Origin: Promethearchaeota archaeon
Lineage (GTDB): Archaea; Asgardarchaeota; Lokiarchaeia; Sigyniarchaeales; SOKP01
Reading direction: 5' to 3'
DNA length: 32,000 nucleotides
NCBI GenBank assembly: GCA_030606485.1
Contig: JAUWGH010000011.1
Location: 33,414 to 65,413, forward strand
In this document: piece after piece, positions 1-32,000 of the stretch
How positions within the stretch are numbered: position 1 is the stretch's first letter
Layout of the letters: each line of letters opens with the position of its first letter
Notes under the pieces: model-generated
Told to the model about the DNA's origin: nothing
Seen by the model: only the letters and a program-made list of their open reading frames with translations
The model's database searches: none
Position numbers and translations under genes: made by a program

Positions 1-1196
1 AAAGATATACTTCCAGGTGGAAATTCAGCCCGATACTTTGCATCAAATTGAGTGCTTAATTTAACTATTTCTGGTATAGATGAAATTGGAACTTTATGAC
101 AAGTTGTGCAGGATATCTTTGGTGGTTGAATAGAAATGTATTGATTAAAATAATTATAGGCAAACTTTAAATTGAACTCCCAATCCTTTGATAATGGCTG
201 GCTTAAATCAATTTCCTGCCATTCAAATGGTCTGGCATCATCTTTCATAATCTCATCAACTTTTTCTTGATAAACATCCAAGATTCGCTGATCAAATGCC
301 TCCAACCCAACCATAAAGACAGAACCTCTTATTTTAGGTCTTGTGGGAGGTTTTTGCTGTGCCATACCCTCCATAAATTTAACCACAGTAAATGGTACAA
401 GAATTAAATCATGTAATCCATCATTAACTTCTTTTCGCAATCTGTACATTATTTCGAATACTTTATTATAATCATTCTTGTTAAGGATATAATGTCGCTG
501 AGATTTGAATGGAGCATCCGGAAATATTTTTAAAAATGCTTTAGTCTTAATCCCCATGGTTCCCACATCCCCCATAAAAAGACCCGTGAAATCCGGTGCA
601 ACTCCATACCGGCAAAATGGCTTTGCATATTTACTTGCGGCTGCCCCTGTTCTCAAAATAGTTCCCTGTGGGTTTGGTAATACAACCTCAACTCCCAAAC
701 ATATATCAGGAACTAAACCATATTTTGTCGAACCAAACCCCGCTGTGCTATTAGAAAGACCGCCCCCGATGGTCGCTGAGTAACCGCTTCCAGGTCCCAG
801 AACTCCCGTTGTTAGACCTTTCTTTTGCAATTCTGAAACCAAAATGCCCCAAGTTATTCCACACTCAACCTCACAATAATAATCTATTTCATTAATCTCC
901 AAAATCTGATTCATTCTCGTAAGATCCATCAGAATTCCTCCCTCGGTGACTGACCCCCCAACCAAGTCAGCGCCACCGCCCCTCGGAACCATGTGAATCT
1001 TGTATTTGTTCGCAATCTTGATAATTTCTGATACTTCCTCCGTTGATTGCGGTCTTACAATCATATCTGCCCATCTATCGGGAAAAGCGGGGTCAACATT
1101 TCTCGAATATGCTGCTTTCATGAAATCCTTATCAGTAATATAATCCGAGCCAATAATTTTTTCTATCTCAACATACACTTCCTTAACTTTGGACAT
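1..1196 (-). CDS. FAD-linked oxidoreductase (FAD_binding_4/GlcD-like), 3' end runs off window
   Basis: Hand translation from ATG at 1196: MSKVKEVYVEIEKIIGSDYITDKDFMKAAYSRNVDPAFPDRWADMIVRPQSTEEVSEIIKIANKYKIHMVPRGGGADLVGG..., with the P-x-RGGG FAD-binding motif; same frame is open at the window start. Absent from the ORF track because there is no stop in the window. Confidence 0.85.
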   Translation of the reverse strand, partial: MSKVKEVYVEIEKIIGSDYITDKDFMKAAYSRNVDPAFPDRWADMIVRPQSTEEVSEIIKIANKYKIHMVPRGGGADLVGGSVTEGGILMDLTRMNQILEINEIDYYCEVECGITWGILVSELQKKGLTTGVLGPGSGYSATIGGGLSNSTAGFGSTKYGLVPDICLGVEVVLPNPQGTILRTGAAASKYAKPFCRYGVAPDFTGLFMGDVGTMGIKTKAFLKIFPDAPFKSQRHYILNKNDYNKVFEIMYRLRKEVNDGLHDLILVPFTVVKFMEGMAQQKPPTRPKIRGSVFMVGLEAFDQRILDVYQEKVDEIMKDDARPFEWQEIDLSQPLSKDWEFNLKFAYNYFNQYISIQPPKISCTTCHKVPISSIPEIVKLSTQFDAKYRAEFPPGSIS

Positions 1197-1356
1197 TTTT
1201 TTACCACATGTTTTCCCTAACTAGCTTTAAATAAAACAACTGCAATTTATATACAATAGTGTGAAATTTAATAAAAAATTTTATCATACTATTAGTATAA
1301 TTAAAACTAAATTAAATCTTGTAAAAAAAATAAATAATAATAAGAGGGAACAAACA

Positions 1357-1740
1357 ATGGCAACCGAAATTTTAAAAGGGCTTAAAATAATATTTCTCCT
1401 TCAATTTATCACAATGACATTCTTTGGGATTTTTTTCTTTTTTTTCATTGAAGCATATGTAGTACTTTTTAGTTGGCCATATTTAGACCCAATCGCTGGA
1501 CATTATATTGGTGCATTCTCATTAGGAATCGCAGTTTTAGCCATATTAGCTTATAGAGAAACAGAATGGGATAGAATAGAGCTTTTAGTTATTTTTCATA
1601 TCGTCTGGATTCTTTTAGGCTTAATTGCAATGATATGGGGACTTGTCACGGATTTCACTTTTGCTGGTACGTTTAATTCAATTTTACTTGTATTCTTTCT
1701 CGTAGCTTTTACATATTTCTATTTGCAACAGAGAAAGTAG
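1357..1740 (+). CDS. small 4-TM membrane protein, unknown function
   Basis: Hydrophobic ORF; ATG at 1357 after a purine-rich GAGGG is preferred over the K/N-rich upstream extension from 1261. Confidence 0.75.
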   Translation: MATEILKGLKIIFLLQFITMTFFGIFFFFFIEAYVVLFSWPYLDPIAGHYIGAFSLGIAVLAILAYRETEWDRIELLVIFHIVWILLGLIAMIWGLVTDFTFAGTFNSILLVFFLVAFTYFYLQQRK

Positions 1741-2134
1741 CTTAATTAAAACGAGCATCTTAAGAAACCCCAACACGAGAATATTAAAATCTAAAACTTT
1801 TTTTTTATTCCAACTACAATTCCTATTAATATTGATCCTAAAACTCCAAATATTGTGGCTCTATTAATATTTAAAGTAAAAAGAAACCAAGCTGACAAAA
1901 GAACAGAGAAAGTTCCAGCTATTAAAATCGCTTGTAATAGATGAAAAGGATCGAAATCTGGGAAATTGGTACTTACAAAAATATCTGCAAAATAAGTATT
2001 CCAAGCAAGAGAAATAAAAGAAATAAAAACATAAAGTATCCTAATTATACGCGGAGTTTTACTTTTAATTTTAATACACCTTTCCTAAATTTTTTTTCTC
2101 TTCGATTTAAAATTATTACCTATTTTACCTTGAA

Positions 2135-3043
2135 TTATAAACCTAACACTTTTGCAGCATTCTCTCCAAGAATTTTATTCTTCTCCTCATCAGTAAATTC
2201 AGGCAGCCCCATTAATTGGAGCGGAGGAGGTAATTTCATTTTCTTAATTCCCCTTACCCATTTTTTAAGTGAAAGTATAGGGGTAAATAAAGGCCAATCT
2301 GTGCCAAATAGAATTTTTTCTATTCCGCATGAAAGCTTAGCTTGCACGAGAGTCTGAAAAAAAGCAAATGGAACCATTTTAAAAGTTGGTTCCCATGCAG
2401 AAATATCAAGATATACATTTGGATTTTTTGTAGCCACTGATATTGCCTCATCTGTCCATGGCTTTCCCATATGTGCCATAATAAATTTAATTTTAGGAAA
2501 ATCAATTGCAATTTTATCTATATAGACCGGTCTACAATATTTCAAATATGTTCTAGGAGGGCCTTCTCCCGTATGACAAAATATTACAGCCCCAAGTTCC
2601 TCCACCCGTTCATAAAAAGGGTAATACTTCATATCATCAGGATAAAACCCAGTTAAAGGCCATAATTTGACTCCACGAAATCCTAATTCTTCAATACACC
2701 TCTCTAATTCTTGAATTGCTTCTTTACCCCTCCTAGGATCAATACCAGCAAATCCAATTAATCTATCAGGATATTCATTGAACATCTCTGCGACCATATC
2801 ATTATACTCCCTATAACTTACTTTCCCCCTAAAAAGATACTGATAATCCAAAGCAACAATCACCGCCTTATCTATCCCAGCTTCATCCATTTCTTCAACC
2901 AATCTCTCAGGAGTTCCATTTAATATTAAATTTGGATCAAAATCGTGCTGCTTTGCAATCGAAACTATAACTTCTCGTAGTTCTTTAGACAAGGACTCCT
3001 CATCCCACACATGACAATGACCATCAATTATCACAATTTCCAC
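2135..3043 (-). CDS. amidohydrolase family (Amidohydro_2) metal-dependent hydrolase
   Basis: IIDGHCH, FCHTG, AHMG and LFGTDWP motifs. Confidence 0.92.
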   Translation of the reverse strand: MEIVIIDGHCHVWDEESLSKELREVIVSIAKQHDFDPNLILNGTPERLVEEMDEAGIDKAVIVALDYQYLFRGKVSYREYNDMVAEMFNEYPDRLIGFAGIDPRRGKEAIQELERCIEELGFRGVKLWPLTGFYPDDMKYYPFYERVEELGAVIFCHTGEGPPRTYLKYCRPVYIDKIAIDFPKIKFIMAHMGKPWTDEAISVATKNPNVYLDISAWEPTFKMVPFAFFQTLVQAKLSCGIEKILFGTDWPLFTPILSLKKWVRGIKKMKLPPPLQLMGLPEFTDEEKNKILGENAAKVLGL

Positions 3044-3376
3044 CTTAAAATTTTATAAACATTCGATTTAAATTTATGATTCAATATTTCCTCAAACAAA
3101 TAAAAATATATTGATCATTGAGCTTTTCATTGAAAATCTAACTATTTTTAATCAGAAATTAAATTTAATTAGGTATAAGATTATTTAAAAAAAAAATCAT
3201 TCTATCTAATTTCACCCATTCCTTGTTTGATTACCTGGCTAAGAATTGTAGGTCTTGTTTAGTCCAACTTTAGCAATTTTTTTTCTATAAATCTTTATTT
3301 ACAATATTCTTACTCGTAATTTTCTTCTTATATTATATAAATATCTTTTTAATTAACTATTATTTAATTAAGAATT

Positions 3377-4123
3377 ATGAGTTACTGGTATGCTTTTTTC
3401 GTTATCATTGGAATTATTTCTATTTTAATTCTGATATTTGGCTTACCTCGAAAAAAGAGTACCAGACAACCAAATATAGAAGGTCTTGATAATCCAGAAG
3501 TTGCTAAAGCATTCGAAAAAATGACAAATTTTCTTCCCTTTAAACTCTTACGCCGAAAAGTAATATCTCGATTGAAAAAATTTAACCCAAGCGGAAAGTT
3601 GGTGGATATAGGTTGCGGTTCTGGAAATTTAATTATCCAAATTGCAGAAAAACTTCCAAAGCTTAATTTAATTGGAGTTGATATTTCCTCTGAAATACTC
3701 GAACTTGCAAAAAAACGAGCAATTGAGAAAAAGGTGGATAATAAAGTTGAATTTAAAAACGGAACTGTAGAAAATTTGCCTTTTCCAAATAATTCAATCG
3801 ATTTTATAATAAGTACTTTCTCACTTCATCATTGGGTGAATCCCATTAAAGCGTTTAAAGAACTTTATCGCATTTTGAAAGAAAGTGGAACCTTTTTAAT
3901 CTTTGATTTTCGCCGAGATTCACGAAAATTTTTTTATGGCTTTTTAACTTTTATTACTAAAGTGGTTGTTCCTAAAGCATTAAAAAATATTAATGAGCCT
4001 TTAGGTTCAATTCAGGCAAGCTATACTCCTGATGAAGTGCTCCAATTCTTCTCTCAATTTTTTTTCCCGAATACTGAAATTAAACTGTTTCTCGCTTGGA
4101 TGTTTATTAGTAGCAAAAAGTAA
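3377..4123 (+). CDS. class I SAM-dependent methyltransferase with N-terminal membrane anchor
   Basis: VDIGCGSG motif I, GVDIS, LPFPNNSIDFI, FSLHHW; hydrophobic N-terminus. Confidence 0.9.
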   Translation: MSYWYAFFVIIGIISILILIFGLPRKKSTRQPNIEGLDNPEVAKAFEKMTNFLPFKLLRRKVISRLKKFNPSGKLVDIGCGSGNLIIQIAEKLPKLNLIGVDISSEILELAKKRAIEKKVDNKVEFKNGTVENLPFPNNSIDFIISTFSLHHWVNPIKAFKELYRILKESGTFLIFDFRRDSRKFFYGFLTFITKVVVPKALKNINEPLGSIQASYTPDEVLQFFSQFFFPNTEIKLFLAWMFISSKK

Positions 4124-4396
4124 AATTAAAATTGTTCAAAAATACGAAATACGATATTATTGAACAAAAAGGGGATATATCATAATTAAATTTAATTCAT
4201 TCAGTAGGGTATAAATGAACTATTTAAAATAGATCCATTCTTTGAGCTTATTAAGGAAGTCTATTTATTAAAATTAACAAAAAAAATACAATATTAAGAA
4301 TAGTATTCATTATTCAAACAATTCGCTTTATAAATAAAAGAAAGTCTGAAATTAATCGATAATTTCTTGTGTTTTAAATAGGAGAATAAGTGGAAG

Positions 4397-5011
4397 ATGT
4401 ACATTTTGTTTTTTATTTGTATATTAAGTCTAATTTCTATGGCACCCATTCATTTTTTATCTGTTGAGCATCTAAAGCTTCAAGAAAAATATGGAAAACA
4501 AAAAGGAACTAAAATTGCCAAAATTTTTGGAATAATTTCAGGATGGGGCTTCTTCATATTTTTAATTGGAACCTGGATTTTACCTCAACCCAGATTTGTT
4601 ATCCCAATTTTTCAAAATATTTCAATCTTAATTCCAATTATCAATTTCTTAATTCACTTATTCCATCTAATAGTTTCTATGCCCTTCTTAATATTTGGTG
4701 CTTGGCTTGGAATTGCAGGCGTAAAAGAAATAACCCTTAAAGTAGCAGAAACACATCAACCCAAAAAAATTATTACTACTGGGATTTATTCTATTATTAG
4801 ACATCCGCAATATTTCGGTGCAATATTAGCACACGTGGGTATTTCTATTTTGTTATCTTCGTTATATTCATTACTTTCCACTCCTTTAATAATCATATTT
4901 AATTATCTCATCTCATGGAAAGAAGAAAAAGAGTTGATTAAAGAATTTGGCAAGGATTATGAGGATTATAAGAAAAATGTCCCAATGTTAATTCCAAAAT
5001 TAAGAAGATAA
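4397..5011 (+). CDS. isoprenylcysteine carboxyl methyltransferase / PEMT family membrane methyltransferase
   Basis: TTGIYSIIRHPQYFG and EEKELIKEFGKDYEDYKKNVPMLIP motifs. Confidence 0.88.
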   Translation: MYILFFICILSLISMAPIHFLSVEHLKLQEKYGKQKGTKIAKIFGIISGWGFFIFLIGTWILPQPRFVIPIFQNISILIPIINFLIHLFHLIVSMPFLIFGAWLGIAGVKEITLKVAETHQPKKIITTGIYSIIRHPQYFGAILAHVGISILLSSLYSLLSTPLIIIFNYLISWKEEKELIKEFGKDYEDYKKNVPMLIPKLRR

Positions 5012-5174
5012 TGATATTTAAATGGGCTTTTAATCAATAACTAAAAAACGAGACTTTAATCGGTATAGATAAAGTTCTAAAGAAAACTTTTTTAAGAGCT
5101 CCTATTATTTAACTTATCATTAAGTTAGATTTCCCATTTTTAAATATTTTAAAATTAAAGAATTTGGTGATATT

Positions 5175-5633
5175 TTGAGTCTTGATAATGCGTTTGACCT
5201 GTTATTTGTAATTATTGCAATTACTTTTAATCTTTTAATTATTGGCATTTTTATCGCTGGAAAGAGGAAGCAGGATAAACTGAGGAGATGGTTTGGGATT
5301 GTATTTGTTTGTTTAACAATACCATTGATCATCGTTTTCATTAATTATTTGATCATCGGGCAAGAATTGTGGATTATTATATGTTTGGTGATTATTTTAT
5401 TATACTTATTCTTAGAATTATTACTCGATTTAATATTAAAATACGATTTTAGGAAAAAACCGATAACCCACGTTCCATACATCATACTATTTTATATCGT
5501 ATCTTTTAGCTTGATTGGGATTACGTTTTATATTGATGAAATCAGTGGATGGATTGTCTCAATTACATTCTGGGCTGTTTTGGCAAGTTTGATTTATAAT
5601 TTAGCTGGTCGAAAAAAGAAAGATAATGAATAA
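5175..5633 (+). CDS. hypothetical multi-pass membrane protein
   Basis: 152-aa hydrophobic ORF with about 5 TM segments, TTG start. Confidence 0.7.
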   Translation: MSLDNAFDLLFVIIAITFNLLIIGIFIAGKRKQDKLRRWFGIVFVCLTIPLIIVFINYLIIGQELWIIICLVIILLYLFLELLLDLILKYDFRKKPITHVPYIILFYIVSFSLIGITFYIDEISGWIVSITFWAVLASLIYNLAGRKKKDNE

Positions 5634-5705
5634 GTAACTCCCTTTTTCTTCCAAGTTAGTATTTAATATCCAATTTTAATATTTAATTTATAATACATAA
5701 GAGAA

Positions 5706-5740
5706 AAGATTATAAACATAATTAGTAATACTTAATAATA
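5706..5740 (+). promoter_or_regulatory. putative archaeal promoter (purine-rich BRE plus TTATAAA box), shared with the 6328 gene
   Basis: aagattataaacataattagtaatacttaa resembles aagagttataaacataatcaataaacttaa at 6279-6308. Confidence 0.4.
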
Positions 5741-5778
5741 AAAAATAAATCTCCTTTTAATTTAAAGAGGAATATAAA

Positions 5779-6213
5779 ATGTCATCCGAAATTAAAATTG
5801 ACCCTTTTGCCGCGTTGATATTAGTACTTAGTGTTGTCGGGATAATTCTAATAGCAGCTTTTAGTTTTGCAGGTTTTTTTTTACCTAGTTATGGAAATAG
5901 ATATTCTTGCTTGGGTTGTGAATATTGGACACCCGGTGATTTAGCAGCACAAGTCATTATGATAATACTATTAATAATACAAATAGTTGTGGCCTTAAAT
6001 GACCTGCTCCCCAAAAAATTCATAGAAATGGATCTAGAGATATTTGGCATACTTCTTGCAGGTTTAACAATCCTTCTTGCCATCATAGGGATTGCTTCAT
6101 TTGGAATAGCTTATGAGGCATATATATGGTGGCCTGAGACTGGATTTTACGGCGGTATTATAGCGGGAATACTCAACACAATCTTGTTTTTCTTAAAATA
6201 TAAAAATAAGTAA
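5779..6213 (+). CDS. hypothetical 4-TM membrane protein with a CxxC loop
   Basis: Hydrophobic ORF with SCLGCEY loop; GAGGA upstream; T-run downstream. Confidence 0.75.
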   Translation: MSSEIKIDPFAALILVLSVVGIILIAAFSFAGFFLPSYGNRYSCLGCEYWTPGDLAAQVIMIILLIIQIVVALNDLLPKKFIEMDLEIFGILLAGLTILLAIIGIASFGIAYEAYIWWPETGFYGGIIAGILNTILFFLKYKNK

Positions 6214-6278
6214 TTTATCATTTTTTTTCTTTTTTGCCATTATTTTTTTCCACCCATCTTTCGCATAAATAAATAGGT

Positions 6279-6312
6279 AAGAGTTATAAACATAATCAAT
6301 AAACTTAAGAAA
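6279..6312 (+). promoter_or_regulatory. putative archaeal promoter, second copy of the 5706 motif
   Basis: TTATAAA at 6284-6290 upstream of ATG 6328; about 30-nt similarity to 5706-5740. Confidence 0.4.
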
Positions 6313-6327
6313 GAACTACCAACTAAT

Positions 6328-6996
6328 ATGGTTGATCCAGTTGAATTAACTAAAATTGTTGAGACAAAAGTATGCAGGAGTAGTTCGAGAAAGTATTATA
6401 GATTCCGTAAAACAAGTTTCTATGGAGGTTGCGCCACTGCTGATTGCTTAGGTTGCAATCTGAGATGTGCCTATTGCTGGGCTCAAAAAAAAGTTTGGAC
6501 TCCTGAAAAATTCGGTAAGTTTTATACACCGAGAGAAGTTAGTGAAAAATTAATTAAAATGAATTACGCATTAGTGAGAGTGAGTGGTGGAGAACCGACA
6601 ATTTGCAAGAAACATTTGCTTGAACTTATAAGTTTATTTCCAGAAAATAAATTATTCATTCTTGAAACCAATGGAATATTATTAGATGAAGATTATATTG
6701 AGGAATTAAGCAATTTTAAGAATATTTATGTTAGAATTTCTTTAAAAGGAGTTGATGAGAAAACCTTTAAACAAATTACCGGTGCGGATGGTGAAATTTT
6801 CAAAAACCAGCTAAATGCGTTGGAATTACTTAAGAAATATAGAATTAAAAGCAGAGCCGCTATTCTTGTTGATTTATTTTCTGAGAAACAAATTGAAAGT
6901 TTAGGAATTCCCGACTTGGAATATGAGACTCTGATATCATATCCTTTTGTAATGAAGAGTTTGAAAAAAAAAGGAATTAAATTAGCAAGAAAATAA
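6328..6996 (+). CDS. radical SAM protein (COG5014-like, uncharacterised)
   Basis: GCNLRCAYC (CxxxCxxC), SGGEPT, LETNG; N-terminal YYRFR..FYGG.ATAD. Confidence 0.9.
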   Translation: MVDPVELTKIVETKVCRSSSRKYYRFRKTSFYGGCATADCLGCNLRCAYCWAQKKVWTPEKFGKFYTPREVSEKLIKMNYALVRVSGGEPTICKKHLLELISLFPENKLFILETNGILLDEDYIEELSNFKNIYVRISLKGVDEKTFKQITGADGEIFKNQLNALELLKKYRIKSRAAILVDLFSEKQIESLGIPDLEYETLISYPFVMKSLKKKGIKLARK

Positions 6997-7039
6997 CTTT
7001 TAGAATATCTTGTAAGTTTTTATCTTCTTTTTTCCACTT

Positions 7040-7921
7040 TTAAACTTTAGCTGCATTCTTTGCAATCGCATCCACAATTTGTGGCCAAGTTTCAGGTGGC
7101 AAGCTATGTCCCATGCCATTGATAATTAGCAATTCTGCACCATATATTGCTTCTGCGGTATCTATCCCACCTTCAACGGGTACAAGTAGATCATCTCCTC
7201 CGTGAATTACAAGTGTTGGTACTTTTATTGATGCCAATGTTGACCTCCGATTACCACTTGCAAGAACCGCAGCTAATTGACGTGCGAAACCCTGCGGATA
7301 GAAACTACGGTCATACGCTCTTGTTGCCATTTTTCGCCTTCTTTTTTCATCGAAAGGAAAGCCAGTACCATAAAGAATCCGCCAACGTTTTACAGATTCC
7401 TCAATATAAGCCTCACGTTCAGTTGGCGCAGGTGTCATGACTACTTTCATTGCCTCTTGTTTTGGCTGTAGAAGGTCAAAATTTCCGGTAGATCCCATAA
7501 TAGAAGTAAGACTTAAAACTCGGGAGGGATATCGAACCGCTATAACTTGAACAATCATTGCACCCATCGAAGCACCACAAATATGGGCTTCATCAATCTT
7601 AAGAGCATCTAGAAGACCAATTGCATCATCAGCCATATCTTCCAAAGTATAAGGAAATTCAATTTTTTCACCCCGTTGAGCCCCTATGACTAATTTCATT
7701 ATATCTGGCACACCTATTTCTTCAAATTTAGTTGATAAACCAACATCTCGATTATCGAATCGAATCACATAAAAACCATGATTTACAAGTAGTTCGCAGA
7801 ATTCCTCTTCCCAAGAAATCATTTGAGAGCCAAGCCCCCTAATTAGAAGTAATGGATTAGATAAGGGATCTCCAAACGTGTCATACTCAATCTCGATATT
7901 ATTAGCAATTATTTTAGGCAT
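7040..7921 (-). CDS. alpha/beta hydrolase (Abhydrolase_1)
   Basis: RFDNRDVGLS, nucleophile elbow GASMG, HGGDD, GMGH. Confidence 0.92.
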   Translation of the reverse strand: MPKIIANNIEIEYDTFGDPLSNPLLLIRGLGSQMISWEEEFCELLVNHGFYVIRFDNRDVGLSTKFEEIGVPDIMKLVIGAQRGEKIEFPYTLEDMADDAIGLLDALKIDEAHICGASMGAMIVQVIAVRYPSRVLSLTSIMGSTGNFDLLQPKQEAMKVVMTPAPTEREAYIEESVKRWRILYGTGFPFDEKRRRKMATRAYDRSFYPQGFARQLAAVLASGNRRSTLASIKVPTLVIHGGDDLLVPVEGGIDTAEAIYGAELLIINGMGHSLPPETWPQIVDAIAKNAAKV

Positions 7922-8004
7922 ATTTATTCCCTTTTTAAATTACAACGGTTTATTATAAATTTTTATTAAATTAAAATTTCCTCTTATAAAGTAAAATAAA
8001 TTCT

Positions 8005-8457
8005 TTAAATGGAATCAAATATTTCTTCCATAATAATAGTTATTCCATTTCTTTTCAATAAAGCAGTCGTTACGCCATCGCCGTTAATAATTTTACCAGT
8101 AAAAGTGCCATCATAGATTTTCCCACAGCCGCACGCGGGACTTTCCTGTTTAGCAATAAATTCCTTTACACCAAGCAATCTTATGATTTTTAATACTTCA
8201 TAAGCGCCCCGAATAAATTGTTCGGTAACGTCAGCACCTTCCTTATTAATAACTCGACATTGATTATCTAACACATCCTCACCCGAATGCCTATGAATTT
8301 CTTGCGACGGTCGAGGAGTCGGCAAACCCCCTAACTGTTCAGGACAAACGGGTATCAAAATTTCCTTCTTTAATAAAGCAATAACCTTTTCATTCTTTCG
8401 ATCCTTACCGTCCCAAGCACATTTCATCCCCAATAAACACGCACTACATAGCTTCAT
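8005..8457 (-). CDS. DUF523 / 2-thiouracil desulfurase (TudS-like) family Fe-S protein
   Basis: SACLLG..C..DG, PVCPEQLGGLPTPR, SPACG, GVTTALL motifs. Confidence 0.88.
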   Translation of the reverse strand: MKLCSACLLGMKCAWDGKDRKNEKVIALLKKEILIPVCPEQLGGLPTPRPSQEIHRHSGEDVLDNQCRVINKEGADVTEQFIRGAYEVLKIIRLLGVKEFIAKQESPACGCGKIYDGTFTGKIINGDGVTTALLKRNGITIIMEEIFDSI

Positions 8458-8676
8458 TTTACACTCATTTTTTCCTTTTGTACCATTGTTTAATCTATTA
8501 TTATAAAAATTTTTAACTTCTAATATATTAAGCGGATGAAAATTATAAATTTAAGAGATATTTTTGAGAAAATTACTAAATTTGAATTAGTTCGAAAAAA
8601 TTTAAATACTCTTATATCGTATTGAGATTGAAGTTAAAAAAATTATCTATTAAGCAACTTACAAGGTCGTGATTTA

Positions 8677-9438
8677 ATGAGTATTGATTGGAATTCAGTA
8701 GAGGCTAAACCAGATAAGTCCCATAAAGTTATTGGACAGGCTCTTTTAGATTTGCGTGCAAAAGTTAATAGTTTAGAAAAACAGTTGGCAATCAACCGAA
8801 CAGAGCTGGAAAAAACTACTAATGAATTAAATGCCACCAAGACAAAATTAACTACCACAGAAACTGACTTGAGCACAATTAAAGAGGAAAAAGAAAATAT
8901 TGATAAGAAATTTACAGATCTTGAATCAACCAAATCCGCTTTAGAGAATGAATTAAATGATGGAAAAGCGAAAATTACTGAGTTAGAAGAAAAACTAAAT
9001 ACCTCTGCGGCAACCAACACTGAACTACTAAAAAAAATTGAAAACCTTGAAGCCGATTTAACTACAAAAACAAATAAAATCCAAACCCTTGAATCTGAAA
9101 TTCCCTCAAAACAAGAAAAAATTAATGAATTAACCAACACTTTAAGTGAAAAAGAAAGCCAATTAGAAGAATTAAAATCATCTCTTGCCGAAAAAGAACA
9201 GACATTGAGTCAAATTACTGCCCAATTGGAAGAAACGAAGTCAGAATTGAGTGCATTTAAACTCCCTGAGATTGGCCCCGTTGAACCATTTCGGAGAGAA
9301 GAGAGAGTGATATGCCCTATGTGTAGTGGAACTGCTATAAAAGAAATAGACGACAAAACCAAAATTTTATATTATTCAGGAACCAAAGCCATTTACGCAA
9401 AGAAAAAAATATGCAAAAAATGCGGATACGAATTCTAA
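8677..9438 (+). CDS. long coiled-coil protein with C-terminal zinc ribbon
   Basis: About 170 aa of E/K/L heptads, then CPMC...CKKCGYEF. Confidence 0.85.
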   Translation: MSIDWNSVEAKPDKSHKVIGQALLDLRAKVNSLEKQLAINRTELEKTTNELNATKTKLTTTETDLSTIKEEKENIDKKFTDLESTKSALENELNDGKAKITELEEKLNTSAATNTELLKKIENLEADLTTKTNKIQTLESEIPSKQEKINELTNTLSEKESQLEELKSSLAEKEQTLSQITAQLEETKSELSAFKLPEIGPVEPFRREERVICPMCSGTAIKEIDDKTKILYYSGTKAIYAKKKICKKCGYEF

Positions 9439-9474
9439 GAAATGAAACTCTAATAAAGTCTATAATAAAACCAA

Positions 9475-9663
9475 TTACCCACTAACCAAGTCAATCCCTC
9501 TACACCTAGGAACTATATGAATCTCTTATTTATTTGTTATCATAACAATTTCAGTAACTTCTTCAGTTGGTTGCGGCCTTATAAGTACGTGGGCCCATCT
9601 ATCAGAAAAAGCGGGATTAACATTTCTTGAATATGGAGTCTTCATAAAACCTTTATTTGTAAT
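9475..9663 (-). pseudogene. decayed 189-bp paralogous fragment of the FAD oxidoreductase at 1-1196
   Basis: Translates ITNKGFMKTPYSRNVNPAFSDRWAHVLIRPQPTEEVTEIVMITNK*EIHIVPRCRGIDLVSG*, colinear without gaps with 951-1139 (ITDKDFMKAAYSRNVDPAFPDRWADMIVRPQSTEEV...); two in-frame stops. Confidence 0.88.
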
Positions 9664-9778
9664 TCTAAAAATTGTTGTAATGGAAAAAAAATTAAAAAGC
9701 ATATTAATTTAATTTTCTTATTCTTACTATAGAACAAACGGGTCAAAATATAAATAAAAATTCAATAAAAACTTAAAA

Positions 9779-10726
9779 GTGGAGCAATTGGATTCCTTAG
9801 GATTAGTAATTAAAGATGAATTATTGCGATTTTTAGAAAAAGAATTTGAAAGTAGCAAGCTTAACCTTCTTCCTGAGAAATATAAGGGTGGAAAAATATT
9901 TTCTCATCCATTAATAGGCGTTGCTCAAGGTAATGATCCTATTTTTCAAAAGTTCAAAGAAGTTGTAGGTCCGGAACATCTAACACCTCTAGAAATGTGG
10001 GTAGGAAGTGGTCAAGATCAATTGTCAGCGTCTGACCTTTATGTAGTATCTATGGTGTTTCCTTTTACTGATAAGATTCGCAGGGAAAGTAATAATCCAA
10101 TTGTATTGCCTCGAATAACATTACCAGCTGAAACTTATTCTGTTGCTAGAAATTATGGTAATGTATTCAAAAGGGATATAATGAAGCAAACAATTAATTT
10201 TTTAAAGGAAAAAGGTTATAATGCCGTATCTGGGATGTCCTGTGATGCTTATTCAGTTATTTTGAAAGGAAAATTTTATTCTACTTGGTCTGAAAGATAT
10301 ATTGCTTTTGCTGCGGGATTAGGAACCTTCGGTTTGCATGAAGGACTAATTACTGAAGTAGGGTGTAATATTCGATTAGCCTCAGTGGTCACTAATGCCC
10401 CAATTAAAGTTTCTCGAAGAAAGAGTGATGAACCTTACTCAAATTGTTTATATTATGCAAAAGGAACTTGCAAAGAATGTGCGAAAAAGTGCCCTGCAAA
10501 TGCGATTACAGAAAAAGGACATAATAAAACAAAATGTAATAAATATCGCTGGAAGGTTGCAAGAAAAATGATACCACGTCTTGGTTCAATTCTGAAGCCT
10601 GATTCCCGCCGTATTAACTGGAAATTAAAAGAAGATATTTTCCTTGTAGGTTGTGAATTTTGTCAATTTGGAGTCCAATGTACGGATAAAAACCCTATGG
10701 TCAGTGACTACTTAGATTTTGATTGA
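9779..10726 (+). CDS. epoxyqueuosine reductase (QueG)/reductive-dehalogenase-like 4Fe-4S protein
   Basis: WSERYIAFAAGLGTFG, RLASVVT, CKECAKKCPANAI, GCEFCQFGVQC. Confidence 0.8.
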   Translation: MEQLDSLGLVIKDELLRFLEKEFESSKLNLLPEKYKGGKIFSHPLIGVAQGNDPIFQKFKEVVGPEHLTPLEMWVGSGQDQLSASDLYVVSMVFPFTDKIRRESNNPIVLPRITLPAETYSVARNYGNVFKRDIMKQTINFLKEKGYNAVSGMSCDAYSVILKGKFYSTWSERYIAFAAGLGTFGLHEGLITEVGCNIRLASVVTNAPIKVSRRKSDEPYSNCLYYAKGTCKECAKKCPANAITEKGHNKTKCNKYRWKVARKMIPRLGSILKPDSRRINWKLKEDIFLVGCEFCQFGVQCTDKNPMVSDYLDFD

Positions 10727-11499
10727 GATTGATGCTTAAACCAGGTTACTACTGATTCAACCGTCTTCTCAAAAGCTTTGGGATCTGTAAGTTTATGATC
10801 TGCTCCTTCGATAACAATAAGCTCCTTAGGCTCTTTAGCCAATTCGAAAAGGCGGTGAACCCCCGCCAAATCTATTCCTTCATCTGCATCTCCTGCAATT
10901 ATAAGCAGTGGACGGGGAGCAATACTTAAAACCTCCCGAATAGGATTTAACTTTTTCGAATCCTCCAGCATACTTTCAAGGATTTCTTTGCTAATATCTG
11001 GATCACTCAATCCATGCATTTCGTCTGGTGAATTTTGCACCAAGTCTTCTACAGCGAGTTGAATAAGGGGGGAACGAGCAAATGCAAGCGTGTCATACAC
11101 AGGTGCCCGAAGGCATACCACACTAATTCGATTATCGCGAACCGCAGCCAACACAGCTACAGCTCCACCATAACTAGCCCCATATACTCCAATCCAGTTT
11201 TTAACTGAGTAATCAGACTCTAGCAGATGAGAAACAGCATTTCGGGCGTCTTTAACTTCTCGGGCAAGACTGAAATATCCTTCACTCCGACGGAATCCCC
11301 TAAAATCAAACGTTAAAACTAGGAAACCGGCTTCCGCTAGTCGAGAGGCTATACCATGCACTTGATCAGGAGACCCTGGAAGCCCATGAAATTTACATAT
11401 CCCCGGAAATGGTCCATCGCCCTCTGGAACTAAAAAGTTTCCCCTCAGCAACTGCCCCTCTGAATGAAATTCGGTTGGAATAAGACGGAAATTCGACAA
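10708..11499 (-). CDS. alpha/beta hydrolase (S9/esterase-like)
   Basis: FHG, FDFRGF..SEG, GASYGG, GDADE, GADH. Confidence 0.88.
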   Translation of the reverse strand: MSNFRLIPTEFHSEGQLLRGNFLVPEGDGPFPGICKFHGLPGSPDQVHGIASRLAEAGFLVLTFDFRGFRRSEGYFSLAREVKDARNAVSHLLESDYSVKNWIGVYGASYGGAVAVLAAVRDNRISVVCLRAPVYDTLAFARSPLIQLAVEDLVQNSPDEMHGLSDPDISKEILESMLEDSKKLNPIREVLSIAPRPLLIIAGDADEGIDLAGVHRLFELAKEPKELIVIEGADHKLTDPKAFEKTVESVVTWFKHQSQSKSK

Positions 11500-11597
11500 T
11501 TAGTTTTCACTCTTCAAATTTTGTTCTCATATGATTGAGAGAATCCTATTAATTATTGATAAATTTTACTATAAATTTGTATTTGCTTATCTTTTTA

Positions 11598-11754
11598 TAA
11601 TAATTTCCTTTTTGGTTTCATTTTTCTCTATATAACAACTTTCGCAAATACCTTGACAAACATTTATAATTTTAATTTCAAATCTTTTACTATGTCAGAA
11701 ACATCCAAAAAATTTTCAACCCCAGTATCAATAGCATTAATTATTCTTGGCGAT
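11598..11754 (+). pseudogene. promoter plus first 21 codons of the 12442 ICMT-family gene (shard 1)
   Basis: ataacaactttcgcaaata..ttgacaaacatttataattttaa..ATG TCA GAA ACA TCC AAA (ATG 11692) gives MSETSKKFSTPVSIALIILGD versus MSKTSKKFSTPVLIAIIIFAD. Confidence 0.88.
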
Positions 11755-12026
11755 CACTCCTATCAATTTGCGTTTGGTATTCAAATTTTTGCACACTCAT
11801 TATAATTTTATTTTTAACAGTCTAATATTTATAAGATGTAGATTTAAATTTTTGCCACTTTTTATTACACTTCTATAGATTGCTTTTTTATAAGTATCTT
11901 CCATAGGTATCATTATCTATATTTATTCATTCTATGGTAAAGTAAATTATTTTACAGAAATATATATAAATTCGAGTGGGTTTATTTATAAACGTAATAA
12001 AATAACACAAAAAAAAGGGTGTGAAA

Positions 12027-12308
12027 ATGCCAAAATTTATTGTAATTCATACAATACCGAAAAAACAAATTGAACAAATGGCCGAAATTCCTCCTGAGAA
12101 AAATACCATGATTATTAATGCGAGAAAAAATCAAAATTTTGATGCCTATTGGGTTAGAAGCTGGGTGGTTCCAGATCAAGATAAGTTATATTGTGAATGG
12201 AATGCTAAAGATGAAGAATCAATCCGAAAAGCATGGGAGAGTGTGAAAGGAATTGGAATTGACTCCATCAATGAAATGCAAATAATAGACGCAGAAGATT
12301 ATAGGTAA
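12027..12308 (+). CDS. DUF4242 (SCO4226-like) small ferredoxin-fold protein
   Basis: MPKFIVIH..., WVRSWV, KLYCEWNAKDEESIRK pattern. Confidence 0.75.
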   Translation: MPKFIVIHTIPKKQIEQMAEIPPEKNTMIINARKNQNFDAYWVRSWVVPDQDKLYCEWNAKDEESIRKAWESVKGIGIDSINEMQIIDAEDYR

Positions 12309-12441
12309 AAATGATTTTATCTTAAATAATAATAAAAATTTTTTTTAAAAATTTCTTTTTTGTTTTTTATATTTCTCTACATAACAACTTTCGCAAATAT
12401 CTTGACAAACCTTTATAATATTAATTTTCAAATCTTTAACT

Positions 12442-13134
12442 ATGTCAAAAACATCCAAAAAATTTTCAACCCCAGTATTAATTGCCATAATTATTTTTGC
12501 CGATGTAATGCAAGCGTTGCCTTTGATACTCCTCTCTGGAAACTTTCTCTGGATTGAAATGTGGATTTATCTATTAATATTTACCATTTTCATGACTTAT
12601 TCTATGTTTTGGTTAAGAAAAAACAACCCCCAATTACTTGAAAGTAGAACCTCAATGAAAGGGTCGTCGGGTTCAGATAAAATCATTCTGTCTTTACTCG
12701 GCGTTGTGTGTATTGTTTATTTTTTTGTAGTTAGTCTAGACGGTGGAAGATTTCATTGGTCATTGGTTCCAGTCTTAGTAAAAATACTTGGATTCATTGG
12801 TGTAGCTCTTGGGTTAATTATTATATTTCTAGTTATGAAAGAAAATGCTTACGCTTCAAAAGTTCTGAGAATAGATAAAGAGGGAGGACAAAAAGTAATT
12901 ACTACGGGACCATATGCTGTTGTGCGACATCCAATGTATACCGGGTTTATATTAATGTTTTCTGGATTAACCATCGCATTGGGCTCCCTTTTTGGTCTTA
13001 TTCCAACAGCAATATTAGCCATCTTAATAATAATACGAATTCCTCTTGAAGAAAAACTATTACACGAAGGACTCGAAGGATATACTGAATACACAGAGAA
13101 AGTAAAATGTAGATTAATTCCAAAGATTTGGTAG
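12442..13134 (+). CDS. isoprenylcysteine carboxyl methyltransferase family protein (intact copy)
   Basis: VMKENAYAS, QKVITTGPYAVVRHPMYTG, EEKLL..GLEGY.EY..KV..RLIP. Confidence 0.92.
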   Translation: MSKTSKKFSTPVLIAIIIFADVMQALPLILLSGNFLWIEMWIYLLIFTIFMTYSMFWLRKNNPQLLESRTSMKGSSGSDKIILSLLGVVCIVYFFVVSLDGGRFHWSLVPVLVKILGFIGVALGLIIIFLVMKENAYASKVLRIDKEGGQKVITTGPYAVVRHPMYTGFILMFSGLTIALGSLFGLIPTAILAILIIIRIPLEEKLLHEGLEGYTEYTEKVKCRLIPKIW

Positions 13135-13591
13135 AATATTAGTAAAGGGGGTTTTAATGTAATGGCAAATAATATAAATTACAATTTTTTTTTAATATTC
13201 TCTATTTACAATTGGGTTATTTATCAGATTTAATAAGTTTTTTCCTACTTTAGGATTGGCAAGACTAATTGACCCAGAAGGAGGATTCATAGGAAAGTAC
13301 AGCCCTTTAGATAAGTAATGCCCAAAATTCCTTAACAGTTTCAGCTACTTACTTGAAATCAAAAAATAAGTATCAATTTTAGATAATACTCCCGTAGACT
13401 AATTGATGGATGTAAGTAAGTAAAAAAAGGGATTTATAAGACAAAACATTTCTATTCTATTTTAGAAATTAACTTTCAGAATAAACCAATTTTGTTTAAT
13501 TAAATTTGTTTCATAACATTTTAATCATTTTATTCTTTATTGGATTACACAAGGGCTTTAATGATGGAAAAGTTTCGGTTATTAAACCAGC

Positions 13592-13675
13592 TTTATTATT
13601 GATATTTATTTTTATTTTTTCAAGACTTTCCTTTTCTCATCGTCTTTTTTCTTCTTTTTTCTTTTCAGCTTCTAG
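13592..13675 (-). pseudogene. decayed C-terminal extension of the WD40 gene
   Basis: In frame after the WD40 TGA: LEAEKKKEEKRR*EKESLEKIK...; EKESLEKIK is identical to the linker of the LRR protein at 21265-22560. Confidence 0.6.
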
Positions 13676-14581
13676 TCACTTCTCTTTTATTTCTAATAAC
13701 TCCCACACTTTTACCATTTTATCATATGATCCGCTGACTATGTAGTTTCCATCTGGAGAAACCGCAACCGAAAATACATCAGCTTTATGCCCCCTAAGAG
13801 TGCGAATGAGCCTTCCCGTTCCTAATTCCCACACTTTTACCGTTATGTCCACTGGCCCTGCTCCGCTGACTATGTAGTTTCCATCGGGAGAAACCGCAAC
13901 CGATAACACCTCATCTTCATGCCCTTCAAGAGTGCGAACGAGCATTCCCGTCCCTAACTCCCACACTTTTACCATTTTGTCCCATGATCCGCTGACTATG
14001 TAGTTTCCATCGGGAGAGACCGCAACCGAACTCACATCAGCTTTATGCCCTTTAAGAGTGCGAATGAGTCTTCCCGTCCCTAATTCCCACACTTTTATCG
14101 TTTTATCAACTGATCCACTGACTATGTAGTTTCCATCGGGAGAGACCGCAACCGAATCCACAGGACTTTCATCCTCTTTAAGAGTGCGAACGAGCCTTCC
14201 CGTCCCTAATTCCCACACTTTTACCGTTGCGTCCAATGATCCGCTGACCATGTAATTTCCATCAGGAGAGACCGCAACCGAATTCGCCCAACTTTCATGC
14301 CCTTCAAGAGTGCGAACGAGCCTTCCCGTTCTTAATTCCCATACTTTTATCTTTTTGTCAGATGATCCGCTGACTATGTAGATTCCATCGGGAGAGACCG
14401 CAACCGAATACACACCACCTTCATGCCCTTTAAGAGTGCGAACGAGCATTCCCGTCCCTAATCTCCACACCTTTATCGTTTTATCAACTGATCCACTGAC
14501 TATGTAGTTTCCATCGGGAGAGACCACAACCGACAACACAGTACCTTCATGCCCTTTAAGGGTGCGAATAGACAGTTCCAT
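13676..14581 (-). CDS. WD40 beta-propeller protein, 7 highly similar blades
   Basis: Seven TLxGH/D..V.SVAVSPDGNYIVSGSxDKxxKVWELGTG repeats of 42 aa. Confidence 0.95.
   Translation of the reverse strand: MELSIRTLKGHEGTVLSVVVSPDGNYIVSGSVDKTIKVWRLGTGMLVRTLKGHEGGVYSVAVSPDGIYIVSGSSDKKIKVWELRTGRLVRTLEGHESWANSVAVSPDGNYMVSGSLDATVKVWELGTGRLVRTLKEDESPVDSVAVSPDGNYIVSGSVDKTIKVWELGTGRLIRTLKGHKADVSSVAVSPDGNYIVSGSWDKMVKVWELGTGMLVRTLEGHEDEVLSVAVSPDGNYIVSGAGPVDITVKVWELGTGRLIRTLRGHKADVFSVAVSPDGNYIVSGSYDKMVKVWELLEIKEK
13690..14575. repeat. 126-bp tandem intragenic repeat, 7 units
   Basis: Near-identical units; 54 bp at 14094-14147 are identical to 14472-14525 (offset 378 = 3x126). Confidence 0.95.
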
Positions 14582-14864
14582 TATTTTTCCCTTTATATCT
14601 TAAAACATTAATTAAATTAAATTAGAAAAAATATAATTCTAAACATGTACTCTTTCAATAGAATTAATACTTTAGATACTTATAAAGTTTATAACATTCT
14701 ATTTACTTATCATTTTACCTTGAAGTTGCAGAATTATTTAATCCCAATTACAAATTTAATTTCTTTTGTTAATTCTTATGGATATATTTAAATATTTTTT
14801 TGTTGAGTTAGAATATTTTAGCAATGTTTCAGAAAATTTTTGCAAATGCAAGAGACAATATTCA

Positions 14865-14929
14865 GAATATACTGAATACACAGAGAAAGTAAAATATAGA
14901 TTAATTCCACAGATTTCCGTAGAATATTA
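14865..14929 (+). pseudogene. 3'-terminal shard of the 12442 ICMT-family gene
   Basis: gaatatactgaatacacagagaaagtaaaatatagattaattccacagatttccgtagaatatta matches the end of the intact gene at about 13078-13141 (EYTEYTEKVKYRLIPQI versus GYTEYTEKVKCRLIPKIW). Confidence 0.85.
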
Positions 14930-15005
14930 AAAAAATCTTTCATTATTTAATTTGCGGGGCTTAATATACAAAAGAATTGACATATTATCCATTTTGTGGT
15001 TCTTA

Positions 15006-15413
15006 CTAAAAAAATTCAGATAACCTAAGTTCTGTTGCATCTTCACCATCCAAATTAGGTCCTGGAAAGAGAAAAGGGGAAAGTCCAGCTCCCAATCCAG
15101 CTCCTAAACGAGGATATCTGATTGTTGATAGAACTAATATTCGATTTTTGCCCGCAGCCATTATGAGGATTAAGCCATTATCTCCCTCAATCATAATTCT
15201 CTTTAGATTTCCACGAACAACCTCTAAAACCCCACGTTCTCCTAATGAAAATATCGCAGCGGTCATAGCGGCAATTTTTGTATCATCGATCGCCTCGGGA
15301 AAAACACTTACAATAAGGGACCCCTCTATTGAAACAATTGCTCCAGCCTCAACGTCAGGATTGGACTTAACCAATCTTTTTAATTCTCGCTTAAGTGATT
15401 TTAAATCATCCAT
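15006..15413 (-). CDS. roadblock/LC7 domain protein, copy A (long C-terminal tail)
   Basis: VEAGAIVSIEG, IAAMTAAIFSLGER, LKRIMIEGDNGLILIMAAG: MglB/Robl_LC7 pattern. Confidence 0.88.
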   Translation of the reverse strand: MDDLKSLKRELKRLVKSNPDVEAGAIVSIEGSLIVSVFPEAIDDTKIAAMTAAIFSLGERGVLEVVRGNLKRIMIEGDNGLILIMAAGKNRILVLSTIRYPRLGAGLGAGLSPFLFPGPNLDGEDATELRLSEFF

Positions 15414-15544
15414 TAATTTCTCATTGGATCATTATTTCTCAAATTTATATAAAAATAAATTTAGAAGATAAGTTATTTAATAATTGTGATAGGAACTAAA
15501 TAAAATTTATTAATGTTTTATTCAATCTTATTTCCGCAATTTTT
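15089..15544. repeat. ~455-bp dispersed duplication (roadblock gene, upstream region and 3' end of preceding zinc-ribbon gene); partner at 25065-25519
   Basis: Near-identical by eye over the CDS and the upstream intergenic region; offset about 9975. Confidence 0.92.
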
Positions 15545-15627
15545 CGGATCTTTTTATCTTTCTAGAGACTTTAATATCTTTTAGCAAAATTCTCAATATC
15601 ATATTTCATTCAGTACTATCTTTTTCT

Positions 15628-15789
15628 TTATTGCTCAATTTCTTTCGAAGTTTTTATTAAGTTATCTATACCCAACCATGTTGGATGTGTAAAGTGATGT
15701 AGCGTAATTATTGGTTCCTTTCTTGCTTTAAATATGATTTCTACAATTTTTGCATAGTGATCAACAACCTCATAATCATTCTGATCTGA
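15628..15789 (-). pseudogene. glycoside hydrolase family 1 (beta-glucosidase) internal fragment
   Basis: Stop-bounded frame SDQNDYEVVDHYAKIVEIIFKARKEPIITLHHFTHPTWLGIDNLIKTSKEIEQ*; HY..I....EP.ITLHHFT.P.W is the GH1 motif; no start and no remainder of the gene. Confidence 0.75.
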
Positions 15790-15977
15790 TTAAAGAAAGT
15801 CGGGATAATTGAAAAATTTGGAGGATAAAATTATACAAAAAATATTAAAATATTAATTTCATTTCCATTAGACAAAAAATACTTAACAAAAATGTAAGGT
15901 TTATATATTAAAAGATTTTATAGTTCTTTACTTCAAAATATAATTTTAATAAAAATATAATAAGAAAGGTAAAAATT

Positions 15978-16298
15978 ATGCCATATGTTGTTATAAAGAC
16001 TTGGTTTCCAACTAATAAAGCAAATGAAGTTGCAAAAATATATATTGAAGAGCGTAAGAAATATCCTTTTGATAGATCTCTAGGAAAAGAAGTTGTAACT
16101 GCTGTTTCGACAGATGAAAATGGTATAATATCCATGGGTGTTATAGATGTAAAAGAAGGCAAACTTGAAGAAACTCTAGCCCGAGATAATAACATTTTTG
16201 TAATGTACCTTAACATCGAAGGATATAACCGTAAGCAGGAAGTTTGGTCGACTGCTGTAGAAGCCTTGACATTATTAGGAATGAAAGCGCCAGAATAA
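15978..16298 (+). CDS. hypothetical small alpha/beta protein
   Basis: 106-aa ORF with SD-like AAGGT upstream and T-run downstream. Confidence 0.75.
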   Translation: MPYVVIKTWFPTNKANEVAKIYIEERKKYPFDRSLGKEVVTAVSTDENGIISMGVIDVKEGKLEETLARDNNIFVMYLNIEGYNRKQEVWSTAVEALTLLGMKAPE

Positions 16299-16507
16299 TT
16301 ATTTAATATCTAATTTCTTTTTTTTCTTTATCTTTTCCTAATTTATTAGATTTTTTTAAAAAAATTTTTAAGATTTCAAAATTGAACTTTATTTTTTTAT
16401 AAATTTAATTTCAAAAGCAGCTAATAATTTTTTATAAAAAACAATAAATTTACCTAGACCAATAAATATATTTCCACTTTCTATCGAGCATTAACTTTGT
16501 TAGCTAA

Positions 16508-16792
16508 ATAATTATTTTTTTGGTTTCATATTTCCCTACATAACAACTTTCGCAAATATATTGGAAAACATTTATAATTTTAATTTTCAAATCTTTAACT
16601 ATGTCAAAAATATCCAAAAAATTTTCATCCCCAGTAATGAAGGGTTCGCCGAGGGCAGGTAAAATCATTCTGTCTTTACTCATTGTTGTGGCTATCGTTT
16701 ATTTTATAGTAGTTAGTCTGGACGATGGAAGATTTTATTGGTCATTTGTTCCGGTCTTAGTAAAAATCCTTGAAAAAGTAAAAGAGGTGTAA
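16508..16792 (+). pseudogene. ICMT-family shard 3: promoter plus internally deleted mini-ORF (16601-16792)
   Basis: MSKISKKFSSPV joined in frame to MKGSPRAGKIILSLL..VSLDDGRFYWSFVPVLVKIL, i.e. residues 1-12 fused to about residue 73 onward of the intact gene, then truncated. Confidence 0.88.
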
Positions 16793-16797
16793 AATTT

Positions 16798-17583
16798 TTG
16801 GCAGAAATTGCTATTGCATTGTTATCTCCTATCGCTAGTTTTATAGGGAAAATGATAGTAAAGAAAATTAAAAAGAAAATAGACCAAAAATTAATTAAGA
16901 TTAATGTGAAAAGTCCAGATTATAATGGAACAGCAAATCACTGGGTTACCTATCTTGACGAGCGTATCAAAACCGAACAAGAAAAACAATTTCAATATGC
17001 CTATCTTGGAGATGATATCCAAACTTCAATTGAGAAAGATAATAAAGTCTCAACCATAAAAATTCAAGTGCCTAATGTAGATAAGGATGCTTTAAAGGAA
17101 CTTATGTTAAAAAAACAATGGAATAATCAAAATGATCCAATTCATGGAAATGGTGTTTTTAATCTGGCCCTCCCCCAAATTACTCACGCGAATTTAGAAG
17201 GAGATACATATCAAATCCAGTATCTAAATCTATCCTCGATTCCTCTAAATGGTAAATATCTGTTTACTACTAAATTAGAATCCTTAAGTTTTGAAAAATA
17301 TGACCCTGATGAGTTCTATAAACATGGAGGGACCTTTGAAATCCCAATTTATCTAGAAAAATCAACACCAGATTATCATGTTTACCCAATCACACCTCCA
17401 GCGCCAAAAATTCCAGATTATGCTATTAAAACAAAAATCATTAAAGAAAAAATTATCCCATCCATTGAAGAAACTCAAGTTTTTGTATTCTGCCCATTTT
17501 GTGGAGCTAGAATGCCAAAATCTAAAGATCTTAAATTCTGTTTATCATGTGGGAAAAATATTGAACAACATCTTAATTTTTAA
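16798..17583 (+). CDS. hypothetical protein with C-terminal double zinc ribbon
   Basis: GAGGTG SD before TTG; C-terminal CPFCG...FCLSCG. Confidence 0.75.
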   Translation: MAEIAIALLSPIASFIGKMIVKKIKKKIDQKLIKINVKSPDYNGTANHWVTYLDERIKTEQEKQFQYAYLGDDIQTSIEKDNKVSTIKIQVPNVDKDALKELMLKKQWNNQNDPIHGNGVFNLALPQITHANLEGDTYQIQYLNLSSIPLNGKYLFTTKLESLSFEKYDPDEFYKHGGTFEIPIYLEKSTPDYHVYPITPPAPKIPDYAIKTKIIKEKIIPSIEETQVFVFCPFCGARMPKSKDLKFCLSCGKNIEQHLNF

Positions 17584-17602
17584 CTGTTAAGGATTAGTTT
17601 AA

Positions 17603-18514
17603 ATGACAAAAACTGAAAAATTATTATCTCAGGCAAAAAAATTTGAAATAGAACATCAATTTGAAAAAGCTGCTACACTTTATATAAAAGCGGCCCAAAT
17701 ATCGTTAAATAAGGGTAATTTGAAAACAGCTACAATTGGGTTTAGTAAGGGGGCAGATTGCTTATATGGTGCTAGAAAAATCAGCAATGGACTAAAATAT
17801 TCTCAACAGGCTTTAGAAATTATCAATAAATTAAATGATTTGAGTGGAAAAGCCGCTATATTGAATAATATTGGAAGAATATTACGTGAGAGTGATGATC
17901 TTGATGAAGCTCTTATGTACTTTAAACGTGCCTTGGAAATTGACGAACAATTAGAAGACTTTATAGGAATAGGTATCAGATTAACTAATATCGCAGAAAT
18001 TCAAGGCAAAAAGGGAGAATTCAGCGAAGCTCTCAAGAACTATCGAAGCGCTATAGTAGTTGTAGAATATACTGGTGATTTGAAGGTTAACGCCGCTATA
18101 TTAAATAATATCGGACTATTATTACACGAGCAAGGCGAATTTGGCGATGCACTCGAATCTTATCTTAAAGCTTTGGAAATTGATGACTTACTAGGGGATT
18201 TAAGGACAAAAGCTATACATTTAACTAACATTGGAGAGCTTTTAGGTGATATGGGCAGGATCGATGAAGGTCTTGAGCACTGGCAACAAGCTTTAAAAAT
18301 AATGGAAGATTTGGACGAAATTATAGATAAAGTTGCTCTATTAAGCCAATTTGGTGAAAAACTAATTAATAAAGATGATTCCGCAAAAGGTTTTGAATAC
18401 TTATTAAAGGCTAGAGAAATTGCCAATAGTGTGAGAAATCCAAATCAAAAAGCATTTCTTTTAGAAAAAATCAACACAATTTTACGAGATAAAGGATTTA
18501 ATTTTCAAACTTAA
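17603..18514 (+). CDS. TPR protein (SNAP-like N-terminus plus 5 x 40-aa TPR)
   Basis: Repeats L.D...KA.ILNNIG......GE..EAL..Y..ALEI. Confidence 0.9.
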   Translation: MTKTEKLLSQAKKFEIEHQFEKAATLYIKAAQISLNKGNLKTATIGFSKGADCLYGARKISNGLKYSQQALEIINKLNDLSGKAAILNNIGRILRESDDLDEALMYFKRALEIDEQLEDFIGIGIRLTNIAEIQGKKGEFSEALKNYRSAIVVVEYTGDLKVNAAILNNIGLLLHEQGEFGDALESYLKALEIDDLLGDLRTKAIHLTNIGELLGDMGRIDEGLEHWQQALKIMEDLDEIIDKVALLSQFGEKLINKDDSAKGFEYLLKAREIANSVRNPNQKAFLLEKINTILRDKGFNFQT

Positions 18515-20784
18515 TGAAAATGTCAGATTTAAATAAACTTAGGCAATTAGCTCAAAAATTTGAGGGAGAATTCCAATATAATGAAGCTGCTAAACATTAT
18601 TTAAAAGCGGCTGAATTAGATTTAAAAAAAGGCAATAAGAATATCGCTGGAGTGGAATTTAATAGAGCTGCAAAATGTTTATATAACATTGGGAAAATTA
18701 ATGAAGCTTTAAATTATTTTGAACGTGCTCTGGAAATTGCCGATCAAGTCGGTGATTTGGCAGGTAAAATTGTTCTATTAAATAATATTGGAGAAATTTT
18801 TCATAATAAACGTGAACTTGATAAGGCATTAAAATATTTTCAACCCGCCTTAGTAATTGCTGAACAGATAGGTATGCTAGAAGGGAAAACAGCTTTATTA
18901 ACTAATATCGGAAGCATCTTATATGAAAGTGGAAAACTCGATGTAGCTCTCGATAACTTTCAACATGCCTTAAAAAATGCAGAACAGTTAGGGGATTTAA
19001 GAGCAAAAGCCACTCTTTTAATCCACCTTGGATTGATTTTTCGCGATAAGGGCGAGATTGATGAAGCTCTTCGGTCATACCAACGGGCTCTGAAAATTGC
19101 CGACCATCTAAGAGATTTGAGAATAAGTTCTAGTATATTAATCAACGTTGGAAATATATTACATGATAAGGGGAAACTCGACGAATCTATCGAGAATTAT
19201 CAACATGCATTGGAAATTTCTGAACAATTAGGCGATTTAAGGGGAAAAATAACTCCATTAACCAATATTGGGGAAATTTTTCGAGATAAAGGAAAGTTGG
19301 ATGATGCTTTTAAATATTACCAACAAGCTTTGAAAATTGCCGAACAATTAGGCGATTTAGGTGGAAAAGCTGCTCTATTAAATAACATTGGCATGGTATT
19401 TTACAATAGGGGAGAGCTAAAGGAGGCTTTAAAAAATTATCATCGTGCTTTGGAAATTGATGAACAGTCGGGATACTTGAAAGGAAAGGCTATCCGATTA
19501 AATAATATCGGTTTGGTTTTATATGATCAAGGCGAACTTGATAAAGCCTTGAAATACTATCAACATGCCTTGGAAATTGATAAAAAATTAGGAAACTTGA
19601 AAGGAAAAGCCGATCGATTAACCAACATTGGAGAGATACTAGTAAATAAGGGTGAATTCAAGAAAGCATTTGAGTGTTACCAGGATGCTTTGGAAATTGC
19701 TAAAAAATTAGGTGATTTGAAGGGTAAAGCTAATCAATTAAACAATATTGGCTTGATATATCTTGATAAAGGCAAGCTCGATAATGCACTTGAGAATTTT
19801 CAACATGCATTGGAAATTTATGAGCAAATAGGCATCTTGGGAGGCAAAGCAGCTCTATTAAACAATATAGGAACCGTTTTATTTGATAAAAATGAAATCA
19901 GTGAGGCTCTCGATTACTTACAGCGTTCATTGAATTTATTTCAGAAGAGAATTGCAGGAAAAGAATTAGACTTCAAAACTGGAATATTATCTTGTCCAAA
20001 TGCTATTTGTTCGGCAGAACTAGAAATTAAAATAATGGGTATCCAGGGAGCGATAATTGAAACATGTCCCAGATGTAATATCCAATTTTCAGTCTGGATT
20101 GATTCTATAAACTCAAAATATCAAATTGGGATACTTTCTGATGAAATTTTTGAAACAAGAAGTATTACATCGGGAACAATAGAATTCCAAGATCAAGTAG
20201 GAAGGAAAACGGAAACAACTATTTCGGAATGGTTAAAGCACGGAGCACTAACGACAGAAAACATCGCAGTTTGCCATAAAATAAGAAAAGATTTCTTAAA
20301 CTCTTGTACAAATTATTACCAAGCGGCAAGTTTATACCGTGGTCTTGGATTTTTGGAGAAATCGGAGAATATATTGAAAATCCTTGAAGATTTGTTAATT
20401 CATATTGATGAGAAAAATAGGGAAATTTTCGTCCATGAGATTGCCCAGCTTCGGAAAAGAACTTCTGAAAGCTTACGCACAAGAGATTTCTCTTACATCT
20501 TCATTTCGTGCCCAAGTTGTCAGAAAGAACACCGCGTTCAAGCCAGTCCAACTACAATTGCAACTAAAATTTGTACTCATTGCCGCGGAAAATTTTCAAT
20601 CTACTACGATGATAACACGGAAGAATTTTACACCAATATCTTAGAAAACCCAGTGGTTAAGACAAGTATTCGAGATAAGGGGTTGAAACGAGATGTTGTA
20701 AAATTTTGCGCGAGATGTGGATTAAAAGTGGGTGAAATTGCACAATATTGTGCGAGATGCGGTTTAAAAATGTTGAGAAAATAG
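18514..20784 (+). CDS. TPR protein (SNAP-like N-terminus, 10 x 40-aa TPR, three C-terminal zinc-ribbon modules)
   Basis: Ten LGDLxGKAxxLNNIG repeats; CPNAIC..CPRC, CPSC..CTHC, CARC..CARC; TAATG stop/start overlap with the upstream gene. Confidence 0.92.
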   Translation: MKMSDLNKLRQLAQKFEGEFQYNEAAKHYLKAAELDLKKGNKNIAGVEFNRAAKCLYNIGKINEALNYFERALEIADQVGDLAGKIVLLNNIGEIFHNKRELDKALKYFQPALVIAEQIGMLEGKTALLTNIGSILYESGKLDVALDNFQHALKNAEQLGDLRAKATLLIHLGLIFRDKGEIDEALRSYQRALKIADHLRDLRISSSILINVGNILHDKGKLDESIENYQHALEISEQLGDLRGKITPLTNIGEIFRDKGKLDDAFKYYQQALKIAEQLGDLGGKAALLNNIGMVFYNRGELKEALKNYHRALEIDEQSGYLKGKAIRLNNIGLVLYDQGELDKALKYYQHALEIDKKLGNLKGKADRLTNIGEILVNKGEFKKAFECYQDALEIAKKLGDLKGKANQLNNIGLIYLDKGKLDNALENFQHALEIYEQIGILGGKAALLNNIGTVLFDKNEISEALDYLQRSLNLFQKRIAGKELDFKTGILSCPNAICSAELEIKIMGIQGAIIETCPRCNIQFSVWIDSINSKYQIGILSDEIFETRSITSGTIEFQDQVGRKTETTISEWLKHGALTTENIAVCHKIRKDFLNSCTNYYQAASLYRGLGFLEKSENILKILEDLLIHIDEKNREIFVHEIAQLRKRTSESLRTRDFSYIFISCPSCQKEHRVQASPTTIATKICTHCRGKFSIYYDDNTEEFYTNILENPVVKTSIRDKGLKRDVVKFCARCGLKVGEIAQYCARCGLKMLRK

Positions 20785-20820
20785 CAAATTATTAAATAAT
20801 TTGCATAAGATTTGTTAGGT

Positions 20821-21093
20821 TTAACGTTGTTTTAAGAAATCCTCATCCAGCTTAATTTGCTCTTTCATCATTGTTAAGATAATATCGCGCACTTTAAATA
20901 TTTTTGAATCATCATATTGATCCGCTGATATTAAAGCATGAACATATTCTTTATTTTCCGAAACTTTGGAGACTATCGTGGCTACCTTAAACATACCATC
21001 TCTTAATTTATCTGGTTTTTTGCATTTTTGCAAAATTGTAATAGACTTTTTAAGTACTTTAATATCTTCTTTAATATTTTCTAAATTGCTCAA
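20821..21093 (-). CDS. hypothetical helical protein
   Basis: 90-aa ORF filling the gap, TTG start. Confidence 0.55.
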   Translation of the reverse strand: MSNLENIKEDIKVLKKSITILQKCKKPDKLRDGMFKVATIVSKVSENKEYVHALISADQYDDSKIFKVRDIILTMMKEQIKLDEDFLKQR

Positions 21094-21204
21094 TTCTAAT
21101 TCTCACTCTCTTCTTTTTATATAAAATAAAAATGAACTCGGTATTCATTAATCCTTATTCATTTATTAAATTTAAATAAAATTAAAAAATATTTGAATAT
21201 CTAT

Positions 21205-21235
21205 GGTTTAAACTTTAAATTTAAATTTTAAACCT
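21205..21235. promoter_or_regulatory. 31-bp near-perfect palindrome upstream of the LRR gene
   Basis: ggtttaaaa-c-tttaaatttaaa-ttttaaacc: perfect inverted repeat apart from one unpaired C. Confidence 0.5.
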
Positions 21236-21264
21236 CTAAAAAAGATTTTTAGTGAGTGAATTTT

Positions 21265-22560
21265 ATGGAGAAAGTTAAGTATAAAAAATTTGTATATCAT
21301 GTGGAAAATAGGGGGCTAAATTTAAGTGATTTAAAAATTAGTGATATAAGCAAGATTAAAGGACTTGAAAATCTCATGAATCTACAAATATTAGATTTGG
21401 GTGCAAATCAGATTTCTGAAATTGAAGGGCTTGAAAATCTTAAGAATTTACAAGAACTTTACTTTTATAATAATCAAATTACCGAGATTAAGAGGCTTGA
21501 AAATCTTGGGAATTTGAAAAAATTAGACCTTCGAAATAATCAAATAACTGAGATAAAAGGAGTTGAGATGCTCAAGAACCTGCAAATATTAATGCTTTCT
21601 AATAACAAAGGTTCAACTAATGGGCTGGTTATCAAAAAAAATAAAATTTCTGAGATTAAGGGTTTAGAAAAACTCACTAATTTGCAAGAATTATATTTAT
21701 CTCGTAATAATATCTCTGAAATTAAAGGACTTGAAACACTTACGAATTTGCAGAAATTAGACCTTCATTGGAATTATATAAAAGAGATTAAGGGCCTCAA
21801 AAATCTTACAAAATTGAAAACATTAAATCTACAGGATACCCTAATTACTGAGATTAAAGGGTTAGAGAATCTCACGAATTTGCATATATTAGATTTTAGA
21901 GGAAATCAAATCACAGAGATAAAAGGACTCGAAACGCTCATAAATTTGACACGCTTAACTCTTAGTAATAACCAAATCTCTAAGATCAAGGGATTCGAAA
22001 AACTTACAAATTTACAAGAATTATGGCTTGATAGAAATCAAATCTCTGAAATAGAAGGTCTTGAAACTTCCATAAATCTATGGATCTTAAATCTTGGATA
22101 TAATCAAATCTCCGAGATCAAAGGACTAGAATCTCTCACGAAACTTACAACATTTTACCTAAAAGAAAATCAAATCCCTCAAGACTTATTAAATCAATTG
22201 GGTGGTGTAGGTAAAAATGGATTTGCTAAAAGTCCTCAAAATTTGGTAGAATACTGTCGTAAAAAAAGAGAGAAGGAAGAAAAATTGGAAAAGGAATCAC
22301 TCGAAAAAATAAAAAAGATAATTAAAGTATCCACCCGAATTAAACTTGATATGCTTATAGATGCTCTTAAAATGGATACACAAACATTTAACGAAAAAAT
22401 TTTCGAATGGGCAGAAAAATTCGGTTTTACAATTGATGGGGATTATTTAATTACTAATATAGATATGGTTTCAGATTTTATAGATGAATTAGATAAACAA
22501 TTTGCCATATGGGAAAAATCAGAAAGAGAAAAAATCAAAAAATTAAATAATTCGATTTGA
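21265..22560 (+). CDS. leucine-rich repeat protein with C-terminal helical/winged-helix-like domain
   Basis: About a dozen 22-aa LxxLxxLxxLxLxxNQIxEIKG repeats; alternative GTG start at 21256. Confidence 0.92.
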   Translation: MEKVKYKKFVYHVENRGLNLSDLKISDISKIKGLENLMNLQILDLGANQISEIEGLENLKNLQELYFYNNQITEIKRLENLGNLKKLDLRNNQITEIKGVEMLKNLQILMLSNNKGSTNGLVIKKNKISEIKGLEKLTNLQELYLSRNNISEIKGLETLTNLQKLDLHWNYIKEIKGLKNLTKLKTLNLQDTLITEIKGLENLTNLHILDFRGNQITEIKGLETLINLTRLTLSNNQISKIKGFEKLTNLQELWLDRNQISEIEGLETSINLWILNLGYNQISEIKGLESLTKLTTFYLKENQIPQDLLNQLGGVGKNGFAKSPQNLVEYCRKKREKEEKLEKESLEKIKKIIKVSTRIKLDMLIDALKMDTQTFNEKIFEWAEKFGFTIDGDYLITNIDMVSDFIDELDKQFAIWEKSEREKIKKLNNSI

Positions 22561-22668
22561 AACTAAGAATAATGACCCTTATTACTAAATTTAAAATGAG
22601 AATATTTAATTAAAGCTTTTTTAATATTATACACTCTATTTAAACACAAAAAATTAAATAAATAAGAT

Positions 22669-23238
22669 ATGGGAACAGATATCCATTTATTTGTAGAAAA
22701 GAAGGAAAATAATAAGTGGATTTATGTTGGAAAACATGACATAGCTAGAAATTATCCACTCTTCGCAATTTTAGCTAATGTAAGGAATGGAATAAGAAGC
22801 GGAAAGTTTGAGCCAATTTCATATCCAAGAGGCCTTCCTAATAATGTTTCCCCAGAAGTTCGTAAAAGAGCAGATAATTGGATACTTGAGTTTCATTCAC
22901 ATAGTTGGTTTTTATTAAAAGAATTGAATCATTTTGATTGGGATGGAAAAAAAGTGAAATTTAAGGCATATGTGAATAAAATAGGTTATGATAAGTGGAA
23001 AAAAACTGGAAAACCATGGGGAGCAGCACAGTTGGCAGGTGGAAAGATAATTTCACATGAAGAGATGGAAAAATATGACCCAATAAAAAATGGTTATATT
23101 GCCCATACTATGGTGGAATGGGTGCAAACTTATCGTGAATGTTGTATTTATTTTGTTGAAGATTTTTTAAAAGAATTGAATAATATGAGTAGAGAAAATG
23201 GCGAGGATATTAGAATTATTTTTTGGTTTGATAATTAA
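22669..23238 (+). CDS. conserved phage-type hypothetical protein
   Basis: MGxDIH.FVE, RNY.LFA.LA.VRN, PRGLP, HS.SW..LKEL..FDW and RIIFWFDN pattern, recalled from phage hypothetical proteins (unverified). Confidence 0.6.
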   Translation: MGTDIHLFVEKKENNKWIYVGKHDIARNYPLFAILANVRNGIRSGKFEPISYPRGLPNNVSPEVRKRADNWILEFHSHSWFLLKELNHFDWDGKKVKFKAYVNKIGYDKWKKTGKPWGAAQLAGGKIISHEEMEKYDPIKNGYIAHTMVEWVQTYRECCIYFVEDFLKELNNMSRENGEDIRIIFWFDN

Positions 23239-23309
23239 TTCAACTATAAATGATATTGAATATACTGTTCGAAAAAGATTTTCTTGATTATTTAGGACCA
23301 TAATATTAT

Positions 23310-23399
23310 TTAGTTAAAAATTTTCTGTTCCTTTGTTAGTTTGCTTCCGCAATGCTTACAAAATTTTCGACTCTTTATCAATTCTACTGTTTCTTTCAT
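23310..23399 (-). pseudogene. out-of-frame, truncated zinc-ribbon tail of the gelsolin-coiled-coil gene
   Basis: MKETVELIKSRKFCKHCGSKLTKEQKIFN* is homologous to LIKSRKFYKNCGSKLKNRQKVC in 25493-25687; its frame is open back across the A7 run at 23425-23431. Confidence 0.7.
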
Positions 23400-23413
23400 C
23401 ACTATTGTCGTTT

Positions 23414-24322
23414 TTACCGTTTGATTTTTTTCTCTTTTTCTTTAATTTCAATGTTTTTTTTCTTAATTAAGTCTTTTAAATAATCAATCTGACTAGTTTT
23501 TCTCATATTTTCTTCCTTTAAATTAGTAATTAATAGTCTTTGTTTTTTCAACTTCTCTTGTAAATCTCTAACAAGATTATGTACAGGTATTTCCTCCTCT
23601 TTAATCTCAATTATATGACCATTTGATTTAGATCCTTTCTTTCTTTCCTGTTCTAATTGTTGCTGAAGCTGAATTTTTTCTTTTCTAAGTAAACCCATGT
23701 TAATCTTTAATTCCCTATATTTTTTTTCTGTTTCTTCTAATTTCAACTGTAATTTTTTAGCATATGCACGTTTTTTTCCGTACTTATCAATTAGATCATT
23801 TAATTTATTTAATTCTTCTCTATATGAGGATATTGATATTTCACTAATCTCTAAATCCGTTTTGAGGTGTTCAATTTCTCTATTTTTAAAATCAAATTCC
23901 TTTTTTATTTGATTTACCTCAACTCTCAGTTGATCTATGCTTTCCTCAATTTGTTCTTTTAATTCAATTCCTTCTTTTGGTTTTATTTCTTGTTTTATTT
24001 CTATTTTATCAAATTTTTTTGCAAGTTTAATACTTTTACTTCCTTCTATAAACTCAAGAAAATCACGGGGCTCTATCCCTTCGTCTACAGGCACAACTGA
24101 ATACTCCAAACCTACTTGCCCTCTAATATCTTGGCTTTTTTGAGCACCAATAAATTTCTTTCTAACTGATGATTCTGCCCCCTTCCATAACCAAATTGTT
24201 TTATCAGGGGGATCACTGATGATAATATACACTTCAAAAGTCTTCAGGATATCCTTTATATCTTTATCGATTTGTATTTCTTCTATTTCTCCAGTTTCTA
24301 ATACTTTAAATATCCGGATCAT
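23414..24322 (-). CDS. gelsolin-like domain fused to a long coiled coil
   Basis: VYIII...IWLWKGAESSVRKKFIGA..SQ.IR....VDEGIEP.DF gelsolin-repeat pattern in the first ~95 aa, then about 200 aa of heptads. Confidence 0.72.
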   Translation of the reverse strand: MIRIFKVLETGEIEEIQIDKDIKDILKTFEVYIIISDPPDKTIWLWKGAESSVRKKFIGAQKSQDIRGQVGLEYSVVPVDEGIEPRDFLEFIEGSKSIKLAKKFDKIEIKQEIKPKEGIELKEQIEESIDQLRVEVNQIKKEFDFKNREIEHLKTDLEISEISISSYREELNKLNDLIDKYGKKRAYAKKLQLKLEETEKKYRELKINMGLLRKEKIQLQQQLEQERKKGSKSNGHIIEIKEEEIPVHNLVRDLQEKLKKQRLLITNLKEENMRKTSQIDYLKDLIKKKNIEIKEKEKKIKR

Positions 24323-24452
24323 ATTTTATGCCGTTGAGATTATCATAATTTTTTTGAATGTTAATAAGATAAATTTGTTTTTTATCCATCAATGTAAAAA
24401 TGCTAATATAATTTTTAAAATCTTTCCTAATTTTCGTATATCAATAACTTCC

Positions 24453-24974
24453 TTATCTTTTAGATTTCTCATCCAATGCCATTTTTGCAATCCTAGAGAA
24501 AATTTCAGATGCTCCTTCTTTTGAAACAACCGAAGTTTCAATATAGTTCAGTTTAAAATCTTCAATTAATTTCTCAACTTCCTTGTGAGATACAGTAAAA
24601 AAATTGGAATATCTTTTATTTCCCACAAGAAGTATAGGAATACCTACAGCATTCTTCCTAACTAAGTTAATCCAATCAGGCAAATTCTCGAAAGATCTCC
24701 GATCGGCAAAATCGAAAAATAATATCAACCCTTCAGCTCCTTTAACATACTGCGGGAATAAAAATTTGTACTTTTTTTCACTTCTAAAATTCCACAATTG
24801 TAGTTTTACTTTTATATTTGCGATCTCAACATTTTTACTGAAAAAATTAACTCCAATAGTAAGGCTCAGATCCTCCTCAAATAATTTAGGCTTATTAATA
24901 TGACGTGATAAAAGCGCTTTCTTAATCCAGCCCTCGCCTAACATTAATATCTTAAATGTTTCATCAGTCTTCAT
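24453..24974 (-). CDS. Rab/Ras-like small GTPase fold with degenerate nucleotide-binding motifs
   Basis: FKILMLG, TIGVNF, KLQLW, YVKGAEG, FD...SFENL..W, ILLVGNK, YIETS scaffold; G1 GEGWIKKA, G3 WNFRS, G4 NKRY. Confidence 0.85.
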   Translation of the reverse strand: MKTDETFKILMLGEGWIKKALLSRHINKPKLFEEDLSLTIGVNFFSKNVEIANIKVKLQLWNFRSEKKYKFLFPQYVKGAEGLILFFDFADRRSFENLPDWINLVRKNAVGIPILLVGNKRYSNFFTVSHKEVEKLIEDFKLNYIETSVVSKEGASEIFSRIAKMALDEKSKR

Positions 24975-25044
24975 TTAAGATTTTTCCTCCACTCTAGTTA
25001 ATTTAAATATCAAGTCTGAAATTAATCTCTTTTTTCTTCAATAT

Positions 25045-25389
25045 TCAGGTATCAATTAAGAAATCTCCTAATCCAGCTCCTAAACGAGGATATCTGGTTG
25101 TTGATAGAACTAATATTCGATTTTTGCCCGCGGCTATTATGAGGATTAAACCATTATCTCCCTCAATCATAATTCTCTTTAGATTTCCACGAGCAACCTC
25201 TAAAACCCCACGTTCTCCTAATGAAAATATCGCAGCGGTCATAGCGGCAATTATTGTATCATCGATCACCTCGGGAAAAACACTTACAATAAGGGACCCC
25301 TCTATTGAAACAATTGCTCCAGCCTCAACGTCAGGATTGGACTTAACCAATCTTTTTAGATCTCGCTTAAGTGATTTTAAATCAACCAT
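25045..25389 (-). CDS. roadblock/LC7 domain protein, copy B (short tail)
   Basis: Near-identical to copy A through RYPRLGAGLG. Confidence 0.88.
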   Translation of the reverse strand: MVDLKSLKRDLKRLVKSNPDVEAGAIVSIEGSLIVSVFPEVIDDTIIAAMTAAIFSLGERGVLEVARGNLKRIMIEGDNGLILIIAAGKNRILVLSTTRYPRLGAGLGDFLIDT

Positions 25390-25519
25390 TAATTTTTCAT
25401 TGGATCATTATTTCTCAAATTTACTAAAAATAAATTTAGAAGATAAGTTATTTAATAATTGTGATAAGAATTAACTAAAATTTATTAACCTTTTATTCAA
25501 CCTTATTCCCGCAAATTTT
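25065..25519. repeat. second copy of the ~455-bp roadblock duplication
   Basis: See 15089-15544. Confidence 0.92.
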
Positions 25520-25687
25520 ACACACTTTTTGTCTATTTTTGAGTTTGCTACCGCAATTCTTATAAAATTTCCTGCTTTTTATTAACACTTTTGTCTCATT
25601 ATCAATTACTTTTATATTTCTATAGCCTTTTATTTTTTCTATTTCAAAGCCATCTAACGTTTTTATCAGTACATATACCTCGATCAC
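25493..25687 (-). CDS. small zinc-ribbon ORF, probably a 3' remnant (first Cys lost)
   Basis: FYKNCGSKL..QKVCKICGNKVE; GTG start. Confidence 0.5.
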   Translation of the reverse strand: MIEVYVLIKTLDGFEIEKIKGYRNIKVIDNETKVLIKSRKFYKNCGSKLKNRQKVCKICGNKVE

Positions 25688-25997
25688 GTTTTGTTCTATT
25701 TCTCTTTTTATTGGAAAAAATAAGATTTTAATGTTCTTTATATCAATGCAAAATAAAGGTTCGACAAAAATCCGACAGAAATTTAAAATCTCCTTGATAA
25801 AAGAGAGGGGAGACTAAAAGTAAAAAATAAAATTCACTAATTCTACAGCCTTTTGAAATTTTAATTCTAGAAATTGTATCTTCTCTTCATGAAAGGTATT
25901 ATTACATCTTCAACTATTGTATCCTTCGCTTTAAGATTAAAGGCTTTGGATGTTTTAAAATATTTTATTTTCAATAAAAACAAAAGGAGGGGTTAAT

Positions 25998-26555
25998 ATG
26001 ATTACGATAGAAAGTTTTCTGGATTTAAAGAATATTAAAATTCTAATAGATGTTTGCAATATATGTTATTGCCAAAAAACTGATGATGGGAAACCTATTC
26101 TTGCCAACTTAATGTCAGTTTTACATCATTTGATTAAAGAATTAGAAATCCCGAGGCATAATATTATTTGTATTTCGGATCCTGGAGTTGTTAGGTATAT
26201 GGATGATTCGAAAAAGTTCCAAAAAATGATAGATTCTGGAGAGGTCATAAAATCGCCGAAAACGGCAGATGAGTTCATTTTAGGGTTTGCACTTAGTTGC
26301 GACTTCTGTCTAATTATATCTAACGATAAATATAGAGACTATATTAAACAATTACCGAGTGAAGAATGGCTTCAAGATAGGAGTGTGAATTTTATGATAA
26401 TTAATGGTGTAACGGTTTTAAGTCCTAATATCGAATTTGAGAAATTAAGCGGTAGAGTTGGAAAAACTTTTAGTGAAAAAATTAGTGAAAATATTGAAGA
26501 ATTTATTGACATAACTAAATTAGAAAAAATTACGTTAAGTGAAAGAGATGTATAA
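25998..26555 (+). CDS. PIN/NYN RNase domain of the Zc3h12a (Regnase)/PRORP type
   Basis: LIDVCNI, ICISD, ADEFIL, IISNDKYRDY acidic motifs; AAGGAGG SD upstream. Confidence 0.8.
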   Translation: MITIESFLDLKNIKILIDVCNICYCQKTDDGKPILANLMSVLHHLIKELEIPRHNIICISDPGVVRYMDDSKKFQKMIDSGEVIKSPKTADEFILGFALSCDFCLIISNDKYRDYIKQLPSEEWLQDRSVNFMIINGVTVLSPNIEFEKLSGRVGKTFSEKISENIEEFIDITKLEKITLSERDV

Positions 26556-26645
26556 AAAACGCAATATATTTGGTGGGATATTAAAAAAAATAAAAGAAAA
26601 TTAAGAGTAAAATATATTTATAATAAACCTTAATTGGTAAATTTT

Positions 26646-27425
26646 ATGAGTTGGGAGGAAAGAGAGATTTTATTAGTTGCAAAAACCTATCCTGTAAGAA
26701 GTAGATCTCATGGAAATACCGTATGTACTGCAGGGATTTTAGAAGATACAAATGAATGGGTAAGAATTTATCCAATCAGATGGATAAAATATGCTAAAAA
26801 TAATTTAAAGAAATTTGTGCGCTTTAAAGCTCAAATTAAGAAAAATACTTCAGAATATCTACAAAGAAAAGATTCCTATAAAATCAGAGAACCTACAATC
26901 AGAATAACTGATGATAGTTTAACTAAAACTCAAAATAAAGGAGTCTGGCAAGAAAGAAAAAAGATATTATTAAAAACTCTCTCCAATTCAATTGAAACTC
27001 TTAATGAAAAATTTAAGGAGGATAAAACATCATTAGGAATGATAAAACCAATAGCAAATTCAATAGAATTTTTGATTCTTAAACCAGTTGATGAAATTGA
27101 AATTGATGTTGAAAAATCAACTCAATATACCATTTTTGGAGAGAAATTAATAAAAGTTGATAAAATAGAAAATGTATTTAAATATAAATTTAAATGTATT
27201 AATGTTAAATGTTCCACTCATAAAATGATATGTGAAGATTGGGAATTACTACAAGCTTTTAGAAAATTTAGAAAGATATACGATTCTGAAGAACTCGAAA
27301 AACAATTAAGAAATCAATTTTATGAAAAAATGATTAAATATAGAGATTTATATTTTATTGTAGGTACTCATTGGCAATTTCCTAAATTTTTAATAATTGG
27401 ACTTTTTTATCCCCCAAAAAGATAA
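26646..27425 (+). CDS. conserved hypothetical protein, DUF488-associated (dual-OB-like) family
   Basis: AKTYP..S..HGNTVCTAGI....WVRIYPI, SLGMIKP, FKYKFKC....C..H.MICEDWE, LYFIVGT..F.IIGLFYPP. Confidence 0.65.
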   Translation: MSWEEREILLVAKTYPVRSRSHGNTVCTAGILEDTNEWVRIYPIRWIKYAKNNLKKFVRFKAQIKKNTSEYLQRKDSYKIREPTIRITDDSLTKTQNKGVWQERKKILLKTLSNSIETLNEKFKEDKTSLGMIKPIANSIEFLILKPVDEIEIDVEKSTQYTIFGEKLIKVDKIENVFKYKFKCINVKCSTHKMICEDWELLQAFRKFRKIYDSEELEKQLRNQFYEKMIKYRDLYFIVGTHWQFPKFLIIGLFYPPKR

Positions 27426-27438
27426 GAGATTAAATAAA

Positions 27439-28503
27439 ATGAAAATAAAAATTGAAAAAATAATAGTTGGAAAATATAATGTAAGAGAAAAATTTGAACA
27501 AGAATATTTAGAAGAAATAAAAGAAAGCCTAAAAATTGATGGGCAATGGAATCCTATAATTATAAGACCTATAGGAAATGGGAAATATGAATTGATTTCA
27601 GGACATTATCGTTTACAAGCGGCCATAGAATTAGGTTGGAAAGAAATCGAGGCTACTGTAAAAGATATATCAGAAATTAATGCAGATGTATTGTCTTTAA
27701 AAACAAATTTATTAAGATTGAATATGTCTCCAAGAGAACAAGGTAAAGTTATACATAATTTAATAACAAAATATGGGATTAGTCAAAATGAATTAGCGGA
27801 AAAAATAGGAATGAGTCAGAGCAAAATTAGTCAATTATTAACAATTGTATTGAAATTACATAAATCTGTCGTTGATGCTTTAAATTTAAAAACCATAAAT
27901 TATGGAATTGCATCTGTTATTGGAAGTCTTAGTTTAGAACAGCAACCTATTTTTTTAGAAATCATTTTGAATAGTAAAATCTCATCTCCAGCATTAGCAA
28001 CAAAAATAAAGAATAAATTTTTAAATAACACCTTATATACGATTGGATATCAAGGACGAAATTCAGCTAATTTTATTGAAATTTTAGAAAAAAATGATAT
28101 TAAACTTGTCGTTGATATTAGAAGTTCTGCAAAATCAGAAAAAAAACCAGAATTTAATGAAGAAATCCTGAGTCGAGAATTGGAGCGAAATGATATGAAA
28201 TATAAACACTATCCAGAATTAGGTGTTCCATATATACTTCAAGAACCATATAAAGATGGAAAATTTTCATATGAGTGTTTAAAACAATGGTACAATTGGC
28301 ATATCAAAGAAAATGTTGAATTGGAAGAAATAATAAAATTTTTAAAAGATTCGGGACGGTCGGTAATATTATGTATGGAAAGATATGCAAAACCAACGAA
28401 AGAGCAAAAATATGCTTGCCACAGAAATATTCTTGCAGATTTAATTTTAAAATTTAAGGTTTCAGATCCCTTGCTTGAATTTAATAAAAGGATAGATTTA
28501 TAA
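27439..28503 (+). CDS. ParB/Srx-HTH-DUF488 fusion protein
   Basis: PIIIRP..YELISGHYRLQAA (ParB), SQNELAEKIGMSQSKISQLL (HTH), then YTIGY, VDIR, HYPELG, LCME..CHR (DUF488). Confidence 0.85.
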   Translation: MKIKIEKIIVGKYNVREKFEQEYLEEIKESLKIDGQWNPIIIRPIGNGKYELISGHYRLQAAIELGWKEIEATVKDISEINADVLSLKTNLLRLNMSPREQGKVIHNLITKYGISQNELAEKIGMSQSKISQLLTIVLKLHKSVVDALNLKTINYGIASVIGSLSLEQQPIFLEIILNSKISSPALATKIKNKFLNNTLYTIGYQGRNSANFIEILEKNDIKLVVDIRSSAKSEKKPEFNEEILSRELERNDMKYKHYPELGVPYILQEPYKDGKFSYECLKQWYNWHIKENVELEEIIKFLKDSGRSVILCMERYAKPTKEQKYACHRNILADLILKFKVSDPLLEFNKRIDL

Positions 28504-28707
28504 AATTATTTTTAATTTTAATTTATTTTAAAATAAAGATTTTCAGCTTTTTATGAAGATGATACTCATTTCTTTTATTTTCTTTAATCAAAATTGCATT
28601 AAGATTCAAACATTTGTGATCAAATAACTCAAAATCCCTCGTGATAAAGAAATTTTGATATTTTTACTATTTTATCGATTCTATATATATGACTTTTTAT
28701 TAGTATT

Positions 28708-29172
28708 TTAAAAAAAAGAATTATTGGAGCAATTAAAGCATTCTGAGTTTTTTATATCGTTTGCTAATCTACAATTTTCACATATTTTAATTTTTGTGCA
28801 GATATTCTTTTCTATAATTAATATTTTAATCTCAAATTGAATAGTTTTTAAAGCATTATTTAAATCACTTATACATTCTTTACCAATCAATATACCTCTA
28901 ATTCTTTTATTATCCCCAAATTCTTGTCCAATATCTTCCAAATAGCCATTTAATTGTAATAAATGATTAATTTCAAGGGGTTCAATTTTTAATTCGATTA
29001 CAACAATTTCATTTTTTAAAAAAACTATTAAATCGGCAAATCCTGATGGTAGGCGATATTGTGGTATTGATTTTTGATTAAGAAATTGTTTTTCAATCAA
29101 ATATGGATGAGTTTGGTAAAGAGTTTGAATTTCTTTTTCAGTAACAGAATTTTCTTCATCTAAAAAAAACAC
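28708..29172 (-). CDS. NucS-like PD-(D/E)XK endonuclease domain with C-terminal zinc ribbon
   Basis: EKEIQ, GFADLI..IVVIELK, QLNGY, RGILIG; CENC...CFNC. Confidence 0.78.
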   Translation of the reverse strand: MFFLDEENSVTEKEIQTLYQTHPYLIEKQFLNQKSIPQYRLPSGFADLIVFLKNEIVVIELKIEPLEINHLLQLNGYLEDIGQEFGDNKRIRGILIGKECISDLNNALKTIQFEIKILIIEKNICTKIKICENCRLANDIKNSECFNCSNNSFF

Positions 29173-29177
29173 GTTAT

Positions 29178-29783
29178 TTACCTTCCTAAATGCGCTATTG
29201 CTTTATCTTCCATAATTCTTTCGACGATAACATTGACAATTTTTTCCCTTTTACGGAATCTTTTTTCATTTGATTTTAAAATGGAATAAGCGGCTTGTTT
29301 TAAAATTTGGACATCTGGATATCTTTTTAAATCATTTAATTCTTTTCTTAATTGTTCTGGGGGTAACATAAGCCATCTTGAGGTTTGATCTTCAATTCTA
29401 ATCTTTTTTGATACAGAAGGGGCTTTCTTTTTAGGCGGAAGTTTCCTTTTTGGAGCTTTTCTAACAGGTTTAGGAAGTAGTTCTATCAATTTTTTAAGAG
29501 CAATGTTCTTAGATATAGATACTTTTGCTATCTCCTCTTCGATATCTACCCTTTTGGTTTTTTTAACTTGATAATTTAATTTTATTTTTGAAAAATTTTT
29601 TAGATCTGTAATAATTCTAAAATTTTTTTTATCTTTAAAGAAATTTAATATTTTTTCATCAATTTTAACACATAGATTTAAATCCTGTTCCAATTTAATT
29701 AATAAATTATGAATTTGATTGAGATCATAGAACTCTGATTTATTCTGAATTAATAATTTAATCCCATCTATTATTTCAATCAT
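29178..29783 (-). CDS. hypothetical basic protein downstream of parA
   Basis: 201-aa ORF tightly packed between ParA and the nuclease; Lys/Pro-rich linker; GGAGG SD upstream. Confidence 0.75.
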   Translation of the reverse strand: MIEIIDGIKLLIQNKSEFYDLNQIHNLLIKLEQDLNLCVKIDEKILNFFKDKKNFRIITDLKNFSKIKLNYQVKKTKRVDIEEEIAKVSISKNIALKKLIELLPKPVRKAPKRKLPPKKKAPSVSKKIRIEDQTSRWLMLPPEQLRKELNDLKRYPDVQILKQAAYSILKSNEKRFRKREKIVNVIVERIMEDKAIAHLGR

Positions 29784-29816
29784 AATATTTTTAATTGGAA
29801 AAACCCCTCCTTTATT

Positions 29817-30734
29817 TCATTTTGAAATTATATTCAGTATTTCATGACATAGGTTTCTAAATTCCATTGTAGAATCAGAGCGGGGTTTATCAACACAAAC
29901 GGGTAAATATTTACCAGAAGCCTTTTTGATATCAACTTTATTAGTAATTATACTTCTAAATACTATAGAATTTTCATCAACCATGTTTTCTTGTTTAAAA
30001 ATTTCTAATAATCGCCGAATCCTTTGTAATCCATCTTTATGTACATTTATGCGTGTATCCAATAAATTTATCAATATTCCAGCTAATTTAACAGATGCAT
30101 TTTTCTCTTCTCTTTTAATCTCAATCGTTTTGTTTAATGAATTAACTAAGAGTGGAATTCCACTAATAGATAGATAATCAGGAATTGTTGGAATTATAAA
30201 ATAATCTGATGCATATAATGAATTATGGGTAGTTGTATAGATATTTGGAGGACAATCAATAAGTATAAAATCATAATAATCTTTTATTTGTTCCAGAAAT
30301 TTACTAAGAATAGCAAACCTTGATCTTACATAATTAACGATTTTTTGTTCTAATTGCATTAGGTGAGAAGTTGCGGGAAGTAAATCAAGTTGAGTTAATG
30401 GTCTGATTTCTTTTCCTTGAATTGTTCGTCTTACAACTGATTTAATTATTGCAGTTCCAAAATTAAATCTTTTCTTATTTTCATTATCTTCCATTGCATC
30501 TAAAAAAAGTTGATAAATGGTATCGCGATATATATCATTTTCATCTAGTTCATATCCAAATTTTTGTTGATATCTCTTTGGACCCATCAACAATGTAGAA
30601 ACGTTTGCTTGAGGATCCGTATCAATTACTAATACTTTTCGATTTTCTCTTGCGAGTTCTCCTGCAATATTGGCGCAGCATGTAGTTTTTCCCACGCCCC
30701 CCTTTAAATTTATAAAACTAATAATAACGCCCAT
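29817..30734 (-). CDS. parA: ParA/Soj family ATPase
   Basis: Deviant Walker A KGGVGKTT, VIDTDPQAN, ILIDCPP, SDYFIIP. Confidence 0.9.
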   Translation of the reverse strand: MGVIISFINLKGGVGKTTCCANIAGELARENRKVLVIDTDPQANVSTLLMGPKRYQQKFGYELDENDIYRDTIYQLFLDAMEDNENKKRFNFGTAIIKSVVRRTIQGKEIRPLTQLDLLPATSHLMQLEQKIVNYVRSRFAILSKFLEQIKDYYDFILIDCPPNIYTTTHNSLYASDYFIIPTIPDYLSISGIPLLVNSLNKTIEIKREEKNASVKLAGILINLLDTRINVHKDGLQRIRRLLEIFKQENMVDENSIVFRSIITNKVDIKKASGKYLPVCVDKPRSDSTMEFRNLCHEILNIISK

Positions 30735-31177
30735 TTTTTATCAATCTAAAATATACTGTTAGCTAATAGAACATATACACAATTTAATTTTTTGTTTTGT
30801 AATAATTTTGCTGGAATCTTATTTTTAATAATAAACTACATTAAATTTAATTTTAATTATAAAGATTCCAAATGTATAGAGAATTCTTTGGGTTGCATTT
30901 AAGAGAATGGGAACAAGAAGGTATTATCAATTATATAGATAATTTAATACATAGGAAAAAAGCCCTATCTCCCTAAAATTTTAAACCCTTTCACTTTCTT
31001 CTCTTAAAATACCTCAATTTAACCCTATTACACTAAAAATAACCAAGATATTTTCTAACAGAATTTTGAAGTTCATTTTTCATAATACCAAAGTTTATTT
31101 AATTTAAAAATTTATCTTACATGCTTGAACAGAGATATTTCAAAGTTTCAAGTATAAAATTAAAATTTGGTGAAAGT

Positions 31178-31318
31178 ATGTCTAATAGAAATTATGGCAA
31201 TAGAACGATGCACAAAGCTACATGTGCCGACTGCGGCAACGAGTGCGAAGTTCCATTTCAGCCTAAGGAAGGCAGACCTGTTTATTGTCGAGAGTGTTAT
31301 AGAAAGCATAGAAGATAA
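31178..31318 (+). CDS. CxxC-x17-CxxC domain protein
   Basis: MHKATCADCGNECEVPFQPKEGRPVYCRECY. Confidence 0.92.
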   Translation: MSNRNYGNRTMHKATCADCGNECEVPFQPKEGRPVYCRECYRKHRR

Positions 31319-31334
31319 TTAATTCAATTTTTTC

Positions 31335-31361
31335 TAAGTTTTGGTTACAACCAAAAACTTA
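31335..31361 (+). terminator. hairpin followed by T-rich runs downstream of the CxxC-x17-CxxC gene
   Basis: taagttttggtt-ac-aaccaaaaactta inverted repeat with one bulge. Confidence 0.4.
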
Positions 31362-31556
31362 TTTTCTAACTTATCGAGTAATGATTAATTTTTTTTAATT
31401 TTTTTTAATTCTTTTTTTAGGCCCTAGATCTATAAAAATAAACCTACACAAAATAATTAAAGAACCCGTTTCAAGGCTTCATACCCTTCAAATTTAAATA
31501 TTAGAAGATTTTTATCAATACGTAGAATTAAAATTGGAGAAACAGGGATTTAATGA

Positions 31557-31694
31557 TTAAATGTGTAAAATATCACATTTTTGGGCATATGGATTATTTC
31601 TTCCGACATGAAAAAATTCCATCTTTTCATATTTCTCCCAGAATCGATATAAAGCATTACACATTTTCGATACGTGCGGGAATTTTTTTTCCAT
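31557..31694 (-). pseudogene. 45-aa ORF, possibly an RNase HI-like C-terminal remnant
   Basis: MEKKFPHVSKMCNALYRFWEKYEKMEFFHVGRNNPYAQKCDILHI*; F.HV.R.N...D.L weakly resembles the RNase H C-terminus. Confidence 0.3.
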
Positions 31695-31756
31695 TTTTTG
31701 ACTTATATATAAAAGGCTTATAAGATTAACAAACATATATTTGAGATCATTATTTT

Positions 31757-31984
31757 ATGAGCAACATGGACAAATTAAACGCAATATCACAAATGATAGA
31801 GGGATTGAAAGAGATTAAACAAGAAGAGAAAATAATAGTGCCTAATTGTGAATTCTGTGGTAAAAGCATCGTGGGCAGTAAGTGGAATAAGGAATATCAT
31901 CATATTAATATATGCCAAGAACCAATAAAACGATTTTTTTGTTCCCGTCAATGTAAATTAAGATGGGTTTTTAAAAATTTTTGA
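31757..31984 (+). CDS. small metal-binding protein (TRASH/YHS-like CxxC...FCSxxC)
   Basis: CEFCGKSI...FFCSRQC. Confidence 0.65.
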   Translation: MSNMDKLNAISQMIEGLKEIKQEEKIIVPNCEFCGKSIVGSKWNKEYHHINICQEPIKRFFCSRQCKLRWVFKNF

Positions 31985-32000
31985 TTTTATTTTGTTGATA

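Follow-up and report, generated by a model that had tools for sequence, protein, structure and literature searches.

Asgard archaea crawl and reshape themselves by means of a Lokiactin cytoskeleton, whose regulation is attributed chiefly to gelsolins and profilins; in L. ossiferum, five gelsolin homologues co-purify with Lokiactin (PMC13716822). The Thor protein 1DGelX binds, nucleates, and severs actin with no need for calcium, and the structure of a ProGel/actin complex has been solved (Akil et al. 2020, PMC7444086). Roadblock dimers, for their part, are known to serve small GTPases as GAPs, GEFs, or platforms.

Representatives of all three protein classes are encoded side by side in a 32,000-nucleotide stretch of a Promethearchaeota archaeon genome (hereafter the window; contig JAUWGH010000011.1, positions 33,414 to 65,413). 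This gene run is probably a recently assembled, lineage-specific, strain-variable offshoot of a gelsolin-roadblock gene pair that is spread over the Asgard archaea, rather than a conserved three-part machine. Its features are as follows, in window coordinates:

25493–25687, minus strand: zinc-ribbon ORF (ZnR), 64 aa, upstream of Robl114
25045–25389, minus strand: Roadblock/LC7 gene (Robl114), 114 aa, Pfam Robl_LC7
24453–24974, minus strand: Rab-like pseudoGTPase gene, 173 aa, Pfam Ras
24323–24452, minus strand: 130-nt spacer between the pseudoGTPase and gelsolin genes
23414–24322, minus strand: gelsolin-coiled-coil gene, 302 aa
24038–24322, minus strand: gelsolin-homology (GH) domain, residues 1–95 of the 302-aa protein
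23414–23965, minus strand: coiled-coil region, residues ~120–302 (heptad scan)
23310–23402, minus strand: first CxxC half of a zinc ribbon, a fragment immediately downstream of the gelsolin gene
25065–25519, no strand assigned: 456-bp segmental duplicate, a copy of window 15089–15544 (blastn within the window)
15006–15413, minus strand: full-length roadblock paralogue Robl135 (Pfam Robl_LC7, 7.2e-13)

The four genes share the minus strand and are separated by 103, 70, and 130 nt (ORF list), in agreement with an earlier sequence-only reading that had placed consecutive minus-strand ORFs with short spacers at these positions; each spacer is short, yet by its length could hold a promoter of its own. 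Contigs assembled from three DNA runs over window 15000–26000 are too short to span the roadblock-GTPase junction. The junction is spanned by an independent ENA scaffold (L069) that is 97.9% identical to window 25301–23452, and the arrangement is hence no assembly artefact. The 64-aa ZnR matches Zn_ribbon_3, DZR, and Zn_Ribbon_1 weakly, each below the Pfam cut-off, and a ZnR gene also lies directly upstream of members of the Robl114 subfamily in two further contigs (L049 and L050).

Scored as a single sequence, the N-terminal domain of the 302-aa protein falls below the threshold of the Pfam gelsolin model (PF00626; E=0.016, 15.5 bits against a cut-off of 21). A family profile of 45 sequences (A2), covering residues 1–105 and run against the PDB, recovers villin (8.9e-24), the Lokiarchaeota 2DGel (4.4e-19), and Thor ProGel (5.8e-17). 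The AF2 model of the domain (pLDDT 91.1) finds the ProGel/actin complex 7c2f_B as its top Foldseek match (TM 0.88 by the target's length, rmsd 1.8 Å); there are 112 matches at E<=0.001, and the best 50 of these 112 are all gelsolin-family or gelsolin-actin entries. The gelsolin identity, although the Pfam score is sub-threshold, is secure on the strength of the family profile and the predicted fold, and the gelsolin match, which the sequence-only reading had offered for checking, holds on both counts. The GH domain is 64%–66% identical to GelX of the same genus, as against 38%–53% to that of other genera and families, and it appears as sister to same-genus GelX in a tree (SH-aLRT 88), a placement that, at ~100 columns and this support, is not decisive. 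The long-helix residues that are invariant in GelX (R54, K56, F57, A60, S63, Q64, R67, Q69, V70, and G71) are all retained. Because of this retention and the published data on ProGel and 1DGelX (PMC7444086), the domain is predicted to bind Lokiactin, as those two proteins bind actin.

The remainder of the protein consists of two heptad segments (residues ~120–302) with a short linker between them near residues 228–246. Database matches to this region are generic only (KIF21A_4th and SMC); within it, however, residues 129–271 share 70% identity with a stand-alone coiled-coil protein of 401 aa (G000:C2:93687–94889), over its first 148 residues. In alignment A3, the coiled coil replaces the linker and X domain of GelX in the window protein and its close relatives, and a C-terminal model built from GelX recovers every GelX orthologue yet fails to match any of the four paralogue loci scanned in relatives (L002–L006). 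A fold search with the full GelX model gives matches to the gelsolin domain only and none to the X domain. These comparisons mark the 302-aa protein as a chimera that arose at genus level: the head derives from phylum-wide GelX (1DGelX), by duplication of the copy in the same genus, and the coiled coil from a separate gene. Homologues of 265–310 aa that are found order-wide were considered as further gelsolin-coiled-coil proteins and rejected: alignment and modelling give them a globular X domain, which makes them GelX. The coiled coil would dimerise the protein and thereby pair two actin-binding heads, which could cross-link, bundle, or anchor filaments. The sequence-only reading presented the three-part combination as one not known to have been described; a gelsolin domain with an extra domain has already been published as 1DGelX/GelX (PMC7444086), and that claim of novelty thus needs a qualifier.

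The gelsolin-coiled-coil gene travels with its own upstream DNA. The 130-nt spacer is 90%–96% identical in every context, contigs without the GTPase included; homology to the window extends to 24495 in L006 and to 24470 in L002, both of which lack the GTPase, and the identity between the G002 contig and the window rises from ~70% to 90%–100% at ~24450. Moving together with the gelsolin gene, the spacer (24323–24452) is probably its promoter region, although TATA-like words occur all over DNA of 29% GC.

The central gene encodes a protein with a strong match to Pfam Ras (PF00071; E=2.5e-27, 95.9 bits against a cut-off of 21.6) over model positions 1–159 of 162, and its nearest solved relatives are the Rabs Sec4, Rab43, Rab11, and Rab8 (PDB matches, 4e-24 to 1e-19). 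The nucleotide-binding motifs, read from alignments to canonical homologues and Sec4 (A1, A5), are degenerate throughout: G1 is GEGWIKKA rather than GxxxxGK[ST], with the second glycine replaced by lysine and the serine/threonine by alanine, while G3 is NFRS (expected DxxG), G4 is NKRY (expected [NT]KxD), and G5 is SVV (expected SAK). The orthologue in G002 is degenerate too, with GEDRIKKE at G1 and, read by eye, DFAA and IKSH at the aligned G3 and G4 positions. The protein is therefore predicted from its sequence to neither bind nor hydrolyse nucleotide. Loss of the P-loop is rare in the window's genome, being limited to only 3 of the 48 Ras-like ORFs. The description of this protein as Rab-like and dead in its G motifs, which the sequence-only reading had given, is confirmed, as are its three domain assignments (roadblock, Rab-like, and gelsolin) by Pfam, family profiles, and predicted fold.

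Among the genomes searched, the pseudoGTPase is found only in a narrow clade: its orthologues are 99% (L069), 94% (L004), and 55% (G002:C208) identical to it, and of 60 family genomes just 1 has relatives above 41% identity. The gene is carried by five contigs (window, L069, L004, L005, and G002:C208), and in every one of them it lies directly upstream of the gelsolin-coiled-coil gene. The protein may be a nucleotide-independent adaptor tied to the gelsolin-coiled-coil protein.

Robl114 scores well above the cut-off of the Pfam Robl_LC7 model (PF03259; E=8e-13, 48.4 bits against 23), and the roadblock family profile recovers the solved Roadblock proteins 7f8m and 9jue at ~5e-23 and CvnB5 (3leq) at 8e-10. 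Other members of its subfamily are 131–137 aa long with a conserved C-terminal tail, which in most ends in LSEFF; Robl114 lacks this tail, stopping 25 residues early with a new 6-residue tail instead, and the new C-terminus is identical in L069. The 456-bp duplicate, which is 95.2% identical over 456 nt to 15089–15544, covers the ZnR tail (the last 27 nt of that ORF), the following spacer, and the first ~108 codons of the roadblock gene. Its end at 25065 falls inside the roadblock ORF, within ~20 nt of where homology to the G002 GTPase-gelsolin contig starts (25066). These alignments indicate that Robl114 is a young duplicate, truncated at its C-terminus by the duplication breakpoint, with the other locus 10 kb away. 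There lies Robl135, which is 89% identical to Robl114 in a full pairwise alignment (93% over shared domain columns) and is, on the same evidence, the source or the sister of the duplicated copy.

Among 21 contigs, the commonest setting of Robl135 includes neither a gelsolin gene nor a GTPase. L002 and L003 have the Robl135 orthologue immediately downstream of the gelsolin-coiled-coil gene. Gene fragments and rearrangement joints are also present: the zinc-ribbon fragment downstream of the gelsolin gene has its matching second half (KNCGNKIE, then stop) at ~15544, upstream of Robl135, and a contig from run X3 joins 23320 to 25523, giving the gelsolin gene, a full ZnR, and the roadblock gene in series. 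Co-duplication of these roadblock genes with the GH domain from the GelX locus was considered and rejected, since the Roadblock tree places them in another subfamily. The rearrangements may have involved a tandem duplication or a transposition of the 7.8-kb TPR/LRR block.

The association of gelsolin and roadblock genes is itself widespread. GelX is followed by a Roadblock gene at 15 of 17 loci across the order and at 9 of 18 loci sampled across the phylum, and the window's genome carries a GelX-Roadblock(-vWA-...-actin paralogue) array at C7:37.4–45.5 kb. Across strains, the gelsolin-coiled-coil paralogue adjoins three roadblock types (Robl135-type, Robl125-type, and Robl114); G000 holds 20 Roadblock-domain ORFs, and on an assumed total of ~3,500 genes a roadblock neighbour within two genes would be expected by chance about 2% of the time. 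Given the phylum-wide adjacency of GelX and Roadblock and the three types beside the paralogue, a functional link between gelsolin and roadblock proteins is plausible on this genomic evidence. The roadblock genes beside the paralogue are not sisters of the GelX-linked Roadblock in the Roadblock tree, and the adjacency is therefore not simply inherited; it could also reflect duplication-prone ZnR-Roadblock units in a hot spot rather than selection for linkage. Roadblock proteins would, in general, act as regulatory partners of gelsolin-domain proteins, and at this locus that role would more probably fall to a full-length neighbour (Robl135 or Robl125) than to the truncated Robl114.

The three-gene combination is far more restricted. 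The roadblock-pseudoGTPase-gelsolin trio occurs in the window and in one 98%-identical scaffold, L069 (where a second roadblock gene lies downstream of the trio); the other genomes searched do not have it. The gelsolin-coiled-coil gene stands without the GTPase in L002, L003, and L006 and, in the stretch read, without a roadblock gene in L004; the G002 contig ends inside the gelsolin gene. There are six gene arrangements among close relatives, with breakpoints at gene boundaries. A repeat search over 23200–25800 detected only weak short repeats, and none of the direct repeats by which a mobile element would be flanked. By NG86, whose values are approximate in a 29% GC genome, dN/dS is 0.12 for GelX and 0.09 for its Roadblock, against 0.3–0.5 for the gelsolin-coiled-coil gene, 0.37–0.56 for the pseudoGTPase, and ~0.7 for Robl114/135 (for Robl114, both against its paralogue and against the L002 orthologue); the trio genes are thus 3 to 7 times less constrained than the conserved GelX-Roadblock pair of the same genomes.

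Of the signalling-to-cytoskeleton module put forward by the sequence-only reading, the domains and the gelsolin-roadblock link are supported, while the conserved three-part combination largely is not. Synteny of the trio, which that reading had named as a check, is largely refuted because its range is narrow (one 98%-identical scaffold, with GTPase relatives above 41% identity in 1 of 60 family genomes), its roadblock gene is a truncated duplicate, and its gelsolin gene also occurs without the GTPase and, elsewhere and in the stretch read, without a roadblock gene. The locus is probably best read, with a confidence somewhat better than even, as a young accessory cassette of one species- or genus-level Loki-type lineage, derived from the phylum-wide GelX-Roadblock actin-regulator pair.

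The dN/dS values of the trio and its truncated roadblock copy are, however, equally compatible with genes drifting towards loss. In its full form—namely, that the pseudoGTPase and truncated roadblock gene are decaying, neutral by-products of duplication and recombination, with only the gelsolin-coiled-coil gene functional or possibly none—this explanation is unlikely. In its favour, all nucleotide-binding motifs have been lost, the pseudoGTPase belongs to a narrow, fast-diverging clade (inside a single genus its identity drops to 55%, as against ~95% for the gelsolin gene beside it), dN/dS is 0.37–0.77, and the region is rich in rearrangement joints and gene fragments. Neutral decay nevertheless sits poorly with a pseudoGTPase ORF that is intact in every copy seen across a dS of ~0.6, at a dN/dS (0.37–0.56) below 1, and that has persisted directly upstream of the gelsolin gene despite its divergence. 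The near-complete span of the Ras match argues that the fold is maintained, and the new C-terminus of Robl114 is shared with L069.

That the three products form one binding chain, in which a roadblock dimer holds a dead GTPase scaffold that in turn holds the coiled-coil gelsolin on actin, is decidedly unlikely. The genes are co-oriented with spacers of 70–130 nt, a GGAGG stands ~11 nt before the pseudoGTPase ATG, and the order Robl114-pseudoGTPase-gelsolin recurs in the independent scaffold L069. Precedents also exist: Roadblock proteins are established platforms for small GTPases in MglB-MglA and Ragulator-Rag (PMC3199381, PMC3747258), Roadblock-GTPase fusions occur in Asgard archaea (PMC10933270), one ORF of the genome (C6:89222–90235) matches both the Roadblock and GTPase families, and in family f23 a canonical Rab-like GTPase directly follows GelX, in the slot usually taken by Roadblock. 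Against the chain, the trio is confined to one 98%-identical population; its roadblock member is breakpoint-truncated, lacks the 25 C-terminal residues of its subfamily, and evolves at a dN/dS of ~0.7; and in the stretches read around the pseudoGTPase orthologues of L004 and G002 there is no roadblock gene close by. The gelsolin gene, moreover, comes with a conserved upstream spacer of its own and is also found where the GTPase is absent, and Asgard small GTPase genes are generally not in operons with roadblock genes (Tran et al.).

The only sign of RNA, a weak one, comes from one hydrothermal-vent metatranscriptome, in which two contigs cover 23586–24043 only (the coiled-coil part), too little to indicate expression or co-transcription; among the RNA runs listed, none contains the roadblock and pseudoGTPase genes. 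When a complex of two gelsolin-coiled-coil proteins, two copies of Robl114, and the pseudoGTPase was predicted, a control with the gelsolin protein replaced scored as high as the real complex, and the prediction thus speaks neither for nor against the chain. A more elaborate proposal, that the pseudoGTPase adaptor docks on both the roadblock dimer and the coiled coil of the gelsolin protein to give a permanently 'switched on' actin-regulating complex, is improbable; if true, it would set a precedent in archaea for pseudoGTPase scaffolds, seen here at their very origin, and the phylum-wide gelsolin-roadblock pair would be able to recruit GTPase-fold subunits.

Highly improbable is a non-cytoskeletal reading of the cassette as part of a hypervariable conflict or defence-type island, in which strains would exchange repeat-protein sensors and nucleases, and the GTPase, the roadblock protein, and the coiled-coil protein would work as switches or effectors. 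Its neighbours (a WD40, two TPR, and one LRR protein, an NYN RNase, a ParB-DUF488 fusion, a NucS-like nuclease, and a ParA-like ATPase), its cassette-like recombination at gene boundaries between strains, and its relaxed constraint would suit such an island. Against this reading, the locus showed no mobility gene, residues that never vary in the actin-linked GelX family are preserved in the GH domain, and the same genes lie in unrelated housekeeping-type contexts (radical SAM, hydrolase, PCNA-like) in L004, L069, and G002.

Read as a young accessory cassette, the locus gives no conserved answer as to how GTPase or roadblock signalling reaches the Lokiactin cytoskeleton, and its narrow distribution and relaxed constraint limit what can be drawn from it about Asgard biology generally or eukaryogenesis. 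It does illustrate that gelsolin domains are re-used in new architectures in these genomes, here with a coiled coil, that gelsolin-domain genes repeatedly end up adjoining roadblock genes, and that a Rab-like protein can lose its nucleotide site yet stay tied to a gelsolin gene. The three small, expressible proteins also offer a route to asking whether roadblock and GTPase-fold proteins touch the actin machinery.

Among described systems, the gelsolin-coiled-coil protein most resembles Asgard GelX/1DGelX (PMC7444086; B35_GelX of L. ossiferum, bioRxiv 10.1101/2025.11.30.690169), with which it shares an N-terminal GH domain and a non-gelsolin C-terminal part. In GelX, this part comprises a disordered linker and a conserved X domain of a helix and five strands (AF2 model; alignment A7), whereas here it is a ~180-residue coiled coil; GelX is phylum-wide, single-copy, and strongly constrained, while the gelsolin-coiled-coil protein belongs to one genus-level clade and is under relaxed constraint. 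In the Asgard GelX-Roadblock(-vWA-...-actin paralogue) array, a gelsolin-domain gene likewise adjoins a Roadblock/LC7 gene, but there the gelsolin gene comes first, the Roadblock gene that follows is of a dedicated subfamily, and a GTPase is absent. The window locus instead uses another roadblock subfamily, has one copy upstream and truncated with a pseudoGTPase inserted, and, unlike the array, has no vWA or actin-family neighbour.

A Roadblock-fold gene beside a Ras-superfamily gene is also the pattern of MglA-MglB, of Ragulator-Rag, and of the Asgard operon of a LAMTOR1-like Roadblock, a Rab-like GTPase, and DENN (Liu et al., bioRxiv 10.1101/2020.10.19.343400). The GTPases of those systems (MglA, Rag, and that of the DENN operon) cycle nucleotide, whereas the window's lacks G1, G3, G4, and G5, and Pfam scans of the neighbouring ORFs found no DENN, RomR/X, or Ragulator-like partner. 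In contrast to these systems, the roadblock-GTPase adjacency of the window arose, as the breakpoint alignments indicate, where a duplication ended. Streptomyces conservons (CvnA-D: a kinase, the Roadblock CvnB, a DUF742 protein, and the Ras-like CvnD) similarly set a Roadblock gene beside a Ras-like one; the window locus has no histidine kinase or DUF742 gene in Pfam scans of its neighbours, and its GTPase is dead. Eukaryotic pseudoGTPases such as CENP-M and the p190RhoGAP domains have kept the Ras-like fold, lost the nucleotide motifs, and are presumed to be scaffolds. Set beside them, the pseudoGTPase of the window is archaeal, stand-alone, Rab-like, very young, and fast-evolving.

The source genome is a 3.75-Mb assembly with 29% GC in 13 contigs, and the window occupies positions 33414-65413 of contig C13. 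Named relatives of the window's proteins come from Promethearchaeota/Lokiarchaeota MAGs, and metagenomes from cold seep and marine sediment contain DNA near-identical to it. Four consecutive ORFs run from 25687 down to 23414, separated by spacers of 103, 70, and 130 nt:

25493-25687, minus strand: zinc ribbon (ZnR) ORF, 64 aa, from the ORF call
25045-25389, minus strand: Roadblock/LC7 ORF (Robl114), 114 aa, Pfam match at 8e-13
24453-24974, minus strand: Rab-like pseudoGTPase ORF, 173 aa, full-length match to the Ras model at 2.5e-27
23414-24322, minus strand: gelsolin-coiled-coil ORF, 302 aa, from profile, AF2 fold, and heptads

The sequence-only reading had described closely spaced minus-strand ORFs encoding a roadblock protein, a Rab-like protein with dead G motifs, and a gelsolin-coiled-coil protein; the domain and ORF evidence for all parts confirms that observation. 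The Robl114 family profile matches solved Roadblock proteins at ~5e-23. The 302-aa protein matches the Pfam gelsolin model below threshold (E = 0.016), yet its gelsolin identity is secure: a profile of residues 1-105 (45 sequences) matches villin (8.9e-24), Lokiarchaeota 2DGel (4.4e-19), and Thor ProGel (5.8e-17), and the AF2 model (pLDDT 91) has as its top fold match the ProGel chain of a ProGel/actin complex (TM 0.88 on the target's length, rmsd 1.8 Å). A heptad scan shows residues ~120-302 to be a heptad-rich coiled coil. The reading we favour, with moderate confidence, is of a young, shuffled cassette comprising a chimeric two-headed actin binder, a pseudoGTPase adaptor, and roadblock partners; the identities, chimeric origin, duplication, shuffling, and relaxed constraint have been demonstrated.

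Homologues of the N-terminal gelsolin domain number 5-10 per genome in 21 of 21 relatives searched. Relatives of 265-310 aa were considered as coiled-coil proteins and ruled out, since in these a disordered linker joins the gelsolin domain to a conserved C-terminal helix/five-strand domain. Such an architecture has been published as GelX/1DGelX (PMC7444086; bioRxiv 10.1101/2025.11.30.690169), and 116 of 151 genomes in a phylum-wide sample carry it. The window's gelsolin domain shares 64%–66% identity with GelX of its own genus as against 38%–53% with that of other genera and families, and is sister to same-genus GelX in the tree (SH-aLRT 88). Over residues 129-271, the coiled coil shares 70% identity with the N terminus (first 148 residues) of a separate 401-aa coiled-coil protein of the same genome (G000:C2:93687-94889), which on this similarity is likely the donor or sister of the segment. 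Together, these comparisons mark the 302-aa protein as a young genus-level fusion of a GelX-derived head and a borrowed coiled coil, and its gelsolin part adds a new architecture to the known Asgard mini-gelsolins. With the same profiles, the fusion was not found in the same-genus genomes G001 (100% complete), G003, and G004. The gene for the 401-aa protein, which is coiled coil throughout (locus L033, 3688-4890), adjoins an FtsX-like permease gene. The source genome also encodes a 115-aa single-domain ProGel-like gelsolin protein (G000:C2:161056-161400; locus L034, 4057-4401), which groups with the window-type gelsolin domain in the tree (SH-aLRT 97).

The roadblock gene is part of a duplication. 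A 456-bp stretch at 25065-25519, comprising the ZnR tail, the spacer, and the 5′ part of the roadblock gene, recurs within the window at 15089-15544 with 95.2% identity, where it takes in the upstream region and the 5′ portion of a paralogue:

15006-15413: Robl135 roadblock gene, 135 aa

Robl114 ends where the duplication breaks off, without the conserved C-terminal tail present in the remaining members of its subfamily, all of 131-137 aa; that breakpoint lies within ~20 nt of where homology to the GTPase-gelsolin contig of same-genus genome G002 starts. dN/dS among Robl114/Robl135-type copies is ~0.7. In its most frequent setting, found in 21 contigs as well as in G001 and G002, the Robl135-type gene has no gelsolin gene and no GTPase among its neighbours. 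The roadblock part is an ordinary, damaged member of its own family. A double CxxC zinc ribbon is divided: ~7.8 kb containing TPR and LRR genes and a 189-aa gene separates its two halves (23310-23402 and ~15520-15544). A contig from run X3 joins 23320 to 25523, carrying the gelsolin gene, a complete, unsplit zinc ribbon, and the roadblock gene.

The closest solved relatives of the 173-aa protein are the Rabs Sec4, Rab43, Rab11, and Rab8. Its motifs are degenerate throughout: GEGWIKKA replaces GxxxxGK[ST] at G1, NFRS replaces DxxG at G3, NKRY replaces NKxD at G4, and SVV replaces SAK at G5. As it fails every catalytic-motif test at the sequence level, it should be filed as a pseudoGTPase rather than a Rab; the P-loop is absent from 3 of the 48 Ras-like ORFs of its genome. 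Only three close relatives exist, at 99% (L069, an independent ENA scaffold), 94% (contigs L004/L005), and 55% (G002), all others being at most 41%–48% identical with canonical motifs. Degenerate motifs are found in the G002 copy too (GEDRIKKE, IKSH), and hence their loss predates the divergence of the two. The ORF is unbroken over a dS of ~0.6, with dN/dS of 0.37-0.56, and each of the five contigs with this gene places it immediately upstream of the gelsolin-coiled-coil gene. That the GTPase and the truncated Robl114 are decaying passengers is an unlikely alternative; given the constant linkage and the retained Ras fold, the pseudoGTPase would most simply be a nucleotide-independent adaptor for the gelsolin-coiled-coil protein.

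The same gelsolin-coiled-coil gene occurs in six arrangements among close relatives:

Gene order around the gelsolin-coiled-coil gene
Window: ZnR, Robl114, pseudoGTPase, gelsolin gene, ZnR fragment
L069: Robl114, pseudoGTPase, gelsolin gene, Robl125 (a further roadblock type), radical SAM
L004/L005: pseudoGTPase, gelsolin gene, radical SAM
L006: gelsolin gene, Robl125
L002/L003: TPR genes, then gelsolin gene, Robl135-type
G002:C208: ZnR, 112-aa ORF, pseudoGTPase (55%), gelsolin gene

L069 matches the window at 97.9% identity over 1,850 nt, with the Robl114 terminus identically truncated. The trio is therefore real and recurrent, but its synteny is confined to one near-identical population, and the obligate three-protein chain first proposed for it is improbable. 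Identity between the source genome and G002 rises from ~70% over the GTPase gene to 90%–100% from ~24450 through the spacer and gelsolin gene, which marks a recombination boundary. The 130-nt spacer accompanies the gelsolin gene even in GTPase-free contigs (L002, L006), which suggests that this gene has a promoter of its own. In a hydrothermal-vent metatranscriptome (run X20), two contigs with adapter remnants at their ends match the coiled-coil part of the gelsolin gene (23586-24043; 95%–99% identity), whereas the GTPase and roadblock genes had no RNA contig matching them.

Around the cassette (13676-14581, 17603-20784, 21256-22560) lie a WD40 propeller (301 aa), two TPR proteins (303 and 756 aa), and an LRR protein (434 aa), the TPR block being on the opposite side of the gelsolin gene in L002 and L003. 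The gelsolin gene converges with a 189-aa ORF (22669-23238) for which Pfam gives no match. At 25998-30734 are an NYN/Zc3h12a-like RNase (185 aa), a 263-aa protein, a ParB_N-HTH-DUF488 fusion (368 aa), a NucS-C-like nuclease (154 aa), and a ParA/MinD-like ATPase (305 aa).

Elsewhere in the source genome (G000:C7:37414-45469; locus L032), a conserved co-directional array comprises a YjeF-type gene, GelX, Roadblock, a 721-aa vWA/copine-like protein, 133-aa and 230-aa proteins, and an actin-family gene, the most divergent of four in that genome. A dedicated Roadblock gene follows GelX in 15 of 17 loci from four families of the order, and in 9 of 18 loci sampled in other families of the phylum; no description of this GelX-Roadblock(-vWA) array was found in the literature searched. 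In the distant Asgard family f23, the usual Roadblock slot directly after GelX is filled by a Rab-like GTPase with canonical motifs (GSGSVGKT, DTAGQ, NKKD, SAK; L064, G146:C2, 4903-6418), and another canonical GTPase is encoded 2 kb upstream. The roadblock genes adjoining the window paralogue and the GelX-linked Roadblock fall into different subfamilies, so the gelsolin-roadblock adjacency was re-created rather than inherited, pointing to either functional attraction or a recombination hot spot in which ZnR-Roadblock units are prone to duplication. By dN/dS, constraint is relaxed in the cassette (gelsolin-coiled-coil 0.3-0.5, pseudoGTPase 0.37-0.56, roadblock ~0.7), in sharp contrast to GelX (0.12) and its linked Roadblock (0.09).

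In the favoured cassette, the gelsolin domain would be expected to bind Lokiactin because it retains the GelX-invariant residues, ProGel and 1DGelX both being known to bind actin (PMC7444086). The coiled coil should dimerise the protein, thereby yielding a two-headed actin binder. Gelsolin-domain proteins in general probably have Roadblock proteins as partners, and full-length roadblock neighbours would be better candidates than truncated Robl114. A non-cytoskeletal role in a conflict island is highly improbable for the cassette.

A 338-aa ORF of the source genome (G000:C6:89222-90235) is matched by the Roadblock model at residues 5-127 and by a Ras-like query as well; it thus has the look of a Roadblock-GTPase fusion such as Tran et al. 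2024 described for MK-D1. The cassette locus itself is neither an MglA/MglB-type switch, nor an Asgard Roadblock-Rab-DENN operon, nor a conservon.

Follow-up and report, generated by a model that had tools for sequence, protein, structure and literature searches.

A candidate accessory pseudoGTPase with a retained Ras fold in Lokiarchaeia

In this work we have analysed a degenerate Ras-like gene in a 32,000-nucleotide stretch of DNA from a Promethearchaeota archaeon of the class Lokiarchaeia; "the window" refers to this whole stretch. In the reading that we prefer, to which we give a probability of roughly one half, the gene encodes an accessory, class-i-like pseudoGTPase, that is, a nucleotide-independent binder of conditional benefit. 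The ancestor of its clade was already without the P-loop Gly, the following Thr/Ser and the G5 loop, and the core of the protein has been under selection since; later, lineage by lineage, the G4 Asp was lost and, in type A, also the G3 Asp. From the sequence and a structural model, normal-affinity binding of Mg-GTP and switching are predicted to be gone. By what is known of Ras biochemistry, a protein lacking the P-loop Gly and Ser/Thr, the G4 Asp and the G5 loop is unlikely to bind Mg-GTP or to switch. As to its origin, the protein is best read as a product of the Lokiarchaeia RasL ("Rab-like") expansion. The gene and its likely translation start are as follows:

24453..24974, minus strand: open reading frame of a degenerate Ras-like/Rab-like small GTPase, allele type A, 173 aa
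24986..24990, minus strand: GGAGG, a ribosome-binding-like site in the sequence, 11 nt 5' of the ATG

The frame contains no internal stop. Residues 8-165 of the protein match Pfam Ras (PF00071) with E=2.5e-27 and 95.9 bits, and the match covers positions 1-159 of the 162 in the profile, as is characteristic of a full-length G domain. A sequence search of the PDB gave Sec4/Rab as best. The protein contains no cysteine and ends directly after its last helix, so that the C-terminal prenylation cysteines and hypervariable tail of eukaryotic Rabs are both missing. Compared with types B, C and D and with allele P0037, the window allele is 4 codons shorter at its end, with TAA in place of CAA. The host genome (G000) encodes about 36 Ras-like domains, most of them with canonical motifs, and the identity of the protein to its canonical paralogues in the same genome is about 40%.

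The gene occurs as four mosaic allele types, A to D, with identities down to 55%. Type A comprises ten intact proteins from independent assemblies, 94-99% identical to the window protein and all without the G1 Gly and the G3 Asp. Type B, with 55% identity to the window protein, is found in a congeneric genome (G002) and has seven intact members; type C (L045) is intact and 61% identical, and type D (L093) is an allele bearing a stop. All types fall into one clade with 100/100 support, whose stem measures 1.05 substitutions per site. In a tree built without the reference RasL I-IV set, this long branch is nested among Rab-like paralogues and has no resolved canonical sister. A profile search of 400 genomes of the phylum, many of them incomplete and with eight candidates per genome scored, found the clade in G000 and G002 only; otherwise it is present on metagenome contigs. 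Searches of three congeners, one of which is 100% complete, did not find it, nor did the viral contigs searched contain any relative, and a viral location was ruled out on this ground. The top match in a search of 1.84 billion representatives was a type-A representative; when seven further matches were inspected, two were fragments of the clade and five lay outside it. Two fragments, P0057 and P0162, are known at the protein level. Could the unusual motifs be an artefact of sequencing or assembly? This was ruled out, since the core changes are common to the ten independent type-A proteins and to types B, C and D. A private, recent pseudogene with canonical orthologues was likewise rejected: no orthologue is canonical, and every one of the closest relatives is degenerate.

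The motifs are located as follows:

24915..24938, minus strand: G1/P-loop GEGWIKKA (residues 13-20), in which the Gly before Lys and the Thr/Ser are gone and Lys19 is retained
24843..24860, minus strand: G2/RabF1-like TIGVNF (residues 39-44), retained in the window allele and rearranged to ITGVYF in type B
24780..24794, minus strand: G3 WNFRS (residues 61-65), with Asp changed to Asn in type A only and Gly at residue 65 in several type-A alleles
24609..24620, minus strand: G4 NKRY (residues 119-122), with Asp changed to Tyr, His in types B, C and D, and Asp in allele P0037
24525..24539, minus strand: G5 ETSVV, the SAK being gone in all allele types

The preliminary description of this DNA had noted the replaced G1, G3 and G4 motifs, the retained switch I and the open frame, and all of these read as it claimed; the G5 loss and the L123S change were absent from it. 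Against a baseline of 46 canonical rows, the window protein carries G18K, T20A, D62N, G65S and D122Y at positions normally conserved in 91-100%, together with L123S, A149V and K150V, and its TGENV loop has become SKEGA. The active-GTPase pattern GxxxxGK[S/T] is broken in every allele type by the loss of the Gly and the Thr/Ser, the Lys being kept. The G2 Thr, itself a nucleotide/Mg contact, is retained as Thr39 in types A, C and D and is shifted by one position in B. In place of DxxG the window allele has NFRS, and types B, C and D keep the Asp; for [N/T/S]KxD it has NKRY, and P0037 is canonical. In B, C, D and most type-A alleles the G5 SAK/SSK has become SVV or SVI, and in P0036 SIV. Common to all types are G18K, L123S, A149V and K150V/I. 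The losses of the G1 Gly, the Thr/Ser and G5 occur in every type and so date back to the common ancestor of the clade. At the G4 Asp, type A has changed to Tyr and types B, C and D to His, both codons being one base away from GAT. With four of five motifs degraded and, in the model, an intact fold, the protein falls within the sequence definition of a pseudoGTPase (PMC5593906).

Is the loss concentrated on nucleotide-contact residues, as was initially proposed? For whole pocket loops it is, with 13 of 21 conserved positions lost against 3 of 23 elsewhere (p=0.0014, the list having been set after seeing the data). For direct contacts the enrichment is weak, both for the strict motif residues (Fisher p=0.31) and for a Ras-derived contact list, also set after seeing the data (p=0.054). 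The hydrophobic core retains 42 of 46 positions.

An AlphaFold2 model of the protein shows a complete Ras fold, which comprises six strands and five helices (pLDDT 80), and Foldseek relates it to Rab/Ras with a TM of about 0.8 (0.78 to 7EZB). Helix alpha1 begins at residue 15, 4 residues earlier than in a canonical paralogue modelled likewise, where it begins at residue 19. Residues 21-40 score about 50, whereas in the paralogue they score near 90 and the P-loop is open. The modelled extension into the P-loop resembles the arrangement in p190RhoGAP pG1, whose phosphate site is closed off by a lengthened alpha1 (PMC5593906).

The retention of Lys19, Lys120 and Ser148 in nearly all alleles, and the NKxD of P0037, speak against a pseudoGTPase. 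Together with Thr39, which persists just as widely, these residues could instead serve an atypical nucleotide-binding G protein of class ii or iii (compare Rnd and RGK) whose affinity would be low or whose base specificity would have changed; RGK proteins are active despite diverged motifs. The G3 Asp of types B, C and D and the G3 Gly of many type-A alleles would fit such a protein, as would the constraint on the pocket loops between A and C (dN/dS 0.34, p=0.0014). However, in A/B and B/C the pocket loops (range over the comparisons 0.34-0.61) are not distinguishable from neutral, no type retains Gly18 or Thr/Ser20, and almost all have lost the G4 Asp and G5 loop. Moreover, the residues lost differ between types, and the P-loop is modelled, at low confidence, as a helix. 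We regard an atypical binder as unlikely.

In IQ-TREE, codon fits were better than with a fixed value. A custom MG94 maximum-likelihood fit gave a dN/dS of 0.49 for A/B and 0.32 for A/C, with p=0.004 and p=2e-6, respectively, for the difference from 1; such pairwise values are biased by recombination between alleles, and one A/B pair (L038; 0.65, p=0.09) does not fall significantly below 1. Among the site classes, both the hydrophobic core (0.17-0.32) and the non-switch surface (0.34-0.41) are significantly below 1 in all comparisons. Frames have stayed open over a dS of 0.7-0.8, whereas a neutral simulation at dS 0.7 gave about 11 stops, no stop-free run in 1000 and an identity of 25% compared with the 55-61% observed. 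As dN/dS is below 1 and the frames are open against the neutral expectation, the gene has been kept as a folded product after the loss of G1 and G5. The proposal that the change was not random decay is thereby borne out, as relatives share the G-motif loss together with purifying selection on the fold, and canonical motifs in orthologues, together with a dN/dS near 1 for this copy, were not found. This constraint is weaker than in canonical paralogues: among 13 single-domain genes of this kind compared between G000 and G002, twelve are 85-99% identical with dN/dS 0.03-0.22. It is also weaker than in a baseline of 121 genes from these two genomes.

It may nevertheless be that the gene is a once-useful duplicate, now without function and slowly decaying, in which the constraint reflects earlier selection or the avoidance of misfolding for as long as the gene continues to be read. 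Three of the 21 inspected alleles are broken: L093 has TAA at codon 84, L094 lacks one base in a T run near codon 45, possibly through an assembly slip, and L046 is without its 5' part and carries a further stop. This count is a floor because protein-based searches favour intact forms, and the same bias applies to the 18 intact alleles, with dS up to 0.8, that tell against decay. Erosion of the pocket is ongoing among type-A alleles (F32S/V, K18R, E146K/T147A), several within-A pairs have dN/dS of 0.7-1.1, and the region is patchy and rearranged, with a truncated roadblock duplicate. Vargova et al. also term some unplaced Asgard Ras-superfamily sequences "possibly even pseudogenes". On the other hand, early stops would be tolerated in a functionless gene, the non-switch surface is constrained as well as the core, and polymorphism within type A (15 non-synonymous and 12 synonymous variant codons, pN/pS about 0.3) is like that of the downstream gene. 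Slow decay is in our view possible, and we hold it tentatively as the second reading.

The alleles themselves are more divergent than their surroundings would suggest. Types A and B differ by a dS of 0.61 and a dN of 0.33, compared with medians of 0.165 and 0.034 (dN/dS 0.19, identity 93%) for 121 baseline genes between G000 and G002, and the gelsolin-like/coiled-coil gene that lies beside the 55%-identical type-B GTPase in G002 is itself 96% identical. Types B, C and D are more than 95% alike in their C-terminal halves and differ in their N-terminal halves, and codons 11-30 of A and D are 92% alike, which indicates that the alleles recombine. The switch surface is the fastest class, with dN/dS of 1.16, 0.54 and 2.06, none of them significantly different from 1 and the last inflated because the C-terminal half has recombined. 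Could the protein be a decoy in a host-parasite conflict? A dead GTPase with a diversifying switch face that mimics the one on functional host GTPases might absorb viral or rival-element effectors aimed at the roughly 35 real GTPases, and balancing or diversifying selection would then keep old, recombining alleles. The deep divergence, the mosaic alleles and the fast switch surface are what such a conflict would leave, but no site class is significantly above 1, no relative lies on viral contigs, and relaxed constraint with lateral exchange of old copies yields the same pattern. A decoy seems to us improbable. The preliminary description had also offered a scaffold or decoy role, and a conserved one is not supported: the clade is present in 2 of 400 genomes, some alleles are broken, evolution is several-fold faster than in canonical paralogues, and neither a stable presence nor a measurably conserved switch surface or partner surface was found.

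The surroundings of the gene contain the following features:

23414..24322, minus strand: gene for a gelsolin-like N-terminal domain and coiled coil, 302 aa, downstream of the GTPase and its only constant neighbour
25045..25389, minus strand: Roadblock/LC7 gene that duplicates part of 15006-15413 at 97% and has a replaced 3' end
25063..25066, no strand assigned: cassette junction, the 5' limit of the sequence that the window allele has in common with types B, C and D, with type-specific DNA upstream

The gelsolin-like/coiled-coil gene follows the GTPase wherever the contig reaches far enough; a complex prediction for the two products gave an uninformative score of 0.11. This neighbour looks chimeric, its N-terminal domain matching C2:161095 and C7:39110 and its coiled coil C2:93702, and its alleles encode 292, 302 or 310 aa. 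The roadblock gene lies upstream in most type-A alleles only and is missing upstream of B, C and one type-A allele. A fixed, MglAB-like roadblock module was ruled out by this synteny, as the linkage is not constant. The variable upstream genes include the roadblock gene, an RNase H region, zinc-ribbon and small ORFs and an HNH-like gene, and they differ in L031, L040, L045 and L047. Downstream of the coiled-coil gene, other strains carry a different roadblock gene (L034). The two roadblock copies of the window lie within a direct repeat of about 470 bp (15006-15559 and 25045-25534), 9975 bp apart. In the surrounding 18 kb, matches to congeners are short pieces only. One small RNA run, searched as contigs, covered part of the neighbouring gene and not the ORF at 24453-24974, and a promoter scan with a bacterial model, which is not suited to archaea, stayed at chance level. 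Elsewhere in the window, a plasmid- or island-like set at the contig end (27397-30734) comprises a ParB/DUF488 fusion, a NucS-like nuclease and a ParA-like ATPase. The regions 17603-20784, 21256-22560 and 13676-14581 hold two adjacent TPR genes meeting at 18514, a gene for an LRR protein and one for a WD40 protein carrying 126-bp repeats of recent origin.

How might a pseudoGTPase of this kind act? We propose that it would be a permanently folded, nucleotide-independent binding module, perhaps moving as a two-gene unit together with the gelsolin-like/coiled-coil gene. Its likeliest action would be to occupy or tune a partner, either a GTPase regulator or the product of the neighbouring gene, with a small and conditional benefit, and this would explain why the gene is patchy, recombining and sometimes lost. 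Conservation of the core and the other surface, but not of the switch face, makes it more likely that any partner would bind at a site away from the switches; AAGAB demonstrates that such domains can bind partners in this way. Being rare, fast-changing and sometimes broken, the protein appears to be an optional "dead switch" rather than a conserved scaffold.

With the Asgard RasL ("Rab-like") GTPases (Thor-Rab, PDB 7EZB; PMC10933270; PMC4915359; bioRxiv 10.1101/2024.02.28.582541) the protein shares a single G domain with the Ras fold, RabF1/F2/F4-like segments and the absence of C-terminal prenylation cysteines. It differs from them in its degenerate G1, G3, G4 and G5, long branch, narrow range, several times higher dN/dS and broken alleles; Thor-Rab hydrolyses GTP, whereas the window protein is predicted not to. 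It resembles MglA-MglB modules in the roadblock gene directly upstream on the same strand, in the window and most type-A alleles; however, that gene is a 3'-altered partial duplicate and not constant, and the best matches of the GTPase, in structure as in sequence, are Rab/Ras, not MglA. The class of pseudoGTPases is well established (PMC5593906, PMC12490416), and its known members are mostly eukaryotic; with these the protein has in common an intact small-GTPase fold with several degraded G motifs. The eukaryotic examples are evolutionarily conserved and their lack of nucleotide binding comes from assays, whereas the present protein is archaeal, stand-alone and accessory, retains the P-loop Lys and the G2 Thr, and is known from its sequence and a model. 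Our literature search found no paper naming a pseudoGTPase in Asgard archaea, and rapidly evolving Asgard offshoots have been acknowledged (Vargova et al.) with the wording quoted above. Motif loss in the clade forms a natural stepwise series that begins with G1 and G5 and continues, separately, with G4 and G3, one allele having NKxD, and this series could be assayed for how a switch becomes a non-switch. An unusual feature is the divergence of its alleles, four times the synonymous background of the genome, beside an almost invariant gene, which would matter if balancing selection turned out to be at work.

The value of the discovery is limited, as the gene is accessory and the same genome has more widespread families of degenerate GTPases. 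A 269-aa GTPase-like protein with a Cys-rich C-terminal tail (L096:2766-3575, minus strand, corresponding to G000:C8:184768-185574) has matches in 39 of 61 genomes of the family; in the 12 loci inspected G1 is eroded and, outside the genus, G4 too. It is a candidate for a more widespread pseudoGTPase than the protein at 24453-24974. A 326-aa protein (L095:3163-4143, plus strand, corresponding to G000:C10:229162-230139) has an N-terminal extension as well as a degenerate G domain, in which G1 reads GLKDEQKN and G4 and G5 are lost; it is present in 10 of the 61 family genomes, with an internal stop in three matches. Lastly, we observed two partial Ras-like ORFs (G000:C2:24291-24719 and L097:2574-3362, both on the minus strand), one cut after G4 and one beginning at G3; the latter continues with a second G1/G2-like segment and a membrane tail and is possibly permuted or split.

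Follow-up and report, generated by a model that had tools for sequence, protein, structure and literature searches.

The six genes between positions 25998 and 30734 of the window, the 32,000-nucleotide stretch of Promethearchaeota (Asgard) archaeal DNA that was analysed, probably fall into three units that are unrelated to one another and lie in a variable part of the chromosome: a two-gene cassette (g2 and g3) and a three-gene cassette (g6-g5-g4), each with its own putative defence mechanism, and a single RNase gene (g1). Judged by sequence, the two cassettes are independent, already catalogued candidate anti-virus or anti-plasmid systems that lie tail to tail. Direct support comes from which genes are present and what domains they encode, from the intact catalytic motifs, from the strict linkage within the pair and the trio, and from the borders of the cassettes and their patchy distribution.

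The plus-strand ORFs (25998-26555, 26634-27425 and 27397/27439-28503) face the minus-strand ORFs (30734-29817, 29783-29178 and 29172-28708), and these coordinates, read in the window, bear out the two convergent three-gene blocks described in an earlier note on this DNA. The domains named there are also genuine, namely an NYN/Zc3h12a-type RNase belonging to the PIN-like clan (g1), ParB_N, HTH_ParB and DUF488 (g3), NucS_C (g4) and ParA/AAA_31 (g6). The features are as follows.

25998-26555, plus strand: g1, NYN (Zc3h12a-like, PIN-like clan) RNase, 185 aa (Pfam PF11977)
26634-27425, plus strand: g2, tandem OB-fold protein of the PDC-M19B type, in which a C..C..H..C cluster is conserved (PADLOC PDLC04508)
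27300-27420, no strand: approximate breakpoint of mosaic similarity to the M19 copy on contig C10 (nucleotide identity profile)
27439-28503, plus strand: g3, ParB-CTPase fold, ParB HTH and DUF488, 354 aa (Pfam; start ATG 27439 placed by homologues)
28504-28707, no strand: spacer between the two convergent cassettes (read from sequence)
28706-30904, minus strand: ParA-HeH-nuclease cassette, three genes and a 170-bp upstream region (alignment to locus L032)
28708-29172, minus strand: g4, PD-(D/E)XK nuclease consisting of the NucS C-terminal domain only, 154 aa, with a C-terminal CxxC...CxxC zinc ribbon (Pfam NucS_C 2.2e-8)
29178-29783, minus strand: g5, all-helical protein, 201 aa, with an N-terminal domain, K/P-rich linker (about 105-128), C-terminal domain and invariant C-terminal LGR (alignment and AF2)
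29817-30734, minus strand: g6, ParA/MinD-type ATPase, 305 aa, Walker A KGGVGKT (Pfam AAA_31 5e-43, CbiA 2e-19)

A bacterial-type terminator scan, of little value in an archaeon, placed no site in the spacer and overall did not rise above shuffle expectation.

PDC-M19 is a phage defence candidate in PADLOC, such candidates (PDCs) being predictions (Payne, Hughes, Fineran, Jackson; bioRxiv 10.1101/2024.01.29.577857). It comprises two genes, one for a DUF488 protein and one for a ~260-aa protein with KTYP, CTAG and W.R.YP motifs; the DUF488/KTYP neighbourhood that the earlier note cited from recall is thus real, and corresponds to PDC-M19 A and B. The g2 protein, which has no Pfam family match, aligns with the M19B profile end to end (PDLC04508; E 1.9e-46; residues 9-262 against profile positions 3-262 of 269), and the three motifs are invariant columns of its alignment. 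Comparison with homologues indicates ATG 26646 as its likely start. The AF2 model is a tandem OB fold (pLDDT 83, pTM 0.82) for which Foldseek returned archaeal RPA, HIN-200 domains and the LEF-3 SSB (E 4e-5 to 1e-3, probability 0.9-1.0, TM about 0.3), and we propose that g2 is a nucleic-acid sensor or specificity subunit.

The g3 protein matches Pfam ParB_N (3e-17), HTH_ParB (4e-11) and DUF488 (1e-15), whereas the PADLOC M19A profile finds its DUF488 part alone (3.1e-23, profile positions 140-285 of 294). Because the front half of M19A is unmatched, ParB_N and HTH_ParB standing in its place, g3 is by its profile matches the counterpart of the M19A enzyme subunit with its front half exchanged, and so a variant and not a standard PDC-M19 member. 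This ParB-fused form of M19 is archaeal. A ParB-DUF488 search gave 226 hits, and all 120 clusters listed carry ParB_N and DUF488, nearly all of them with HTH_ParB as well and most at about 354 aa; named hits among those listed include Promethearchaeota and Bathyarchaeia. The g3 protein scores 120.6 bits against TIGR00180. Its ParB nucleotide-binding motifs have diverged: where Noc and Spo0J have GERR and ENLQR, the aligned g3 sequence reads GHYR and TNLLR. A representative of the archaeal ParB-CTPase-HTH-DUF488 fusions, whose three-domain architecture is that of g3, bound CTP in DRaCALA assays (bioRxiv 10.1101/2025.10.10.680097); in what that survey says of it, the protein is treated as an orphan ParB-like fusion, and neither a tandem-OB partner nor PDC-M19 is named. 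By analogy with this CTP binding, and with ParA being an ATPase, the NTP-sensing function suggested in the earlier note is plausible.

The two genes are separated by 13 bp. An M19B-like gene adjoins the DUF488 gene in 11 of 11 loci from related genomes, and both orders (B-to-A and A-to-B) occur among relatives' M19 loci, a variability that, with the swapped front half, sets these loci apart from PDC-M19; the ParB fusion is kept in same-family loci. The pair is likewise adjacent in the distant locus L065 and in 2 of 3 loci from the ParB-DUF488 search (L064, 36% identity; L062, weak), one of the loci being named Bathyarchaeota, and in L063 a size-matched gene not detected as an M19B homologue lies beside ParB-DUF488. 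The pair was seen in 15 other loci, and a search of 41 genomes from the order detected M19B in 12. A second M19 copy in the same genome, on contig C10, shares about 80% nucleotide (78% protein) identity with g3 and 43-46% protein identity with g2. The breakpoint in similarity is sharp: nucleotide identity to this copy is 51-61% over 26634-27315, whereas the stretch that starts near 27316 and runs to 28514 has 72% at first and 76-88% thereafter.

We infer a defence role for both cassettes, as well as each mechanistic step given here and below. In the M19-type pair, g2 would act as a fast-diverging specificity subunit whose tandem OB folds detect nucleic acid that is foreign or aberrant, and that is probably ssDNA. 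The g3 protein would load onto DNA via its ParB-CTPase/HTH clamp, and this loading would bring the DUF488 enzyme domain to the target.

The minus-strand trio probably corresponds to subtype iv of ParA-HeH, a predicted immune system, the subtype being one whose REase is related to NucS (Li, Burroughs, Aravind; bioRxiv 10.64898/2026.10.19.760177). That preprint covers 22 PHeH clusters, places the ParA in the ConB1 conflict clade, whose members have a V in Walker A and, following beta-2, a variable insert, and cites a single characterised system, which has a HEPN effector; its main text mentions neither Asgard archaea nor HerA/NurA. The trio resembles subtype iv in its make-up: the ParA has V in Walker A as well as variable insert stretches, the next gene encodes a fast-evolving helical protein with a putative HeH-like core, and the third linked gene, g4, encodes a NucS-related protein of the restriction-endonuclease fold. 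The trio differs in that its relatives often follow a NurA-like/HerA pair and in that the HeH fold of g5 is weakly supported.

Judged by features, g6 is a candidate ConB1 member, with a KGGVGKT motif and with variable stretches at about 51-67 and 83-93, set within 65-78% identity across trio loci. Because it scores 84 bits against NCBIfam ParA_partition, below the cutoff of 180, g6 is no equivalog of partition ParA; its proposed role is that of a switch or DNA-coating component. The most divergent gene of the trio is g5, which matched no Pfam, NCBIfam or PADLOC family and has 48 cluster representatives among 1.84 billion proteins. Its AF2 model (pLDDT 72) had no Foldseek match in the PDB, an Atlas feature search returned a Rho_N cluster (score 0.80), and residues 40-109 gave weak matches to the helix-extended-helix domains of SAP, Rho-N and MANF-SAP (Z 3.8-5.8). 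From these weak fold matches, we propose that g5 may be a PHeH-type sensor or adaptor. Co-folding of ParA with g5 lends weak support, with a score of 0.45 against 0.00 for the best of 3 controls, agreement between runs in at least 93% of contacts and a partner pLDDT of at least 74. In the benchmark, 58 of 80 solved complexes attained the same mark, as did 2 of 110 mismatched pairs, and scores of 0.60 or under comprised 7 of the 80 solved complexes plus both passing mismatches.

When g4 is aligned to residues 126-215 of 2vld, the structure of NucS from P. abyssi, the D, ExK and QxxxY motifs of the two proteins coincide. D47, E60, K62, Q73, Y77 and the four Cys residues are invariant in its family (n=15 members), for which 56 clusters were found, nearly all of 153-159 aa, and g4 is predicted to be an effector nuclease with intact catalytic residues. 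It shares the C-terminal catalytic PD-(D/E)XK domain with NucS/EndoMS (PDB 2vld, 5gke). Assignment as NucS/EndoMS proper was rejected: g4 lacks the N-terminal NucS domain, has 154 aa versus about 250 aa, adds a zinc ribbon and scores 43 bits against the cutoff of 216 for NCBIfam NucS (NF003270), matching profile positions 127-233. After the scheme of Li, Burroughs and Aravind, g5 would sense invader DNA and keep the ParA (g6) in check; on release, ATP-bound ParA would multimerise on DNA, and g4, predicted to be catalytically intact, would then cut DNA as executor or back-up.

A canonical ParABS system was considered and set aside. The window does hold a ParA-type ATPase (g6) and a protein with ParB_N and HTH (g3), but the parA and parB genes belong to separate convergent cassettes, DUF488 occupies the place in g3 where the dimerisation domain would be, the sequence of g3 contains no N-terminal LG(R/K)GL ParA-binding motif, and a search for parS-like repeats found no repeat family above AT-rich chance matches.

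The borders of the trio cassette are sharp. Over 2199 bp it is 95.6% identical to positions 8791-10988 of L032 in a related genome (GCA_019058035.1); the similarity ends at both borders, the flanks of the L032 copy are unrelated to those in the window, and right-flank homology to another contig (G002:C130) starts at 30902. The order ParA, ~195-aa protein, NucS_C protein is constant (L026, L031-L034, L046-L050 and L065), with a gap of 5 bp between g5 and the downstream g4 at every locus. That the cassette moves between contexts, with many copies on short contigs, would also suit a three-part partition or stability module of a plasmid or integrated element, with ParA as motor, g5 as adaptor, g4 as DNA binder and the neighbouring genes as cargo. 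Three-part archaeal par systems such as AspA-ParB-ParA of pNOB8 are known, g6 has the canonical deviant Walker A motif of ParA, and the basic linker and invariant C-terminal LGR of g5 recall ParA-stimulating peptides. We nevertheless regard such a module as unlikely. The whole window contains no integrase, transposase or replication gene, in agreement with the earlier note as far as an integrase is concerned, and no centromere-like repeats; none that are iterated occur in or near the cassette, whose upstream region varies between loci. Contig C13, which holds the window, is chromosomal, copies on long contigs have ordinary chromosomal flanks, and the viral contigs searched contained no relative. 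In addition, g4 keeps all of its catalytic residues, which a centromere binder would not need, and g6 falls short of the ParA_partition cutoff. The decayed integrated element with partition or addiction cargo that the earlier note had entertained is poorly supported, because integrase, replication gene and centromere-like repeats are missing and C13 is chromosomal.

The surroundings of the trio elsewhere point towards the ParA-HeH reading. Its flanks include ThsB-TIR, McrBC, PIN/MazE and HepT/MNT, as well as DpdA accompanied by genes for a methyltransferase, HNH protein and DEAD/MZB helicase, and both gene groups sit amid defence genes in other genomes. The conflict or defence character proposed earlier thus held up, each group matching a candidate defence system: PDC-M19 in one case and, in the other, ParA-HeH of the kind that carries a nuclease related to NucS. 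In 4-5 other genomes (L031, L046, L047, L048, G024), the trio directly follows a HerA gene paired with a NurA-like gene (18-20 bits, just below cutoff). This arrangement could mean that both cassettes are accessory DNA-repair or chromosome-maintenance factors, the pair joining a ParB clamp and an enzyme to an OB protein that resembles RPA, and the trio supplying a ParA-guided NucS-like nuclease that acts with NurA/HerA. NucS is itself a repair nuclease, archaeal RPA is the best fold match of g2, and one contig has Mre11- and Rad50-like genes at a distance of 6 kb. A repair function is quite improbable, however, given that the distribution is patchy, with M19B in the 12 of 41 genomes counted above and the g5 family rare (2 of 301 genomes searched of the phylum). 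The HerA of the trio loci has no match in the window's 100%-complete genome, the flanks differ from locus to locus and contain many defence genes, the N-terminal domain of NucS is missing from g4, and HerA pairs are frequent in defence systems too (PADLOC HerA and mad8 matches).

The claim that all six genes form a single module is not supported. None of the 15 other M19 loci contains g1, the trio is found in 1 of the 15 (L065), and g1, g4, g5 and g6 are all missing from the 11 M19 loci of relatives. Gene-neighbourhood comparison thus shows that, by and large, the six genes do not co-occur elsewhere, the outcome that the earlier note had itself named as speaking against one unit. Among the 8 trio loci whose flanks could be used, the trio adjoins M19 in 2, the other being L065 in a distant genome, where a divergent trio (ParA 34%, g4-like protein 29% identical) lies 2.5 kb from the ParB-DUF488/M19B pair. 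In a composite ParA/ParB system, the g3 clamp would mark DNA and recruit or stimulate g6, with g4 as effector. To find M19 within 5 kb of the trio at two of 8 trio loci is far more than uniform placement would predict (about 3e-5, a rough estimate that assumes about 0.35 M19 copies per 4-Mb genome), and the cassettes abut in the window. Such a composite is still very unlikely, since the cassette border falls exactly between trio and pair, fourteen other M19 loci have no trio, and no ParB_N or DUF488 gene occurs near the six other trio loci with flanks. Moreover, the two groups converge in the window and have three unrelated genes between them in L065, a ParA-binding motif is missing from g3, and clustering in defence islands would explain the co-location. 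A functional link between the otherwise independent pair and trio may exist, because their adjacency in two genomes exceeds uniform placement.

The remaining gene, g1, passes the Pfam PF11977 gathering cutoff (26.3 bits against 23) and has the acidic motifs D..N, D, DE and ND in common with its homologues in L053 and L054. Its nearest relatives, at 42% and 38% identity, are in two genomes (G019 and G021) in which M19B was not found. A type II (PIN-type) toxin-antitoxin assignment was rejected, as no small partner ORF adjoins g1 and the neighbours differ at its closest homologues. On this sequence evidence, g1 is an independent RNase gene outside both cassettes.

The window's genome is 100% complete, and the ends of the chromosomal contig C13 overlap contigs C8 and C4. 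The AT-richness of the region that the earlier note judged by eye is real in direction, with a GC content of 26.3% where the genome averages 29.2%, but is no outlier, lying at the 12th percentile of genome windows of the same size (sd 2.6%).

The earlier note read the six genes between 25998 and 30734 as a single conflict/defence or decayed-element module. The six open reading frames are intact and lie as it described, with g1-g3 on the plus strand converging on g6-g4 on the minus strand, and its domain assignments hold:

25998-26555, plus strand: g1, NYN/Zc3h12a RNase (26.3 bits against a cutoff of 23)
26634-27425, plus strand (homologues favour the ATG at 26646): g2, PDC-M19B-type protein; no Pfam or NCBIfam family
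27439-28503, plus strand (start ATG at 27439 according to homologues): g3, 354 aa, ParB_N, HTH_ParB and DUF488
29172-28708, minus strand: g4, NucS_C
29783-29178, minus strand: g5, no Pfam or NCBIfam family
30734-29817, minus strand: g6, ParA/AAA_31 ATPase

A six-gene unit was ruled out by genome searches with g1, g4 and g5 and by a tblastn comparison of all six proteins with the regions surrounding each g2 homologue in relatives (11 extended loci). In these loci g2 occurred together with g3, or with a DUF488 gene, and g1, g4, g5 and g6 were absent from all. g4 and g5 occur in only 2 to 3 of the 41 genomes of the order, and in G024, where both were found, they lie together beside a ParA. The "module" is best split into its separate units, a lone NYN RNase (g1) beside two independent candidate systems, each already described as a prediction: the g2-g3 pair and the g6-g5-g4 trio. 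The conflict reading itself is reasonable, as both cassettes match described candidate systems.

The relatives nearest to g1 (42% and 38% identity) reside in genomes without a detected M19B and have different neighbours. There (loci L053 and L054, on G019:C21 and G021:C58), g1 homologues are flanked by two conserved genes, one encoding a ~450-aa protein that appears wHTH-like by eye and the other a large protein with a P-loop motif (GTGKT) at its end. This three-gene set may be a separate conflict module that was lost around g1 of the window.

The g2 protein matches M19B, a component of the PADLOC candidate PDC-M19, end to end (1.9e-46), and the DUF488 half of g3 matches the companion component M19A (3.1e-23), the match being confined to profile positions 140-285 of 294. 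In contrast to PDC-M19, the front half of g3 consists of a ParB-CTPase fold and a ParB HTH, leaving the front of the M19A profile unmatched. By these matches, g2-g3 is a ParB-CTPase variant of the PDC-M19 candidate. The ParB-DUF488 architecture is common: all 120 clusters listed, of 226 matches, carry ParB_N and DUF488, and among those 120 nearly all also carry HTH_ParB, most are ~354 aa and the named ones include Bathyarchaeia. An M19B-like gene follows the fusion in two of three contigs from those matches, one of the two being named Bathyarchaeota. In two other archaeal contigs (L062 5789-6004 and L063 5792-6004), one of them named Bathyarchaeota, a conserved ~70-aa gene that is not in the window overlaps the ParB-DUF488 start by 4 bp and may supply the cassette of that lineage with a third component.

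An archaeal ParB-CTPase-HTH-DUF488 fusion is reported to bind CTP in a 2025 preprint (bioRxiv 10.1101/2025.10.10.680097); in g3 the nucleotide motifs are diverged (GHYR for GERR and TNLLR for ENLQR). The predicted structure of g2 is a tandem OB fold (pLDDT 83, pTM 0.82) whose nearest structures are archaeal RPA, the HIN-200 DNA sensors and the LEF-3 SSB (probability 0.9-1.0, TM ~0.3), and its C..C..H..C cluster is invariant in the alignment. For the chemistry of DUF488, we found no solved relative by sequence, no usable Atlas match and no informative literature; apparent mentions in a review of SGNH hydrolases concern DUF4886 and were rejected. The ParB-type PDC-M19 links work on the orphan CTP-binding ParB fusion with a PADLOC candidate, and suggests the hypothesis that a CTP-gated DNA clamp brings the DUF488 enzyme, with the OB-fold sensor in control.

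A second PDC-M19 copy is present in the same genome (G000:C10:104839-106700, compared with window positions 26634-28514). The g3 proteins of the two copies share 78% identity and their genes 76-88%, against 43-46% and 51-61%, respectively, for g2, and identity changes sharply around 27300-27400, where the 3' end of g2 lies. The reverse is found in relatives whose g2 is 58-64% identical, as their g3 reaches only 43-47%. These opposite patterns argue that g2 and g3 recombine as modules, and the pattern between the in-genome copies resembles the outcome of modular exchange or of gene conversion. The g2 OB protein would be a diversifying specificity or sensor subunit and g3 ParB-DUF488 the conserved DNA-loading enzyme, and the pairing of the same enzyme with different OB proteins in one genome is a natural experiment on which of the two subunits determines specificity.

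All loci with a g4 or g5 homologue contain the same co-oriented trio, which encodes a ParA of ~305 aa, a ~195-aa protein and a NucS_C protein of ~154 aa. g4 aligns to the catalytic domain of P. abyssi NucS (2vld residues 126-215) but is without the NucS N-terminal domain; D47, E60-x-K62, Q73...Y77 and a C-terminal CxxC...CxxC ribbon are invariant in its family. The g5 family is tiny (14 clusters at 90% identity, and 48 representatives in a set of 1.84 billion proteins). The protein is all-helical, its linker is rich in K and P, and its C-terminal LGR is invariant. The best folds for its residues 40-109 include the SAP, Rho-N and MANF-SAP helix-extended-helix folds, at weak Z scores of 3.8-5.8. 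A Foldseek search of the PDB with g5 gave no match at E values up to 0.001, an Atlas search by shape reached TM 0.28 at best, and an Atlas feature search returned only unnamed bacterial clusters of ~210 aa (0.88-0.89), which serve as a lead only. Co-folding of ParA with g5 scored 0.45, compared with 0.00 for the best of three controls; the runs agree on at least 93% of contacts and the partner pLDDT is at least 74. This support is weak: in calibration, 58 of 80 solved complexes passed the mark, as did 2 of 110 mismatched pairs, and the passing scores of 0.60 or under comprise only 7 of the 80 solved complexes but both passing mismatches.

The g6-g5-g4 architecture is that of subtype iv of the ParA-HeH system, in which the third gene encodes "a NucS-related Restriction Endonuclease domain" (Li, Burroughs, Aravind; bioRxiv 10.64898/2026.10.19.760177, 22 Oct 2026). 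On this architecture, the trio is a probable member of that recently predicted class. These authors predict that the HeH protein detects the DNA of invaders and keeps ParA in check, and that ParA then multimerises on DNA with the nuclease as a back-up effector. The trio would be a compact, three-protein, nuclease-bearing example of this proposed ParA-based immunity. The Salmonella HEPN system cited in that preprint is probably HepS (Nature 2026). HepS is described as working through one protein that lacks a co-occurring partner, so the ParA part gains no direct experimental backing from it.

Positions 28706-30904 are 95.6% identical to a stretch of GCA_019058035.1. The similarity is bounded exactly by the g4 stop codon on one side and, on the other, by a point 170 bp upstream of parA, and the flanking genes there are unrelated; right-flank homology to the same-genus genome G002 begins at 30902. 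These sharp borders and unrelated flanks indicate that the trio is a discrete 2.2-kb cassette that abuts g2-g3. The g5 family was found in only 2 of the 301 genomes of the phylum searched, and elsewhere the trio's contexts vary, including ThsB-TIR, McrBC, PIN/MazE, HepT/MNT and a DpdA/methyltransferase/HNH/DEAD-MZB cluster. The rarity of the g5 family, these variable, defence-rich contexts and the weak ParA-g5 co-fold are consistent with a conflict role.

A ParA-encoding cassette might instead serve partition. However, we found no centromere-like repeats, and the DNA upstream of parA is not conserved between loci: in an alignment of five loci made for a centromere or operator, conservation was confined to two near-identical copies. 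In addition, the flanks are ordinarily chromosomal on long contigs, the g4 nuclease active site is intact and IMG/VR viral contigs contain no relative of the trio, the last result also leading us to reject a viral origin. Both cassettes are predicted immune systems, and they come from the archaeal lineage nearest to eukaryotes.

Immediately before the trio in L031, L046, L047/L048 and G024 lies a NurA-like gene (378 aa, 18-20 bits, slightly below the Pfam threshold) with a HerA/DUF87 partner, giving a co-oriented five-gene arrangement (coordinates: L031 6087-8971; L046 1197-4058; L047 5485-8357; L026 2330-2698). That HerA has no match in the window's own genome, and the main text of the ParA-HeH preprint makes no mention of HerA or NurA, which precede the trio in several Asgard genomes. 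Divergent from parA, 31121-31318 encodes a 65-aa treble-clef zinc finger (zf_Tbcl_2, 1.6e-20), and another member of this family sits on an ERZ23486238 contig, 5 kb upstream of the cluster of NurA, HerA and ParA. In G002:C130 (L045), ~3.4 kb of extra DNA separates segments matching 30902-31488 and 31483-32000, and 30845-30901, a 57-bp stretch on the inner side of the cassette's upstream border, recurs at L045 8934-8990 with 88% identity, which hints at a recombination hotspot.

A divergent ParA/g5-like/NucS_C-like trio (ParA 34% identical) also lies 2.5 kb upstream of a ParB-DUF488 and M19B pair (M19B 63% identical to g2) in a Logan DRR463595 contig (L065 1526-8049). With this second, independent case, trio and M19 pair are co-located in two of eight trio loci, for which the rough chance is ~3e-5 under uniform placement and ~0.35 M19 copies per 4-Mb genome. 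One could envisage a composite ParA/ParB-style immune machine in Asgard archaea, in which a ParB clamp gated by CTP tags the DNA of the invader and the ParA ATPase guides the NucS-like nuclease there. If so, the cassettes would lie close together in two distant genomes for a functional reason, and not through the coincidence of a shared defence island, but we consider such a machine very improbable and attribute the excess to defence-island clustering. Two separate cassettes clustered in this way also support a conflict role for each.

The genome (3.75 Mb, 29% GC, 13 contigs) encodes proteins whose close homologues carry the names Promethearchaeota, Helarchaeota and Thorarchaeota, which places the host among the Asgard archaea. 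Contig C13 is a chromosomal fragment; an extrachromosomal element was ruled out, as the contig is non-circular and its ends overlap contigs C8 and C4. The 32,000-nt window contains no tRNA, integrase, transposase or replication genes. The six-gene region is slightly AT-richer, as first noticed by eye (26.3% GC versus a genome mean of 29.2%, sd 2.6%), but at the 12th percentile it is no outlier. Repeat families around the cassettes, considered as att sites, are AT-rich chance matches, and a scan for bacterial-type promoters and terminators gave the shuffle expectation and is uninformative. An empty site was sought by synteny and rejected: the same-genus genomes are too mosaic, and matches were limited to paralogous pieces on the left and, on the right, to the flank from 30902 onwards (G002, G003). 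To the left, 15005-15535 and 25065-25543 form an internal duplication of ~480-530 bp, comprising a roadblock/LC7 gene and an adjoining zinc-ribbon gene, and both copies match one stretch of G001:C11 at ~91-92% identity, so that the left flank is both rearranged and paralogous.
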